The translations under genes were made by a program, and so were the position numbers. A stretch of DNA of 60,856 nucleotides, counting the filler, from Globobulimina sp. (Eukaryota), in assembly GCA_003354225.1 (NCBI GenBank). It is 18 parts of 18 records of this genome, joined end to end, with 100 filler letters (N's around TTAATTAATTAA, not from the genome) between each part and the next. Parts side by side here need not be neighbours in the genome. Positions count along the whole stretch, not along the records: positions 1 to 3,288 come from PIVH01003180.1; 17 more parts are not named here. One strand, given 5' to 3'. Under the pieces are notes generated by a model. The model was not told where the DNA came from. It did not search any database and worked only from the letters and a program-made list of their open reading frames with translations. Shown piece after piece: positions 1-60,856 of this stretch (positions are counted from its first letter, which is position 1; every line of letters starts with the position of its first letter).

Positions 1-1
1 G

Positions 2-1897
2 AACGCAGTTTGTGTGGGATGTATAATGAAAGCATTGATTGACAATGGATTAAATGAAGAGGCATTGAACATATACGATCAACAAATGCTGACACACTCA
101 AATATTAATAATGTTGTTCAGTTATTGGCGCTTAAAGCTTCTCGGAATGCAAATAAGTTGGAAAAAGGAATATTAATCCATGAAAGTCTTAACTTATATG
201 ATTCTGTGGATGCATTGCTAGTAAGTGCATGCATTGATTTTTATGGTAAATTTGGTCAAATTGAACAAGCAGAAAAAATATTTAATACACTGCAGGATAA
301 GGATAAAAGTGTTGGTATTATTGATTGTATGATGACAGTTTATATAAATAATGGTGGAAATAAACAAGCGTTATATTTGTATGATAAATTCAATCAACTT
401 CATGATAACATTTCGCATGTTTTAGCCTTCAAAGCTTGTATCAATGCGAATGATTTTGATAAAGGGTTACAAATTCATGCCCAATTAAAACAAATTGATA
501 TATTTATCAACACCGTTTTGATTGATTTTTATGGCAAATTTGGTCACATTCAGTCCGCATTAGAAATATTTAATTCAATACCAAATAATCAGAAAACAAT
601 TGTGGTTATAAATGCTTTAATGCAAGCTCATATTCATTGTGATTTAAACCACGAAGCAATTAATTTGTTTCAGAAATTATATGAATACGAATGTAGTGAT
701 TATAACCATATAAAAGCAGACATTGTATCGTATAAAACTATATTGAAAGCATGTAATAATGCAATGTTTATACAATTTGGACATGAATTACACACAAAAT
801 TATTAGAGGATAAACAGAATGAAAATATATTGAAAGATGCTGAGATTGCCACTCATTTAATAAATATGTACGGGCAAAGTGGATTAATTGAAGAATGTGA
901 ATCTGTATTTGCATCATTTGATGACTGCAACAGTATAAATGTATCACTATATAAAGCAATGTTGAATGTATATGGTATGGTTGGCGATATTGACAAAGCA
1001 ATGGATTTGTATCACAAAATGTCGGCTCAACACATTGATACAGGAATATATATCCGTTTATTGAAATGTTGCGCAGCCGTTGGAGATATGGACATGGCTC
1101 AACATATTTGGTCAGATCTTCTGGATGCTGCTATCAAATGTGATGAGTTTATAATGGGTGCTTACATCGATTGCATGGCAAGGAAAGGTTTATTGCAAAA
1201 TGCCTTGACATTTATGAAAGACTATGACTATAAATATGAATCAGGATGGTTATCATTGATGAGCTCATGCCGGAAATATAGAAATATGGAGCTTGGTGAG
1301 ACTGTTTATAACGAAATTAATACATTGTTTGAAACAAATATAAATGCTATGAGTTGCGCGTCTGCTTTGATGTCACATTTATATGTCTCACAATTGGAGT
1401 TTGATAAACAGAGTGAAATACGAAATAATATGCAGAGAAATGGTTGGATTCCAAAACAAGGCAAAACAGAGATATATGTGGATGGGACATTGCATGTATT
1501 TCAATCAGGTGCAGGAATTGATGATATTTATTTTAATAATAAAGAAGTCGAATTGTATCGAATGATTGATGCAAAATTGGATGAATTATGTGTGGAATTG
1601 AGGCATAAATATGGATTCAAACATGATTATACAATGCTTACAAGGAAATGTGATGATGATAATATACGGAATAATGAGTTGAAAAGACATGGCGAGAAAC
1701 AAGCGCTGGTATATGGATTATTGAGTATATCTGAAGAAAATCCGATTATAATTAAAAATAGCATGAGGATATGTAATGATTGTCATGATTTTATGAAATC
1801 TGTGTCACACTTAACAAATAGGAAAATTACAATCGCAGATCCGAATCGAGTACATGTGTTTGTGAATGGTTGTTGTAGCTGTAATGATTTTTATTGA
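2..1897 (+). CDS. PLS-type pentatricopeptide repeat protein with E and DYW (cytidine deaminase) domains; 5'-partial
   Basis: Frame is open from the contig start. Repeated motifs such as 'LIDFYGKFGHIQSALEIFNSI' and 'ALKAC..AN..DKG..IH'. E-like 'GWLSLMSSCRKYRNMELG'. PG-box-like 'PKQGKTEIYVDGTLHVFQSG'. Zn-deaminase HxE 'RHGEKQALVYGL' plus CxxC 'MRICNDCHDFMK'. C-terminus 'HVFVNGCCSCNDFY'. Confidence 0.95.
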   Translation, partial: NAVCVGCIMKALIDNGLNEEALNIYDQQMLTHSNINNVVQLLALKASRNANKLEKGILIHESLNLYDSVDALLVSACIDFYGKFGQIEQAEKIFNTLQDKDKSVGIIDCMMTVYINNGGNKQALYLYDKFNQLHDNISHVLAFKACINANDFDKGLQIHAQLKQIDIFINTVLIDFYGKFGHIQSALEIFNSIPNNQKTIVVINALMQAHIHCDLNHEAINLFQKLYEYECSDYNHIKADIVSYKTILKACNNAMFIQFGHELHTKLLEDKQNENILKDAEIATHLINMYGQSGLIEECESVFASFDDCNSINVSLYKAMLNVYGMVGDIDKAMDLYHKMSAQHIDTGIYIRLLKCCAAVGDMDMAQHIWSDLLDAAIKCDEFIMGAYIDCMARKGLLQNALTFMKDYDYKYESGWLSLMSSCRKYRNMELGETVYNEINTLFETNINAMSCASALMSHLYVSQLEFDKQSEIRNNMQRNGWIPKQGKTEIYVDGTLHVFQSGAGIDDIYFNNKEVELYRMIDAKLDELCVELRHKYGFKHDYTMLTRKCDDDNIRNNELKRHGEKQALVYGLLSISEENPIIIKNSMRICNDCHDFMKSVSHLTNRKITIADPNRVHVFVNGCCSCNDFY

Positions 1898-2041
1898 GAT
1901 ATCCATAAATCACTCGCGACTTCGTCACTTATCGATCCTATAAACCAAATAAATAAATTCTATATCGTGAGTAAAATGAAGCGACTTCATCGCATAATTT
2001 ACGCATATCATAAAAACCTTGCTGTTTTTTCAACGTTTTAA

Positions 2042-3241
2042 ATGGATTTTCCAACAAAGAGAACAATCATTTTCATATTAGCACCAATTACACTCATTTT
2101 CATTATCACATATTTTGCACTGAATTTTCAAAATGAATACAATCATTTTATGAACATTTTTGTGAAGAACATGAACAATACATTGAAATCCGTGAGCAAC
2201 AAATCAATCCAACCAAATGATTCCACTCAAAACGAATCAAATTATTACAATCAATGGTTTGGTTCTTGTTTACTTGATTTTAATTTCAAAATTCAATATG
2301 AAAATATATGCAATTTACCAGATTTAATATTCATAAAACATCATAAAACTGGCGGTTATATGAAATCGTGGGTTCCATATTTCAAAAAAGTTTGTAATAT
2401 GACCCATCAATGGTCATTCCAATATAATCCAAACACAATTAACACATCCAAAACAAAACTAAATCGCTCAAAATATTTTCTTTGGTCTGAAAAAAACCAC
2501 AAACAAAATGATTTCTTCAAATTGACACAAACATTGAATGGAATTCAAAATGAAGGTTACATCGTAATAATGATGGTGAGAGAACCATTGACCACTATTC
2601 TAAGCGGGTATAATTATCATGCGGCCGGACGAGAAATTGCATGGACGAATAAAAAATTGAATGCAGCTTCGCCACATCGACAAATGTCGTTACTGTCATG
2701 TTTCAAAAATGTATTTAATTCGAATGAAACTGTGATTGATGGACAAAGTACAATGTATAAAGAATATAGAAAAGGATTTGCGAATCAATACGCAAATGAG
2801 GCTGCATTGCAATATGGATTATATTTAGAATTTACAAGATATTCTAATTGTGAATATCCACAAATTTATGCATTTTACCGTGGGATTAAATATAATGAAC
2901 AGATCAAATATTTTTTATTTCTGAGGTTAGAATGGTTTCAAACTTATGATTATGATCAAAGTGTTAAATATATGTTGGATTCGCTAGGAATTGATCAAAA
3001 TATTTATAATAAGCGATTATTGCCAGGTTTATTGAATGAAAATGTTCAAACCAAACGTAAAAATGGTAAAACTTTATCGCATATATCAAAAGTTCGAGGT
3101 CATTCAACGTATGGTACATATAATAAAGATTTACAAATTGATTTATTATTGAAACATAACAATAATACAAATGTTTGTTTATTTATCAAGAATATGACTT
3201 TATTGCTTGATTCTAAATGGTATTATCAGCAATATTGTTGA
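2042..3241 (+). CDS. Type II membrane (Golgi-type) sulfotransferase-like protein
   Basis: N-terminal TM anchor; 5'-PSB-like 'LIFIKHHKTGG'; 3'-PB-like 'MMVREPLTTILSGYNYH'; 'FLRLE' motif. Confidence 0.75.
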   Translation: MDFPTKRTIIFILAPITLIFIITYFALNFQNEYNHFMNIFVKNMNNTLKSVSNKSIQPNDSTQNESNYYNQWFGSCLLDFNFKIQYENICNLPDLIFIKHHKTGGYMKSWVPYFKKVCNMTHQWSFQYNPNTINTSKTKLNRSKYFLWSEKNHKQNDFFKLTQTLNGIQNEGYIVIMMVREPLTTILSGYNYHAAGREIAWTNKKLNAASPHRQMSLLSCFKNVFNSNETVIDGQSTMYKEYRKGFANQYANEAALQYGLYLEFTRYSNCEYPQIYAFYRGIKYNEQIKYFLFLRLEWFQTYDYDQSVKYMLDSLGIDQNIYNKRLLPGLLNENVQTKRKNGKTLSHISKVRGHSTYGTYNKDLQIDLLLKHNNNTNVCLFIKNMTLLLDSKWYYQQYC

Positions 3242-3725
3242 GTTTCATTCAGATTTGTCAGCAACAATAATAATTATTTTTGTATTTGNNNNNNNNNNNN
3301 NNNNNNNNNNNNNNNNNNNNNNNNNNNNNNNNTTAATTAATTAANNNNNNNNNNNNNNNNNNNNNNNNNNNNNNNNNNNNNNNNNNNNATATCTAATGAT
3401 TCTTTAAATATTAGGGATTAAAACTCTTCACAGGCATCTGAGCTGACCTACTCAATACTTCTTTATATCGGTAAATCATATTCCAGATATTAGATAAGGT
3501 ATTATTTTTAATAAGAAATGTCAATGAATTAATTGTGTACAAGCAAACCTATGCAGTAACCAAACCATTGTTAAACAATTCATCTGTATGTTGTACAAAC
3601 ACCACCTATACAAATACCAATTAATCCAACACTATAAATTATAGTCCAACGCGAAACTAAATGATAAAAATGCAGCTCATTCACATTCGCATTCAAATCT
3701 AATCGAAACGGAAAATGTTTCTTTC

Positions 3726-6676
3726 ATGGGCATGGTTGGATGGTTATTGTGGAAAAATTATAAACAACAATTTCTGCGCAGGAAAAAATCGTGGATCATC
3801 AAAATGTTGTTACCAATCATATTTACGTGTATTTTAGGTGCGTTACGCACGGCATTCAACATCAAAAATGAACCGATTGACTACGGCAACGAACAAGACA
3901 TTTTCAGCTTGGATGACATTTCAATGCCAATGGCACTGCCAATCTCATCCATTGATTCCATCCATGTGCGTTACTCATTGAACCAGCCGTGGGCCATAAG
4001 TCCGTTTACCGCACAAAGCAAGATATTCATCACTATGCCGCTCTGTGTTATGAATTGGACCGCTCCCGCTTCCTTTATTGGCATTGTCAAGCCGTCGAAG
4101 AATGTCCACCACGTCCAAGCCGTCTTAGATATAATGCAACAAAGATGGAGCCATCAAGGCCCGCCTCCGCAGCACGTGGTAGATACTGGACACTGCTACG
4201 AATATGCCACGGAATTACCATTCGAAGAAGGTACTGTTACTGCAATATCCTCGCACCCTCGCACTCCGTTTACATGTTGTTTTAATGTGTTATAAATTCA
4301 AAGGTTGGTTGCTCAAATATTTCGATTCCGACCATGCATTGGATAAATATTGCAGAAGAAGCGAGTATGGGAAAGGCTACGCTGTGTATAACCGATCCAA
4401 CGCGGAAGCGATGAAGAATCGGCCAATAGCGTTTGCGGTGTCATTCGCAGCACCGAGTGATGACGGATTGAGCTGGTCGTACCGACTGCGGTTCAATGCC
4501 TCCGGAGACTCCATGGCCTCGCAACAAGGCGGCAGTGGCCCTCCTTCGCCATTTGATGGCACATTGTTTCCCGTTCCAAGCACGGACCAGCCGAATATCA
4601 ACGATTTTAACCCCAAACTATCGGATCAATGGCGAGCTGGCACAGGGAATTATTACTATTCTTTTTTCATTCATATCCAAAACTATATCGATGCTGCCAT
4701 CAATGAGTACGTTGCGACGCAGTCCGGCGTTGATCAGCAAAGAGTGGAGGAAATCAATTCGATGACCAGAGGTTTCTTTGTGTTCCCCACTCCGAGCTAC
4801 ACGACTGACGATTTTTGGTTTACCATCACGGGCTTGTTTGTGTTTTTTATTCTGATCGCTTTCGTGTATCCATACTCTCAGATCGTCAAAGCTTTGGTGG
4901 AGGAGAAAGCTGCTAAAATCAAAGAAGGAATGAAAATGATGGGAGCTACTTTTGCGACCTTTTGGGTGTCATGGTATATTTGGTTCTTTTTCGAGTTTGT
5001 GATCATGGCGTTTTGTTGGACTTTTTTGGGGAAAGCATTGGATGTCTTCAAGTACAGCAATGTATGGATTATATTAATCTGGATGTTGCTGTTTTGTATC
5101 AATTCAGTGACCTACGCCACTTTGGTCAGCACCATTTTCGACAATCCGAAGGTTGCTTCGCTGATTGGCGTCTTTATGTTTATCATTGCGTTGTATGGCG
5201 GCTTTTTTAGTGTGGTTATGAATGATCAGCAAAAAGTTGCTCTGTGCTTATTAGGGCCGTCGTGTTACAGCATCAGTCTGTTGAATTTGGGGCAATATGA
5301 ACAAGCATTGATTGGCTTGCAATGGGATAATATATGGGATAAATATGACGGTTTTGCATTCATTACAACATTTTATATGTTGGCGTTTGATTCTGTTTTG
5401 TATATCTTATTGACATTGTATATGGATCAGGTTTTTCCGTCGCGTTACGGACAGCGAAAGTCGCCGTTCTTTATATGTTTGCCCTCATTTTGGTGTCCAA
5501 AGAGGAGAAAAGTACAATCATTGGAGCTGTCCAGTAATGCCTTAGCATTGCATGAAACAGACAACTTTGAAGATATTAATGATTCATTTAAAAACACGTC
5601 GCCATCCATTGCCATTCGCCGGTTAACAAAGCACTTTTCGTCTATTACTGGTTCCAAAGTGGTGCAGGCTGTCAACAGCATATCATTGGACGTGTACAGC
5701 GGAGAGGTTTTCTGCTTATTGGGGCATAACGGCGCAGGGAAGACCACCACTATTAATATGCTAACCGGCTTATTGGATGTCACTGATGGCAATGCGTGGA
5801 TATTAGGCAACAGCATAGCTGCGGGAATGCGGCAGATTCGAACCTCGTTAGGTGTCTGTCCGCAGCACGACGTATTATTTAAGAGGTTAACTGTTCGCGA
5901 ACATTTTGAACTGTTTTGCAGATTAAAAGGAGTGCCCGCTCATTTAATTAAATCTGAAGTGGATCAAACTATCCACGACGTTGGCTTAAAAGATAAAGAA
6001 TACGATTTCCCACCAAATATGTCTGGTGGACAGAAAAGAAAATTGTCATTAGGCATTGCGTTGATTGGTGGCTCAAAAATTGTATTTTTAGACGAACCAA
6101 CGAGTGGCATGGTATGTTTATATTTGACGTGTTTTTATTGTGATTCATTGCAAAATATAACAGGACCCACAGAGTCGGCGGGTAACCTGGGAATTAATTG
6201 CGAGAGAGAAGAAAAATCGGTGCATCGTACTGACAACGCATTTCATGGTATTTTTATGTTTGATATCAATGTGTTTTCCACTGCGACTTATTGCAAAATA
6301 TAACAGGACGAAGCGGATATATTAGCAGACCGAATCGCCATTATGTCGACTGGCTATATTCGCTGTTGTGGCAGTGCCTTATTTTTAAAAAGATTGTATG
6401 GAGTTGGTAGGTGCAAATCTATTACATTTTTCATTTTTGAATTAATTATATTACCAAATTAAACGCACAAAAGGTTACACATTCAGCATCTCATTGGAAA
6501 TTGGCATGGACCCTCAGCACATTCGAGAAAAGGTGGACGACATTGTTTTGTCTCAAATATCGGGCTCCTCACTTATATCCATAGCCGGCGGCGAGTTGGC
6601 ATATCGATTACCATTCGAAGCAACTGGTTCCTTTCCCGATGTATTTGAGCAACTTGAAAAATCCAAAAAAGATTTG
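3726..6676 (+). CDS. ABCA-subfamily ABC transporter, 3'-partial. Exons 3726-4230, 4304-6111, 6164-6247, 6307-6406, 6474-6676
   Basis: 'LLWKNY...RR' N-terminus, '[15 protein letters not shown]', Walker [15 protein letters not shown], signature MSGGQKRKL. Removing four GT-AG introns restores '[14 protein letters not shown]', '[19 protein letters not shown]' and '[11 protein letters not shown]' in frame. Confidence 0.95.
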
Positions 6677-6809
6677 NNNNNNNNNNNNNNNNNNNNNNNN
6701 NNNNNNNNNNNNNNNNNNNNTTAATTAATTAANNNNNNNNNNNNNNNNNNNNNNNNNNNNNNNNNNNNNNNNNNNNTAGTACATCAATAATCTACACAAT
6801 TAGAGTAAT

Positions 6810-6985
6810 TTATATAATTTATATGATTTATATTTGCCACTCAAAATTTACTCTAGTAACAGGCTCTAAGTGTTAGATAATTTATACAAATTTACCTACA
6901 GTATATGATTTATATGATTTATATGATTTGTATTTACCACTAAAAATTAACTCTAGTAACATTCTCTAAGTTTTCTATAATTTAT
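6810..6985. repeat. Imperfect 100-bp tandem duplication with ATGATTTAT micro-repeats
   Basis: 'atgatttatatttgccactcaaaatttactctagtaacaggctctaagt' recurs 100 bp later as 'atgatttgtatttaccactaaaaattaactctagtaacattctctaagt'. Confidence 0.85.
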
Positions 6986-7086
6986 AAGATTTATGTGATT
7001 TGTAAGAATTTTCTAATTTAGAGTTAGTAAACTGTAGTGATTTTTTTTAGCAAAAAAATATCCTTGCACAACTGTATCCCTTCTGT

Positions 7087-9956
7087 ATGTCTAGTAGAAC
7101 CGTGCGTTCACGTCGAGGAAAGAACAAAAAGAGTACAAAGAAAATTGAAGCGCTACCTGTGAAGCCGCAAGATCAGGCTCTGGAATGTGGTCCTCCGTGG
7201 ACTAGGGCGCAATTCGCAAAGAAATACAAGAAGGGATTGAGAGAAACTGGCCGCACATATAAGGTGCGGGGAGCGGGTACTTGGAACAGCAACACCAACC
7301 GGACAACAATGATCAACGCCCTCATCGAGTATTCGAATGAAGGCGCCAAAAGAGCCGAAACTGCACCTGTTGATGAGGATGAAACAGATGGCCGGCATTA
7401 TGACGACAACAGGACTGATGCGAACTCGCTCATCCTCTCGAGTGATGATATTAACCGCAGCCCGCACTCATTGGTACAGCAATTTGAATCAGACCATATC
7501 GACGCAGATGACAGTTTATCAGAGTTTCACGATTCCGAAGCCAGAGTCGATACGGACAGTGATCCATGTTTAGAACTAACCCCAGCATCCGCCGGACCCA
7601 AGACTGCCAATAATAAAACAATCATATCGAGTATCGCGGCAGACATCTGGAATGAAACTACTCCCGAGGCTCCAGGTTTGTTGTTTTTTTTTGTTTTTTT
7701 TGTTTGTAAGTTACAAATTATATAAATCATATCCTGTATGTGATTTATTACAGTCCAAATCTCAATAAATATGTCTCAAGATGCGAATATGCGTATGTCT
7801 ATGGAGGAGGAGGAGGAGGAAGATGAAGAAGAAGAAGAAGAGGTGGAAGAGGTGGAAAATGTAGACCAAGAGAAAGAAAATGAGAATAAGCAGGCTGAAA
7901 ATGCAAAAAAAGTCTGTAGTGCGGATGTGCGTAGCGACGTGGCCGTGGCTATTAATGTGGATAACAGCGACGATGGAACAGGTGCGATGCATGTAGATAA
8001 AGACACCGACGGGGAGAATGGAGTTGATCCACTTTCAGCCGATAGTGCCGATGGTGTCAGTTCAGTTCCGCAGCTGGAAGACAATACTCCTTTGGCTTCA
8101 GACTGCCTATCGAATGATATCGACATGGCGACGAATAATAACAATAATAATTACAATAATAACAATAATAATAATAATAATGAGGCCGCACAGATATTAG
8201 TAAATCTTAAAAACAATTCGGATGTGGACGGAGGCCAGCACTATGGCACGCGTGGTGGTTATTTCACACAGAGTGGAGAGAAAAGCAACGCAGAGTGCTT
8301 AATGAATAACAGGTCTCTGCGAAAGGACAGTCCACTGTGTAGCAATCCCAATGAAAGTATTCATCGATATCTCAATCAGAAGCGTGGTGTCGGACGCGGA
8401 CGAAGGTCGCGACGTAGAAAGTCTTTGGCGCAGACTACGCAGCATACAGAATCAGAGAATGCGCATGACGGCAATAACAATGACGTGAATACGGTTGTAG
8501 CAGATTTTGACGAGGATATGGATGATTCCCGGACTGTGCAGCATAAACAAGCAGAGAGTGCCCATGCCCGCAATATCAAAGACGTGAATTCGGTTGGCGC
8601 AGATTTGGATGAGGATATGGAAGATTGTAAATCCCCTGCCCGACTTGGGAAACCAGTGTGGAGATTGAAGCGGAGACCGACACGTGAAGAATGGACGTGT
8701 TTTAATGCAGATCTGAAGCGTTTTAATCGACAAGAAACCCTCGATTTCTGTTTAAATGAGGAATATGGCTCTTTGGGCTATGAGATTTGGGATAAATTAT
8801 GTCGGGCGAATTTGAATCAAGTGACAGAAATCTCGCGTTGTGATGTGGACGAACTGACTGAGTGTTATCATTTTAAGTTAAATAACGCCCTTAAAATATT
8901 ACGTGAATCGAAACGGTACATTGCAATGACCCCGATTGGTACGTTTCTTTTCTATTTTATCCTGTGCACATTATTCATTTAAATTTACAAATTAATATAA
9001 ATTGTACAAATCATATAAATTATATTAGTTACAACTAGTATATTAATTTTATTAATTATATAAATTGTGTAGATTATATAATTTTAATAAATTTTACAAA
9101 TTATATAAGTAATATATATGATTTTTAATATAGTTTATATAATTCCTTATCTTACTTCTATTTAGTACAAGAGACTCCTGGTCGCGGATTGTCGAGAACG
9201 CCTCGCAAACCCCAAAAAAAGACTAAAACAAGAAAAACCAAAAAGTCCGTGAAAAAGAGCAAAAATCCCTCAGAAAATACTATACCCGAAGGTTGGGAGC
9301 GTTCCCCGTCAGGTCGGCCGCGTAATGTGACGGCATTACTACCATCCAAGCTCGAGGCATTTAAAGTTAAAGCACTGCGCAAAACTGCGGAATATGCGCA
9401 GAAAGATATAAATTTGGATGCCAATGGCAATCCGCTAGTAATTAACGCAACGAATTACAGAGCCTTTTTGACGAATAATATGCGCGATGTATCTTCAATT
9501 CCTGTCACTGAATTTTATGATAAAGCGAAGAAAAAATATCCATTTTCTATTGTGTCTATTGTGGTGCCAGTCTTAAAATCCTTCATGAAAGTCGGCCTAG
9601 TTAAAGAGATTACCCCCATTGGATTGACAGAGAATGGAATGGGTGGCAAACACTGTGTTTATGGGAGTGTACGATTTGAAACATTATCCAGTGCGCGTAT
9701 CCCTGGCGACGGCGGCCAAATTGCAGAATTGAAAACCTTTATGGCAAGAGTTGCAGGGGATGACTATAAAGTATGGATAGGTTATGCGCAAAAGACCAAA
9801 GATTATAAGAATTGTCTCGTTTCGGGCCTGCTCGGTGACTTACAGTCACCTGATAGTTTCACGTTGGATCAATGTCATCAAAAACATGACTGTACTCTCG
9901 ATTTGCAAGGAATAGTACCTACTGATGAAGAGGAAGAAGAAGAAGAGGAATTTTAA
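7087..9956 (+). CDS. Uncharacterised ~854-aa acidic, low-complexity probable nuclear protein. Exons 7087-7675, 7754-8938, 9166-9956
   Basis: Three ORFs join in frame through two phase-1 GT-AG introns (7676-7753, 8939-9165). Basic NLS-like tracts, poly-E and poly-N, a tandem ~32-aa repeat, possible SAM-like helical segment. Confidence 0.75.
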
Positions 9957-9977
9957 ATTAGATTTGCATTTATATGA

Positions 9978-9982
<5 letters not shown>

Positions 9983-10029
<47 letters not shown>

Positions 10030-10064
10030 TTTTTTTGTTTTTTTTTTTTTTTTTTTTTTTTTTT
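9983..10064. repeat. Poly-T homopolymer tract at contig end
   Basis: About 80 nt of nearly pure T; probably where the assembly broke. Confidence 0.9.
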
Positions 10065-10165
10065 NNNNNNNNNNNNNNNNNNNNNNNNNNNNNNNNNNNN
10101 NNNNNNNNTTAATTAATTAANNNNNNNNNNNNNNNNNNNNNNNNNNNNNNNNNNNNNNNNNNNNT

Positions 10166-13100
10166 CAAGAAGATACAATCGGTGCCATTATCTTTGCCCG
10201 ATTTAAATTAGCAATAAATTTCGATTCAACTGCCTCATTTATTCCACCTCCATTGAATGTGGTTGGCATTGTTGCATTATTAATATTTTATATGTTTGAG
10301 ATTTTTGTAAATCAGATAAGGAAAATATTTTTTCGCACTTGTAAATATTTTCAATTTGAGTTGGATGAAAAAAGCTATTTTAAAAAGTACGATTTCGCCG
10401 TTGCCATCATGCCCCATTTTATGAGAAATCGAAGGTTATTTTATATATAATTTTTCGTTTTTGTTTGATTAATGTTAACAATGATAAATATATTTAGGTT
10501 GGAATTAGACAGTCAAATATTGTCAGAAAATTGTGGCTGTAGTTGGGTCATCAAAACAAATAAAGGTGCCACACATTGCAGGATTACTAAATATATGCCA
10601 GAAATCCGGAAACATAATGTTAAATTCTTCAAAGATTCGGAGTGCAAAACTGCGATCAAAGTATCTGTTGCCAATAATCTCGAAAAGAAACATATTTGGT
10701 TGCTCGATTTGTTTGATTTAGGACAGAAAAAGTTATTAGATTTTAAACAATTTGACCATGTCAAAGTGAGTCAAGATTGGTCAAATATTAATAAAATACA
10801 GATAGCGAAATCCAAACAAGATGATGTTTTATGTTGTACATTTTTTAGAAAATATGTGAATACCTCAGATTATTGGATTTGTGGCTTCTGTCGGGCCTAC
10901 GTTAAAGAATCAAAATTGTCAATTAATAGATTAGGCAAAATGCTCAATGTCAGTGATATTGAGCTAAAATTAATAAATAAAATTCAACCTCGTTTATGTC
11001 CAAATTGCTATCGTTGTCGAGCCTCAATCACAGAAAGAAAAAGATGGGAATTGGTGTGGGAAATTATATCCATTTATATATTTTATATTTGTGTATGGCT
11101 GCCATTAGCCATAATATTGGCTGTATTGCTACTTTTGCAAAAGTCAACAGAATGTGCTGGATTATGTCGTTCGATCGAAATATTAAAACTAAAAATCATT
11201 AAATTGTGTTCCAAGGATTTAAACGAGGACCAAATTAATGATATAAATAGCCAATATCCAATATATTGTTCATTCCATTATAACGATACCGAACTATTGA
11301 CAAAAATGAATGAAATGGGCGATGGCGACAAATTATTTGATAGCAAAGTCCGTGATGGCTTGTGGCAAACATTACATTCCGCAAAAGATACAATCGATCC
11401 ATTTTTATTGAAAGAAAAAATTAATAAACATATTATGATCGCGAGTGTCGAGGATGAGTTGAGTCCGTATGAATTTTATGATGAATACATCAATTTTAAA
11501 ACGTTAAAATCAAGCAATTGTTGGGAGGCATATTTGAGACCAATTGCAAACATTATATTTGGTCGGATACAAAAATTAAGACATGATTATATTCCGTTAT
11601 CTTTGTTGACCAGATATCCCTTCGAAGTCTCATTGATTATGGATGAATTTCAACAAATGGAAGACTTTAAAGATGATCAATGTTCAGCGGAAGATATTAT
11701 TTCTGCATTAAAGCAAAAAAAGTGGTTAAATTGTAATGACAATGATGAACGAACATTAATTGTTGGAACAATCGACAAAGATGTTATAGAATATATCGAT
11801 GAAACTAATAAAGAAAGTAAGTTGTTTGGGAAATTTATCCGATATTTAAAAAATGTGCAGTCCTTATTTCAAGATGTGAGGAAAATAAAAACCATGCTTC
11901 GTGACGTTGATGCAGCGATAATTGAAGAAGGCATTCATGGCAAGGTGTATCAGGATGAAATTTATTTTTTATTTGAAGATATCAAGAATAATATTGAAGG
12001 AATACCAGTTTTTAATGCAATGAGAGCGGACTCAAAAAATTCGGATTCAAAACAAATTCAATTATGGACGATTCGAAATACATTGCAATCATTGTATTAT
12101 TTGGTACGTACTGTACGGAAACAGACATTAGAAAAACATTCGAGAATTTATGTAAATAAACAAGAATTACTACAATTAATATTTGACACATTTGCTTATG
12201 ATATTGGCGGTATTAATGAACTGGAATTAGATATTTGTGATCAAGACTTATTGCAAGAATACAAAGATGAAGAAGAAGAAAATGAAAAGGAAGAAGAAAG
12301 CCGAATGTATCTATTTCATCACGAAATTACTACCGCAAAAGATGTGAAACAAGAAATATCCTCAATTTTTGACAGAATACAAGGAAAAAGAAAAGAAAAT
12401 ATAACAGAAGCAACCATTCATTTTTATAAACGAAATGGTTTAAAACAATGTAAATTATTACAGGATGCTGAGAGTTTGCGATATATTTTTGAACAGTTAG
12501 CTCGATATCTGACGTTTAATCGAAATGAATTGACAAAATCATGCGACGATACTGCATTAACAAAAATATTATTACATACAAAAAAGTTTGGTGATAATTA
12601 TTTTATTGATAATGAAACGATTCCAACACTTTTGAATGAAATGCTTATTAAAGATTTATATCAACATTTATTGAATGTATTTAATGAATATAACACTAAT
12701 AAGAATGAAAAATTAATGTCAGTAAAAGATGTATTATCGATTATTATGTTATATCAACGGATATTTGCGACATTACGCAAAGAGATTATTGATAATGCGG
12801 ATACATTTCGCGTAACACATGCTATATTTTGTAAATTTGTGTCTTGGGAAGAATTTGATGTTGGCATAGCAAGGGATCAATGGACCAAAAAAATTAAACG
12901 AGCATCCAACTTATTTCAGTCTGTTTTGGATGTACAACAAGGATTTATCACATTGGGTCAGATACAATCGACACTCAACAAATTAATAAATGATATAACA
13001 TCGATGCGATGTGGCGAATTAATTAGAATTATGAACCATTTTCAAAGTAAAATGGAAAGTGATGAGGATAAATTTAATTTTTTAAGAAATGAACAATGGG

Positions 13101-13452
13101 TTGTTTTTATCAATGGATTGGCCAAAAATTTCCAAATGAATGTAAAAAGTATTGATTTGTATGAAAAGATATGGGAAGAAAAAGAGTACAAAGCTGAAGA
13201 AAATGATTCAAGAATTATGCAAACATTATTACAAAATACGGAATTTGATATTCTTTGTGTTATTGATGGTGATGATGATGAGAAGAAGAGAGAGAGCGTA
13301 AAACCAAGAATGAAAATTGTATTTGAAACCATATTATCGTTTAATTCAAAGCGGATTACAATACAGCAATTAATACAATATTTGAAAAAATTTAAAAATT
13401 TTTTAAAAGCAAACCAAAAATTAAACGAGATTCTTAATTATAAGCAATATGA
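10166..13452 (+). CDS. TRP-family ion channel C-terminal region with a very long tail; partial at both ends. Exons 10166-10434, 10498-13452
   Basis: Frame from 10166 reads QEDTIGAIIFARFKLAINFDSTASFIPPPLNVV, resembling TRP box 1 (EWKFAR) and box 2 (LPPPFN). Intron 10435-10497 joins it in frame to the ~1000-aa ORF. Confidence 0.7.
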
Positions 13453-13552
13453 NNNNNNNNNNNNNNNNNNNNNNNNNNNNNNNNNNNNNNNNNNNNTTAA
13501 TTAATTAANNNNNNNNNNNNNNNNNNNNNNNNNNNNNNNNNNNNNNNNNNNN

Positions 13553-14955
13553 ACATTAAGTATCTCAATAAAATATCGCAAAACATCACTATTTTTATCA
13601 TAATTAAACTGATTCACATCCTTTCTGTCCTGATATTTCTCATAATTATCCGTGAAACTATCCATTAAACCAACCAATTCATCCATATATTTACAAAATA
13701 ACTGATAATATTTACTTTCTTTACCATCATTGCCTATAAATCCAGACAATAATTTAATAAAATAATACAAAAATTGACTGGTTTCACTGTGATCCATCTC
13801 AAGCAATGAAAATGTATCCAAATATTTGAATATTTCACCCTTTTTGAACCATAATGATTCCACACCGCTGCCATATATATCACACAATGCATTACTTATA
13901 ATCGCAACCTCTTTGACATGCATTGCATTTATATTTGTATATAAATCACTTTCTAACTTCTTCAAACCATCAATATACGTCAATGTACTTCCAGTTTCAC
14001 GCAAAATGTTGCCAATTCCAGTTAAAAAATTTAATATTTCGTAGTTATCACTGCTTGCATAGATCTTTTCATTCATAAACCTCTCAATCAACGCATAACA
14101 CAAACTCACATAATCAATATTGTCCTCATCACCATTCTCATTGTCAATATTGCGATATTTGATAACTTTGCCAAATGAATGTGCTGCAATGCTGTAACTC
14201 TGCGCAATATCATTAATGCCAAACCATTCATTATCTCTGTGCATATTTATAATTCTTTGCGCTATTTTTTGCATCAATGCATGATTATACATTTGATTTT
14301 GTGTCAATACATTAATAATATCGGAAATGTTCCATATTTCTAGTTTATAAAACAATGGATTTGCATTCAAACTGTCAGCACATTTAAGCAAACATAATCT
14401 GCCTCGATTCGTGTCAGCTAACCCTAATTTTTGCAGTGACCACAGAGTTTGCGCAATAAAACGAGGCTTTAATACGGCGACAGAGAGGGCACATTCTTCC
14501 ATTAAGTCCCATAAATATCGGTTGTTTATGTCAATGTGGTTATTGCTGTTATTTATTTGGGCCAAATGATGGATAGCGACACAAGAATGATATGGCTTCC
14601 ATTCAATATATCGATGGTGTTTACGTAATGTTAACCCTATTATATCCAATAAATCTATTGAATTTACGGTTTCTTTGATTAAGGAAGTCATGGATTTATG
14701 GTCGATGCTGTCATGTTTTGAAGCGCGTTGCGACCAAATCCGATCGACTGGGGACCAGTCATGTTTATGCGCGATATGCGTGGGAATGAACATTTTGGTT
14801 CTTGTCGGTGACATTTTCTTAGGCTCTCCTTTGGCTGCATTGCCGTAAATGCGTCTGTATCTTACGCGACCTCTGTATTTACTGAATTTACGGTAATGGA
14901 TGGTCCATTGTTTGAGACCGTTGCGGTTGGCAGCAGAGAATTGTAAAGACAGCAT
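13553..14955 (-). CDS. Putative mitochondrial helical-repeat RNA-binding protein (OPR/HPR/FASTK-like), 3'-partial
   Basis: Arg/Ser-rich, acid-poor N-terminus (transit-peptide-like). Repeats 'LKPRFIAQTLWSLQKLGL', 'IWNISDIINVLTQ', 'AQSYSIAAHSFGKV', 'MHVKEVAIISNAL'. Confidence 0.6.
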
Positions 14956-15620
14956 GCTTCGAAGCAGAAGTTTTCAGTAGCTGTGCTCAGGATTTTCATC
15001 GACTATGAACTTATTTATTATCAACATTCAACAATTAAAAGAGTTGTATCAAGTCTATAATTCTTAGGGAAAGTTACTTTTCAACAGTAAGACATTTTGG
15101 CATTTTGAATATTGTGTGTATGGTGCAAATAAGTAACATTGATGACAACCTGCAGGTACATCTTCAAACCATTTCCCATTTTCACTGTGCTCGATCGAAA
15201 ACAGCTTTTGTTGCGACATGAGAATTGTTTAACAGTGCTATATATTGACCATACCATACATCCTCTGGGAGATCTTCTGACTGTTTGTGCTCTCCATCTT
15301 CAAAACACTAAGAAATCAATTCCTCCCCCCTAAAAATCCTACCTTGGATGCTTACATCTTACTTTCTCAAACTACTATTCTGCTATATTTTGTACGCTGC
15401 TTTTAAAGGTAACTTATTGTACAAAAAAAATGCCCACATAATTGAAAGAGGAAAAGTATATTTAAAAACAATAAATAAATATAAAACTAATAAAATAAAA
15501 TGCACACTAAAATTAAATAAATTCACAAATAAAACTCCCTATAAAAATTTGCATATACTAAAATTCCCAAACAACGATAATATAAATTTGTATACAGATT
15601 ACCCGCATTCCCGCAACATT

Positions 15621-16760
15621 ATGAAACCAAAAGAATCCAATAATAAACCAAAGATTAATCACATTAATAATAACAAGGAAATGCCATCGCAACCAATTAA
15701 AAAAAGAATCCCATTAAAGCATCATACTATATCTTTATCTTTAAACCAATATCAAAGAGACGCTGGCTTAGCAACAAGAAAAAGAACGTATCATATTCGA
15801 GATGTATTAAATTTAAAACATAACGGCAAAATTATCGCTGCATTCTCGGAAGATTTGCTTCTCCCAAATAAGAAACCTGAATGGAGTAAAGAAGCGGCAG
15901 TAAGCACTGTCAATGTAATTAATATTAATAATACTTATTATTTCGCAATGGATTGGATGGTTCTCCCTCCTTCGCCGCCGAGTGATATCATCGATAATAA
16001 ACCGTATAAACCTGCGGTCCCTCCATCGCCACCAAATACCTTTACAAGAGGCGATAAAAAACTACCTGCGATTATTGAACATAACAAAGAGTCCCTCCGC
16101 ATCTCTCAATATCCACAACTTAAACGTTCCCCAAATCGACGGCAATATAAATCCAGAAAAAACTCAAAAAAGAAACAAACCAAACCGCAACCAAGTAATA
16201 ATGATGAAATTCTTGCAGATCAATTAAAAAACATAAAAAAAACCAATGCCTACATCCGATACACCATTAAACATAAAAAAATATGGGACAGAAGATACGA
16301 TAAAATCAATTTGGAAGAAGCTGCGGCCCATTTAAATGAATACAGAGAAGTGTGGCAATTAGAAAATGAATGTAAAATTAGCAATGTCCGAGTAACTACC
16401 AATTCGTTGAATATATATACCCCGGTCTATAAATTCCAGAATTTGCTCAATGGAAAAGACCCTGATTTCGACCAAGCGATAAAAATAATTTATCAAAATG
16501 CAAGAGCTGGCCATCCAATCCATAGTTTGGTTATTTATGAATTAATCCCATCGATAACCTATGTAAATGAGAAACGTATGTTACATTTGGATCCAATTAG
16601 TGGCTCAAGAACCGAGTCAATTTTAATGAATTTAAATTGGAAATTCCCATTCCCGCAATTCGAATATAATGACATTGAGATTTATTATATTAAAAAAAAT
16701 CTAAATTGGCGACCAGTCAATATGTGTTTATTCAATATCCCATTAAGAATATTACAATAA
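15621..16760 (+). CDS. Hypothetical basic/Pro-rich protein, possibly retroelement ORF1-like
   Basis: Long intronless ORF (extends upstream to 15348 through A-rich sequence); PPSPP motifs and Lys-rich tract; no diagnostic motif. Confidence 0.45.
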   Translation: MKPKESNNKPKINHINNNKEMPSQPIKKRIPLKHHTISLSLNQYQRDAGLATRKRTYHIRDVLNLKHNGKIIAAFSEDLLLPNKKPEWSKEAAVSTVNVININNTYYFAMDWMVLPPSPPSDIIDNKPYKPAVPPSPPNTFTRGDKKLPAIIEHNKESLRISQYPQLKRSPNRRQYKSRKNSKKKQTKPQPSNNDEILADQLKNIKKTNAYIRYTIKHKKIWDRRYDKINLEEAAAHLNEYREVWQLENECKISNVRVTTNSLNIYTPVYKFQNLLNGKDPDFDQAIKIIYQNARAGHPIHSLVIYELIPSITYVNEKRMLHLDPISGSRTESILMNLNWKFPFPQFEYNDIEIYYIKKNLNWRPVNMCLFNIPLRILQ

Positions 16761-16940
16761 CTCACTTCGACGTATATTAAATTGCAAAGTTAAAGCCGCG
16801 ATTAATTCGACCTGCATTTTATACACAATAATAAATGTAANNNNNNNNNNNNNNNNNNNNNNNNNNNNNNNNNNNNNNNNNNNNTTAATTAATTAANNNN
16901 NNNNNNNNNNNNNNNNNNNNNNNNNNNNNNNNNNNNNNNN

Positions 16941-17504
16941 AGTAATAAAGTCACTGAATTCGAAAAGAATATGGAAATGATTGATTTTTGGAGTTCCGTT
17001 GAACATATTACATTTATTCGAGATTTTTTGAATCGAAATATTCCATTTTATTCTGGTTATTCAAAAAGAAATATTATGGAAATAATTATTGATTATATAA
17101 TGAGGAATGGAGTTTGTGATCGTTCGTATAATTTATTAGTTGATACTTGTCACAAATCAGATATGTCTCTGATCATAAATCTTATCATAACATCACAACA
17201 TTTTAATCATTCAAATTCGTGCAATTTGTTAAAGATTATGTTACATTCAAAATGGATGGATTTTAAAGAAATGGAATGGTTATTAAATAAAATTAGAAAG
17301 AAACAAAATGAAATGGCTCACGAGATTGAATATGCACAAACGATAAATGGACGAATTAGGAAAATACAGAATTATTTATTAATATTACAGATTCATGGAT
17401 ACAAATCAATATTACAAATGAATATTACAGATAGGTTGCAACCACAAAAGATATCAATCAATGTCAAATGCACTCAGAATGATTGCTGTTGTGTTACAAT
17501 GTAA
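16941..17504 (+). CDS. Hypothetical protein, 5'-partial; ends in CaaX-like 'CVTM'
   Basis: Open frame from the contig start; C-terminus DCCCVTM*. Confidence 0.55.
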   Translation, partial: SNKVTEFEKNMEMIDFWSSVEHITFIRDFLNRNIPFYSGYSKRNIMEIIIDYIMRNGVCDRSYNLLVDTCHKSDMSLIINLIITSQHFNHSNSCNLLKIMLHSKWMDFKEMEWLLNKIRKKQNEMAHEIEYAQTINGRIRKIQNYLLILQIHGYKSILQMNITDRLQPQKISINVKCTQNDCCCVTM

Positions 17505-17559
17505 ACAAATTCCATACTCATGAAAATTATATACGATGTTATATCGATCCTTGTTGACT

Positions 17560-17609
17560 GCCAAAGCCTTCCGCTTGCAAAGCCAAAGGCCAAAGCCTTC
17601 CGCTTGCAA
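17560..17609. repeat. 21-bp direct repeat
   Basis: gccaaagccttccgcttgcaa at 17560-17580 and 17589-17609. Confidence 0.9.
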
Positions 17610-18043
17610 CGTACATCCTAGCAAAAGGAGAGCATTCATCACGTTTTAACAAAAGCAAAAAAGTTTACACTTCACATTTTCCTCACTTAAATTGATGCTT
17701 AGCTGCAGCAGCGAAGCTACAATGTTTTGTCTGTAGTACTCCGCACGCGCATAAAAACATTTGTCAGTTTAAATCAATTCAAAATCAATAATTAAGTTTG
17801 CAATTCAGCATCGCGTGGTACCATAAGCTTTTGACAACGCTTCTCAAATCGAGTTTGTTTTGACAATGATCATTGGGTTTTTTTTATCATTCTTTTGACT
17901 TTATGTGTATGTCAGGAAAAATTAAACCAAACAGAATATAGAGATTAGATGTCTGTTTTACAAAAACAAAAATTGAAAAAACGTAAAATAGCGTCATTTT
18001 AGAGATGCGTACATTGTTGGACATGGAGTCCAACATTAAATTG

Positions 18044-18730
18044 TCAAAATTGGATGGCCGATGCTGGTAAAAGTGGTGGAATTTCATCCAAATCATTGAT
18101 TTCAGCTGGAAGAGGAAAAAGTTGTCCAACTTTTCTAACAACAGAAATGATTCTCTCATCTTGCTTTGAATTGGGCGTTATTCCAATATCACATAATGTC
18201 ATTGAGCTGCTGATGTAGTCATATCTAACACCATCAAATTTAAAGGTATACCCTGAAACAACTGATGCTGGGAAGTCAAAAGCGTCAATAAGTACAGCTT
18301 CAACTGTATCCCATAATTGTTGTAATGTTGATTCTTTTTTTAAATAAATGTTAGCAAATGTTGGATTTAATGGAGCTTTGACAACAATTTCAATTAACTG
18401 GGAAATTTCAAATGTGGTAATTTCACCATCAGAGCCAATACTAATTCCAAGATCATCAAATCCCGTTTCTTCATAACTCTTAAAACCATCCATGCTGTCA
18501 ATGCATTTTCCTGCATAATGTAATTCAAAATGATAACTTGGAGAAAGAGTTTCGTGTATTTTGCTTTCTAATTCCGACATTTTTGCGTCTGATACAATTT
18601 CGATAGTGGCTTCTCCACCAAATTGATCTTTAACTCTTACCATACCCAATGGAGCACTGAATGCCATCACGACTCGTAACAAAATTAAAAAAATTGTTCT
18701 TGTCCTAGAGAATTTGTTAAAATTGTACAT
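18044..18730 (-). CDS. Protein with two tandem ubiquitin-like domains (start possibly at MAFSAP)
   Basis: 'MVRVKDQFGGEATIEIVSDAKMSELESKI...FELHYAGKCI' and 'IEIVVKAP...STLQQL...YTFKFDGVRY...MTLCDIGI' follow the beta-grasp pattern. Confidence 0.6.
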   Translation of the reverse strand: MYNFNKFSRTRTIFLILLRVVMAFSAPLGMVRVKDQFGGEATIEIVSDAKMSELESKIHETLSPSYHFELHYAGKCIDSMDGFKSYEETGFDDLGISIGSDGEITTFEISQLIEIVVKAPLNPTFANIYLKKESTLQQLWDTVEAVLIDAFDFPASVVSGYTFKFDGVRYDYISSSMTLCDIGITPNSKQDERIISVVRKVGQLFPLPAEINDLDEIPPLLPASAIQF

Positions 18731-18937
18731 TGAATCTTAATTGTCTCAGATTTTTGTAATGCACGCAACTATTTTTAATCGCTAGTAAGTTTTTAAAACT
18801 GAAGGTTTGTTATTTTTGCAGCTACTCCACAGATGATATTATTAATAGTTTACAAGAATGCGACTTAACGCTCCTTCCATGTAACGAATCTAAGTGGTTA
18901 CTAAAAGTAATGAGAAAGAAGTGCAGTTGGTTTCCAT

Positions 18938-19906
18938 TTGACTTTTTGCCTCCTGTGAAATGGTCGATGGTAACGTACAGTTTTCTGCAGTTTTCCAAAA
19001 GCTTGACTGAATATTCACCAGCCCAAATCTAAATGCACGGGCACTAATAGATTGGGTGGATGTACAGTAGGTCGAATGTATCATTTTCAGTGCAAATAAA
19101 GTGTAGAAATAATTAAAAGCAAAGAAAATAAAATCGAGTGTCCAGAAGGTTGTTATGCAAATAAAGGGAAATGTTGGCATATTTATGATGATGAAGAACT
19201 TGCACAAATGTACCTGAATTCAGCTGCATTTACCGTGAATTCATTACGTGATTGCAAATGTGCGTTAGATTATGCACCCATATGTTGTCAAGGCGATGTA
19301 ACGTATGGTAATGCATGCGAAGCTAATTGTGATTTAGCAACGGAATGTGTGAGTGGTGAATGTGAGTTGTCCAGCGACAGAAGGTGCACAATGGGATGAA
19401 CAATATGGAAATGCGTGTACTGCCGCCTGTGTGTCCAGGATACTGCAGAATTAATTGCTTGTAAGTATGGTGTATGTGAAGATCGATGTGACGCATAGTA
19501 ATGAATGCAATGCGCGATGTTCTGGTTTGGATGATTTAGGATTGTGTACAGAGGGCGAATGTGGAACCGTGTGTCCATTGAAATATGCGCCAGCATGTTG
19601 TGATGATATTGAGCCAGAGCCAGAAGCTGAAGCTGATCGAAACTGAACCGAAGCCTGAACCTGAACCACAATATGTAGCTCCTCCAGAGGCAGAACCTGG
19701 ACGATTGTGTGATTGACAAATTTGAATGAATTGTGGCTGATTTTGTAGGTTTTTGTGTGTGTGTTTGTATGTGTTTGCGTATCTTAATTTGTGTACCAGC
19801 TCTGTTAAATTAAACTGTTAAAAGCAAGTCAGTCTGCGAAAACTGTAGCAGTAAAACTGTAAAATCATTCTAACCATCGATCATTTCACAGGAAGCAAAA
19901 AGTCAA
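18938..19906. mobile_element. Inverted-repeat-bounded ~970-bp segment, candidate non-autonomous TIR element
   Basis: 18938-18973 and 19871-19906 are reverse complements at 33/36 positions, with weaker inward extension. No transposase and no clear TSD. Confidence 0.45.
19208..19720 (+). pseudogene. Decayed multi-Kazal-domain gene
   Basis: Kazal units are spread over different frames: 'CKCALDYAPICCQGDVTYGNACEANC', 'DEQYGNACTAAC', 'THSNECNARC', 'VCPLKYAPACC', then EPEP repeats. They are broken by stops, frameshifts and deletions. Confidence 0.7.
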
Positions 19907-20328
19907 CTATAATCGACCACCACAATTTATTTGTTGGATTTACGGGTGCCATTACCTTTAGAAATGCAAATAATAATCGAAATACTGCCCGTAACAGATG
20001 GCCCATCTATGTCACCTGAACCTTATTAGTGGCACAACAAATTGCACAATTGCATGGAATAAAGTATTGAAACAATGTAGATTGAAGGTCACCAAAATGT
20101 ATATGGAGTTTAGTTGTTTGTAAAAAAGTGTTTTTAATTAAAACAAACTCATAAATTGCCATTATTTTGTCAAATATAGTCATTGCTGTGTTAACTGCTT
20201 GTGGTTAAAACGAGTGCATCTCATGAAANNNNNNNNNNNNNNNNNNNNNNNNNNNNNNNNNNNNNNNNNNNNTTAATTAATTAANNNNNNNNNNNNNNNN
20301 NNNNNNNNNNNNNNNNNNNNNNNNNNNN

Positions 20329-23300
20329 ATTGTAAAGCATTTTTTGACAGTTCCCGCCGCACACTTTGCCAATAAATCGACTATGTCATTCATGCATGAT
20401 TCAGAATGACTGTGTACCCAATAAAATAAAATGAAATTGGTACAGTAATCAAAATTTATTATTTTCGTAATCTCAATGTTTAACATCATATATAGGCCAA
20501 TAATGACGTCATCGGATGGGGAATGTTTCTGTGCTATGATATTAAGACAGTTTTGGCTGTCCGTTATTATTGCTATGCCATCGGACTTATCGACATATTT
20601 TGATTTATTTATTGGGTCATTTATCCATTTTAAAGAATGTAATATGACATAGAATTCCATGATATTTATGTGTGTGCGGATTGATAGGGGCAGTGTAATA
20701 GTATCAATTATATTAAATCCAAGGTAAATAACTACTGCACACCCTCCAATTCCATAGATTCTGCTCTTCGGATCGCACAAATAAGGATAGACGGAGCCAT
20801 CTGGCAAAAAATATAATTTATTTGGTTCTACCATGTCGTCATTCCACATATTCTCATATTTCATAAGAGTTTGCGGAATGAAATTGTATACGAAACGGTT
20901 AGCAAAATTGCCACAAATATATGTTTTTGTGTCCATTGTTCCCAATTTAATCGAATCTATATACCATTGCCAGAATATATTATTTTTCTGCTTCTCCAAT
21001 GGAATCCATCTTAATTTGTCACTAATTTCCTGTTCATTGTTAATTTTGTGATATACCATTTTTATCTCATCAATAAATTCGCCTCTTTTCACAAAAAGGC
21101 CATTGTTTTCATTGCATCTTAATAACTTTGAAAATGATTTGGCATTTAATCGTTTTAGGAATGATTCGAATGTATTAAATCCATTAAAATTATTTCTTTC
21201 AATGTCCGATAATGTATACAACTTATTATTGAATATCCGGATTAATTTATTGTATTCCACTCTAATTTGATTGTTGTCGATAAGATTTAAATACGTTGAA
21301 CCCGCATAGTTTAATAGCGATATCGCTGTTGCTTCAATGAAATACTTTGTAACTCCGGCACTAATTTTGCTGTGTTTGGCATCTAATAACTTATAACAGC
21401 TTCGTCGAATAACTCCAATATCACTCAATATTTTCTTAGTATGCAGATTGAACGTCCATTGGTTATCTAACTCCATTCCTAATATCACGAAGCTATCGGA
21501 ATGTGGATGATCGGTTGTTCCATCCATTGAGAACTTATATGTTCTAAAAGTCTTCAACCAATCAATCAATTTACATTTAATACTATTTTGCTGAGAGAGC
21601 CAATCATTAAATTCAAATTTATTCATAATGATTATGTGTTTTTCATTGGTATTATTGTGCCAATAATACCATATCTTTTCCCGTATTGCATAATTAATGA
21701 CAAAAATTGCAAAGTTATTGTCCGATTGTTTGTGATTGATTGCTTTTATCATTTTGCAAATCGAAATAGCATATACGGGTTGCACACAATTAATAATTCG
21801 CATTTGGTTATGTTTAACAAATAATTTCTGTAATTTAACGATTATAGGGACACATTTATCATATTCATGTTGGAATTGATTTAGTTTTTGATAATAATGA
21901 TCATGGAATACAACAATATGTGATTTATCATTATTTGTTGGAATATTATTAACATTAAAATATTCCCGCATAAAATCCATCGCACTCTGCATCATTGGAT
22001 ACATTTTTTTTAATATGCTAATAAACTTTTTGTTTGATTGCAATTTAATAAAATCATTGATCGATATTTTACTGTCCATAGTTAATTTATTATAATCGGA
22101 CTTTGATGACTTTAATTGTTTCATTTTTTGATTAGTAATTTTAACATAAAAATTTACGTCATCCATTAATATTTTTGGTTGAATCCGTGCAATTTCAGTG
22201 CCATCAATATGATCATACAGAATATAATTATTATTGAGATGATTACAGGCTGGGTTTACATAGACACACCACGCAAAACCCGCAGGTTTGAAACCCTGTG
22301 AAAACAACGAATTTACGGGTTCAAACATATCGGACATCTCATTATTTACCTTACAAACTGATCTAACATTACTTGTAAACGATTTAAACATAGTTATGGC
22401 CACTTCATTGAAACCACAATGATACCTCATTTTATCTTCAATTATTTCAGGTGCCATCGAATTATATGCGCTGCTCGAATCATTTGAGGTTAATACAGTG
22501 GGAAATCCGCAGCCAACCATCGTGTCAATGTCCGTAATCATATCAATTAAACAATCTTCAGAGCCGCATGCCATCTTTGATGCGTATTGGTGGATGGATA
22601 ACAGATTATATTTTTCGGCATATACTGCTATTCGATTGTATACCATATTTGTATATACCTTAAAAATAGTAACTCCATATTCGAGAGGGCGTAGTGACCC
22701 AATTAATCGCTTATCTTTCCCGCCTTTGATAAGGGGGTTCATTAATCTTTCATTCATGTTATTTGTTACAATTCCATTGTCTTTCCACCAGTTATAAACT
22801 AATAGAAAAACATCGGATATCTGATTTTCAGCGTGTTTAATGAGCCATAAATGGACAATACCATGGAATGCCTTATTTGGATCTATCTGATTTATCGCAT
22901 AATGAAATTCGGATTTTGTGAATGGACCGACCAAGATTTGTAATGATTTTTTCCAATTTGCTACCTCATCCAATTGGTATTGATCTAATTCGTCCGCATC
23001 CATTTCTGACCAAACTTTTTGTTTTAAATCATACGGTTTATCCAATTCACGGGCTCGTTTTCTAGATTTCTTCAATGAATTATCATGCAATGGATTTGAT
23101 TCGTGGCCAATTGTATTCATATATTTTGATATTACATTTGCTTTTGTCTTGTCATCAAATATAAAATCGTCGTATTTCAATTTCGCACTTTGGTCTTTTG
23201 TTATTTTTTTAATTGCCACAGACCTAGGAGGGGGCAGGCCCCAAAAACCCAAGAGGATTTTTTTTTTAGTACGAATATTATCAAGTTGAAGAAACAATTT

Positions 23301-23348
23301 ATCAAGTTGAAGAAACAATTTAATATTCTGAATGAGATTCGAACTCAT
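20329..23348 (-). mobile_element. Non-LTR (LINE-like) retroelement ORF2: reverse transcriptase plus RNase H; runs off the contig at its 3' end; no APE endonuclease seen
   Basis: RT motifs 'LRPLEYG', 'HQYA', 'NDSSSAYNSM', 'FSQGFKPAG', 'ILMDDV', 'NNDKS', 'VILGMELD..WTF..H'. RNase H motifs 'FLPDGSV', 'INIMEF', 'ITDSQ', 'WVHSH', 'NDIVDLLAK'. Confidence 0.9.
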
Positions 23349-23432
23349 TTATATCACCATGACAGAACACCATTTTTTTTATTTTCACGACATTTTTGCA
23401 TTTTCGTTACATGGTAGTCGTGTTCAGAATGC

Positions 23433-23615
23433 AGTCATGATTTGCACTTACGTGACTAATGACGACTTCATCTGAAATTATTATATTTAAACATTATTCA
23501 TTCACTGAGAGTATGAAGTAGTGATTTGCATTCACATGACTAATGACAACTTCATATGATTTTTTTTCCATCATTAAGAAGTCATGATTTGCACTTGCGT
23601 GACTAATGACAACTT
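23433..23615. repeat. Three ~38-bp direct repeats separated by unique spacers
   Basis: agtcatgatttgcacttRcgtgactaatgacRacttca-like units at ~23433, ~23517 and ~23580, with spacers of about 46 and 25 bp. The array runs to the contig end. Confidence 0.85.
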
Positions 23616-23715
23616 NNNNNNNNNNNNNNNNNNNNNNNNNNNNNNNNNNNNNNNNNNNNTTAATTAATTAANNNNNNNNNNNNNNNNNNNNNNNNNNNNN
23701 NNNNNNNNNNNNNNN

Positions 23716-24387
23716 TATACGCAAAATAAAAATCAGTTTAAAAAGAAAAATCAGAGGGAAATAATTAAATATATTCAACATATGATGGATAAGGAGGATA
23801 ATAATAATTATACGCAAAGAATGTTTGAATCGATGACGCGGAATCTACGGAAAAATATAATTTGGGTCAATCGCAATGGAATGGAACAGTTATTGCCAGA
23901 GTTGAAAGAGTTGTTTTTTGGCAAATTTTTGCATTATTTGGCACAAACACATAATATAAAAACACAATATTCGCACGTTGTCGTCCTAAAAATGGAGAAA
24001 AAAGAGATTGAAAAATCGTCGAGAGATTCGGCAATATATTCAGAACAATATAAGCATAGTGTAAATATTATAAATAATAAAAATATTTCAGATTTAGCAT
24101 TTTCATTTCGTTGTTATAGGAAATATGATCAAATTAAGAAAGATATGGTGTTGAAGGCGGAATTTGTGATTGAGGCATTTTCAAAAAGAATAGAATCGAT
24201 ACGTTTAAGTGGCGGCATGTTGTTCCCTCAAATCTCTTTTGATAAATGGGACTTTTGCACATTTTCACACCATAAATTAACAAAAGGATCTTCTTTATTT
24301 TCTATGAAAAAACTACACAAAATAAATGATGAGTTAATTGTTAAAATTTGCTTTCAAATTAAAGAAATAAATCCGTGTAAATCGTAA
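23716..24387 (+). CDS. Hypothetical protein C-terminus, 5'-partial; ends in a MATH-like beta-rich domain
   Basis: Open from the contig start. The first part resembles the tail of the ART-like gene at 47419-47802. Confidence 0.6.
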   Translation, partial: YTQNKNQFKKKNQREIIKYIQHMMDKEDNNNYTQRMFESMTRNLRKNIIWVNRNGMEQLLPELKELFFGKFLHYLAQTHNIKTQYSHVVVLKMEKKEIEKSSRDSAIYSEQYKHSVNIINNKNISDLAFSFRCYRKYDQIKKDMVLKAEFVIEAFSKRIESIRLSGGMLFPQISFDKWDFCTFSHHKLTKGSSLFSMKKLHKINDELIVKICFQIKEINPCKS

Positions 24388-24642
24388 TTCCTTTTTTTTT
24401 TTCATTAATTTTTTTTTTGTTTTTTCTTTTTTTTACTTTATTTTGTAATTTCCCTCATATTTTTATCGAACCGATACACAACTATTGACATAATTTAGCA
24501 GTATGACAGTTGCTGGCATTTTTGCAGAATAACATGTTGAATGCTATGCAAAATTGTTGTAAAATGAATTCGAAGAAATGGAATTTTTGTCATCGTTTAA
24601 ATTATAGTACAGGCCGGGTACAATAAATAAACATTTTTAAAC

Positions 24643-25959
24643 ATGTTGACGGAAACATCACGTATTTATAAATTATACATTGATGAAAAAGGAATTAAAC
24701 CAAAAATTCCCAAACATTTACTCAGTTTTGCCAAATCGAAAGGTGTTAAACTCAGATATATTGACGCAAAAACAATAATTACTCATCCTCCAGATCTGCA
24801 CTCTATTAATAAAACAGATAAACAACATATACAACAACAACATTATCAACAAGAACAAAAAGAGGAAGAAAAGGAAGAATCGAATCAAGATGAAATTGAG
24901 ATGAAAAAGATTATCAAATCCATAAAAAATCCCCATATTGTTTTAATTGGTAGCTTATTATTTGCAAATGTTGCCAACAAAATGAATAAAATGAAAGAAT
25001 TATTTTCAGTTAAATGTGGATATAAAAATATCTCCATTGCTGCAGATGCAATTGGTGGAAATAAGGGCATTGCCAATGACGCATTGAATTCATATTTGAA
25101 TGACATATCGAGTTTAATTCAATTAACTAAAAAAGTGGATTCATTAATAATTATATATTGTGGCTATGGCTATTTTGATAAAGATAATAATTATTTGCTA
25201 TGTGATGACGGCGGAAAATTATCATTAAAAAAAATGAGAGACAAATTTACCTGCAAAAATTGCGATTATTTATCAGATAAACATAAAATATTATATCTCG
25301 ACTATTATAATGATAAAAAAAGCAGTACAAACATGCAAAAAATAGGCGATTTTTATGTTGATTGTGCGCTGTTTAATGATGACATTGGAAACAGTCCATT
25401 CATCGATTCAATTTGTAAATGTTTTATGGATGGAAAGGAACAGGAAATAAATGGATGGCAAGAGAATGCTATCTCAGATTGGACATGTCAAGAATTGCAA
25501 GAATGGATAAAAACACTTGGTATTTCAGATAAAGAATATGAATCTGAATTATTATCATTGATAAAAGAAACGGAAACCACCGTAAAGGATATCGAAGATT
25601 TAAATTGCGATATAACGGATATTGCAAAACCAGCGTTTTCAATGTATATCAACAAAAGTCAACATATGTTGAATTGGTTGGGTGCTAAAATAAAATTATT
25701 AAAAAAAAAACAAAGATGGAAACCTATCGACGAATGGAATTGTAAAGAGTTGATACAATGGATTAAAAGTTTGAATATTTGTAAGAATGATAAGAAATTA
25801 TTAACAAAAAGTATAAAGGAAATGGAATGTGTCGGTGCAGATATAAATTCATGTCAATCTGTTCAGGAAATGTCACAATCGTTTGATGAAATTGATTATT
25901 CGGTTGCAAGTGTTGTATTTAATAGCTTGCTTGAGTTAAGAGCAAGTTATTCATTTTGA
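24643..25959 (+). CDS. Caspase-like (peptidase C14 fold) pseudoenzyme with two C-terminal SAM-like domains
   Basis: 'DSLIIIYCGYG' corresponds to SHG and 'LSDKHKILYLDYY' to KPK.FFIQAC. SAM-like starts 'ISDWTCQELQEWIKTLG' and 'IDEWNCKELIQWIKSLN'. Confidence 0.65.
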   Translation: MLTETSRIYKLYIDEKGIKPKIPKHLLSFAKSKGVKLRYIDAKTIITHPPDLHSINKTDKQHIQQQHYQQEQKEEEKEESNQDEIEMKKIIKSIKNPHIVLIGSLLFANVANKMNKMKELFSVKCGYKNISIAADAIGGNKGIANDALNSYLNDISSLIQLTKKVDSLIIIYCGYGYFDKDNNYLLCDDGGKLSLKKMRDKFTCKNCDYLSDKHKILYLDYYNDKKSSTNMQKIGDFYVDCALFNDDIGNSPFIDSICKCFMDGKEQEINGWQENAISDWTCQELQEWIKTLGISDKEYESELLSLIKETETTVKDIEDLNCDITDIAKPAFSMYINKSQHMLNWLGAKIKLLKKKQRWKPIDEWNCKELIQWIKSLNICKNDKKLLTKSIKEMECVGADINSCQSVQEMSQSFDEIDYSVASVVFNSLLELRASYSF

Positions 25960-25996
25960 ACTTGGTGACATCCTCAAAAAACTAGATACTCATAAC

Positions 25997-26686
25997 ATGC
26001 AAGCACTTGACACAAAACACCATTATTTAATTGTCCGCCACGGAGAGTCGACTGCAAACGTGAGGCATTTAGTGGTAACAGATCCGGATATTGGTTGTTT
26101 TGAATATGGATTGACAAAACACGGAGAAATGCAAACAAAACAAGCAGTAATATCAATACAAAAATTAATAAATAAACACAATTTTACATTGGATAATGTT
26201 TTTATTTATTATTCTGATTTCAAACGAACAAAAGAAACTGCACAGATTATCCAGAAACATATTTTTAACCAAAGTGACAATCAATACAATGGTTCAAAAA
26301 CAATCAAGAATCAATTAATTGCAGCGCCATTATTAAGGGAACGCAGATTTGGTGAATTGGATAAAAATGATGGTAAGTTGGATTATGATATTATTTGGAA
26401 ATATGATAAAATTGATCCAAATCATACAAAATATGGAGTTGAGAGTGTTAATGACACATTAAAAAGACTCAAACAATTTATCACAAATATTGAAAATGCG
26501 TATTCTCGATGCAATGATATAAAATTGATTATCATGGTGTCGCATGGAGATATATGTCAAATCATGCAAACGTTTTTTGCAAATGTACCATCAAATTTGC
26601 ATCACGCTCTTGAATACATTCAGAATGCACAAGTTCGAGATTTGACTGCAATCGCTAACCAATACAAATCGCACTGTAAACTCTAA
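25997..26686 (+). CDS. Histidine phosphatase (phosphoglycerate mutase-like) family protein, possibly peroxisomal
   Basis: 'LIVRHGES', 'SDFKRTKETA', 'LRERRFGEL', 'VSHG'; C-terminal PTS1-like CKL. Confidence 0.93.
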   Translation: MQALDTKHHYLIVRHGESTANVRHLVVTDPDIGCFEYGLTKHGEMQTKQAVISIQKLINKHNFTLDNVFIYYSDFKRTKETAQIIQKHIFNQSDNQYNGSKTIKNQLIAAPLLRERRFGELDKNDGKLDYDIIWKYDKIDPNHTKYGVESVNDTLKRLKQFITNIENAYSRCNDIKLIIMVSHGDICQIMQTFFANVPSNLHHALEYIQNAQVRDLTAIANQYKSHCKL

Positions 26687-26884
26687 AACATTATGCGTTG
26701 AATCCGCAATACAATTTTTGTTATAATATTTCAGAAATGTGTATATTTTTGTTAACAAAAAGTTATATTGAGATTTCATAGACAATGTTATTATGACTGC
26801 ATCATAATTTAACAATTATTAAAATCCGCTATAAATATCTGCAATTATGCAATTCGCTATAAATATTCAAATAAAACGTTAAAA

Positions 26885-26935
26885 ACCTAGTATTCGAAGT
26901 TGACCTAGTATTCGAATCCTAGTATTCAAAGTTGA
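26885..26935. repeat. Short tandem repeat CCTAGTATTCRAA x3
   Basis: Three copies visible in the sequence. Confidence 0.8.
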
Positions 26936-27386
26936 AAACCACTCTAGCTAACCCAAAAACCTTGCCAATCACAAAAGAAGTGTTTAGAAGTTTAAGCCTA
27001 AANNNNNNNNNNNNNNNNNNNNNNNNNNNNNNNNNNNNNNNNNNNNTTAATTAATTAANNNNNNNNNNNNNNNNNNNNNNNNNNNNNNNNNNNNNNNNNN
27101 NNAACTCAATGCAGATAGAATCTTCTGTTTTCTCTGGTACAGCCACAAGGCCAAGTAATAATCGCTGCGATGTACGGCGTATTTTCTCTGTGCCAATAGT
27201 TGACCTTTGTAATTCAAACTCAACTTTTCCGCTTGCTGTAATATCCAACCACTTCAAAAATCTTGAAACGACAACAGGGCTGCAATGCTTTAGCGTGTTG
27301 ATCAAAGCTTTAGTTGTGTTATCTTCCAATTGCCGGTCATATCCTAATCTCGATTCCTGAGAACCTCGATAGTAATAAAAGATATT

Positions 27387-30300
27387 GTGGTGAAAGGACC
27401 GGCCATTTTAACCATGGAAGGCATGCCGAAAACACTAGAATTTAGTAAACTAACTGGTTTGTCTTCCAGTTCCAATACAAAATTATTAACTTCTTTGAGT
27501 ATAAGGAAATGGAATGCAAAAAGACTGCGAGATTTAGAGATTATGGATGATATATTGAGTGTTTTAGTACATCCAAAAGGACCTGCTTCGACCAGGAAAG
27601 CAATGTTTTTAATTACACAAAGATTGTTGATGGAGAATTTTCGATATCAAGAAATTGAATTAATTTCTGCATTTTTATTGCACAAAGCATTTAATGCAGA
27701 GATTGTATCCCGACAAGAAAGAGTGCAGCGACAAGCAAATGCAGCAAATAGTTTATTGGGCGTGCAATCAATCAATAGTTTAACTCACAATTTATCCGTT
27801 GTTCCAATGCAAAACCAACAAGTAATGAATGATGGCGAATTAGTGGTTGAATTCATGAAAATATTTTTTGTGTATATTCACAATAATTTATTACATAAAA
27901 GAAATTATGATGATCAAATCTCCATTAATATTGGCACCAATAATCCATCGGCAATATCTGGAACTCAATCAGGTATTTTTATGTTTAAATATGTTACACA
28001 TCTCATCTCTGTCAATATCAGTGTCTATTTCTCATGCGATGTCCTCTTGTTTCCTTTTCAACATATTGTTTTATTTCCGAATCGCTGGATTGGTGATCAC
28101 CTAAAACTTCTAAATCTAAACGTTTTTCAACTTCTTGAGTGTCTGAGAATATATTATTTGCAGTTAATTTTGATTTTGCAATTCGCGATTTTTTGTTTTT
28201 ATTTCGTTTATGGTTTGATGGCGAAGTAGTATTTGATAACATTTGGCCTATTTTCAGTGATACGTTTTCTGTATCTGTATCACAACCATATTTATTGATA
28301 TATGGTGATGCTGATGCTGATGTTTGTGTATTTTGTGTAATGTCAGTTTTTCTATTTCTTTTCCTTAGACATGGACATATTGGATATATAATGCATTTGA
28401 ATAGTTTGAGACAAACATTTGTCGACATACTACAGCATGACAGACATTGATTACAATTCGTTTTTAGATTTTGTATCCAGATTGATCTGTGGCGATTGAT
28501 TAAATTTGGATGCAATCGGCAATATAATTTGTGCCAAAACTTTCGATTTGCAATTTTTGTGAGAAATCGGTGTTTACAAAGCGTCACATTCCACATTAAC
28601 AATGGGTAGTTAACAATTGCTTCTTCAAACTCTGTTAAATCGATTTTGCCGTCTTTTTTGCGGTCATAATGTGTCATGGCCTCTTTTGCAGGCATTGCAT
28701 GTAATCGTTGTGTACCATGCAACTCTTCCAATAATCGAGCTAATTCATCTCCCATTAGATAGCCATCTCCATCACCATCAAACGTTTGAAATATATATTC
28801 CACGTATTTTGATGGTTGAGATAATACAAATTTGTATAAACCAATCAGAAATTCCTCAAATGTTACTTTGTCATTTCGATCCAAATCCCAACGATCAAAT
28901 AAGTTTGAATAAAATGTATTGATTGGTTGTTGTAAATGTGATGACAAAATAAATTTTGTAATGTAGGTGTTTTGCGACGTTTTCTTTGTCTTTGTGTCTG
29001 TAACTCCAATTTTAATAAAACATTTCCATAAAAATATTAGTTCTTTTTTTCTTATTTTTATCTTTTTTATAGCTTTTTTCATTTTTGGTGTAATGGTTAT
29101 CTCCTGAGGAATTTTAATTTTTTGCTGTTCCAATTTACGTTGTTCTTCGCTCTCTGATTGACAGCCACCCATTTTAAAAAAAGATAAGATGCAATAAAAT
29201 AAAACTAAAACAACAACAAAAAAACACGTGTTTGACGTAACAACTATGTAGGTGCCTTATCCATGTATTCGAAGACCAAAAATGAGTATACAGCAAAGAA
29301 AATAAAAGCGGCGACCGGAAAATATGCAAATAATCGCGTGTTGATTGACACTCAGTTTGATAAAAATTTCCAAGCATTATGCCAGATTATGAATATTCAT
29401 TGGTTTGCAAAATTCTTACATCCCTCCATTGGTGGTAATGTGTCGCGGGCAGTGTTATGTGTATTGAACAAAATAATGGTGTCTGTCCCTCGTTATATGG
29501 AAGAATCGTTTAAACATTCAAATGGATGGGCCATATTGTCGCAATTATTACCGTATTTGGAGTCGCATCCTCGAATATGGATCTTTTTGTTTAGTATATT
29601 ATTTGGATTGGAGCCAAAAAAATGTTCGCATGTATCCACACGACCACAATTACCATTTTCATCCAAATCATTAACCGAACTGTTTACAATTGTGAAATAT
29701 GATGATTTTCAGAAAACATATGTTCAGCACACAATGAGATTGTTATTTTCTGTCATCAAATATTATGTCACCTTATCCATTAACACTGATAATAATAATA
29801 ATAATAATAATATTGATACTGGTTATTGTGTGGTAGCAATTAAATTCTTTTGGCAAATTATTAAAAATAATAAAACCATTCGGGAAGAATTTATCTCTCC
29901 AACCCCGCATTTAGAATTTTTAGTGACTATATTGTTTGAAATTGCCTATGCAAAACATACACGAACATGGAAAAAACGCGGCGGGTTTAATGATTGTTGT
30001 ACATCTATTTATTTGTCACAGAAAGGATTGCCGCCCTTAGACCATGTCATACAGTCGTTATTAACAAAAATATTTGAAGAACGAATCAAAAAACACAAAG
30101 TCTATCCATTATTCAATCGGGTTTTACGTGCATTTCCATCCCGATTAAGTAAATCCAGCACTGATCAAAATATACAACAAAAATTAATTCAATTATATGC
30201 TGTAAAAACTGTCTCGTCGTGTTTACAAAGATTAGAATCGGTGACTTGTATTGATTTATTATTAAATAATGTTATGTTTGTCAATAATATACGAAGAATG

Positions 30301-30388
30301 ATTGAAATTTGTTCATTAACCTTACAAAATTATTTTAGTTTCTCCCTATTAGCCCGCAAACAAAAATCCTCCCTCAAAAAAAACAAAC
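27387..30388 (+). CDS. Internal fragment of a large helical protein, WDFY3/LvsA (BEACH-family)-like. Exons ~27387-27972 and 29252-30388
   Basis: Phase-1 intron 27973-29251 (CAG|GTATTT...TAG|GT) joins the two ORFs in frame. 'HWFAKFLHPS...AVLCVL...FKHSNGWAILSQLLP...FLFSILFG' resembles the WDFY3/Alfy armadillo region. The BEACH domain itself is not in the contig. Confidence 0.6.
28018..29172 (-). CDS. N-acylated EF-hand calcium sensor (calcineurin-B/NCS-like), nested in a host intron
   Basis: MGGCQS myristoylation/palmitoylation motif; EF loops DLDRNDKVTFEEF, DGDGDGYLMGDEL, DRKKDGKIDLTEF; Cys-rich tail. Confidence 0.9.
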   Translation of the reverse strand: MGGCQSESEEQRKLEQQKIKIPQEITITPKMKKAIKKIKIRKKELIFLWKCFIKIGVTDTKTKKTSQNTYITKFILSSHLQQPINTFYSNLFDRWDLDRNDKVTFEEFLIGLYKFVLSQPSKYVEYIFQTFDGDGDGYLMGDELARLLEELHGTQRLHAMPAKEAMTHYDRKKDGKIDLTEFEEAIVNYPLLMWNVTLCKHRFLTKIANRKFWHKLYCRLHPNLINRHRSIWIQNLKTNCNQCLSCCSMSTNVCLKLFKCIIYPICPCLRKRNRKTDITQNTQTSASASPYINKYGCDTDTENVSLKIGQMLSNTTSPSNHKRNKNKKSRIAKSKLTANNIFSDTQEVEKRLDLEVLGDHQSSDSEIKQYVEKETRGHRMRNRH

Positions 30389-30932
30389 NNNNNNNNNNNN
30401 NNNNNNNNNNNNNNNNNNNNNNNNNNNNNNNNTTAATTAATTAANNNNNNNNNNNNNNNNNNNNNNNNNNNNNNNNNNNNNNNNNNNNACATAATAATTG
30501 ATAATATCGCAAACAATATGCAATTCGCAATAAATGGTCGCAATTCTTTACCATTCCACCTTCTTTCTCGTTATTATTATTATTAATATTATAGTTTGCT
30601 GTGTTTGTTTTAAATATTTTAAAATCTGACTTCTCTGTTTGAGTCGCGGTGGCTTTGTCTTTTAGGATTGTTTCTTTGTTTGCCATTTTTAAATGAAAAT
30701 CCTCGCTATTTCTGCACAAGTACAATATTATGGTGAAAATTATAATAAATTACAATGTATTAAACATGAATGGGATCATATCAATTATTCAATGGATCGC
30801 AAATTAGTGTTAAGTGTTTAGCACAGAAACTGCAATGGATCTGCCAGTATAATGAGTGTATGTAATATTTTGATTTGGATCATTTGTTTTGCAGTATTAT
30901 AAAAAAAATATAATAATTAGATAATATTAATC

Positions 30933-33773
30933 TCACATGATGATGCTTGATAGCAAAACAGAAGAAGCAGTCATTACATGCTTATTGTGTTCAAATCGTT
31001 GTCTGATTTGATCATAAATATACTGCCCATCCATTAATTTATGATCATTATGTAATTTACATCCATTTAATAATGCTATCCACATACTGCTGTGATGCAT
31101 ATTAATATCCTTATCATTCTTATGATAATTTTCATATTCCACAATGATTTTTAATGCCATATTTAACATTCCTTTACGTGATAATCCATCTATTAATGCG
31201 GTAACAACATAGCAATCGTATTTTATTTCTGTATCATTAATCTCATACTGCCATATTTGTATCGCCTTTTCAACACTGCCACAATGATTAAATCCGTTAA
31301 TTAAATGAATAAATGTTTTACTGTTTGCTACAATGTCATTATCTGTCATTTGTAAATATAAATTGTATCCATTTTCCGACATTCCATTCCTTTGAAACGC
31401 ATTTATCATCGCATTGAAAAGTGAAATATTATTTATATTTTCATTTTCATTGAAAATATTTTGTGCAATATTAATTTCCCCACATTTCCCAAACATATTA
31501 ATTAAACAAATTTGTATTGATATTTGCGATAACATCCAATTATTTTTTTTATTTATTTTTAAATGATTATATAATTTCTCGCCAAAATGCAACAATGTAC
31601 TCTCTGTACATGCTTTTAATGCAATTGTATATGATATAATATCTGGCAATATATCGTCACCATTTTTCCCTGCAAATATATTATCAAATAAACTCACACA
31701 TTTTTCATGTTCACCACAATTAACATAACTGTCCATTAATGCATTATAACAGGCAATATTTAGTATATTTTTATCAATGGAATTAAATATATTTTCTGCT
31801 TTATTAATATCATCAAAATTGCCATAAAAATCAATCAACGCTGTAAATGCATAAATGTCCTCATTATTATTTGCTATTTTTAATTCAACCTCTTTCCCTT
31901 TCTCATAATCATCGCATTTTATACATGCTTTAATTGCCAACGAATGCAAATAATTATTTTGCAAAAACGTATATTTATCATATAATAATAATGCATTTTT
32001 AGATTCATTATTTGTGATAAAAGCTTTCATCAAACACCCAATTAATATGGAATCTTTTTTGTTGTCCTCCACTGTGTTTACTACATCTTTTGCTATATTT
32101 ATATATCCAAATTCTCCTAAAAATTCAATCAATACACTTTTTAGATTTATATCGCATTTATTTAAATCTATTTTGTTTTTGATTATTTCTAGTCCGACAT
32201 CGCAATTCTTCTGTTTTATACAACATTTTATTAACAGAATATGGCTCACATTATCTTGCAATGTATTATATTTATTATATAAATTGAACATTGTATCGTA
32301 ATGACAATGTTGTAAACAAACCGACAGCAACGCATTCAAAACAACACTTGTCTTCTTCTCTTCGCTCAACACATTAAATATGTAAAACGATTCTGTATAT
32401 TTTCCAAAATATCCATGAAAACTTATCATTGTTCCTAATAAATTCTCATTGTTTACGCAACTTATTTTAATATTATCAATAATGTCTTTTCCTGTTTTTG
32501 TGTCATTACATTTTATACAGGCTTTTAATGCGTAAATATGTGCAATTTCATTTAAAACTGATCTGGTTTTAAAATCTCTGTAAACATCCAATGTTTTATC
32601 ATATTTATGATCCATAAAAAATGTATTCATGATACTATTTATCATAAATGAACTAACCTTATTTTTACTGACTGATTCAAATACGTTCAATGCATTGTCG
32701 ATTTCACCAAAATGTCCATAAAAATCAATTAATTTCGAGGCAATCTTGCTGTTATCTTTTATTTTGATTTTTGAATGAATCATTTTTCCTGTTTCATAAT
32801 CATTACATTTCCGGCATGCTTTCAGTGCCAACCCATCGAGCACTAAATTGCTGTCTACGTTATATTTCTCATATAATTGTAACGCTTTTATTGCATAATT
32901 ATTTTGTATATACATTTTCATCATAACACTGATCAAAATGGCATTAATTTGATGATGATTTAAGGCATAAAATATGTTTTCACACATTTTAATTTCACCG
33001 AAATGTCCGTAAAAATCAATTAATATCGTTTTTATATTCAAATCATACTCTTTTTTAATGTTTGAATGAATTATTTTTCCATTGTTAAAATCATTCAATT
33101 TTGTGCATGCTTTTATGGCCAATCCATTGCAAATATCATCCATTTGCAACTTAGTTATATTTGTATTATATATTTGCATTGCATTGCTATGATAATTGTT
33201 ATTTATTAAGCTTTGCATAGTGGCACTAATTAAAATAATATCTTTCTGATTGGATGAATTGAATACTTTCATTATATCATCAAATGAATTAAACACGTTT
33301 ATAAATGCCATATTTATATAAATATCATTAATTCCAATGTGCGAAATCAGTGAATATATTTTACGCAACTTATGAATGTGAACATCATTGTAGCCGTCGC
33401 ATTGTTCAGTTATTGAACTGATTGATTTCGAAAAATGTTTGATATCTTTTGCATTATAACAATTGTAATCGATGACCCATTGCAATGTTTGAATGCAGTC
33501 ATCAAGATTCTTGACACAATGTTTAAACACTAATCCGTAAAAAAAACGTTTTCCATTGTCATTATTTGGTGTGTTGTTTGCATTAATTTGTGTTATGTCA
33601 TCCCATATTAACGATGTTAATTTTTCCGGAAATTTCAAATGAGTGCAGATTTTTAGGAATTCATTGATTTGCAAAGCTGTTTTGTTGATAGTGCCTTCGT
33701 ATTTGCTCACACACGACTCGCACGTCAAATGTTTCAATGATTGTTTCGTGTAAAATGATGATTGCTGCAGTTT
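30933..33773 (-). CDS. Large PLS-type PPR protein ending in an E-like domain (no DYW); 5'-partial
   Basis: Recurrent triplets 'LIDFYGHFGEI..A.N.F' / 'ISVMMKMYIQNN...AL.LY' / 'LALKAC.K.ND...GK.IH'. Ends 'MWIALLNGCKLH...MTASSVLLSSIIM*'. Confidence 0.93.
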   Translation of the reverse strand, partial: KLQQSSFYTKQSLKHLTCESCVSKYEGTINKTALQINEFLKICTHLKFPEKLTSLIWDDITQINANNTPNNDNGKRFFYGLVFKHCVKNLDDCIQTLQWVIDYNCYNAKDIKHFSKSISSITEQCDGYNDVHIHKLRKIYSLISHIGINDIYINMAFINVFNSFDDIMKVFNSSNQKDIILISATMQSLINNNYHSNAMQIYNTNITKLQMDDICNGLAIKACTKLNDFNNGKIIHSNIKKEYDLNIKTILIDFYGHFGEIKMCENIFYALNHHQINAILISVMMKMYIQNNYAIKALQLYEKYNVDSNLVLDGLALKACRKCNDYETGKMIHSKIKIKDNSKIASKLIDFYGHFGEIDNALNVFESVSKNKVSSFMINSIMNTFFMDHKYDKTLDVYRDFKTRSVLNEIAHIYALKACIKCNDTKTGKDIIDNIKISCVNNENLLGTMISFHGYFGKYTESFYIFNVLSEEKKTSVVLNALLSVCLQHCHYDTMFNLYNKYNTLQDNVSHILLIKCCIKQKNCDVGLEIIKNKIDLNKCDINLKSVLIEFLGEFGYINIAKDVVNTVEDNKKDSILIGCLMKAFITNNESKNALLLYDKYTFLQNNYLHSLAIKACIKCDDYEKGKEVELKIANNNEDIYAFTALIDFYGNFDDINKAENIFNSIDKNILNIACYNALMDSYVNCGEHEKCVSLFDNIFAGKNGDDILPDIISYTIALKACTESTLLHFGEKLYNHLKINKKNNWMLSQISIQICLINMFGKCGEINIAQNIFNENENINNISLFNAMINAFQRNGMSENGYNLYLQMTDNDIVANSKTFIHLINGFNHCGSVEKAIQIWQYEINDTEIKYDCYVVTALIDGLSRKGMLNMALKIIVEYENYHKNDKDINMHHSSMWIALLNGCKLHNDHKLMDGQYIYDQIRQRFEHNKHVMTASSVLLSSIIM

Positions 33774-33874
33774 ANNNNNNNNNNNNNNNNNNNNNNNNNN
33801 NNNNNNNNNNNNNNNNNNTTAATTAATTAANNNNNNNNNNNNNNNNNNNNNNNNNNNNNNNNNNNNNNNNNNNN

Positions 33875-34616
33875 GAGTTTGATGACTGTTAAATTGTCCG
33901 CTCAGATCACAATTATCCACAATTAAATGTTGTATTGATGATAAATCATTTATTGATGCTGGTTTTGGTCGCATTTCAAATTCGTCATTGCTAAAATCAA
34001 TATGCATAAAACAATTCATATCAATTTGCAATCGCGCATTAAGTGATATTTTATTGGATTTGCGCCGATTCGATAAATAAGACACTAAAAAAATGAATGT
34101 ACTCTTGACATGAGATAAATGACCTAAAATGCGAATTTTTTTGACAAATTCAATGGGAATAAATAAATCTACAAATGTTGATTGCACCGTATTGCCATTA
34201 TCCATTGTCAACCAATCAAAATCAAAAATAATTTCATTCATTGTTTGCAGTGAAATGTAAATATTCAAATAAATCAGCTCACTGTCATTATTCCTGTAAA
34301 ACTGCAGCAAATGTGTTTCATTCTTATGCTCATTGTTTTTGGCTTTTGTTATTTCGGCTTTGTGAGACTGATAATGTAAAGACCAGGATGTGTTTGGTAT
34401 TGCTATGGATTGCAAATCACTCAATGGATTATTGAGGATAATTTTGTTTATATCTGCACATAGATTGAAAGAGAAATGTCTCCAAATATTTGGCGATTGC
34501 ATTATTATTTTGGTATAGCCATTGTTTGCTTGCAATAACTTTAATGTGCACGACGGCACATATTCCAATACAATGGTCGTCAAATCTGATGGGAGAATGG
34601 TATTGCTATTATTCAT
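33875..34616 (-). CDS. F-box-like protein, 3'-partial
   Basis: 'ILPSDLTTIVLEYVP..TL..L......II.QSPNIWR' F-box pattern; LRR-like start 'LSSIQHLIVDNCDLSG'. Confidence 0.55.
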
Positions 34617-35081
34617 AAGATACTGTATCTGTATTGCTAAAAATAAAATAATCTGTGTTCATAATTCCGATAATTCCAACATATCAGCTGTACAGTATCT
34701 ATTTTGCAAATGTACAAATATGAGTTTTAATAGACAACACATCATCAAATATTGCAGCGCCACACTTATATTGATCCCATGAGCCAACCAAACTTTAGCA
34801 TTTAAATAATTATCTGTTTTACAAATTGTGTTAGAGCTTTGTTGCACCCTTTTTAGATTGTTGAGGAGTATTGCGTTATTCATATTTCATAACCTCCAAT
34901 CATTGCGACATCTTTTCCTGAAGATCATCACTGCAGTCACAACTATTGAGCTAATTTTCATTGTGGTGATGATTGGTGATCGGACTGTTACTGCGGAAAG
35001 CGACACGTTTTTCTGTCCACATTTCTATGCATAATTATTGATGGGGTTTTCTAACCAGTGACTAAGACTAAGAGTTGCAAG

Positions 35082-36794
35082 ATGAGCGGAACAGTCTCGT
35101 CAGTGTTTTATTTTATGTTTACAATATTAATCGGTTTCTTCGCTATCCCATTAGCCATGTATTCCATTGTTCAATTTTACAAATTCAAAGATGACAGAAG
35201 ATTTAGGAAAAGGCACGGTCGATTATCAACGTTTACTGCTTTATGTTTTGTCGCTGAATTATTCTCCGGTTGTTTATTAACTTTAGCATTTTCAGGATTT
35301 ATGCCAATAAAAATCACCATTGGCTTGGCCTGGATTGGAGATATACTCAATTTTACATCTTATTTCCTTATAATTCACTGTTTAGTTTTGCGATTTTGGA
35401 GTTTATACTATGACATTCGATACCAACTATCGACAAATGACAATTCATGGAAATCATTGATCGACGAACATTTCGTGATAAATGAAGAGCATTTATCGCA
35501 AGTAAAAAGTTTTGATATTGAAGACGATTTATGGTTTATTAAAAATAAAAAAACCAAAGGAAGCAGCAGGTGGATGATCAGGACATGGTTCATACGCTCC
35601 TTCCTCACCATTTTAGTGCTACTATTTGTAATGGTGATCATTGAGATGATTTTTAGCGTTGGTTTACGTCGTGGCGTCATTGAGGTAATATTCACTTTGT
35701 TGTTTTTCATCCCCTGGTTTTTCATGATTTTCATCTATCACAAAATACCGCAATTCCATGACACATATTTTATTCGGCGTGAGATTGTCGTGATCCATAA
35801 TATAGACTTAGTGGACGTGTTGGCCTCTGCCATCGTGTCAATTGTGGCCAATTACGGCATTTATACCGCATCCAATTCATCCTCCAATCCATATAAAATT
35901 ATCTTAGAAAATCCTTATTTGAATATATTAATGATTGTGACCTTTTATGTGATGGGCATCAGCCATATGATTATTATCTACATCATGACCTATTGGGTAC
36001 GCAATAAAATAATCGAAGATGAGCTACATATTACACGCTTAAAAGATGTCACCTCGGCACACGATCATTATCTATCATTGGGAGAGATATTGCAACACCA
36101 ATCGGGGTACGGCTATGAGCTATTTATGCAACATCTAAAATATGAATTTAGCATTGAGAATCTATTAAGTTTGACAGGTACGAACTGCGATGCATGTTAA
36201 CGTTCTTTTTGTTGCTTGTAATATCTGATTATTCTGATATATTATACAGAGTTTATGCAATGGAAGTGTATGATAAAGAAAACACATAATATTGAGCAAG
36301 CATTGCAGATAGAATTAGCTATGGATCATATACCGAGATCAACCATTGTATATGAGCATACTCATAGGAGTGGCCATGGGAATGAGGCTGCGAATGTGGC
36401 TATGAATGGGAAAGGAATGATGAATAGAATGAGCAGGTTGCATAGTAGTGAAGTCCAAGAAGAGCAACATCAGCATGTTGTAGGTGATCAGGATCAGGAT
36501 GAAGAATATAGAAAAATTATTTATAAATTATATCGAAAGTATATTCGGATTGGAGGGGATTTGGAAGTAAATATTTCATGGCAAGCAAGAAATACGTTCA
36601 TTGGATATATTGATGAAAGTAAGAAAACAGTGCATAGCAATATTTCGTTGCAATTTAATGAATATTTTGCAATCTTTGATGACTGCATTGCCGAAGTTTT
36701 ACGTTTAATGAAGAATGATTCGTACGCGCGGTTCACTCACACTCAAGCATATCAGCAATTGGTGCATGCGATCGAAGATAATAATACATTATAA
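35082..36794 (+). CDS. 7TM-RGS (membrane-anchored regulator of G-protein signalling), ~546 aa. Exons 35082-36177 and 36250-36794
   Basis: About 7 hydrophobic segments, then RGS motifs 'LGEILQ..GYELFMQHLKYEFSIENLL', 'LYRKYI..GGDLEVNIS', 'IFDDCIAEVLRLMKNDSYARF'. Intron 36178-36249 is in frame. Confidence 0.92.
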
Positions 36795-37260
36795 ACTTTT
36801 TTATTGTGTTGGTTAATAATTTTAGGATGTTTTAGTTGAAGGGTACAGTGGTACACTTTCAGATAACTTTGTCAGATGCGGTTCAGTTGCAAAGGCTGCA
36901 GCGTTTTCAAATTAATTCCGGTTTGAAAATGGATTTTCTTACTTTTCTGATTATTTTTCCGATTATTTTTCCGACCAGAGCTTTAAAAGATTTTTGGAAG
37001 GAAAATAGGTTAATAATAAAATGTTAAAGGTAACATTTAACTTTTTGCTTTTCAGTTTGAAATTACTGTTTTTACTGTAAACTCTTTGAAGGGCGACTAC
37101 ATGAGAGTGATTTGCACAGAACTGGCTGCAAGTCGTCAAATTATTTAGGTTAAATTCCTTNNNNNNNNNNNNNNNNNNNNNNNNNNNNNNNNNNNNNNNN
37201 NNNNTTAATTAATTAANNNNNNNNNNNNNNNNNNNNNNNNNNNNNNNNNNNNNNNNNNNN

Positions 37261-38075
37261 GAATGGTGAAAGTCGTGAAATAAAGTACTATCTGCGTTTG
37301 TTAATCCAATTGAATGCAACCATGTGTTATGAAATGCATATCCAGAATGTATTTCATATGCTTCTTGTACTCGCCAAGCAAGCCATACTGCAAACTGTAA
37401 TGGATGCGCAGCTGTAATGAATCCACCAATGAATGTTGGTACAATGCCGACCAATATGTTTTCAATTGGATGAAAATGTTCTGCAGCAACTGATACGGCA
37501 CCCGTATATTCGTGATGTTGTTTATGGAAACGTCCATAAAACAATGGGTGGTGTAATAAGCGATGAACAAAATAAAATAACCATGAATTACAGAGTCGAC
37601 AGAACACAAATTTTGAATAAATTAACAAAATATAATACAATTTGTGATTGGATATAGATGTTTCATCATATATCATTGAAGGATTTTGTTTTTGCCATAA
37701 CGGAATTAATACATAATATGCACCAAAAGGAGCTGCAATGAGCTGTCCAATAATTGTGGCTTTGACGGTTTCCCAAATCAGAGCTTTGCTGGGAATCTGA
37801 TGTTTTGTACGAGGCAGTTTATATTGTTGCAAATAACCATATTCATCACAGATGAAAAAGAAAGTGTTTACTGTACAGTACACAACAAAATGAACAGTGA
37901 TTAATAATAATACAGTAAATATCCGATCGGTCATATACTGGGAACATGATCTGTACACTGCATTGTATAGCGGTTGCAATAAGAAAAATAATGCAGTTGC
38001 TATTGCTGGCCCACGAATTAAACGCAGGATGTACCCAACAGAGACATCCAACAAACTGTCTGTGCTCAACCCCAT
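37261..38075 (-). CDS. Sterol desaturase/fatty-acid hydroxylase family, C4-methylsterol oxidase (ERG25)-like; 3'-partial
   Basis: His boxes HRLLH, HKQHH, HDFHH; 'AAEHFHPIE', 'HSGY'. Confidence 0.88.
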
Positions 38076-38159
38076 GACTGGTAGGCTTTAAGTCTTTTAG
38101 AATATTTGAGATAGAAAGAAAGTGTTTTTGGTTGTTTGAAAGTACCGATTACTATAATT

Positions 38160-38214
38160 GCTGACCAGATTTAGCGGATTATGAATACAGCTGACCAGAT
38201 GTGCGGATTATGAA
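38160..38214. repeat. ~26-bp direct repeat
   Basis: gctgaccagat..gcggattatgaa occurs twice. Confidence 0.8.
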
Positions 38215-38231
38215 AAAAAAACATGCAGGAT

Positions 38232-39854
38232 TTATAAATCTTTCTTTTCATTGTCATGATCATATTGATTTGGTAACGGCACAGTAAATGTTGTATGAAA
38301 CAAATCAATTGGATCATATTTTAATTTGATTTCCTTTAAGCGCAGATATGCAGTCTTGTTTTGATAATAATACTGCGAAACCTTATCAATATCCACATCA
38401 CCAAATGTTTTTGACATATGTCGAAAATCATGCGCGCCATAATGATATGGTGAGGTTAGCATCAATATTTCCATTGTATCGTCAATCCATTTCCTGCTCA
38501 TTCTTTTCGATTCTTTCTCAACATTCACGTCATAAAACATTGTGATTGGGAGTCCAATCAGTTGCTTCCTGTACGAATATGATGTCTTCCTCATCAAAGG
38601 ATCATTTTTATAAATCGCACATGATGCTCCACCAAAAGATTCAAACAAAAACATTAAAGCCATTCCAGATTCCAAATACAAGCCATATTTTTGCATCACG
38701 AGTTCAGTTCTATCAACTAATAAATCGACAAATTCATCATCAAAATTCTTCAGCGTCAAATATGAAGTTTGCATATATGGCAGCGGTGCCATTGAACCAT
38801 AATCTTGTGATAATTGCATCAATAATGACGAGATTCCATTATGTATTTCCTTTTTGATCTGCGGTTCAATGGATACTTGTTTTGCTGCGGTCAAAAATAA
38901 CGAAGACAAAAAATATTTATCTTCATCATTTGCGCTGTGTCCACCAGTCCAAATCCATGATATTTTGATCACATATTGGTTGAGCTGGAAATCATACATA
39001 AAATATAAGAAAAAAGAAGCAACATTGTCATTATGGATATATTTTAATTGTTCATTTTCATGCATTTTAATATATAAATCGCCAAATGCAAACATTAATT
39101 CTTTGCTGAATTTAAATATATAAATAAAGGCTACACTGTCAACGTAATCATTGTTGTGTGTATTATGTAAATCTAATTCATATTTGGTTACAATGCCAAA
39201 GGAACCCGGTCCGCCACCTAACACTGCCCAGTATAGGTCGGAATCGACAGTGATATTTGTTAATTTTGTCGCATTACTTAAAATAATATCAAATGAAATC
39301 ACATAATCTGCCAATAAGCCATGTGTTTTGCTTAAATGTCCGTCGCCGCCCGTTACTATATGCCCACCAATAGCAATATTTGTGTGTGACCCGCCTGGCA
39401 GAAAATAATTATATTTGTCTAAATATGCATTGAATGCGCCCAATTTCACAGCTGGCTCCACCCGCAAAGTCTTATTATCTGTGCATATATTCATTTTATT
39501 ATAATATTTCATATCTATTTGCATACATTTATGTATATTTGAGTTGCACGAAGACAGTGCGTCATATTGGTTTCCACCACTTCGGATTACGACGTTATAT
39601 GAACATACATCGCTAAATGTGAGTGCTGTGAATATCTCTGCATCAGATCTCGGGTATAAAATAATGGATGGATGCATTCTATCTGAACCATGCGATGGAT
39701 ACGCCCATTGCTTACAGGCTTCAATATATTTATCACCGTCTGTTTCTACATATAATTCAATATCTGAGAGATCAGCCATGTTTAAACATACATCTTCATC
39801 ACACGTTAGCAATTTGACAGTGATTGAAAATACTATCCATAGAACTGGTGACAT
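38232..39854 (-). CDS. Secretory FAD-linked oxidase (berberine-bridge/VAO family)
   Basis: Signal peptide; 'IRSGGN', 'AIGGHIVTGGDG..SK.HGL..D', 'DLYWAVLGGGPGSFGIVT'; BBE C-terminus 'YLRLKEIKLKYDPIDLF'; ends KKDL. Confidence 0.92.
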   Translation of the reverse strand: MSPVLWIVFSITVKLLTCDEDVCLNMADLSDIELYVETDGDKYIEACKQWAYPSHGSDRMHPSIILYPRSDAEIFTALTFSDVCSYNVVIRSGGNQYDALSSCNSNIHKCMQIDMKYYNKMNICTDNKTLRVEPAVKLGAFNAYLDKYNYFLPGGSHTNIAIGGHIVTGGDGHLSKTHGLLADYVISFDIILSNATKLTNITVDSDLYWAVLGGGPGSFGIVTKYELDLHNTHNNDYVDSVAFIYIFKFSKELMFAFGDLYIKMHENEQLKYIHNDNVASFFLYFMYDFQLNQYVIKISWIWTGGHSANDEDKYFLSSLFLTAAKQVSIEPQIKKEIHNGISSLLMQLSQDYGSMAPLPYMQTSYLTLKNFDDEFVDLLVDRTELVMQKYGLYLESGMALMFLFESFGGASCAIYKNDPLMRKTSYSYRKQLIGLPITMFYDVNVEKESKRMSRKWIDDTMEILMLTSPYHYGAHDFRHMSKTFGDVDIDKVSQYYYQNKTAYLRLKEIKLKYDPIDLFHTTFTVPLPNQYDHDNEKKDL

Positions 39855-39989
39855 TGTAAAGTATTATTTTCTTTACTTTACTTTGTAAATTTATCCTTGC
39901 ACATAACGTGTTGATACCGACCGGAAAGTTTGATAAAGTAGAAACTAACAATTGTGTTATGAAAGGAGAATATTTAAGTGATTTTAAGT

Positions 39990-40546
39990 CTATTCACCAC
40001 CATTATTGAGATGCGTATCTTCAGATTTTGCACCGCCGATTGATATGGCATGCACCGGAACGATATTATTCCCTCCACCTACATCGTCATCATGTTCCTC
40101 ACTGTCATCATCCTCACTGTATTCATCTACATTTGCATCCAACGCATCATCAGATTCCTCAGAATCCTGCGCAACTTGATTCCGTCCACCATATTTAAAA
40201 AATTTACCTTTTTTCTCTTTCTTTTCTTTATTTTTACCAAATTTCGTTGAAAATACAGTTGATTTCTTAATTTCACTCATTTGCATTACAGATTTGGGTC
40301 TCTTTCTATTTGGTGTATCGTCTTCATAATATTCATCATCCTCATCCTCATCATCAAAGATAGGATCTTCCGCTGTATTTTTAACATATCGCGCATGAAT
40401 AAATTGTCTGCTAAAATCAAAACAACGATCATAATATGGATTGACTGGATGCGTTACAAGCACCACAATAAAAAATGATAACATTTTCATACACCACGAG
40501 ACCACATCGCACGCAAAATCTGTACGACTCATAGCAAAGGTCTCCG
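39990..40546 (-). CDS. Membrane protein C-terminus with acidic tail, 5'-partial
   Basis: Open from the contig end; one hydrophobic helix followed by a D/E-rich tail. Confidence 0.6.
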
Positions 40547-40883
40547 NNNNNNNNNNNNNNNNNNNNNNNNNNNNNNNNNNNNNNNNNNNNTTAATTAATT
40601 AANNNNNNNNNNNNNNNNNNNNNNNNNNNNNNNNNNNNNNNNNNNNTTGGTTAAAAAGGATTTGGTTTCAGAATATCCTTGCACTGCTGGAAGATGGTGG
40701 TTCCATTATCACCATTCTAAAAAAACTGAAACGAAATCCTTTCGAACCATTCTACAGGGAAAGTAGTTGGACATTCTCAATTTAAGAAAACAAGTTGGCT
40801 ATATTTACCTTAATTTAGCAGTTTTTAAACTCCTAAAAAAACATCTTACTTTACAGGCATTACAGCCTTTCACAAACATAATA

Positions 40884-41981
40884 ATGATGCCATTCAACAC
40901 ATCATTTATCGGGAAATATCGTGGTAAATCGTTAAAATACTTATCAAAACGTATGATGAATACGGGGCGTGATGTATGTGCAAATCACAGTGATTCAGAT
41001 AGTACCACTAACTCATATATGTTAAATGGAGAAGACAATGGTTCATTTTCAGATTGCAAAATAATATCAAGTCCCTCATACTCAATGGACACAAACTATT
41101 CTACGTCGACGTCTACAACACCGGATAATATTAATTCAGATTCGGAAATAATAATAAATGGAGTTTCAGAAATATTAGGAGCAGATACATTTACTGATGA
41201 CTATATTGCGAATTTATTTGAAGAAGAAAAGGCAAATAATTCATTGATGTGGTTTAATAATCAGATAAAAATACCACGTTCTCGCAAAGCAGCAATTGAC
41301 TGGGCTCGAAATACAGCGATTTCATTTAAGTTAAGGAATACATCATTATTTAAAGCAATATATTATTTTGATAAATTATCGTCTGTAAAACATTTAAATC
41401 CGTCACATTTAACAATGATTGCCGCAGTTTGTTTATTTATTTCATGTAAATTTAATGAGAGAGAGTATGATATTCCAAGTTTACATAAAATATCAAGAGA
41501 ATGTGGTCATAAATATCAAATTGAAGTATTTCCAGCATCGGAAATTAAAATATTAACTGCCTTAGATTTTCGATTAAAAATTGTTTTGCCGATTGATTTT
41601 ATTCAGTATTATATTTATCAAAAATGTGTAATATTTGATGATGATACAATTGATAAATGTGCTGCGTCCAATTTACATTTGAAGAAAGAAATAAAACACG
41701 ATCTCGAAAAATTTTGTGTTTTTTTCCTTCATATTTGTTCGCAAAGTTATTCTTTTTGGAATTATCAGTCATCGGTGTTGGCATTTGCTGTGATTTGTGC
41801 CTCTCGGAGAGCTATGCGAATTAAACCATATTTCAATAAAAAATTACTCAATTTATGTCAATATGAAGCGGAACATATTGAAGATTGTTTCAATAAATTA
41901 TGGATCAAATATCTTGCTAAATTCCCCAAAAATGCAAAAATCGTTGAAAAATTACAACCAAAATCCATTTCAGCTTTTTAG
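40884..41981 (+). CDS. Cyclin (N- and C-terminal cyclin boxes)
   Basis: 'RKAAIDW...FKLRNTSLFKAIYYFDK', 'AAVCLFISCKFNE', 'EIKILTALDFRL..P.DF', 'YQSSVLAFAVI'. Confidence 0.93.
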   Translation: MMPFNTSFIGKYRGKSLKYLSKRMMNTGRDVCANHSDSDSTTNSYMLNGEDNGSFSDCKIISSPSYSMDTNYSTSTSTTPDNINSDSEIIINGVSEILGADTFTDDYIANLFEEEKANNSLMWFNNQIKIPRSRKAAIDWARNTAISFKLRNTSLFKAIYYFDKLSSVKHLNPSHLTMIAAVCLFISCKFNEREYDIPSLHKISRECGHKYQIEVFPASEIKILTALDFRLKIVLPIDFIQYYIYQKCVIFDDDTIDKCAASNLHLKKEIKHDLEKFCVFFLHICSQSYSFWNYQSSVLAFAVICASRRAMRIKPYFNKKLLNLCQYEAEHIEDCFNKLWIKYLAKFPKNAKIVEKLQPKSISAF

Positions 41982-42226
41982 TATTATCCTCCCTTATTAT
42001 GATTATTTAAATCAATCATTTTTGTAATTGCTTGGGGCTTTTTGCATTTTTATTAATCCACAGAAAAAAAAATCTTATTTTATTTGTTTAATTAACTTAA
42101 TATGCATGACATCTTCAATTTTATTTATTTACATTAATTTTTTTTTGTTTTTTTTGTTTTTTATTTTTTATTTAAAGCCCATTCAGTATTGATTTGTTCT
42201 CGTGAATGAATTTAAGCGTCCGATTG

Positions 42227-43930
42227 TTATTCGAGTCTAAGGTTTGTGTACTGTTTATAATGCAATGTAAGACGTGTAAAAGCCTGCCATTCTGCACATT
42301 TCAAAGTGTAAGAATAATATGGTTCGGGTGCTGTGTAATCGCCACTCAATTTGTCATGAACAGGAAACATTGACCAACACGTCCGACACATTGACCTTTG
42401 CGAAATCCATTTTTGTTTTGTATTACGTTTTACCAATGTTCTCCAATCCAAATTATATAATGATACTGTTTTAATATTTGCATTTAACCATTTTTTATAA
42501 TTATCAATCTCATCCATTTGTGTTTTATAATCCTCATCAAGTAATATTTTATTCCTATTTTGGAAATTTTCAAATTGAGTATGTAATGGATATGGCAAAT
42601 GTTTTATTATTTTGTCATATTGATATGATCTTAGTTTTGGTATTGTTGATACAGAAAATCCAATAAACGTATTATTATTTATATCATCCTCAATGATACA
42701 AAGATAAATTGGTAATAAAAAGCTTGAAATTGGAACATTGGACCGAATCCATTCTAAAATATCAAATATATCATTGCTTTCATTTTTGTTTAATAAATGT
42801 TGAAATAAATAACAAAAGGGACTCCAAACAGTATCTATATCTGTGATATAATTATGATTTTGGCCGAGTTGGTTTAACATTTCAAAACAAGCATTTCGTA
42901 GCAATTTATCATCGAATGTAAGCATCCAATCCAATGTTCTTTTAATTGAAACAATATCGCCAATAATTGAATTATTTGAATCATTTGTTTTAACATTTTT
43001 TACATCTTTATATTTGATAAATTTTCTTTGTAATTTTGTTGGAATATTTTCAAAACAATTCCATTTTTTTGTAGCTTTTTTAATGATAGCATCAATATTT
43101 GCGAATTGCTCAAAATATAAAAAACAATCAATCAATAAAATTAATAAATTTTCATCAAAATGTTTAAATGAAATATATTTACTATTTATTGTCCATTTAT
43201 ACATTGTGTTAAATATTGTTTTTATTTCTTTTTCTTTATTATTTATGTTTGAGTACAACGCATCGAATGATGTTCTTATCGCTGACAGCATTTTTGTATT
43301 TGGATTTGAATTTAGTTCCATCATTTTATTTAAAATTATAATCAAAGAATCTGCATTTTTATTTTTTACTTTATTTATCAATGTAATAAATGTCAATTCA
43401 TTTGGTTTCAAATTAATATTCGTATTTAAGTCATGAAACAGTTTCAATATTTCATCGATTTTATTCATTTTTGAAAATAATATATTAAATGTAACAATGT
43501 TTGGTTGTAAATTCCAATCTTTTTCCATTGAATATAATATATTTTGAGGATTAATATCAAAATAATCCAATGTTTCTGTATTTGTTTCAAACTGAAGCAG
43601 TGTGTGAAATATTTCATGATTTGGTTTTAGTTCATTTATTTCATTCAATTTAAAAAAATAATCAAACACATTTTTCATTGATTTATTATCTTCAAAATAT
43701 CCAAATAAATATATTAATGCATGAATGTGGCGTATCGAAATATTTTCACTTTTACTTTTATTTGATAAAAATTGCCAAATATTTTGAATATTTTTCAAAG
43801 TTACAATTTTATGATTAATATGTTTCCTGTTTGCACATAACAGCATGTATGAAGACAGTAAAACTAATATCTCATCATATTTAATCTCAATATGTTTACA
43901 TTTCATATCGTTAATTAACGCATTAATACT
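42227..43930 (-). CDS. P-type PPR-containing protein with a unique C-terminal region; 5'-partial
   Basis: 'LKPNHEIFHTLL', 'LQPNIVTFNILF', 'LKPNELTFITLI', 'NPNTKMLSAI' recur at roughly 35-aa spacing. Confidence 0.75.
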   Translation of the reverse strand, partial: SINALINDMKCKHIEIKYDEILVLLSSYMLLCANRKHINHKIVTLKNIQNIWQFLSNKSKSENISIRHIHALIYLFGYFEDNKSMKNVFDYFFKLNEINELKPNHEIFHTLLQFETNTETLDYFDINPQNILYSMEKDWNLQPNIVTFNILFSKMNKIDEILKLFHDLNTNINLKPNELTFITLINKVKNKNADSLIIILNKMMELNSNPNTKMLSAIRTSFDALYSNINNKEKEIKTIFNTMYKWTINSKYISFKHFDENLLILLIDCFLYFEQFANIDAIIKKATKKWNCFENIPTKLQRKFIKYKDVKNVKTNDSNNSIIGDIVSIKRTLDWMLTFDDKLLRNACFEMLNQLGQNHNYITDIDTVWSPFCYLFQHLLNKNESNDIFDILEWIRSNVPISSFLLPIYLCIIEDDINNNTFIGFSVSTIPKLRSYQYDKIIKHLPYPLHTQFENFQNRNKILLDEDYKTQMDEIDNYKKWLNANIKTVSLYNLDWRTLVKRNTKQKWISQRSMCRTCWSMFPVHDKLSGDYTAPEPYYSYTLKCAEWQAFTRLTLHYKQYTNLRLE

Positions 43931-44032
43931 TTNNNNNNNNNNNNNNNNNNNNNNNNNNNNNNNNNNNNNNNNNNNNTTAATTAATTAANNNNNNNNNNNN
44001 NNNNNNNNNNNNNNNNNNNNNNNNNNNNNNNN

Positions 44033-46822
44033 AAAGAAGAGATTATCATTAAAATCCAAATGAGCAAACCGCAAAAGAAATATTACAAAACCTTCCTGTT
44101 AGCTCATAGTTCGCTGATCGACCAAGTCTCGAATGTGCTGTGTAACGGCGACAAAACGCGGGCAAAGCATCAGGTGTCGACATGGAAGAAGCTGCGCCAT
44201 TTATACACGGAATTGCGTAAAATCGCCCTGCATCCGTTTTTATTGCGGGATTTGGAGGACAAGATCTCTATAAATAACGCAGTGGAACTGATATCGCATT
44301 CGAGTAAGTTGCAATTATTGGACAAATTATTAGAGCGCTTATTTGCAAATAAACATCGCGTTTTGTTGTTTTCCTGTTTCACATTGGTCTTAAATGTGTT
44401 ATGTGTGTATTGCGAGTACAAAGGCTATAAATATTTGCGTTTGGATGGCACGACGAGCCGTATTCGCAGGAAAATAGACATAATGCGCTTCAATGACAAC
44501 CCCGACAGCGAGTTTTGTATTTATTTGATAAGTAATCGAGCGGGCGGCTTAGGGATCAATTTGCAGTCCGCAGACACTGTGATCCACTTCGATACCGATT
44601 GGAATCCGCAGGCCGACTTACAAGCGCAGGCCAGAGCGCATCGCATCGGCCAGACCAAAATGGTGAAAATCTATCGACTCATTTCGAAAAACACCGTGGA
44701 GGAAAGGATTTTATTCCGCTCGCAGCAGAAATTGTACTTAGATGCGGTGGTGAATAAAGGGGCGAAAATGCTGCAAGATAACACTGAGGAAAATGCGCAA
44801 GAGTTTGACCTGGAAAATGAGGATTTATTGGCTTGCATCAAGTTTGGTGCACAGAAAATGTTTGATAACGAGGACAATGACGAGGAGATAGATTTGGATG
44901 TGCTGTTAGAGAGAGATTCTCATCGCATTAAGGACTGTGACGGCGATGGCGAAGATCGCAAGCAATTATTGAAGGATTTGTCGCTGCAAAATAATGTCCG
45001 AGACTTCAATTTTAGTCAGAAACTAATCGCTGGCAACGTGTTTGAAGGGAAAACGTATGAAAAGAGAGATTTTGATATGAAGGATGAGACGGATTACAGT
45101 GGGATGAAAAGAAGCGATCGCTGTAAAAATCGGACTAAGATATTGATTGTGGATGGCATCCCGTTTACGACGCGAATTGAGGAGAATCCGTTGCGTACAT
45201 TTTACCAACAATGCAGCGAATATATCTATGACAGTCGTAATACGTCGCCTTTTTTCCACGAATTGAAGAGTTGTTGGGGTTGCGATAAATGTTACGCTGA
45301 GCACGAATTAGAATCATTGGACGAGGAATGCGAGGATATGGAGATAATTAAATGTCAAAATTGTCCCAAAACGTTCCATAATAATACGAAATGTTGGCGT
45401 GGGGAAAAAAGCAAAATGGGAATATTTATTTGTTCACAGCATAGCTGTCATAAATGTGGGATGAAAACGGGAGAATGTGGCATGATTTTGAAGTGTATCG
45501 GGTGTCAGTTATCGTTTTGTTTTGATTGCTCGCCGCAGCCATTTTGGAAAAGCAGCGAGGAAGAAAAGGATGGTTTGCATTTCGTGGATGAATGTCGCAT
45601 TGCTCAACATTTTAATTATCAATTACCAAAATCGGCATATATGTATGTTTTGTGTAGTAACCAATGTAAGAAATTTTACGATCTCGTTTATTGTAAACGG
45701 CAATTACCAGATTTATCATTGACTTATCAGAAATTATCCAAAAATGAGTCTGAAATTAAAACAATTATCAAAAAATCTTGTAAAAAAAAATGGAATTCAA
45801 GATATGCCGCAAGATATTTGAGGGAGATATGGGTTGATCCACGGATGCAAAGTTACGATATGGAGAGTAAAATAGTCGAGCGATTAAAGCAACATTTTAA
45901 AGGAAATTGTCAATTAATCGAGAAATTTTATGATATTTTATATTTATATCCGATATCTGATTATGATGATAATATTATTGATTGTGGTATAAATAATCAG
46001 AAACAAGATAAAGATTATATTTTAGGCAAACATTACTTGCAAATTAGCGAATTAAATGATTTTGCAAACGACAATTTATGTTTACCGCAATGGAAACAAT
46101 GCTGTAAATGCAAGAAATGGCGAGTTTTGAACATCAAAATTAAGCAAATAATGGCTCATTTTATGATGGATGATTTTTGTTATGCGAGCACGAGGATTAA
46201 TGATTTATATTATGCGCATTGGGAATGTTCAAAAAAAGATGGTTTCGAGAATTTGTGTCAAACCAAGCAGGAAATGCAAGATATAAAAAAAAACCATTCC
46301 GAGTGTGAAATAAATATATTACGCTTACAAAGAGATGCAATGAATATACGATTTAAAATGAATGGAAAGAAAATTGAGGGTATCGATGATTATAAAACAC
46401 AGTTATTTGACATTAAAAATAAAATGAATGAAATAATGAATAAATATAAATTAGAATCAATGAATAAATTATCGATTATTAATGAGACTCATTTATCGCA
46501 AGCGAGATATATTGGGCTCTCTGAATGGAATGGATTTATTCGACCCGAATATGAAGAAAATGATAGAGATACAATCTGTCAATATTATGAACATTTAATT
46601 ACACAATTTCGACATTGGAGAATTGCATCGATTAAAACATTAATGGATCATTTAGGTTTTTTTGTGGTATCAAGGAAAAAACAAAGAGGTTCAAAAGAAT
46701 TCCATTCCGATACTATTGCCTTATCATATAATAAGGACAAAGTTATTAAAGCATTGGCCGCATTTTTAATTTATCCAAACAAAGATTTTTTACAATTAAC
46801 AACTTCATATTTTAGTAAATAA
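44033..46822 (+). CDS. SNF2-family (ISWI/CHD-like) ATPase C-terminal helicase lobe with PHD-like fingers and a CW-type zinc finger; 5'-partial
   Basis: 'ELRKIALHPFL', 'SSKLQLLDKLL', 'RLDGTT', 'RAGGLGINL', 'DWNPQADLQAQARAHRIGQ'. Cys/His clusters at ~45270-45680. 'QWKQCCKCKKWR...WEC...C..KQE'. Confidence 0.93.
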   Translation, partial: KEEIIIKIQMSKPQKKYYKTFLLAHSSLIDQVSNVLCNGDKTRAKHQVSTWKKLRHLYTELRKIALHPFLLRDLEDKISINNAVELISHSSKLQLLDKLLERLFANKHRVLLFSCFTLVLNVLCVYCEYKGYKYLRLDGTTSRIRRKIDIMRFNDNPDSEFCIYLISNRAGGLGINLQSADTVIHFDTDWNPQADLQAQARAHRIGQTKMVKIYRLISKNTVEERILFRSQQKLYLDAVVNKGAKMLQDNTEENAQEFDLENEDLLACIKFGAQKMFDNEDNDEEIDLDVLLERDSHRIKDCDGDGEDRKQLLKDLSLQNNVRDFNFSQKLIAGNVFEGKTYEKRDFDMKDETDYSGMKRSDRCKNRTKILIVDGIPFTTRIEENPLRTFYQQCSEYIYDSRNTSPFFHELKSCWGCDKCYAEHELESLDEECEDMEIIKCQNCPKTFHNNTKCWRGEKSKMGIFICSQHSCHKCGMKTGECGMILKCIGCQLSFCFDCSPQPFWKSSEEEKDGLHFVDECRIAQHFNYQLPKSAYMYVLCSNQCKKFYDLVYCKRQLPDLSLTYQKLSKNESEIKTIIKKSCKKKWNSRYAARYLREIWVDPRMQSYDMESKIVERLKQHFKGNCQLIEKFYDILYLYPISDYDDNIIDCGINNQKQDKDYILGKHYLQISELNDFANDNLCLPQWKQCCKCKKWRVLNIKIKQIMAHFMMDDFCYASTRINDLYYAHWECSKKDGFENLCQTKQEMQDIKKNHSECEINILRLQRDAMNIRFKMNGKKIEGIDDYKTQLFDIKNKMNEIMNKYKLESMNKLSIINETHLSQARYIGLSEWNGFIRPEYEENDRDTICQYYEHLITQFRHWRIASIKTLMDHLGFFVVSRKKQRGSKEFHSDTIALSYNKDKVIKALAAFLIYPNKDFLQLTTSYFSK

Positions 46823-47044
46823 TTACTTTTTTTTTAATTTATTTTCTTTGCTATTTAATTTCAAATTTACTTACGGGGATATCTTTTTTTTGTGTATTTC
46901 TTCAACAAATATCACCCTTTTAATTAAATTTGTTTTGTACTTTTGTTGACATGATACTATGCAATTATTAATTTTTTTGTCTACAAACACTGCAAGTCAG
47001 CAAAATTTGTGTCATCAAAACAAGGCAAAAGAGACAAAGATTTA

Positions 47045-47318
47045 TTATTTGTATTTCCACTGTTTCTCCATTCTCCAATCCTTACTCCCTGCGTTCCACC
47101 ATTGTGATTCAGGTAATATTGATGGATCATCACTGAATCTCAACATTATTCCATATATCACATATTTATCTGTATCACTTGTATCTAAAAACCATTCAAT
47201 CTGATTATGTCCATGTACAGTGCAAGAATGACCCATTTTGCCATTACTATAACTTTTCGTACAATCGCATTTCTGACAATCCAATGAATAATTTGGATCA
47301 ATTTGTGTGATCCTTTCA
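47045..47318 (-). CDS. Hypothetical protein C-terminal fragment
   Basis: Short open frame at the contig end with Cys/Trp-rich sequence. Confidence 0.4.
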
Positions 47319-47418
47319 NNNNNNNNNNNNNNNNNNNNNNNNNNNNNNNNNNNNNNNNNNNNTTAATTAATTAANNNNNNNNNNNNNNNNNNNNNNNNNN
47401 NNNNNNNNNNNNNNNNNN

Positions 47419-49291
47419 ATAAACTTCTCAAAAATGAAAATCCTATGCTATATCCGTCAAAAATTTCAACATTCATTGTTTCCACATTTATAAATATTCG
47501 TTTTTTATTCTTGCATATATTACGGAACAGATTCTCAATGTATTCATCTAAATTTTGCCATTCTTCTCTCTTTAACTCATTTTGTATTAACTTTATAGCA
47601 ATGCCTTTGCATTCATTCCATAAATCAGTTGGTCCGATTACTGAGTCCGTCGCTGAAACTTTATGATAAATTTGACTGCTGTCAACAAAGAAATTGCCTG
47701 TCATCATCCTATCAATGATGGATATGGCTTTGATGTATTTGTTGAAATTAGCCGCATTGTTATTGGTTGAAATAATATTTATAAACGTGAATGTTTGCAA
47801 ACCTATTCAATAGAAACAGTGTTTCAAAGTATTAACAATAACATACTGCACAGTACCTCCCATGAATAGCAGTTCCAACTCATTCGAGAAGGCAGATAAC
47901 CAATTACATTGAAAATATTTTAGTTCGGGGCTGGCCTCCATTTTTAAAACTAGCCCAGAATTATCATCCGTACGCGTAAAATTAACAGCAACTTCGAAAC
48001 TGGAGGTAGTTGATAATGCGCCATAAATCCAAGGACTCGTTGATTCAAACAACATATTTTCACTTATACCATGATAAAATATTTCACATTTTCCATGTCT
48101 TTGCTCTTCGCCAAAAATATTAATGCATTCCATCAAATATTTGGAGAAGAAATGAAAATTAGAATTTCGTTTGATCAAAGCATCCATGTTTTCATTTACC
48201 TGTTCTTTGCGCAATGTGCATGAAAATTGATTTTGAAACACATCATAATCGCAATAAATAATGACACAAACTATGTGAGATTGAGACAGCTGATATGAAT
48301 CATCATGGCCGTACTTCGATGGATGACCAGGATGTGTTTGTAGACCGTGAGCATATTTGTTAATTGCTGCACAAATTGTTTTGGCACAATTTGTATGCAT
48401 TTGTTTCTTAGATTTTTGCATTTCTGCAGCAAATTGTTGCATATTAATGGTTGAAACTGAATTTGCAGTTAATTCCTCCTTCAAATCAGTATACTTTGGC
48501 GGCACATAATACATATCACCCTTTGTACTGATGGTACTATTTATGTTTTTATGATAATCCCAATAAAACAGTTGAAATCCATAGGAATATTGACCCATAT
48601 CTCCGACTGCTGATTTGCCCAAATTTGAATTAAATTTGTTGCTTCTTTGATTATTGAAATCCAAATTAGTTTGTTCGTACAGCGCTTTTCTTTTCTTTTG
48701 AATCAATTCAAATAAGTTTGTTAATTTACTTGTTCTTCGTTTCTCTTTGACCGTTAATCTGTATCCCATGTGATATGAATGCAAAAGATGGCAATGTATT
48801 GTGTCTAATATTTGTGTGGTTATTATTATTTCAGGTTTTGTATTGTTACGATATGAATTGGAATGGTTTCGACCTGTTCTGTTTCGAATGAGTATTCTAC
48901 ATTTCTCCAATGAGCATGTTTTGAGTGTGTTGTAAATAAATTCAAAATCGCTGTCATGATCATGAACTTGCAATATGTGATTGAATATGTTCGATATTTT
49001 TGTGATATTTGAATACAATGAAGAACAGTATTCATCATTGTGTTGATGATTGGAATATGAGTCAATTATTTCAGTCATTTCAGTGATAGATTTGCATTCT
49101 GAAACATCTCCTGTGCATTCACTGCATTGCAATTGATCAGAAAATAGTTTATCAGATATAGTGGCGAGATTACATTTTTCCTCTGCTTTGTGGGTGAGTT
49201 GTTTTATAAAAACGAAACATGCTTTGCATTGATGTCTCTTACTGCTATTTGTTAGACCACAGCAGTTACAGTCCCATGAGGACTGAGACAT
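47419..49291 (-). CDS. RanBP2-type zinc finger plus ADP-ribosyltransferase-like domain protein, 3'-partial. Exons 49291-47857 and 47802-47419
   Basis: 'WDCNCCGLTN....QCKAC'. ART-like triad 'FYHG', 'STTSSFEVA', 'SAFSNELELLF'. Intron 47803-47856 joins in frame. Confidence 0.7.
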
Positions 49292-49461
49292 TTAGCACCA
49301 AAACAGAAAACATTAGTTACAAATATTTTTAACAGAGATGATTGTATGATACATGGCACGCAATAATAAAATTTTTAAAATAAGTGCACCAAAACAAGAA
49401 TAAAGAACAATATAAAAAAATAACCCTTGATAATTACTAAGGAAAAAGGAAGGAACATCAG

Positions 49462-50703
49462 TCAATATATAGAAACAATGCATATCAGGAAATACGCGAA
49501 AATAATTTTCTTTCCCATTGTTTGTTGAACCATATTTTCAAATGATTGCCACATATTAATCCAATACCATTTATAAACTAAAATCATTACAATTAAATAC
49601 AAAACAATTTCAGTGAAAACAGCAGAAACATTATAAATCGTTGCTTTTATAAACATTGATTCATTCAAACCGGCATGAAAAACATTAATTGAATATATAT
49701 TTGGTATGTTTAATACTAAATAAATCTGTTGAATAACTGCTGTGGTCAAACATACATTAATTCTTATCACAAAATCAAACGACAATCTTGTTCTCCATTG
49801 ATAAATATTTGAGTCATCATTATATTTCGCATACACCCAAACGTAAAAACTTTCTTGTCTTTGTTGGAATTCATGTAATAAATCATTCGTATTATCAAAA
49901 TACCAGTCACTGATTCGCACAAAAAACAAAAACAATTCCCGCAATAAATGAATACTTAAAACTATCACAAAATGCACAACATTGTCACAATAATAAGCCA
50001 CAAATTGCCGAAATACAATCCAATACATAGCCGCACAATAAAACTCACACAAATATTCAAATGAAGTGTTCATATTTACAGCTCTAAATCCATCCAATTT
50101 GCGTGCATACGATTTCAACATTCGCTTTGCGACACACATTATTCCCATAAATAACATATAAATTATCAAGAAATATTTCTTCATAAAATCAACATGCAAT
50201 ATGCCAAAAATATAGCGTGTGATCCATAATATTAATAATACGCAAAAGCACAGAATTTGCAATTTAAATATTTTGCAGTTAATAGCGCCAAAGGAAGAAG
50301 ATGACAGCATATCAAATTCGTCTTTTTCATATTCATCATATAATATTAAATATCGTTCTTCATTTTCAACGCTATCATTCAATGCTATTTCTGTGGTCTC
50401 TTCCTCATCGATATCAGATTTATACTCATCGTCATCGGTATGTGTTTCCAGTAATAAAATAGCGGCTTTTTTCTGTGATTTGCGCCGTTTTCTTGATTTC
50501 TTTCTTCGTTTTCTTGATCTCGAGATTGATTTCCTTTGCGTATAACTCCTCTCTGCGTCTAAGCGTTGCCGAAACGAACCGGATTGGTGATTCTCCACAA
50601 AATAGGTCATAATTATCAGCAATATCAGTATAAATTGGATAAATAATGAATAAAATGATAATGCATCGGTCAGTCCGCATGCAATAATATTATCACACAT
50701 TTG
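49462..50703 (-). CDS. Multi-pass membrane protein, probably 5'-partial
   Basis: Several hydrophobic helices plus a basic/acidic cytosolic loop. Confidence 0.7.
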   Translation of the reverse strand, partial: QMCDNIIACGLTDALSFYSLFIQFILILLIIMTYFVENHQSGSFRQRLDAERSYTQRKSISRSRKRRKKSRKRRKSQKKAAILLLETHTDDDEYKSDIDEEETTEIALNDSVENEERYLILYDEYEKDEFDMLSSSSFGAINCKIFKLQILCFCVLLILWITRYIFGILHVDFMKKYFLIIYMLFMGIMCVAKRMLKSYARKLDGFRAVNMNTSFEYLCEFYCAAMYWIVFRQFVAYYCDNVVHFVIVLSIHLLRELFLFFVRISDWYFDNTNDLLHEFQQRQESFYVWVYAKYNDDSNIYQWRTRLSFDFVIRINVCLTTAVIQQIYLVLNIPNIYSINVFHAGLNESMFIKATIYNVSAVFTEIVLYLIVMILVYKWYWINMWQSFENMVQQTMGKKIIFAYFLICIVSIY

Positions 50704-51039
50704 NNNNNNNNNNNNNNNNNNNNNNNNNNNNNNNNNNNNNNNNNNNNTTAATTAATTAANNNNNNNNNNNNNNNNNNNNNNNNNNNNNNNNNNNNNNNNN
50801 NNNTTTTGAGACAAGTCATGTTTTGACGCGCCATTCGAATTCATCGGAATATTATTATTATTCATTGAATTATTATTATCACAGTTTGGAGTCACATACA
50901 TCATCATATTATATTATTATTATTCTGCACACCTTTCAATGCGATTTCATTTGTCTTCCTTTATCGGTTTGTGATTGCTTAATAATCCATTCACAGTGCA
51001 GTGAGTGCACAAAGTCCGCGTCATTGAAATATAATATAT

Positions 51040-51860
51040 ATACATTGTGATAGTAGCACTCAATGGATTTGGGTATGCCGTAATGTATAACATGGCGAAT
51101 ATCGCCTTAAATTTGTCAATGCCCATTCCAAAAGCAACGGTGGCTACGATACATTGATAACCATTCTGTTCCCATTTGCTTTGTATTTCAGCTCTTCTCT
51201 GCCACTCCAAACCGCCATGATACGCTGCTGCATTTATGCCGTTTCCACATAAAATGTTTGAAATAAATTATGGTCGAACAATAAATTATGGTCGAACCGG
51301 AGCTGTAGTATTCGGAGCGAGATAAGTCAGAGATTACGGACTGTTTTCGGTGGATAAAATAAGTTAAATTTATACGATTAAATGTGCCACAAATATGTAA
51401 TAATTTATGTTGTGGATCATTGCGTAATTTTAAGTTTTTAATGATTTCAAATTGTACATCTTTTGTGGCGGTCGCAGTTAAGGCTAAAATGGGAATATTT
51501 GGTAAGTTGTCCCTTAGGCGAAATAAGCGTTGATATGAGGGACGAAAATCGTGTCCCCATTCAACGACACAGTGCGATTCGTCAATGCCGATACAGGAAA
51601 TACCAAATTTGTTGTTGAATTTTATTGTGGCTGAATGCGTCCGCTCTGTCCGCATCGTTGGTGTTTTGTGTGATGGAAACAGCGGAGATATTTTTATTTC
51701 GTAATGAATTGACTTGATTCTGTGATAAGGAAATCAGCGGTGAGATAATGATGGCGGTCTTTTTTAAATAAATTGGAGGGATTTGATAACATAAAGATTT
51801 GCCACTTCTTGTCGATATTACAACTAATGAGTCATTGCCATTTATTGTATGTACGAATTA
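51040..51860 (-). pseudogene. RecQ-family helicase pseudogene
   Basis: Motifs lie in different frames: 'STRSGKSLCYQIP...ISPLISL', 'IDESHCVVEWGHDFRPSY', 'LTATAT', 'AAAYHGG', 'VATVAFGMGIDK', 'DIRHVIHYGIPKSIECYY'. At least three frameshifts, a deletion and an 18-nt duplication. Confidence 0.88.
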
Positions 51861-51991
51861 TGTGAAAAGTATTCTTGCAATATCGAGAAACACTCGCTTT
51901 CGATTGGTGAAGAGTCGGATAATGCCATTAGCAAACGTAGAGTAAAAAATGTTTTTTTTTTTTAAATTAAGTAAGAAATTCTTAGCATGGC

Positions 51992-52294
51992 ATGATGTTT
52001 GATGGTTTAAAACATTTAATTCAACCATATATTGAAGGATATATAAGTGTAAATGAGGAAAATGAGAAAGGATTAACAACACCGGATCGAATATTTATTA
52101 TCCAATCATTATTATGTGCTATTCCATTAATTTCTATTCCATTACTGATCATATTCTTTGTGATAGCATCTGAAATGGGTTCTGTCTTTGCTATATGTGT
52201 ATCTCTAATGGTTATAGCGTGTTGTTGTTGTGTGGTCTGTGCAAACGTATATTGGCTAAAAAACGGAAACACTGCATATCAACAAATAAACTAA
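51992..52294 (+). CDS. Small two-TM Cys-rich membrane protein
   Basis: 100-aa ORF with two hydrophobic helices and 'ACCCCVVC'. Confidence 0.45.
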   Translation: MMFDGLKHLIQPYIEGYISVNEENEKGLTTPDRIFIIQSLLCAIPLISIPLLIIFFVIASEMGSVFAICVSLMVIACCCCVVCANVYWLKNGNTAYQQIN

Positions 52295-52449
52295 TTCAAA
52301 TATGACTGTTTAAGTGAAAGAAAAACAAAAGTCATAAGACAAGTATTTTAAGTTACACCATGTTTTTATTCATTTATTGGTCTGTCAATATACGCAAATC
52401 TTTAAATGTGTATAAAAAACGTTGTGAAAAACTTTATCTGTTATGCAAT

Positions 52450-53834
52450 ATGCCTCCGCAACAAGGAAAACTGAATGGATATCACTTGCTTCTATTATTA
52501 ACAACATCAACACAAAATGCATTGCTGTGGAAAATGTTTGCGTCCTTTTCCGGGTTTATTGCTAAAGATTACAATATTTCATACACGTCATTGACAACTG
52601 CTTTATCCATTGCTACCTTATCAACAGTAATGGCATTATTTATTAATCCGCAGATAACATTTATTAAAACGAACTTATTGATCTTTTTAATTCAAATATT
52701 GCAGCTAATCGGTGTCTTATTATTGTGGTTGGTCCAAAATAATATCATCGTATTTGCTGTCGGATTGGCATTATTAGTCAATGTGTTTCAACTTCATTGG
52801 GGTGCCACGAATGGAATAATGTCTGCATTTATTTATAACGACACCCAAAGACGGAAATATTTAGCAATATACAATTCAAATTGGACAATAGCTACTTTTT
52901 TATTTATTTTCTCTGGGTTTGTACTTCGATTCTAATCTGTTTGCAGTTGATGTCAATACTCAACACACAGAAAAATAAAAAAACATAAAGGGTCATAATG
53001 AGATATTATTCATATTGGGTCTTTTTGCAAATAATGGTAGCTTCAAGCATATGTTTTGCAATTTTGAATTTAATATTTTTACCAAAAATCTCCATCGATG
53101 AACAAAATAGACTCAACAGCGGGTTATCACCAACAGCGGCATCCAAACGGCAAAAACATTCATTACTTAACGATCTAAAGATTTTATTCGTGAATAATGC
53201 AGTTTATAGCACCTTATTTTCGGCGGTGTTGTTCCAATTTTTTATTTGGGGGTTAATGTATGTTACATTTGGCCCGTTCATTCAACATTTATTCAATTTA
53301 AATCCGGCGAGATTCGGTTTAATTTTTGCTTTGATTGAGGGAGCTGGCAATGGCATCGGTATTATATCTTTATATATATTCAAAACTGCAAAGATGGTGT
53401 TATGCGGTGGTATTATCGAACTGATAGCACTCTTATTAGTGATGTTGATAACCAATGCAAATAATTTGGCATTTTTATTACAAATACAATATCAATATTT
53501 GATGTATTTCATTATATTTTTATTTTTCATTGGCAATGAATGTGTGATTGTGGGTGTTATGATATTGAATGTGCAGATTACACCGTCAGCACAGCAAGCA
53601 CGAGCAAGCGGATTGATATCATTTGCAAACAGTGTTTGTGCGTTTATTGCCACTTTCATAGCCGGGCCTTTATATTATTATAACGGAATGCAATTGGAAT
53701 CTGTTATAGTTTTCATCACCATCACTTTTGAATTGATTACAATTATATCTTTTTACATCCTCAATTCCAGGAAAAATCAAAGAGAAACTCTCAAAATCAA
53801 TCAAAATCACACTAAGAGCTATTCTTCAGTATAA
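52450..53834 (+). CDS. Major facilitator superfamily transporter. Exons 52450-52916 and 52991-53834
   Basis: About 12 TM helices in two halves; 'TPSAQQARASGL...F...IAGPL'; intron 52917-52990 is in frame. Confidence 0.85.
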
Positions 53835-54188
53835 ACTATTTATACGTTTAAGCTCTTGTGTTTTCACTCGTAACTTTACGGAGTTAGTTACTTATAAAAA
53901 ACGTTTGTTATTTACTTAAAATTAAATACTGTTACACACAAATGTGTCATTTGAATAACATTTATAATACATTTTGAATTGCTTTATAATCCATCAAATC
54001 AGCAACCAATTGGGTAATATATTGCAAATAATTTGCATTGCAAGTCGCATCATGTGTTAATACTGATATATATTCACAATCGTCTTCCNNNNNNNNNNNN
54101 NNNNNNNNNNNNNNNNNNNNNNNNNNNNNNNNTTAATTAATTAANNNNNNNNNNNNNNNNNNNNNNNNNNNNNNNNNNNNNNNNNNNN

Positions 54189-54272
54189 CACTTTTTTCAT
54201 TAAATATGTGGCGTCACACTTTTCCAATTTATGTGGCGCCGCACTTTTTTATTAAATATGTGGCGCCGCAGA
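54189..54272. repeat. Minisatellite, ~25-29-bp unit x3
   Basis: cactttt..attaaatatgtggcgYcRca units at the contig start. Confidence 0.85.
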
Positions 54273-54431
54273 TTTACAATGGAAAGTGTATTCCCAAAAA
54301 CAAATATAAAATTGCCATATAGTACACATATAAAACAGAAAACATGAATTCCATCACAAACAGAAAACTATTGGCAAAATAAAAATTAATTAAACAACAA
54401 TATTAAAATAAAATGCTATGTAATTCATTTA

Positions 54432-56490
54432 TTACAATACACAATGTTTTGTATTCTCCGTATTTAAAATATAATAGGGTAAAACCTTAATTTTTTTATG
54501 CTGTCGTTGGTGTCTTTCCTTTTGCGATTTTGTTTTTTGTTGAATGCGTAATTTATATCTATCATAATAATGTTTAAACCATTCATGTTTTAATATGTGT
54601 TCCGTATCAATTCTGCCCGCTTCATCGATATTAATTAATCCCTCAACTAAGGACAATGTCGACCTATACACATGTTTAGAGAGACCATGTTTACATAAAT
54701 AATTTGCTAATTCTTTGCTTTGCAATGCCAAATAGCCTTCGTCATATTCATTGGGTGCAATATATGGTTTATTGCCAGTCAACATTTGATATAATAATAT
54801 CCCCAATGAATAGCAATCAGCCTTCCTCGCATCAAATGTCTGTCCATTATATCGCTGCGGTGCTTTATGTGCATGGTCTTTGGTATAACCCCGCTTCGAA
54901 CATAAAAACGAATTGCTTTCAAATGGAAATATCTCCGCAAACCCGAAGTCACTTATTTTAACACTTAAATTCTTGGAATCCACCGTAATCGAACCATCTT
55001 TCTTATTTATATAAAAATCGCCATTCTTAATCAATATATTATCGGTATTCATATCTAAATGACACACATTCATATCATTGTGCATCCAATACAGCATAAC
55101 AGTCACTTGCCAGAATATAAATTTAACCGTAATCCGCCAATGCTTTATTTTCAATTTCTTTTCTTGAATATATTTATGTGCCATCTCAAGAAAGTGTGTT
55201 AGCGTTTGATCCCCGCCGTATTCTTGAATTAAATAAAAATCTGTATCGGTCTCAATAAAATCTATATACTCACATATATTATCTGCGGGTGGCTTGTTCA
55301 AAACAGATAAATAATTCAATATTATCGCTTCTTTCATTATGTTTTCATTGTTGGACGATATTTTACTGTTCATTTCTACCATTTTCTTATCTACTTTCTT
55401 GATGGCAACATTGTGCAATGTCGCGACATTAAAACAGTTTTTTAACGAAGATGTCTGACTCATTAGTTTCAGGCTATTGCGTGGTTTGTAGATCGCTTTT
55501 ATGCCATTACTGTTATCCTTATCATCGTCCTTTGCTTCGACATCGATGATTTTTGCTTCATACACACAGCCATGGATTGTTGCGCATATTTTCTTTACTA
55601 TTTTATAGCCATATTTCTATCGTAAACAAATGTTCATTACTATACAAATGTTAATAAAGGTACAGTGCATACTTAACAGATAAGGCTAAATCATCCGATA
55701 TTTGAGCAAATTCAGATTCTGTATATGATTGTTGCTGAGTGGTTGCATCATCATCATAATCCGAGTCAGTGTCAGATGAGGATGAAGATGAAGAATCATC
55801 GGATGATCCGGATGATGGATTAGACGATGAATCCGATATGGTTTTAAACGATTTGTCTGAAGCACGTTTCTTGTTATTGTTGTTATTGTTATTCGTTGGG
55901 AAATGTGCAGGGAACGTTGGAAATGCCGACGGTTGTGGTGTTTCTACGGGTGTCGCATGTTTAGATTCATGCTCATCATCGCTACTCACAGATGCTGGAA
56001 GATCGACACTTTCAATGTTTTCGTACTGTGCAGTTGCAATGTTATAAACGTTACTGTTGATATCGATATTATATTTGTTTTCATCTGAATTGAATGGAAA
56101 CGCTGAATATTGTGGTTTGTTGTTTGTATTGACTGAATTTTGAGGTGATAATGTCACTGATTCTTGCACTGACCATTGTTCTTTTAATTTTGGAGCTGGG
56201 ACGTGGCTGAATGTCAGTGGAGGTGGCGGCGGTGGAGGTGGCGGTGTGCCTATATCTAACATAAAGAATGGTGTACTGCCAGTTGAGCCACGTGATGGCG
56301 AATTAGATGTTTGTTGCACTGGTGTTTGCGTAATTGACCAGTCTTGAGCGTAGATTCCATGAGACATAATAGGTGATGGAGCTGCATAGTTACTGTTAGA
56401 TCGTGGTTTGTAGGTTGCTGTACGTATAGCAATATCATGTAATTGTGCCGGTTGATACATGGTTGTCAAACAAGTGGGATCTTGAAGCAC
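54432..56490 (-). CDS. Atypical Ser/Thr protein kinase with a low-complexity N-terminus, ~665 aa. Exons 56490-55678 and 55616-54432
   Basis: VAIKK, 'KEA', HLDMNTDN, DFG, KAPQ, DCYSLG. Intron 55617-55677 gives 'LALS|KYGYKIVKKICATIHGCVYEA'. Confidence 0.9.
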
Positions 56491-56538
56491 ATTTTACATT
56501 TTCTTTGCATCCTTTCGTCTCAAAAACGGTATTAAAAT

Positions 56539-57472
56539 ATGAAACAACATTCTAAAAACAAATGGAACAGTCAAAGAATCAGCAAACGCTTCAAAAATCG
56601 CCATCTTAATGACCAATACAAAGAGTATGTATTTTTCTTCTCCACTTCTTTTATTTTCCACCAATATAAAAATACTGAAAATACAAGTAAATGTATGGTG
56701 CCAAAAGAAAATGCTAATGCATACATTAGAAACTGTCAACACGACGCCACACAATCTATTGTCGATGTATATAATGCCATCCCCTCTTGGAGTTGCAAAC
56801 AATGCACATTCTATAACACTGAAAACAATTCGTATTGTACAATCTGCGAATTTCCTTTCAATTCAAACACTGATCCTGCAGCTTGCAACAGCCACAGCGG
56901 CCAAAATCAAATTGTTTTGGGTGATTATTTAGATCCAATATTCAATCAAATCGAATCAAAGCAAGACGACTTTGATCAACAAATACAATTTGCGATAGCA
57001 TTATCCCTCCAAAACCCCACCGATTCAGACGACACTGACGATATCGATACTGCATCAACTTCGACATCCGACAGCAGCAACACTTCGATTATAAACCCTA
57101 AAAAACGAAAAACTAAACAACACCGCATTAGCTTTGCATCATATTGGCTTGGAATGCGTGAATACAACGCAATGTTTGAAAAGAATTTAAAATATATCAT
57201 GAAACAAAATAAATTAAGAATGGACAATGGAACGGATAGTTTGAATGTAGTCTGGCGAAATCATGGCAAAATGAGTGCTGCGGCATATGGTGTTATCACA
57301 AAGCATGCCGGTTTAATGGATGCGGTGCCATCAATTCAAAAAATATATGAATGGTTAGGCGTACGCTGGAATGTCCGTGAATTTAGCATTGAAAATATTA
57401 TAAATCGTGCGGTTTTGTCGAAATTTACAGCTTTTCGAGGGGTAAAAAGAGGACAATTACAAATTGTATATC
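56539..57472 (+). CDS. NZF/RanBP2 zinc finger plus UIM protein, 3'-partial; possibly continues into a PARP-like domain
   Basis: 'WSCKQCTFYN.....CTIC'; UIM 'FDQQIQFAIALSLQ'; truncated at 'IENIINRAVLSKF...QIVY'. Confidence 0.7.
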
Positions 57473-57583
57473 NNNNNNNNNNNNNNNNNNNNNNNNNNNN
57501 NNNNNNNNNNNNNNNNTTAATTAATTAANNNNNNNNNNNNNNNNNNNNNNNNNNNNNNNNNNNNNNNNNNNNCCCTTAGGAAA

Positions 57584-57732
57584 AATCATACAATTATGAT
57601 CATATTTGCCTGACAAACCCTCTCCTATAGTCATACATGTATGATTTTTGATATGATTTTTATAGTCATACATAATTCATTATCTCGGACGAGATCCCCT
57701 TTATTTCATACAATGATCATAATTGTATGATT
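57584..57732. repeat. Perfect 20-bp inverted repeat with internal direct repeats (MITE-like)
   Basis: aatcatacaattatgatcat (57584-57603) and atgatcataattgtatgatt (57713-57732); 'tatagtcatacat' occurs twice inside. Confidence 0.7.
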
Positions 57733-58100
57733 CTGCGTCTTATAGCAGTTATCTCTGTATTAATAAAATGTTTTCTTTTAACATTTTATTTATAATATAT
57801 TTTCCTTCCAGCGAATTCAATTAGCAATATGTAGTTTCCATGAAAGAAAAAAAAAACATTAAATAAATGATACATATTATGCATCAAATAGATATTTCCG
57901 ATTTAATACTGTAATCAACAAAAAACCATATACAAACCATATACAGATCCCTATGTATGTATCCATTGATATTTGACAATATCTTCCCTTTTCTTCTTTT
58001 TTGGACAGTATTTGGGTCAACTTCTGTAGCTAAATTAGCATATTTAAAATGTGAAGTTTTTCAGTTTGCAAAGCCACAGCTAAAAAAACGCAATACGTTG

Positions 58101-60395
58101 ATGGGCAACTCCAAATCCAATGTATGCTTTTATGTTAGTTAGTAATGATTTGACGTTAACTGTGTGTTGCACCATGCACAGAATAAGCAAAATCTACAAA
58201 ATTTGCGAAACGAGCAAGTCTCTGCGCATATTGGCTCAGTGTCAGTTGTATCGTCATCGTCAAATATGTACAGAAGAAATACTAAAACCCAGTGGACGCA
58301 GCAACAATTGTTACAATATCAACATGAGCTCGAAAAGGAACTGCAAAGACAACAAACTTTACCGACAAACAATACTAATAATAATAATAACATATTTACG
58401 TGCTGCTGCACGATGAGCTCGAGGGTCAGTCAAATCATTATTGATTTCCTTTTCCTTTTCTTTTTCTTTTCCTTTTCCAATACAAAATATATTAAAATAA
58501 TTAAGAGTCAAAACAGAATTGAACACGAACCCCAACACCAACACCAACAAGAACACCAAACCGAAGCCGAAGAAGAAAGAGAAAGCAATAAAAAAACAAA
58601 TATGATCAAAATAATTGAAGTCGATTTGAATATTAATAAACAAGAAGCAGAAGAAGAGGAAGAAGAGGAGTCATTTACTGAGAGATTGGTTAAAATAGAA
58701 AAGAATGAGTTGAATTCGGCAGTGGTTGACACAACGAATGCTTTTTTAGAGTTGTTACAGTTGGATACAATGAGTAAACATCTCGAAGAGATGAGGGATC
58801 GGCGCATGTTTTTGGAGAAAGCCGCCAATGACATCGATCTGCCTCAGGAAGAGAGGGAAATCGCGGCCTGGATCACCGACACTTATTTGTCGAAATCGCC
58901 CACCACCAATTACACCCAAACCATTTTGGAAAATATTATTAACAAACAATTGCGTACAACGACCATAAACACCGCAATAATTTTAAAGGAAGAAAAAGAA
59001 AAAAAGGAAAAAGAAAAGGAAGAAAAGCAAGAAATCAAATTATCGGCGGATGCCATGAATGAGATAATATTGTCGATAAATAGTAATATTTTATCGTTAA
59101 ATGCAGACAAAATCAGCACTTTATTGTCATCAATCAATGAGTGGAATTTTAATGTGTTTGACTTTGTGGAGTTATGCGATAAGTCGTCATTGAGTTTGTT
59201 GATGGTGACAATTTGTGGCAGTAAGCAGATTTTGAGCAATTTGCACATTGATAGGCAATGCTTGGTGCGTTATATGGATTTGATTGATGTGAATTATTTG
59301 CAAAACCCGTATCATAATCATATCCATGCTTGCGATGTGCTGCTGAACATGTATTACTTTATGAGGTCGTCGATCTTTGTGCGCAACATCTCCTTTTTGG
59401 ACTGTTTCAGCGTATTAATCGCGGCGTGCGTCCACGACGTCGGGCATCCGGGGCACGGCAACTCGTTTGAGATCAACACAGAGTCGGCTTTGGCGGTGAC
59501 GTACAACGACCAGTCTGTCTTGGAAAATATGCACATCTCTTTGGCGTGGAAGCTGTTAAAAAGCGCCGGCAGCGAAAACATCCTATCCTCGCTTTCTAAA
59601 TTAGAGTCTCGTCGGTTTCGATTGATTTTAATTTCCTCCGTGTTGGCCACCGATATGAGTCAACATTCGTTGCATTCGCAGACTTTGGACAAATTGGTGG
59701 ATAAATACGAGTCCTTTGATAGCGGCGACATCCCTCGCCTCGAAAAGGAGAAGTTTGCCGACGATTTCCTGCCGATCGCGTTGCATACCGCAGATTTGGG
59801 CAATTTGTGCAAAGAAACCAAGACTTACAATGAATGGGTGGACCGTTTAATGAATGAGTTTTTTAATCAGGGCGATGCTGAGAGACAGCTCGGAATTGCC
59901 CCAATATCCTTTTTATGCGACCGCGAAAAAGTAAATATCCATTCGGGACAGGTTGGTTTTATTAATTTTGTCATTCGACCGTGGTTTATTAAATTTGGCC
60001 GCTTATTGTCTGAACATAGCCATAATGCGCTGTTCCTCAACTTATTGAATGAAAACTTGAAATATATGCAAGAGCGCGCCAATCAGACAAAAGACGCTCA
60101 GGAAGAAATTAAAAAGAACCAACATTTACTGGCCTCAAACCTAGACATTGTTTCTCATGAAAGCAGAGATCAAATAAAACCATTAGCCACCATTCCAAAA
60201 CCAAACATTATCCCCGTTGATATTAACAATATTCCATTAATTCCAAATCCGCGGACATCAAAATCATACTCGATTGTTGCTATGAGTTTTGGTGAAATCA
60301 AATCAAAATTGCTTGAATATGAACAAAAACTCCTTTGTGATAAACATAATAAAAATAATGGCGACTTGTTAGACGGAAATGATTCAAATGAATGA
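58101..60395 (+). CDS. Class I 3',5'-cyclic nucleotide phosphodiesterase, N-myristoylated. Exons 58101-58121, 58182-58424, 58506-60395
   Basis: YHNHIHACDV, HDVGHPG..N, LENMH, ATDM, HTADLGN, EFFNQGD, QVGFI. A micro-exon MGNSKSN is joined by phase-0 intron 58122-58181. A probable stop-free intron lies at 58425-58505. Confidence 0.95.
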
Positions 60396-60856
60396 ATGAG
60401 TGCTTTTGTGAAATTAAAATATATATATTTGTTTTGTTTTTTTTTGATTACTTTTCAACACTTTCGAATGTTGACAATGAACGATGGTTTTTGCAAAGTC
60501 AATTGGAAATATCTCACTAAAAGGCAACTTCCATAAACCTCGTGCACCACTCGTGATTTTTATTGTAGACTGAGTATAAAGAGGAGCTGCAAAATATTGA
60601 TATATACTCTAAGTAAACAACATCCTGCAAACAATTGACTGTAGTCAACTAACTTTTTTCTAAGAGCTAGTTTTTAAAACTTCGAAAAACACTTAGTGCA
60701 TTGCATGCTAGGAGCGTGGATTAATAAAAAGTACTCATTCCACACCTCTCTATGCATGTATATGCAATCCAAAAGTCATTTGAAAAATAAACCTCTACAT
60801 AGAAATTCAATAATGGAAAATACAAGAAATAAGAAAAATGTGCACCTAGCTCATTT

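What the first reader, a model, noticed from the sequence alone, without database searches (positions are those of the whole stretch)
1238..1897. Intact PPR-E-DYW RNA-editing deaminase in a non-plant protist
Seen: PLS-like PPR array, E region, then a complete DYW domain with HxE (HGEK), CxxC (CNDCH) and the second Zn site (H..F..G.CSC.DFY). Known: such proteins are the site-specific C-to-U organellar RNA editors of land plants, with only patchy occurrence in protists (e.g. Naegleria, Physarum, Acanthamoeba). The PG box is divergent (PKQGKTEIYV rather than PGxSWIEV) and the terminus is DFY. Non-PG, non-W variants in ferns and hornworts are linked to U-to-C editing, so the direction here is open. 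Inference: this AT-rich, apparently foraminiferan-like genome may run a little-described mitochondrial (or kleptoplast) RNA-editing system.
Basis: partly seen in the sequence, partly recalled or inferred. Interest (0 to 1): 0.88.

Follow-up and report, generated by a model that had tools for sequence, protein, structure and literature searches.

The report
Plant-type RNA-editing gene in a foraminifer
A shelled marine amoeba (foraminifer) genome carries a gene built like the plant proteins that rewrite C to U in organelle RNA; it probably edits mitochondrial RNA, which nobody has tested.

Summary
Window 2-1897 (+) is one open frame of 631 aa, cut at its 5' end by the window edge. It encodes three P-L-S triplets, P2-L2-S2, an E1/E2-like region and a full-length DYW deaminase domain (Pfam PF14432, 81.7 bits, model 1-93/93). 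All zinc and catalytic residues are present. The PG box, the KNLR motif and the last residue (DFY) are divergent.

The host is foraminifer-like. The closest protein is a Nonionella stella transcript (58% over the full length). A Bolivina argentea fragment matches the N-terminal part at 65%. The neighbouring ABCA gene is 75-76% identical to Bolivina fragments and 40-54% to Reticulomyxa.

In a 55-row tree the DYW domain falls in a well-supported 19-row clade ending in Y, which holds three Nonionella rows. This clade is apart from the nine named seed-plant rows. A high-confidence model superposes on solved plant DYW structures.

The best reading is a nuclear-encoded, site-specific mitochondrial C-to-U editing factor. 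No editing was tested. I found no support for the U-to-C idea or the kleptoplast idea.

This is a new member of a known kind. DYW proteins are already known in several protists, were tallied for Rhizaria in 2026, and were linked to mitochondrial C-to-U editing in rhizarian paradinids in 2025.

The parts
2..1897 (+). 5'-truncated ORF (631 aa plus stop) of a PLS-class PPR protein with a C-terminal DYW deaminase domain. No intron or frame break within the window.
2..943 (+). Three P-L-S-like triplets (aa 1-314). Motif lengths are 34/36/33, 33/30/33 and 42/40/33. I set the boundaries by eye from the BLASTP alignment, so they may be off by 1-2 residues.
   Evidence: Pfam PPR/PPR_2
944..1243 (+). 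P2-L2-S2-like triplet (aa 315-414), colinear with the last triplet of a conifer PPR-DYW protein.
1244..1462 (+). E1- and E2-like helical motifs (aa 415-487). They align to the plant E region but are below detection by the Pfam E_motif model.
1451..1480 (+). PG-box equivalent PKQG/KTEIYV (aa 484-493). The glycine is kept, and P and W of the plant PGxSWIE are replaced. It is predicted as the first strand of a beta-hairpin.
1463..1894 (+). DYW deaminase domain (aa 488-631). The Pfam match covers aa 538-631, nt 1613-1894. An insert of about 8 residues replaces the plant 'xHP' segment after the PG box.
1688..1696 (+). HGE. H563 is a Zn1 ligand and E565 the catalytic glutamate, equivalent to OTP86 H892 and E894.
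1754..1786 (+). KNSMRICNDCH. C591 and C594 are Zn1 ligands and H595 a Zn2 ligand. The lysine lies one residue earlier than OTP86 K915 in the otherwise near-invariant KNLR.
1853..1894 (+). HVFVNGCCSCNDFY. H618, C625 and C627 are Zn2 ligands. The end is DFY in place of DYW.
30936..33737 (-). Context: a second PLS-type PPR gene (934 aa ORF), 32% identical to the first over 442 aligned residues. It stops inside the E2-like motif and has no DYW domain.

Best explanation
This is a nuclear gene of a foraminifer for a plant-type PLS-class PPR protein with a catalytically complete DYW cytidine deaminase domain. By analogy with plant and Naegleria DYW proteins, it is most likely imported into mitochondria. 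There its PPR array would bind a specific RNA sequence just upstream of one or a few cytidines, and its DYW domain would deaminate them to uridine.

Shown here: the domain architecture, the conserved zinc and catalytic residues, the DYW fold, membership of a multi-gene foraminiferal clade, and signs of selective constraint.

Inferred only: mitochondrial location, RNA targets, the C-to-U direction, and activity itself.
For: Architecture:
- Pfam DYW_deaminase scores 81.7 bits over the full model, with PPR families alongside.
- BLASTP to a conifer PPR-DYW protein (P0013) is colinear from the PLS triplets through P2-L2-S2-E1-E2 to the last residue (E 5e-56, 24% identity).

Catalytic set:
- H, E, C, C, H, H and C are invariant, and the second C of CxC nearly so, in a 53-sequence alignment. 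All are present in the window protein.
- They map onto OTP86 Zn1 (H892, C920, C923), E894 and Zn2 (H924, H947, C954, C956) (alignment; residue roles from PMC7611903 passages).

Fold:
- The AlphaFold2 model has pLDDT 93.4 and pTM 0.87.
- Foldseek finds 9kfx_A (synthetic PPR-DYW with RNA) at E 9.1e-13 and TMq 0.84, OTP86 7o4e/7o4f at TMt 0.76-0.83, and DYW1 7w86 at TMt 0.90. In all, 9 matches have E<=0.001.

Host:
- The best full-length relative is a Nonionella stella protein, 58% identical over 100% of the query.
- A Bolivina argentea fragment is 65% identical.
- The neighbouring ABCA gene is 75-76% identical to Bolivina fragments and 40% (99% coverage) and 54% (48% coverage) to Reticulomyxa filosa.
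- GC of the first 2 kb is 0.315, within the window's range of 0.23-0.44.

Family:
- In the careful tree of 55 rows, WIN+P0001 has support 100/99.
- A 19-row clade has 99/98 and holds 3 Nonionella rows.
- The 9 named seed-plant rows lie on one side of a branch at 97/84.

Constraint: of 35 listed differences within the ORF between the window and contigs of four runs, 20 are synonymous and 15 are not. None touches a zinc or catalytic residue.

N-termini of relatives are basic and poor in acidic residues. P0011 has 8 K/R and 1 D/E in its first 45 residues.

Precedent: DYW genes led to the discovery of mitochondrial C-to-U editing in Naegleria (as cited in PMC4758236 passages) and accompany it in rhizarian paradinids (PMC11946409 passages).
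Against: No organellar sequence or RNA of this organism could be examined, so no edited site is known. The foraminiferal mitogenome paper that I searched by terms reports no C-to-U editing; it notes only a conserved cox1 frameshift in miliolids (PMC10127745, passages).

Several features important in plants are altered:
- PG box: P and W are lost.
- The 'xHP' segment is replaced by a longer insert.
- HSE reads HGE.
- The KNLR motif reads KNSMR, with the lysine shifted by one position relative to the regulatory K915.
- The terminal W, reported as essential in DYW1 and PpPPR65 (PMC7611903 passage), is Y.

HMMER does not align the first 40 residues of the domain to any solved DYW chain. Pfam E_motif gives no hit for the window protein.

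The N-terminus is outside the window, so targeting cannot be predicted for this protein. The synonymous/non-synonymous count pools runs under three organism labels and leaves out 9 differences that the tool did not list.
Confidence: 0.6

Rival explanations
1. It is a PPR-DYW protein that binds organellar RNA but no longer edits. It would act in RNA stabilisation, cleavage or processing, or as a helper for other factors, with a DYW domain weakened by the changes in the PG box, the KNLR motif and the terminal W.
For: The PG box, xHP segment, KNLR and terminal W are all altered. W960 and the region around K915 matter for plant activity (PMC7611903 passages). The first 40 domain residues are not alignable to solved DYW chains by sequence.
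Against: All seven zinc ligands and the catalytic glutamate are retained, and they are invariant or nearly so across 53 relatives. The Y end and the lack of xHP are shared by a whole well-supported clade that still keeps the catalytic set, which argues for a working variant rather than decay. The PG-box hairpin is modelled with high confidence.
Confidence: 0.2
2. It is a reverse (U-to-C) or bidirectional editor, like the DYW:KP proteins of hornworts, lycophytes and ferns.
For: Like most DYW:KP domains, it lacks the xHP residues and a canonical PG box and does not end in W (PMC9478123 passages). The HxE middle residue is not the serine typical of C-to-U domains.
Against: The KP hallmark alanine (HAE) is absent: the window has HGE. 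Most clade relatives have HSE, and HAE occurs in P0002 and P0186. KP ends are DRH or GRP, not D-aromatic-aromatic (PMC9478123 passages). The 2026 survey assigned all 31 rhizarian domains to DYW and none to DYW:KP (PMC13386178, section 7). No KP sequence was in my tree, so this was not tested phylogenetically.
Confidence: 0.05
3. It edits transcripts of stolen plastids (kleptoplasts) or of symbionts rather than mitochondrial RNA.
For: The closest orthologue comes from Nonionella stella, a species I recall as kleptoplastic. That recollection comes from no call.
Against: Relatives also occur in Bolivina argentea. Nothing in the sequence or its neighbours points to plastids. In protists with DYW proteins, the editing described in the papers I read is mitochondrial (PMC4758236, PMC11946409, PMC4202320; passages or abstract).
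Confidence: 0.03
4. The gene is a contaminant, from a plant, another protist or prey DNA, and does not belong to the foraminifer.
For: Foraminiferal samples and transcriptomes are rarely axenic. The EukProt names rest on transcriptome assemblies.
Against: The gene lies on a 60.9-kb contig with even AT-rich composition. Next to it is an ABCA gene whose best named relatives are foraminiferal, and a paralogous PLS gene lies 29 kb away. Plant proteins are only 22-26% identical. The stretch is held by 8 runs of 4 studies. The DYW domain groups with foraminiferal rows, apart from seed plants.
Confidence: 0.03

Closest known systems
Land-plant PLS-class PPR-DYW editing factors (for example Arabidopsis OTP86, At3g63370, PDB 7o4e/7o4f; synthetic PPR-DYW 9kfx)
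   Same: The order of parts is the same: P-L-S triplets, P2-L2-S2, E1/E2, then DYW. All Zn1 and Zn2 ligands and the catalytic glutamate are present. The fold matches (TMq 0.84 to 9kfx_A).
   Different: Overall identity is only 22-26%. The PG box lacks P and W, and xHP is replaced by a longer insert. It has HGE instead of HSE, KNSMR instead of KNLR, and ends in DFY. The Pfam E_motif is not detected. The host is a rhizarian protist.
Nonionella stella EukProt protein P0001 (907 aa) and the Bolivina argentea fragment P0011
   Same: These are probable orthologues. P0001 is 58% identical over the whole window protein and 63-65% over the DYW region. It has the same insert after the PG box, the same K shift, and a Y end (CDYY).
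   Different: They come from different species. P0001 has HSE where the window has HGE. Both are transcriptome-derived and, as far as my searches show, undescribed.
Protist DYW-type PPR proteins of Naegleria gruberi, Acrasis kona and Physarum polycephalum
   Same: They are non-plant, nuclear-encoded PPR-DYW families with conserved zinc-binding residues. In Naegleria and Acrasis they are tied to mitochondrial C-to-U editing (PMC4758236 passages; PMC4202320 abstract).
   Different: They belong to other supergroups (Discoba, Amoebozoa). Physarum mostly has LS-type arrays (PMC4758236 passage), whereas this protein has P-L-S triplets. None of their sequences was named among my hits, so the relationship was not tested.
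Paradinid (Ascetosporea, Rhizaria) PPR-DYW proteins with mitochondrial C-to-U and A-to-I editing (PMC11946409)
   Same: Same supergroup. The PPR-DYW proteins keep H, E, C and C, and editing was observed in mitochondria.
   Different: The paradinid sequences are reported to share a deletion and an origin with fungal DYW proteins. I had none of those sequences to compare, so common ancestry with the foraminiferal clade is open.
DYW:KP domains of hornworts, lycophytes and ferns (U-to-C editing)
   Same: Non-canonical PG box, missing xHP and a non-W end.
   Different: KP domains have HAE and DRH or GRP ends and are restricted to seedless plants (PMC9478123 passages; PMC13386178 section 7). The window has HGE and DFY.

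Membership tests
PLS-class PPR protein, DYW subgroup | Tandem PPR repeats | tested here: met
   Pfam PPR 74.7 bits (cut-off 25) and PPR_2 60.1 bits (cut-off 30).
PLS-class PPR protein, DYW subgroup | Alternating P, L and S motif variants ending in a P2-L2-S2 triplet | tested here: met
   BLASTP is colinear with a conifer PLS-DYW protein over the array. The segmentation gives 4 triplets. No PLS-specific HMM set was available, so motif types rest on this alignment and on consensus motifs that I recall.
PLS-class PPR protein, DYW subgroup | E1/E2 motifs (Pfam E_motif PF20431) | tested here: inconclusive
   There is no PF20431 hit at E<=10 for residues 381-493. The orthologue P0001 scores E 0.0034 and 18 bits, below the 27.3 cut-off. 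The region still aligns residue by residue with plant E1/E2.
PLS-class PPR protein, DYW subgroup | DYW deaminase domain above the Pfam gathering score | tested here: met
   PF14432 scores 81.7 bits against a cut-off of 24, model 1-93/93. PDB sequence match to OTP86 DYW at E 6.3e-17.
PLS-class PPR protein, DYW subgroup | Catalytic zinc signature HxE(x)nCxxC | tested here: met
   H563, E565, C591 and C594. These columns are invariant in 53 sequences.
PLS-class PPR protein, DYW subgroup | Structural zinc ligands (H of CxxCH, H of HxF, CxC) | tested here: met
   H595, H618, C625 and C627 align with OTP86 H924, H947, C954 and C956.
PLS-class PPR protein, DYW subgroup | PG box (PGxSWIE) | tested here: not met
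   The sequence reads PKQGKTEIYV. Only G, I and V-type positions are kept. The two strands are nevertheless modelled. A variable PG box is reported for non-plant DYW domains (PMC13386178, section 7).
PLS-class PPR protein, DYW subgroup | C-terminal D-Y-W tripeptide | tested here: not met
   The end is DFY. Of 132 related domains, 67 end in DYW, 17 in DFW, 8 in DYY and 2 in DFY. Most ends in its 19-row clade are Y.
PLS-class PPR protein, DYW subgroup | Regulatory lysine of KNLR (OTP86 K915) | tested here: not met
   In the gap-free alignment the K915-equivalent position is N586, and K585 lies one residue earlier. The role of K915 is from PMC7611903 passages.
PLS-class PPR protein, DYW subgroup | DYW fold: deaminase core with gating insertion and C-terminal zinc motif | tested here: met
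   Model pLDDT 93.4. Matches 9kfx_A at TMq 0.84, 7o4e_B at TMt 0.83 and 7w86 at TMt 0.90.
PLS-class PPR protein, DYW subgroup | Organellar targeting | not testable with these tools
   The N-terminus lies outside the window and no targeting predictor was available. N-termini of relatives are basic and acid-poor, which is only a hint.
PLS-class PPR protein, DYW subgroup | Site-specific C-to-U editing of organellar RNA | not testable with these tools
   No whole genome is held. No organellar DNA or RNA of this organism was available.
DYW:KP (U-to-C) subgroup | HAE active site, KP-type box, DRH or GRP type end | tested here: not met
   The window has HGE, PKQG and DFY. The criteria come from PMC9478123 passages. 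No KP sequences were available for a tree.

The most novel reading that the evidence does not exclude
Foraminifera run a plant-like mitochondrial editosome built from a multi-gene family. DYW-bearing PLS proteins such as this one would work alongside PLS proteins that stop inside E2 and need a deaminase in trans. If so, mitochondrial proteins and COI barcodes inferred from foraminiferal DNA differ from the mRNA. The clade's own DYW variant has no xHP, a shifted regulatory lysine and a Y end. It might lack the plant-type autoinhibition or have altered direction control.
Probability: 0.4. Interest if true: 0.65.

Novelty: new member of a known kind. Interest (0 to 1): 0.45.

Why it matters
DYW genes have twice predicted organellar C-to-U editing before it was seen, in Naegleria and in paradinids. 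Foraminiferal mitochondrial genomes were first described in 2023, from DNA alone.

This gene and its relatives in Nonionella and Bolivina make a concrete, cheap prediction: comparing RNA with DNA in foraminiferal mitochondria should show C-to-U sites. If that is true, gene annotation, barcoding and phylogenies based on mitochondrial DNA of a major group of marine calcifiers would need correction.

The family would also give a second rhizarian case for asking whether protist DYW genes are ancient or were acquired from plants. Its naturally divergent PG box, KNLR motif and Y end are useful variants for structure-function work on DYW deaminases.

Tried and rejected
- **Whole-genome search for further DYW genes:** no genome is held for this window.
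- **Word-indexed search with the DYW region alone:** only 2 proteins among 92 candidates, P0001 and one Striga protein. The clade shares few exact words with other DYW domains, so I used the exhaustive representative search instead.
- **Other DYW domains in the window:** tblastn with E+DYW found none at E<=10 apart from the gene itself.
- **Expression:** no listed holder is on record as RNA. Three runs are only guessed to be RNA.
- **Laid contigs:** they cover most of the ORF at 95-100% identity. One 2328-nt contig of run X2 spans 2-1905, extends 402 nt upstream of the window, and carries an adapter-like loose end at 1905. The neighbouring gene is only patchily covered in that run. Contigs cannot show transcription, ends or levels, so I draw no conclusion from this.
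- **PPR-code target prediction:** not attempted. My motif boundaries are uncertain by 1-2 residues and no mitochondrial genome of the host was available to score.
- **Neighbouring 'sulfotransferase' (2042-3241):** no Pfam family at E<=0.01. Atlas feature hits of 0.91 to sulfotransferase-named clusters are a lead only. It was not useful for taxonomy.
- **Earlier notes of this scan:** nothing for this genome or sequence. Only Naegleria DYW notes turned up.
- **Literature on foraminiferal DYW or PPR:**
  - 'DYW'+'foraminifera' gave 2 papers, neither on the topic.
  - 'DYW'+'Reticulomyxa' gave 1 paper, irrelevant.
  - 'pentatricopeptide'+'foraminifera' gave 13 papers, of which 12 were listed. None looks relevant by title and abstract start.
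  - A six-term search with genus names was swamped by plant papers and told me nothing.
  - Table S10 of PMC13386178, which lists the 31 rhizarian DYW domains, is a supplement I could not open. It may already include foraminiferal proteins.
- **Plant contamination:** rejected (see rivals).
Full report
**What is there.** The first 1.9 kb of the window is a single open frame, 2-1897 on the + strand, 631 aa, with no stop before the window's first base.
- Pfam finds a full-length DYW deaminase domain: PF14432, E 3.5e-23, 81.7 bits against a cut-off of 24, residues 538-631, model 1-93 of 93. It also finds PPR repeats.
- The gene is not complete in the window. The closest full-length relative (P0001) has 907 aa, and a fragment (P0011) matches the window's first ~150 residues at 65% while carrying about 330 further N-terminal residues.

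**Architecture.** BLASTP against a conifer PPR-DYW protein (P0013) gives one colinear alignment from the PPR array to the last residue: E 5e-56, 24% identity over 691 columns.
- Guided by that alignment, I divided the protein into three P-L-S-like triplets, a P2-L2-S2-like triplet, two E-like motifs and the DYW domain. The boundaries are mine and may be off by a residue or two. The motif consensus I compared against is recalled, not from a call.
- Pfam's E_motif model does not detect the E region in the window protein. It is weak in the orthologue (E 0.0034, 18 bits, below the cut-off) and strong in an unnamed canonical relative, P0018. The E region is therefore supported by alignment, not by the family model.
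- Relative to plants, an insert of about eight residues replaces the 'xHP' segment after the PG box.

**Catalytic equipment and fold.** I aligned 53 sequences: the window domain plus 52 short hits, chosen from the 150 listed because they are little more than the domain.
- The invariant columns are H94, E96, R120, C122, C125, H126, D144, H149 and C158. Nearly invariant columns include C156, F151 and G154.
- The window protein has every one of the zinc and catalytic residues. Through the HMMER alignment to OTP86 (7o4e_A, E 6.3e-17) they correspond to Zn1 ligands H892/C920/C923, catalytic E894, and Zn2 ligands H924/H947/C954/C956 (roles from PMC7611903, passages read).
- An AlphaFold2 model of residues 470-631 has mean pLDDT 93.4 and pTM 0.87, with a beta-hairpin at the PG-box position.
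- Foldseek against the PDB returns only DYW structures at the top: 9kfx_A (E 9.1e-13, TMq 0.84, rmsd 2.2 A), OTP86 7o4e/7o4f (TMt 0.76-0.83) and DYW1 7w86 (TMt 0.90). Bacterial cytidine deaminase toxins follow at TM about 0.5. In all, 9 matches have E<=0.001.

**Departures from the plant consensus.**
- The PG box lacks P and W.
- HSE reads HGE.
- The near-invariant KNLR reads KNSMR. In the gap-free alignment the position of the regulatory lysine K915 is N586, with K585 one residue earlier.
- The final W, which PMC7611903 describes as essential in DYW1 and PpPPR65, is Y.
- HMMER does not align the first 40 residues of the domain to any solved chain.

These are not random decay. The orthologue shares the insert, the lysine shift and a Y end, and most rows of the surrounding clade end in Y while keeping all ligands.

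**Whose gene is it?** No genome is held for the window, so I used relatives.
- One search listed 64 proteins at E<=0.001. The best are EukProt-only or unnamed metagenomic proteins, and land-plant proteins follow at 22-26% identity. Of the 64, 29 carry an HxE motif in their last 140 residues.
- Exact look-ups show that P0001, P0192/P0335 and P0197 (DYW-bearing) and P0003, P0005 and P0007 (no DYW) are Nonionella stella. P0011, P0015 and P0202 are Bolivina argentea. In one search only 3 of 10 clusters carried a name, and all three were Nonionella.
- The neighbouring ABCA transporter gene gives the same answer independently:
  - Its partial matches at 75-76% identity (P0076, P0083) are Bolivina argentea.
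  - Another Bolivina fragment (P0074) matches at 63%, and the cluster of P0066 (66%) holds both Nonionella and Bolivina members.
  - The longest match, P0065 (45% over 99% of the query), is also Bolivina argentea.
  - The best NCBI-named proteins are Reticulomyxa filosa, at 40% over 99% and 54% over 48%.
- Composition is even across the contig (GC 0.23-0.44 per 2 kb, 0.315 for the first 2 kb). The other ORFs are ordinary eukaryotic genes: cyclin, kinase, phosphodiesterase, EF-hand and MFS.
- I conclude that the window is nuclear DNA of a foraminifer related to, but distinct from, Bolivina and Nonionella. I did not try to name it further.

**Place among DYW domains.** The exhaustive search of 1.84 billion representatives with the 152-residue domain found 1752 proteins at E<=0.001, 562 at E<=1e-10 and 5 at E<=1e-30.
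- From the hits in hand I extracted 132 domains that cover the query well and built a FastTree overview of 133 rows.
- I then built a careful IQ-TREE tree of 55 rows: 46 non-plant-like rows and 9 named seed-plant rows. Three further plant rows that I asked for had failed my extraction filter and were left out.
- WIN and Nonionella P0001 are sisters (100/99). With Nonionella P0192 and one marine metatranscriptome row they form a 4-row group (100/81).
- A 19-row clade (99/98) holds three Nonionella rows and 16 unnamed rows. With a Bolivina row it extends to 22 rows (98/93).
- The nine named plant rows lie together (97/84). An amoebozoan row (Soliformovum) lies on the plant side of the central branch.
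- The tree is unrooted. It contains no bryophyte, fern, KP, Naegleria, Physarum or paradinid sequence that I could name, so it says nothing about the ultimate origin of the clade.

**Constraint and presence in other data.** The stretch 2-3300 is held by 8 runs of 4 studies under three coded organism labels.
- Laying contigs of four runs listed 40 differences, with 9 more not shown. Of the 35 inside the ORF, 20 are synonymous and 15 are not, and none affects a ligand.
- That excess of silent changes fits a gene under purifying selection. The count is rough and pools different strains or species.
- Whether the gene is transcribed cannot be told from these contigs.

**A second family member.** ORF 30936-33737 (-) encodes a 934-aa PLS-type protein that is 32% identical to the first over 442 aligned residues. 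It stops inside the E2-like motif, and no DYW-like sequence follows. The Nonionella and metagenomic hits P0003-P0009 end at the same point. The lineage therefore has both DYW-bearing and truncated 'E-type' members, as land plants do. In plants such proteins obtain a deaminase in trans (established knowledge; PMC7611903 passage on DYW1/DYW2). Whether that happens here is speculation.

**How it most likely works.** By analogy, the protein is imported into mitochondria and the PPR array reads an RNA sequence just 5' of a target cytidine. The E motifs then position the DYW domain, which deaminates C to U using the Zn1-bound water and E565. Every step after 'has the parts' is inferred.
- In favour: the precedents in Naegleria (cited in PMC4758236) and in rhizarian paradinids, where PPR-DYW transcripts and mitochondrial C-to-U editing were found together (PMC11946409, passages). 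Relatives also have basic, acid-poor N-termini.
- Against: the altered PG box, lysine and W; and no report of C-to-U editing in the foraminiferal mitogenome paper, which I searched by terms only and which mentions just a conserved cox1 frameshift in miliolids (PMC10127745).
- I put 0.6 on an active mitochondrial C-to-U editor, 0.2 on a non-editing RNA-binding role, and small odds on reverse editing, kleptoplast targets or contamination.

**The U-to-C suggestion.** According to the passages I read in PMC9478123:
- DYW:KP domains are marked by HAE, by DRH or GRP ends, and usually by loss of xHP.
- Changing HAE to HSE weakens their U-to-C activity.

The window shares only the loss of xHP and the non-canonical PG box. 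It has HGE. Most of its clade has HSE, with HAE in P0002 and P0186, and the D-aromatic-aromatic end is kept. The 2026 survey classed all 31 rhizarian domains as DYW and none as DYW:KP (PMC13386178, section 7). The direction is formally untested, but nothing here favours reverse editing.

**Novelty.** DYW-type PPR proteins outside plants have been known since 2010.
- My searches found no paper that describes PPR-DYW proteins or C-to-U editing in Foraminifera. However, the survey's supplementary table, which I could not open, may already list some.

This is therefore a new member of a known kind. Its practical value is that it predicts mitochondrial RNA editing in a large, well-studied group where none has been looked for.

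Noticed in passing
window 30936-33737 (-): A second plant-like PLS-type PPR gene (934-aa ORF) stops inside the E2-like motif and has no DYW domain. Nonionella and metagenomic relatives P0003-P0009 end at the same point, which suggests a conserved 'E-type' subgroup in foraminifera.
   Followed up: partly
window 42230-43906 (-): A 559-aa ORF has only a weak PPR_2 match (E 1.2e-06, 28.9 bits, below the 30-bit cut-off). It may be a third helical-repeat RNA-binding protein gene in the same 60 kb.
   Followed up: no
window 1754-1768 (+): The near-invariant KNLR motif of DYW domains reads KNSMR. The lysine is shifted one residue relative to the autoinhibitory K915 of OTP86. The Nonionella orthologue shares the shift, and several other non-plant relatives have N at that position.
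   Followed up: partly
window 2-1905, run X2: One 2328-nt contig of a coded run covers the whole ORF at 9 differences, extends 402 nt upstream of the window, and ends 8 nt after the stop codon with an adapter-like loose end. The neighbouring gene is only patchily covered in that run. The run's kind is unknown.
   Followed up: no
Language-model feature search puts it near sulfotransferase-named eukaryotic clusters (score 0.91), which is a lead only.
   Followed up: partly
window 44060-46822 (+): A 920-aa ORF starts directly with a Helicase_C / HDA2-3-like region, with no SNF2 N-terminal domain in the same ORF. The upstream gene is on the other strand. It is either a split or intron-containing gene or an unusual C-terminal-only SNF2-like protein.
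   Followed up: no
window 3726-10000 (+): The ABCA-type transporter gene is spread over several ORFs with higher GC (0.37-0.44) than the rest of the window, so it has introns, unlike the intron-free PPR genes.
   Followed up: no

What the first reader, a model, noticed from the sequence alone, without database searches (positions are those of the whole stretch)
6112..6306. Two neighbouring introns are homologous and sit in the same CATG|GAC context
Seen: intron 6112-6163 (gtatgtttatatttgacgtgtttttattgtgattcattgcaaaatataacag) and intron 6248-6306 (gtatttttatgtttgatatcaatgtgttttccactgcgacttattgcaaaatataacag). They share an identical 17-nt 3' end and near-identical 5' ends, and the middle differs mostly by C/T transitions plus one indel. 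Both are phase 0 between Met and Asp codons, while the flanking exons (Walker B/D-loop versus H-loop) are otherwise unrelated. Inference: recent intron gain by copying (introner-like element, reverse splicing or microhomology-guided conversion), which is rarely caught directly.
Basis: partly seen in the sequence, partly recalled or inferred. Interest (0 to 1): 0.72.

Follow-up and report, generated by a model that had tools for sequence, protein, structure and literature searches.

The report
Intron copied within a foraminiferal gene
Two tiny introns 84 bases apart in a transporter gene of a foraminifer-like protist are copies of one another, which gives a clean, datable example of a gene gaining (or overwriting) an intron by duplicating its neighbour.

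Summary
Introns 6112-6163 (I1, 52 nt) and 6248-6306 (I2, 59 nt) align at 45 of 52 columns. They share an exact 17-nt 3' end, and 6 of 7 mismatches are transitions. None of 5000 shuffles reached the alignment score. Contigs from three public runs skip both introns exactly at GT..AG.

The 17-mer is not a general acceptor motif. No other match with up to 3 mismatches exists in the 60.8-kb window, and the gene's three other introns are unrelated.

The gene is an ABCA-type transporter. Its closest named relatives are Bolivina argentea and Reticulomyxa filosa, both foraminifera.

Read-through ORFs of eight genomic relatives in that clade all lack an intron at the I1 site. Four carry one at the I2 site. 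I2 is therefore probably the donor and I1 a recent copy, placed at a second CATG|GAC site.

Caveats:
- Distant ABCA genes also carry introns at the I1 site, so overwriting of an old intron is not excluded.
- No whole genome was available, so a dispersed family is untested.
- The mechanism, DNA microhomology copying or spliceosomal transposition, is inferred.

This is a new member of a known kind, same-gene intron duplication.

The parts
3389..6676 (+). One separate assembly piece (3288 nt) holding the 5' part of an ABCA-type ABC transporter gene: N-terminal region, membrane domain and first nucleotide-binding domain.
   Evidence: Pfam finds ABC2_membrane_3 (2.1e-24) and ABC_tran (1.6e-30). Homologues are named ABCA. 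The spliced frame is open for 927 aa.
3586..3644 (+). Intron a (59 nt, GT..AG), unrelated to I1 and I2.
   Evidence: Skipped by contigs of X1 and X3. Alignment scores to I1 and I2 are 2 and 3.
4231..4303 (+). Intron b (73 nt, GT..AG after the +3 shift of the cut), unrelated to I1 and I2.
   Evidence: Skipped by contigs of X1, X3 and X6. Scores to I1 and I2 are -5 and -7.
6108..6111 (+). CATG, the last four exon bases before I1 (Gly-Met of the D-loop SGMD).
6112..6163 (+). Intron I1 (52 nt), phase 0 between Met and Asp, just after Walker B and inside the D-loop motif. It is the inferred new copy.
   Evidence: Sequence. Skipped by 2 contigs of X1, 1 of X3 and 1 of X6. It is 45/52 identical to I2. 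The site is empty in 8 of 8 genomic relatives of the clade.
6164..6247 (+). 84-nt exon of 28 codons (DPQSRR...TTHFM) between the two homologous introns. It starts with GAC and ends with CATG.
   Evidence: An X3 contig covers 6163-6246 with joints on both sides.
6248..6306 (+). Intron I2 (59 nt), phase 0 between Met and Asp of the H-loop region (TTHFM|DEAD). It is the inferred donor and sits at the older position.
   Evidence: Sequence. Skipped by 2 contigs of X1, 1 of X3 and 2 of X6. Four close relatives break at the same point with a Val (GT) read-through.
6307..6309 (+). GAC, the first exon bases after I2. The same three bases follow I1 at 6164-6166.
6407..6473 (+). Intron e (67 nt, GT..AG), unrelated to I1 and I2.
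   Evidence: Skipped by contigs of X1, X3 and X6. Scores to I1 and I2 are 15 and 5.
6505..6511 (+). Third and last CATGGAC in the coding sequence of this piece (a second GMDPQ). It carries no intron.
   Evidence: CATGGAC occurs 3 times in 2781 spliced coding bases. Two occurrences are the I1 and I2 junctions.

Best explanation
I1 and I2 are two copies of one spliceosomal intron. I2 sits at the older position (TTHFM|DEAD).

A copy of I2 was placed 136 bp upstream, at the next place in the gene that reads CATG|GAC (SGM|DPQ). This created I1. Both copies are now spliced, and they have since drifted apart by 7 substitutions and two small indels.

The route I think most likely is at the DNA level. 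A break inside CATG^GAC was repaired by microhomology-primed, templated synthesis:
1. The ...CATG 3' end annealed to the CATG in front of I2.
2. A polymerase copied I2 through to GAC.
3. The new end re-annealed to the GAC at the break.

This leaves the donor in place and gives an exact intron-sized insert with no target-site duplication.

My odds:
- Common origin by copying: about 0.95.
- I1 is the new intron: about 0.7.
- The DNA microhomology route rather than a spliceosomal one: about 0.4 overall.

Shown: homology, splicing, identical flanks, and the states of relatives. Inferred: the direction of copying and the mechanism.
For: Homology: 45/52 identity, an exact 17-nt end, 6 of 7 mismatches are transitions, and 0 of 5000 shuffles reach the score.

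Splicing: contigs of X1, X3 and X6 (three studies) skip exactly 6112-6163 and 6248-6306 together with the three other GT..AG introns.

Not a consensus: no further match to the 17-mer with up to 3 mismatches in 60,856 bases. The other introns score 15 or less against 60. blastn-short finds nothing beyond 12-16-nt chance matches, E >= 0.12.

Direction: in the foraminiferal ABCA clade (17 rows, support 92/89, containing Bolivina and Reticulomyxa), 8 of 8 relatives that show read-through introns are contiguous across SGMDPQ. Four of the 7 that cover the I2 site break right after TTHFM with Val (P0011, P0171, P0241, P0247). Their intron starts differ from each other and from ours, so I1-I2 similarity is much younger than those splits.

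Site choice: CATGGAC occurs only 3 times in 2781 coding bases, and two of them carry the copies. A randomly placed copy would hit such a site about 2 times in 2780. A mechanism that needs identity with the donor's flanks explains this directly.

Donor: I2 is retained 84 nt away. That fits templated DNA copying better than recombination with a cDNA made from spliced mRNA.

Plausibility: templated insertions at microhomologies are an established repair outcome (passages read in PMC7407515).
Against: - No DNA of any relative could be read. The intron states of relatives are inferred from where protein homology stops and a Val-initiated tail begins.
- The I1 site carries an intron in 7 distant ABCA fragments, and one of them (P0312) has both sites occupied. 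Shared positions in distant species are mostly taken to be conserved rather than parallel gains (passages in PMC3488318).
- The tree has only 113 columns and is largely unresolved inside the clade.
- The M-D codons at both sites are fixed by protein motifs. Beyond ATG-GA only two extra bases (C at -4, C at +3) match, so the identical context is weaker evidence than 7 bases suggests if both sites are old.
- Templated insertions are usually shorter than 52-59 nt (recalled, not checked).
- Nothing here excludes reverse splicing directly into DNA or RNA.
- The run types are not on record, so 'spliced' rests on contigs that lack all five introns.
Confidence: 0.4

Rival explanations
1. Spliceosomal intron transposition. 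The excised I2 (lariat-intron spliceosome) reverse-spliced either into the gene's own transcript, followed by reverse transcription and short-tract recombination, or directly into single-stranded DNA of an R-loop at the same gene. This created I1 at SGM|DPQ.
For: - The insert is exactly one intron, in the sense orientation, in the same transcription unit, 136 bp from the donor, with no target-site duplication.
- This is the textbook reading of homologous introns (PMC3443670, passages; PMC3609843, passages).
- Two transposition events were captured in yeast, and R-loop insertion has been proposed (as cited in PMC10996645, passages). The R-loop variant keeps the donor.
Against: - The spliceosome has no known way to recognise the donor's own exon flanks. 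The identical CATG|GAC context (3 such sites in 2781 nt) is then a coincidence or the result of later selection.
- The cDNA route should tend to erase I2 and intron e, yet both are still there.
- No reverse transcriptase or RNA intermediate can be tested here.
Confidence: 0.28
2. Both positions are old ABCA intron positions. The window's gene kept an intron at SGM|D that its relatives lost, and its sequence was recently overwritten by a copy of I2 (or the reverse), through transposition into an existing intron position or through conversion.
For: - Seven distant ABCA fragments break right after DEPTSGM with Val: P0262, P0271, P0280, P0287, P0288, P0312, P0319.
- Five distant fragments break after TTHxM. 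P0312 has both sites occupied.
- Reviews state that most suspected transposition events in Mycosphaerella hit pre-existing intron positions (PMC3443670) and that parallel gain explains only 5-10% of shared positions (PMC3488318).
Against: - All 8 genomic relatives inside the foraminiferal clade have the I1 site empty. These include the three at 79-81% identity that still keep the I2-site intron. At least two independent losses are therefore needed.
- Most other fetched ABCA proteins are also contiguous at this site: 372 instances in 301 of 336 proteins. Many of these are spliced models and say nothing.
- Conversion between two unrelated introns has nothing to start from except 4+3 bases.
Confidence: 0.17
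3. I1 and I2 are two members of a dispersed introner-like family with many copies elsewhere in the genome. Their proximity is incidental or reflects local hopping.
For: - Introner families with median lengths down to 30 nt and as few as 5 copies per genome are described, and they are more common in aquatic organisms (PMC9860276, passages).
- The whole genome could not be searched, and the sample is only about 59 kb.
Against: - There is no third copy in the window.
- There are no exact matches to the two-ended pattern in metagenome contigs or genome contigs. These collections probably do not hold this organism, so this is weak evidence.
- Neither intron folds better than shuffles, z 0.38 and 0.25, unlike fungal ILEs (PMC3609843).
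- There is no target-site duplication and no Rfam match.
- The main text of PMC9860276 does not mention Rhizaria or foraminifera; its supplements are closed.
Confidence: 0.12
4. The likeness is chance among short AT-rich introns or shared splicing signals, or it is an assembly artefact.
For: The introns are short and AT-rich. Two matches to the 17-mer at up to 3 mismatches are not in themselves unusual for the window: 33 of 100 shuffles give 2 or more. The piece comes from a fragmented assembly, and no independent DNA reads cover the introns.
Against: - 0 of 5000 shuffles reach the alignment score.
- The matches are exact rather than 3-mismatch.
- Three other introns of the same gene share nothing with them.
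- 6 of 7 mismatches are transitions (about 0.007 by chance if one third of random mismatches are transitions; my arithmetic).
- The copies differ at 7 sites and two indels, so an assembler did not paste one twice.
- Both junctions are bridged by spliced contigs, so extra sequence does sit at both places.
Confidence: 0.03

Closest known systems
Same-gene intron duplications (SGD) described in fungi (Collemare, van der Burgt & de Wit 2013, PMC3609843; passages read)
   Same: These are near-identical spliceosomal introns duplicated within one gene. In about half of the fungal cases the flanking exons are not duplicated, and those cases are read as transposition within the same transcript or transfer between paralogues. 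Numbers are low: 82 members in 24 fungi, and three in C. elegans as cited there.
   Different: The host here is a foraminifer-like rhizarian. The donor and the copy can be told apart through relatives. The two sites share an identical 4+3-base exon context only 84 nt apart, a detail I did not see in the passages read.
Intron transposition by reverse splicing (Oikopleura dioica, Mycosphaerella graminicola; review PMC3443670, passages; PMC4122922, passage)
   Same: Homologous introns sit at different positions, the insert is exact with ready-made splice signals, and the orientation is sense.
   Different: That model predicts no dependence on the donor's own exon flanks. Here the flanks are identical. 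The RNA intermediate is untestable here. The review counted 14 unambiguous events up to 2012.
Introners and introner-like elements (Micromonas, fungi, 175 of 3325 genomes; PMC9860276; PMC3609843)
   Same: These are introns that are copies of each other, with similarity reaching both splice sites, and they are short and non-coding.
   Different: Introners are defined by many copies in unrelated genes. ILEs have stable predicted structures, and many introners have transposon features. Here two copies are known, both in one gene, with no structure and no target-site duplication. Copy number in the genome is unknown.
[quoted passage not shown]
   Same: The gain is at the DNA level, at a break, with short sequence identities at the junctions. 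The inserted DNA is copied from nearby sequence.
   Different: The reported DSB-repair gains carry short direct repeats and inserts of unclear origin. Here the insert is a complete pre-existing intron of the same gene, and the 'repeats' are the donor's own flanks. I found no paper describing this combination in the two searches made for it.
Tandem genomic duplication across AGGT (review PMC3443670)
   Same: It is a local duplication within a gene that creates a new intron.
   Different: That model makes the new intron out of duplicated exon sequence, and the duplicate is adjacent. Here the 84-nt exon between the copies and the outer exons are unrelated.

Membership tests
Spliceosomal GT-AG intron | GT at the 5' end and AG at the 3' end, interrupting an otherwise open reading frame. 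| tested here: met
   Removing the five segments gives one open frame of 927 aa with intact Walker B, D-loop and H-loop motifs.
Spliceosomal GT-AG intron | Absent from transcripts at exactly these bounds. | tested here: met
   The joints 6110>6163 and 6246>6306 (cut +1) appear in contigs of X1, X3 and X6, and the same contigs skip the other introns. The run type is not on record ('?' or 'RNA?'), so these are cDNA-like contigs rather than proven RNA.
Same-gene intron duplication (SGD) | Two introns of one gene that are near-identical beyond chance. | tested here: met
   45/52 identical; 0 of 5000 shuffles reach the score; other pairs score 15 or less against 60.
Same-gene intron duplication (SGD) | Non-segmental type: the flanking exons are not duplicated. 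| tested here: met
   The flanks share only CATG and GAC (plus ACG at -12..-10). The encoded peptides are different ABC motifs.
Introner / introner-like element family | Many copies in unrelated genes of the same genome. | tested here: inconclusive
   There is no third copy in 60.8 kb. No genome is held. The pattern scans of metagenome contigs and genome contigs found nothing, but these collections probably lack the organism.
Introner / introner-like element family | Stable predicted secondary structure (fungal ILEs). | tested here: not met
   minimum free energy -5.6 and -5.7 kcal/mol, z 0.38 and 0.25 against shuffles.
Introner / introner-like element family | Transposon marks: target-site duplication or terminal inverted repeats. 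| tested here: not met
   No duplication at the junctions beyond a single G. The weak end complementarity is not better than shuffles.
Intron transposition by reverse splicing | An RNA intermediate: excised intron re-inserted by the spliceosome, followed by reverse transcription. | not testable with these tools
   Only the end product is visible.
Newly gained intron (lineage-specific position) | The position is empty in the closest relatives' genomic DNA. | tested here: met
   All 8 genomic read-through ORFs of the clade are contiguous across SGMDPQ. The states are inferred from protein, no DNA was seen, and the true orthologue's genomic state is unknown (P0007 is a transcript).
Newly gained intron (lineage-specific position) | The position is not used in more distant homologues. 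| tested here: not met
   7 distant ABCA fragments break after DEPTSGM with Val.
ABCA-type ABC transporter (host gene) | ABC-2-type membrane domain followed by an ABC ATPase domain; homologues annotated as ABCA. | tested here: met
   The piece ends inside the gene, so the second half was not seen.

The most novel reading that the evidence does not exclude
Protein conservation channels intron gain. Both the D-loop (SGM|D) and the H-loop (HxM|D) of ABCA ATPase domains must read ATG|GA. An intron sitting at one junction can therefore repeatedly seed a copy at the other through that fixed microhomology. The scattered I1-site introns of unrelated eukaryote lineages would then be independent repeats of the event caught here. 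One example is P0312, with both sites occupied, beside its sister P0320, with only the H-loop site occupied. If so, some 'conserved' intron positions would be parallel, homology-guided duplications.
Probability: 0.1. Interest if true: 0.75.

Novelty: new member of a known kind. Interest (0 to 1): 0.5.

Why it matters
How new spliceosomal introns arise is still argued, mostly from old and blurred cases. A 2012 review counted 14 unambiguous transposition events (PMC3443670).

In this case the donor, the copy, the exact landing site and the approximate age can all be read from the sequence. The lineage is foraminifera, for which I found no report of intron duplication in the searches made.

The identical 4+3-base flanks make a concrete and testable distinction between a homology-guided DNA route and a spliceosomal route.

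The limits are plain. This is one pair in one gene of a fragmented assembly. Same-gene duplications are already documented in fungi, C. elegans and Oikopleura, so it adds a clean example rather than a new principle.

Tried and rejected
- **Sequencing runs.** No RNA holder is listed. All four runs laid are contigs of unrecorded type. None shows the intron sequences themselves, so retention, splicing efficiency and DNA-level presence or absence could not be read.
- **Pattern scans.** Scans for the two-ended intron pattern found 0 matches in metagenome contigs and 0 in genome contigs.
- **Protein-guided scans for relatives' DNA.** The scan of metagenome contigs returned only one relative, at 26% identity. 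The scan of genome contigs returned only prokaryotic ABC ATPases at 44% or less.
- **Protein searches.** Three searches aimed at read-through ORFs found no relative whose ORF continues from SGM into an I1-like tail. The window's own ORF is not in that database either, so this is weak negative evidence.
- **Crude ORF-joining intron predictor.** Run on all 18 pieces, it gave 154 candidates, mostly false. None came within 5 mismatches of the 17-mer apart from the I1 row, and it mis-called I2's acceptor. I use it only as a loose control.
- **Small RNA in the introns.** Rfam gave only two sub-threshold chance hits, and the folds are no better than shuffles.
- **Earlier notes of this scan.** Nothing relevant: archaeal tRNA introns and an unrelated pilus operon.
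- **Rotifer origin.** This was my first guess, from AT-richness, short introns and a PPR-DYW gene. I dropped it once the homologues pointed to foraminifera.
- **P0312's two read-through introns.** Comparing them as peptides showed no clear likeness. This cannot be decided without DNA.
Full report
**What the window is.** The 60,856-base window is not one locus. It consists of 18 pieces of 3284-3288 bases, sorted by length and joined by N44-TTAATTAATTAA-N44 spacers. These are evidently separate contigs of a fragmented assembly. The finding lies in piece 2 (3389-6676). No whole genome is held. Everything below therefore rests on this piece, the other 17 pieces as a sample of the same genome, public run contigs and protein databases.

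**The gene and the organism.** The piece carries the 5' part of an ABCA-type transporter gene. Pfam finds ABC2_membrane_3 and ABC_tran, and homologues are named ABCA1/3/5. After removal of five short GT..AG segments the frame is open for 927 codons.
- The closest database proteins are a transcript-derived protein at 82% identity (87% in a 113-aa core). Its source accession names the foraminifer Bolivina argentea.
- Next come unnamed environmental ORFs at 76-81%.
- Reticulomyxa filosa proteins follow at 65-73%.

The organism is therefore a foraminifer or a close rhizarian relative. A table in PMC13746701 (passage) gives R. filosa about 2 introns per gene with a mean length of 87 bp, in line with the 52-73-nt introns here.

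**Check of the observation.**
- The global alignment has 45 identities in 52 aligned columns plus 7 gap columns. Of 7 mismatches, 6 are transitions. The score is 60, against 7.9 +/- 6.7 (maximum 32) for 5000 shuffles, and none reached it.
- The last 17 bases are identical, and the first 16 match at 14.
- At least two indels are needed, not one.
- Both introns are in phase 0 between Met and Asp: SGM|DPQ just after Walker B, and TTHFM|DEAD at the H-loop.
- Both sit in CATG|GAC.

**Are they real introns?** I laid the contigs of four public runs on the piece.
- Contigs of X1, X3 and X6 (three studies) join 6110>6163 and 6246>6306 (cut +1, GT..AG). The same contigs also skip 3586-3644, 4231-4303 and 6407-6473.
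- X8 shows only diverged paralogue transcripts.
- The library type of these runs is not on record. Contigs that lack all five introns are what cDNA looks like.
- No contig listed covers the intron sequences themselves, so there is no independent DNA confirmation of them.

**Is the likeness a splicing consensus or a common repeat?** It is neither.
- The 17-mer has no other match with up to 3 mismatches on either strand of the window.
- The three other RNA-supported introns of the same gene score -7 to 15 against I1 and I2, where I1-I2 scores 60.
- blastn-short with both introns finds only 12-16-nt chance matches elsewhere, E >= 0.12.
- There is no Rfam family, and the folds are no better than shuffles, z 0.38 and 0.25.

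**Which copy is older?** I could not reach any relative's DNA. Some database proteins, however, are ORFs called on genomic contigs that read straight through introns. In these, homology stops abruptly and a tail starting with Val (GT...) follows, sometimes with the next exon in another frame.

Eight members of the clade show such marks. The clade contains our gene, Bolivina and Reticulomyxa (17 rows, support 92/89). The tree has 113 columns and 32 hand-picked rows, one further row was dropped as too short, and the inside of the clade is poorly resolved.
- All 8 are contiguous across SGMDPQ, so the I1 site is empty: P0011, P0171, P0241, P0247, P0122, P0123, P0248, P0243.
- Of the 7 that reach the I2 site, 4 break exactly after TTHFM: P0011, P0171, P0241, P0247. 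These include the three closest genomic relatives, at 79-81%.
- The other 3 are contiguous at the I2 site: P0122, P0123, P0248.
- The four I2-site tails begin differently from each other and from ours. Intron sequence at this site therefore turns over fast, and the 87% identity of I1 and I2 must be much younger than those splits.
- No ORF in three searches continues from SGM into an I1-like tail.

The simplest reading is that I2 is at the older position and I1 is a recent copy of it.

**A result against a simple 'new position' story.** Among all 336 fetched ABCA proteins:
- 7 distant fragments break right after DEPTSGM with Val: P0262, P0271, P0280, P0287, P0288, P0312, P0319.
- 5 distant ones break after TTHxM: P0292, P0312, P0317, P0320, P0323.
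- P0312 has both sites occupied, while its sister P0320 has only the second.
- Their best named matches are stramenopiles, animals or fungi, not foraminifera.

Both junctions are therefore used elsewhere in eukaryotes. A review holds that shared positions mostly reflect conservation, with parallel gain explaining 5-10% (PMC3488318, passages). Most suspected transposition events in Mycosphaerella hit existing intron positions (PMC3443670, passages). I therefore keep 'old position, sequence overwritten' as a live rival at about 0.17. It needs at least two losses inside the clade.

**The landing site.** CATGGAC occurs three times in the 2781 spliced coding bases of the piece. Two occurrences are the I1 and I2 junctions. 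The third (6505, a second GMDPQ) is intron-free. A copy placed at random would land in such a site about 2 times in 2780. Part of the identity is forced by the Met-Asp codons, so the argument is strongest if I1 is truly new.

**Mechanism (inferred).** Three routes give an exact, sense-oriented, intron-sized insert:
- (a) Repair of a break in CATG^GAC by microhomology-primed templated synthesis that copies I2 from 136 bp away.
- (b) Reverse splicing into the transcript, followed by reverse transcription and recombination.
- (c) Reverse splicing into R-loop DNA (PMC10996645, passages).

Route (a) explains the donor-identical flanks and the retained donor without further assumptions. Templated insertions at microhomologies are an established repair outcome (PMC7407515, passages). 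Route (b) should tend to erase I2 and the next intron. Routes (b) and (c) give no reason for donor-like flanks. I therefore rank (a) first at about 0.4 and (b)+(c) at about 0.28. Sequence alone cannot decide.

**Comparison with what is known.** The closest described category is the 'same-gene duplication' of introns in fungi. There are 82 members in 24 species, and half of them lack exon duplication. Three cases in C. elegans are cited there (PMC3609843, passages).

Homologous introns read as transposition are reported for Oikopleura and Mycosphaerella (PMC3443670; PMC4122922).

Introners differ by definition, because they have many copies in unrelated genes (PMC9860276). Our pair fails the structure and transposon-mark tests, and the copy-number test could not be run.

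In the searches I made I found no report of intron duplication in foraminifera, and none of an intron copied between microhomologies. For these papers I saw search listings and the passages named, not whole texts. Supplements were closed.

**Verdict.** This is a clean new example of a known but rarely well-resolved phenomenon, in a poorly sampled lineage, and its landing-site detail makes the mechanism testable. It remains one pair in one gene, with the genome-wide and orthologue checks still open.

Noticed in passing
window 1-60856 (spacers at e.g. 3289-3388, 6677-6776): The window is a chain of 18 separate pieces of 3284-3288 bases, sorted by length and joined by N44-TTAATTAATTAA-N44. Neighbouring pieces are not neighbours in the genome.
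   Followed up: yes
window 2-1897 (+): An open frame of 631 aa with PPR repeats and a C-terminal DYW nucleic-acid deaminase domain (Pfam 3.5e-23). This is the type of protein that drives organellar C-to-U RNA editing in plants and a few protists, and is worth a look in a foraminifer.
   Followed up: no
window 6112 joined to 6306 (run X1): One low-depth contig (depth 3.3, 37 bases on the shorter side) joins the start of I1 to the end of I2. This would skip the 84-nt in-frame exon between the two look-alike introns. It may equally be a paralogue or an alignment artefact at 80% likeness.
   Followed up: no
proteins P0268, P0279, P0310 (R. filosa), P0097, P0244, P0250, P0101, P0303, P0307, P0261, P0289: Around Walker B, relatives break at many different points: after FLD, DEPT, DEPTS, DEPTSG, and one base into the Asp codon. 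Intron positions in this 6-codon stretch are unusually varied between lineages.
   Followed up: partly
proteins P0312/P0337/P0338 versus P0320: In a distant lineage nearest to a labyrinthulomycete protein, one gene has introns at both the D-loop and H-loop Met|Asp junctions, and its sister gene only at the H-loop one. This is the same pattern as in the window.
   Followed up: partly
window 6503-6513 versus 6106-6111 + 6164-6168: The 11-mer GGCATGGACCC, encoding GMDP(Q), occurs twice in the coding sequence: once split by I1 and once uninterrupted 340 bases downstream.
   Followed up: no
window 6780-7000: The start of piece 3 holds a run of imperfect tandem copies of an AT-rich unit (ATTTATATGATTTATAT-like) together with a repeated 'ctctagtaacaggctctaagt'-like segment.
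   Followed up: no
proteins P0121 and P0118: Two proteins labelled by their source as from a bacterial and an archaeal MAG are typical eukaryotic ABCA fragments. P0121 is 69% identical to the Bolivina protein, and P0118 ends in an intron-like read-through. Eukaryotic contigs were probably binned into prokaryotic MAGs.
   Followed up: no
runs X1, X3, X6, X8 on window 6024-6250: Several diverged paralogue transcripts (under 90% alike) of the same ABCA domain are present in the same runs (loose ends at 6101, 6112 and 6248). The organism therefore has a family of these genes whose intron states would be informative.
   Followed up: no
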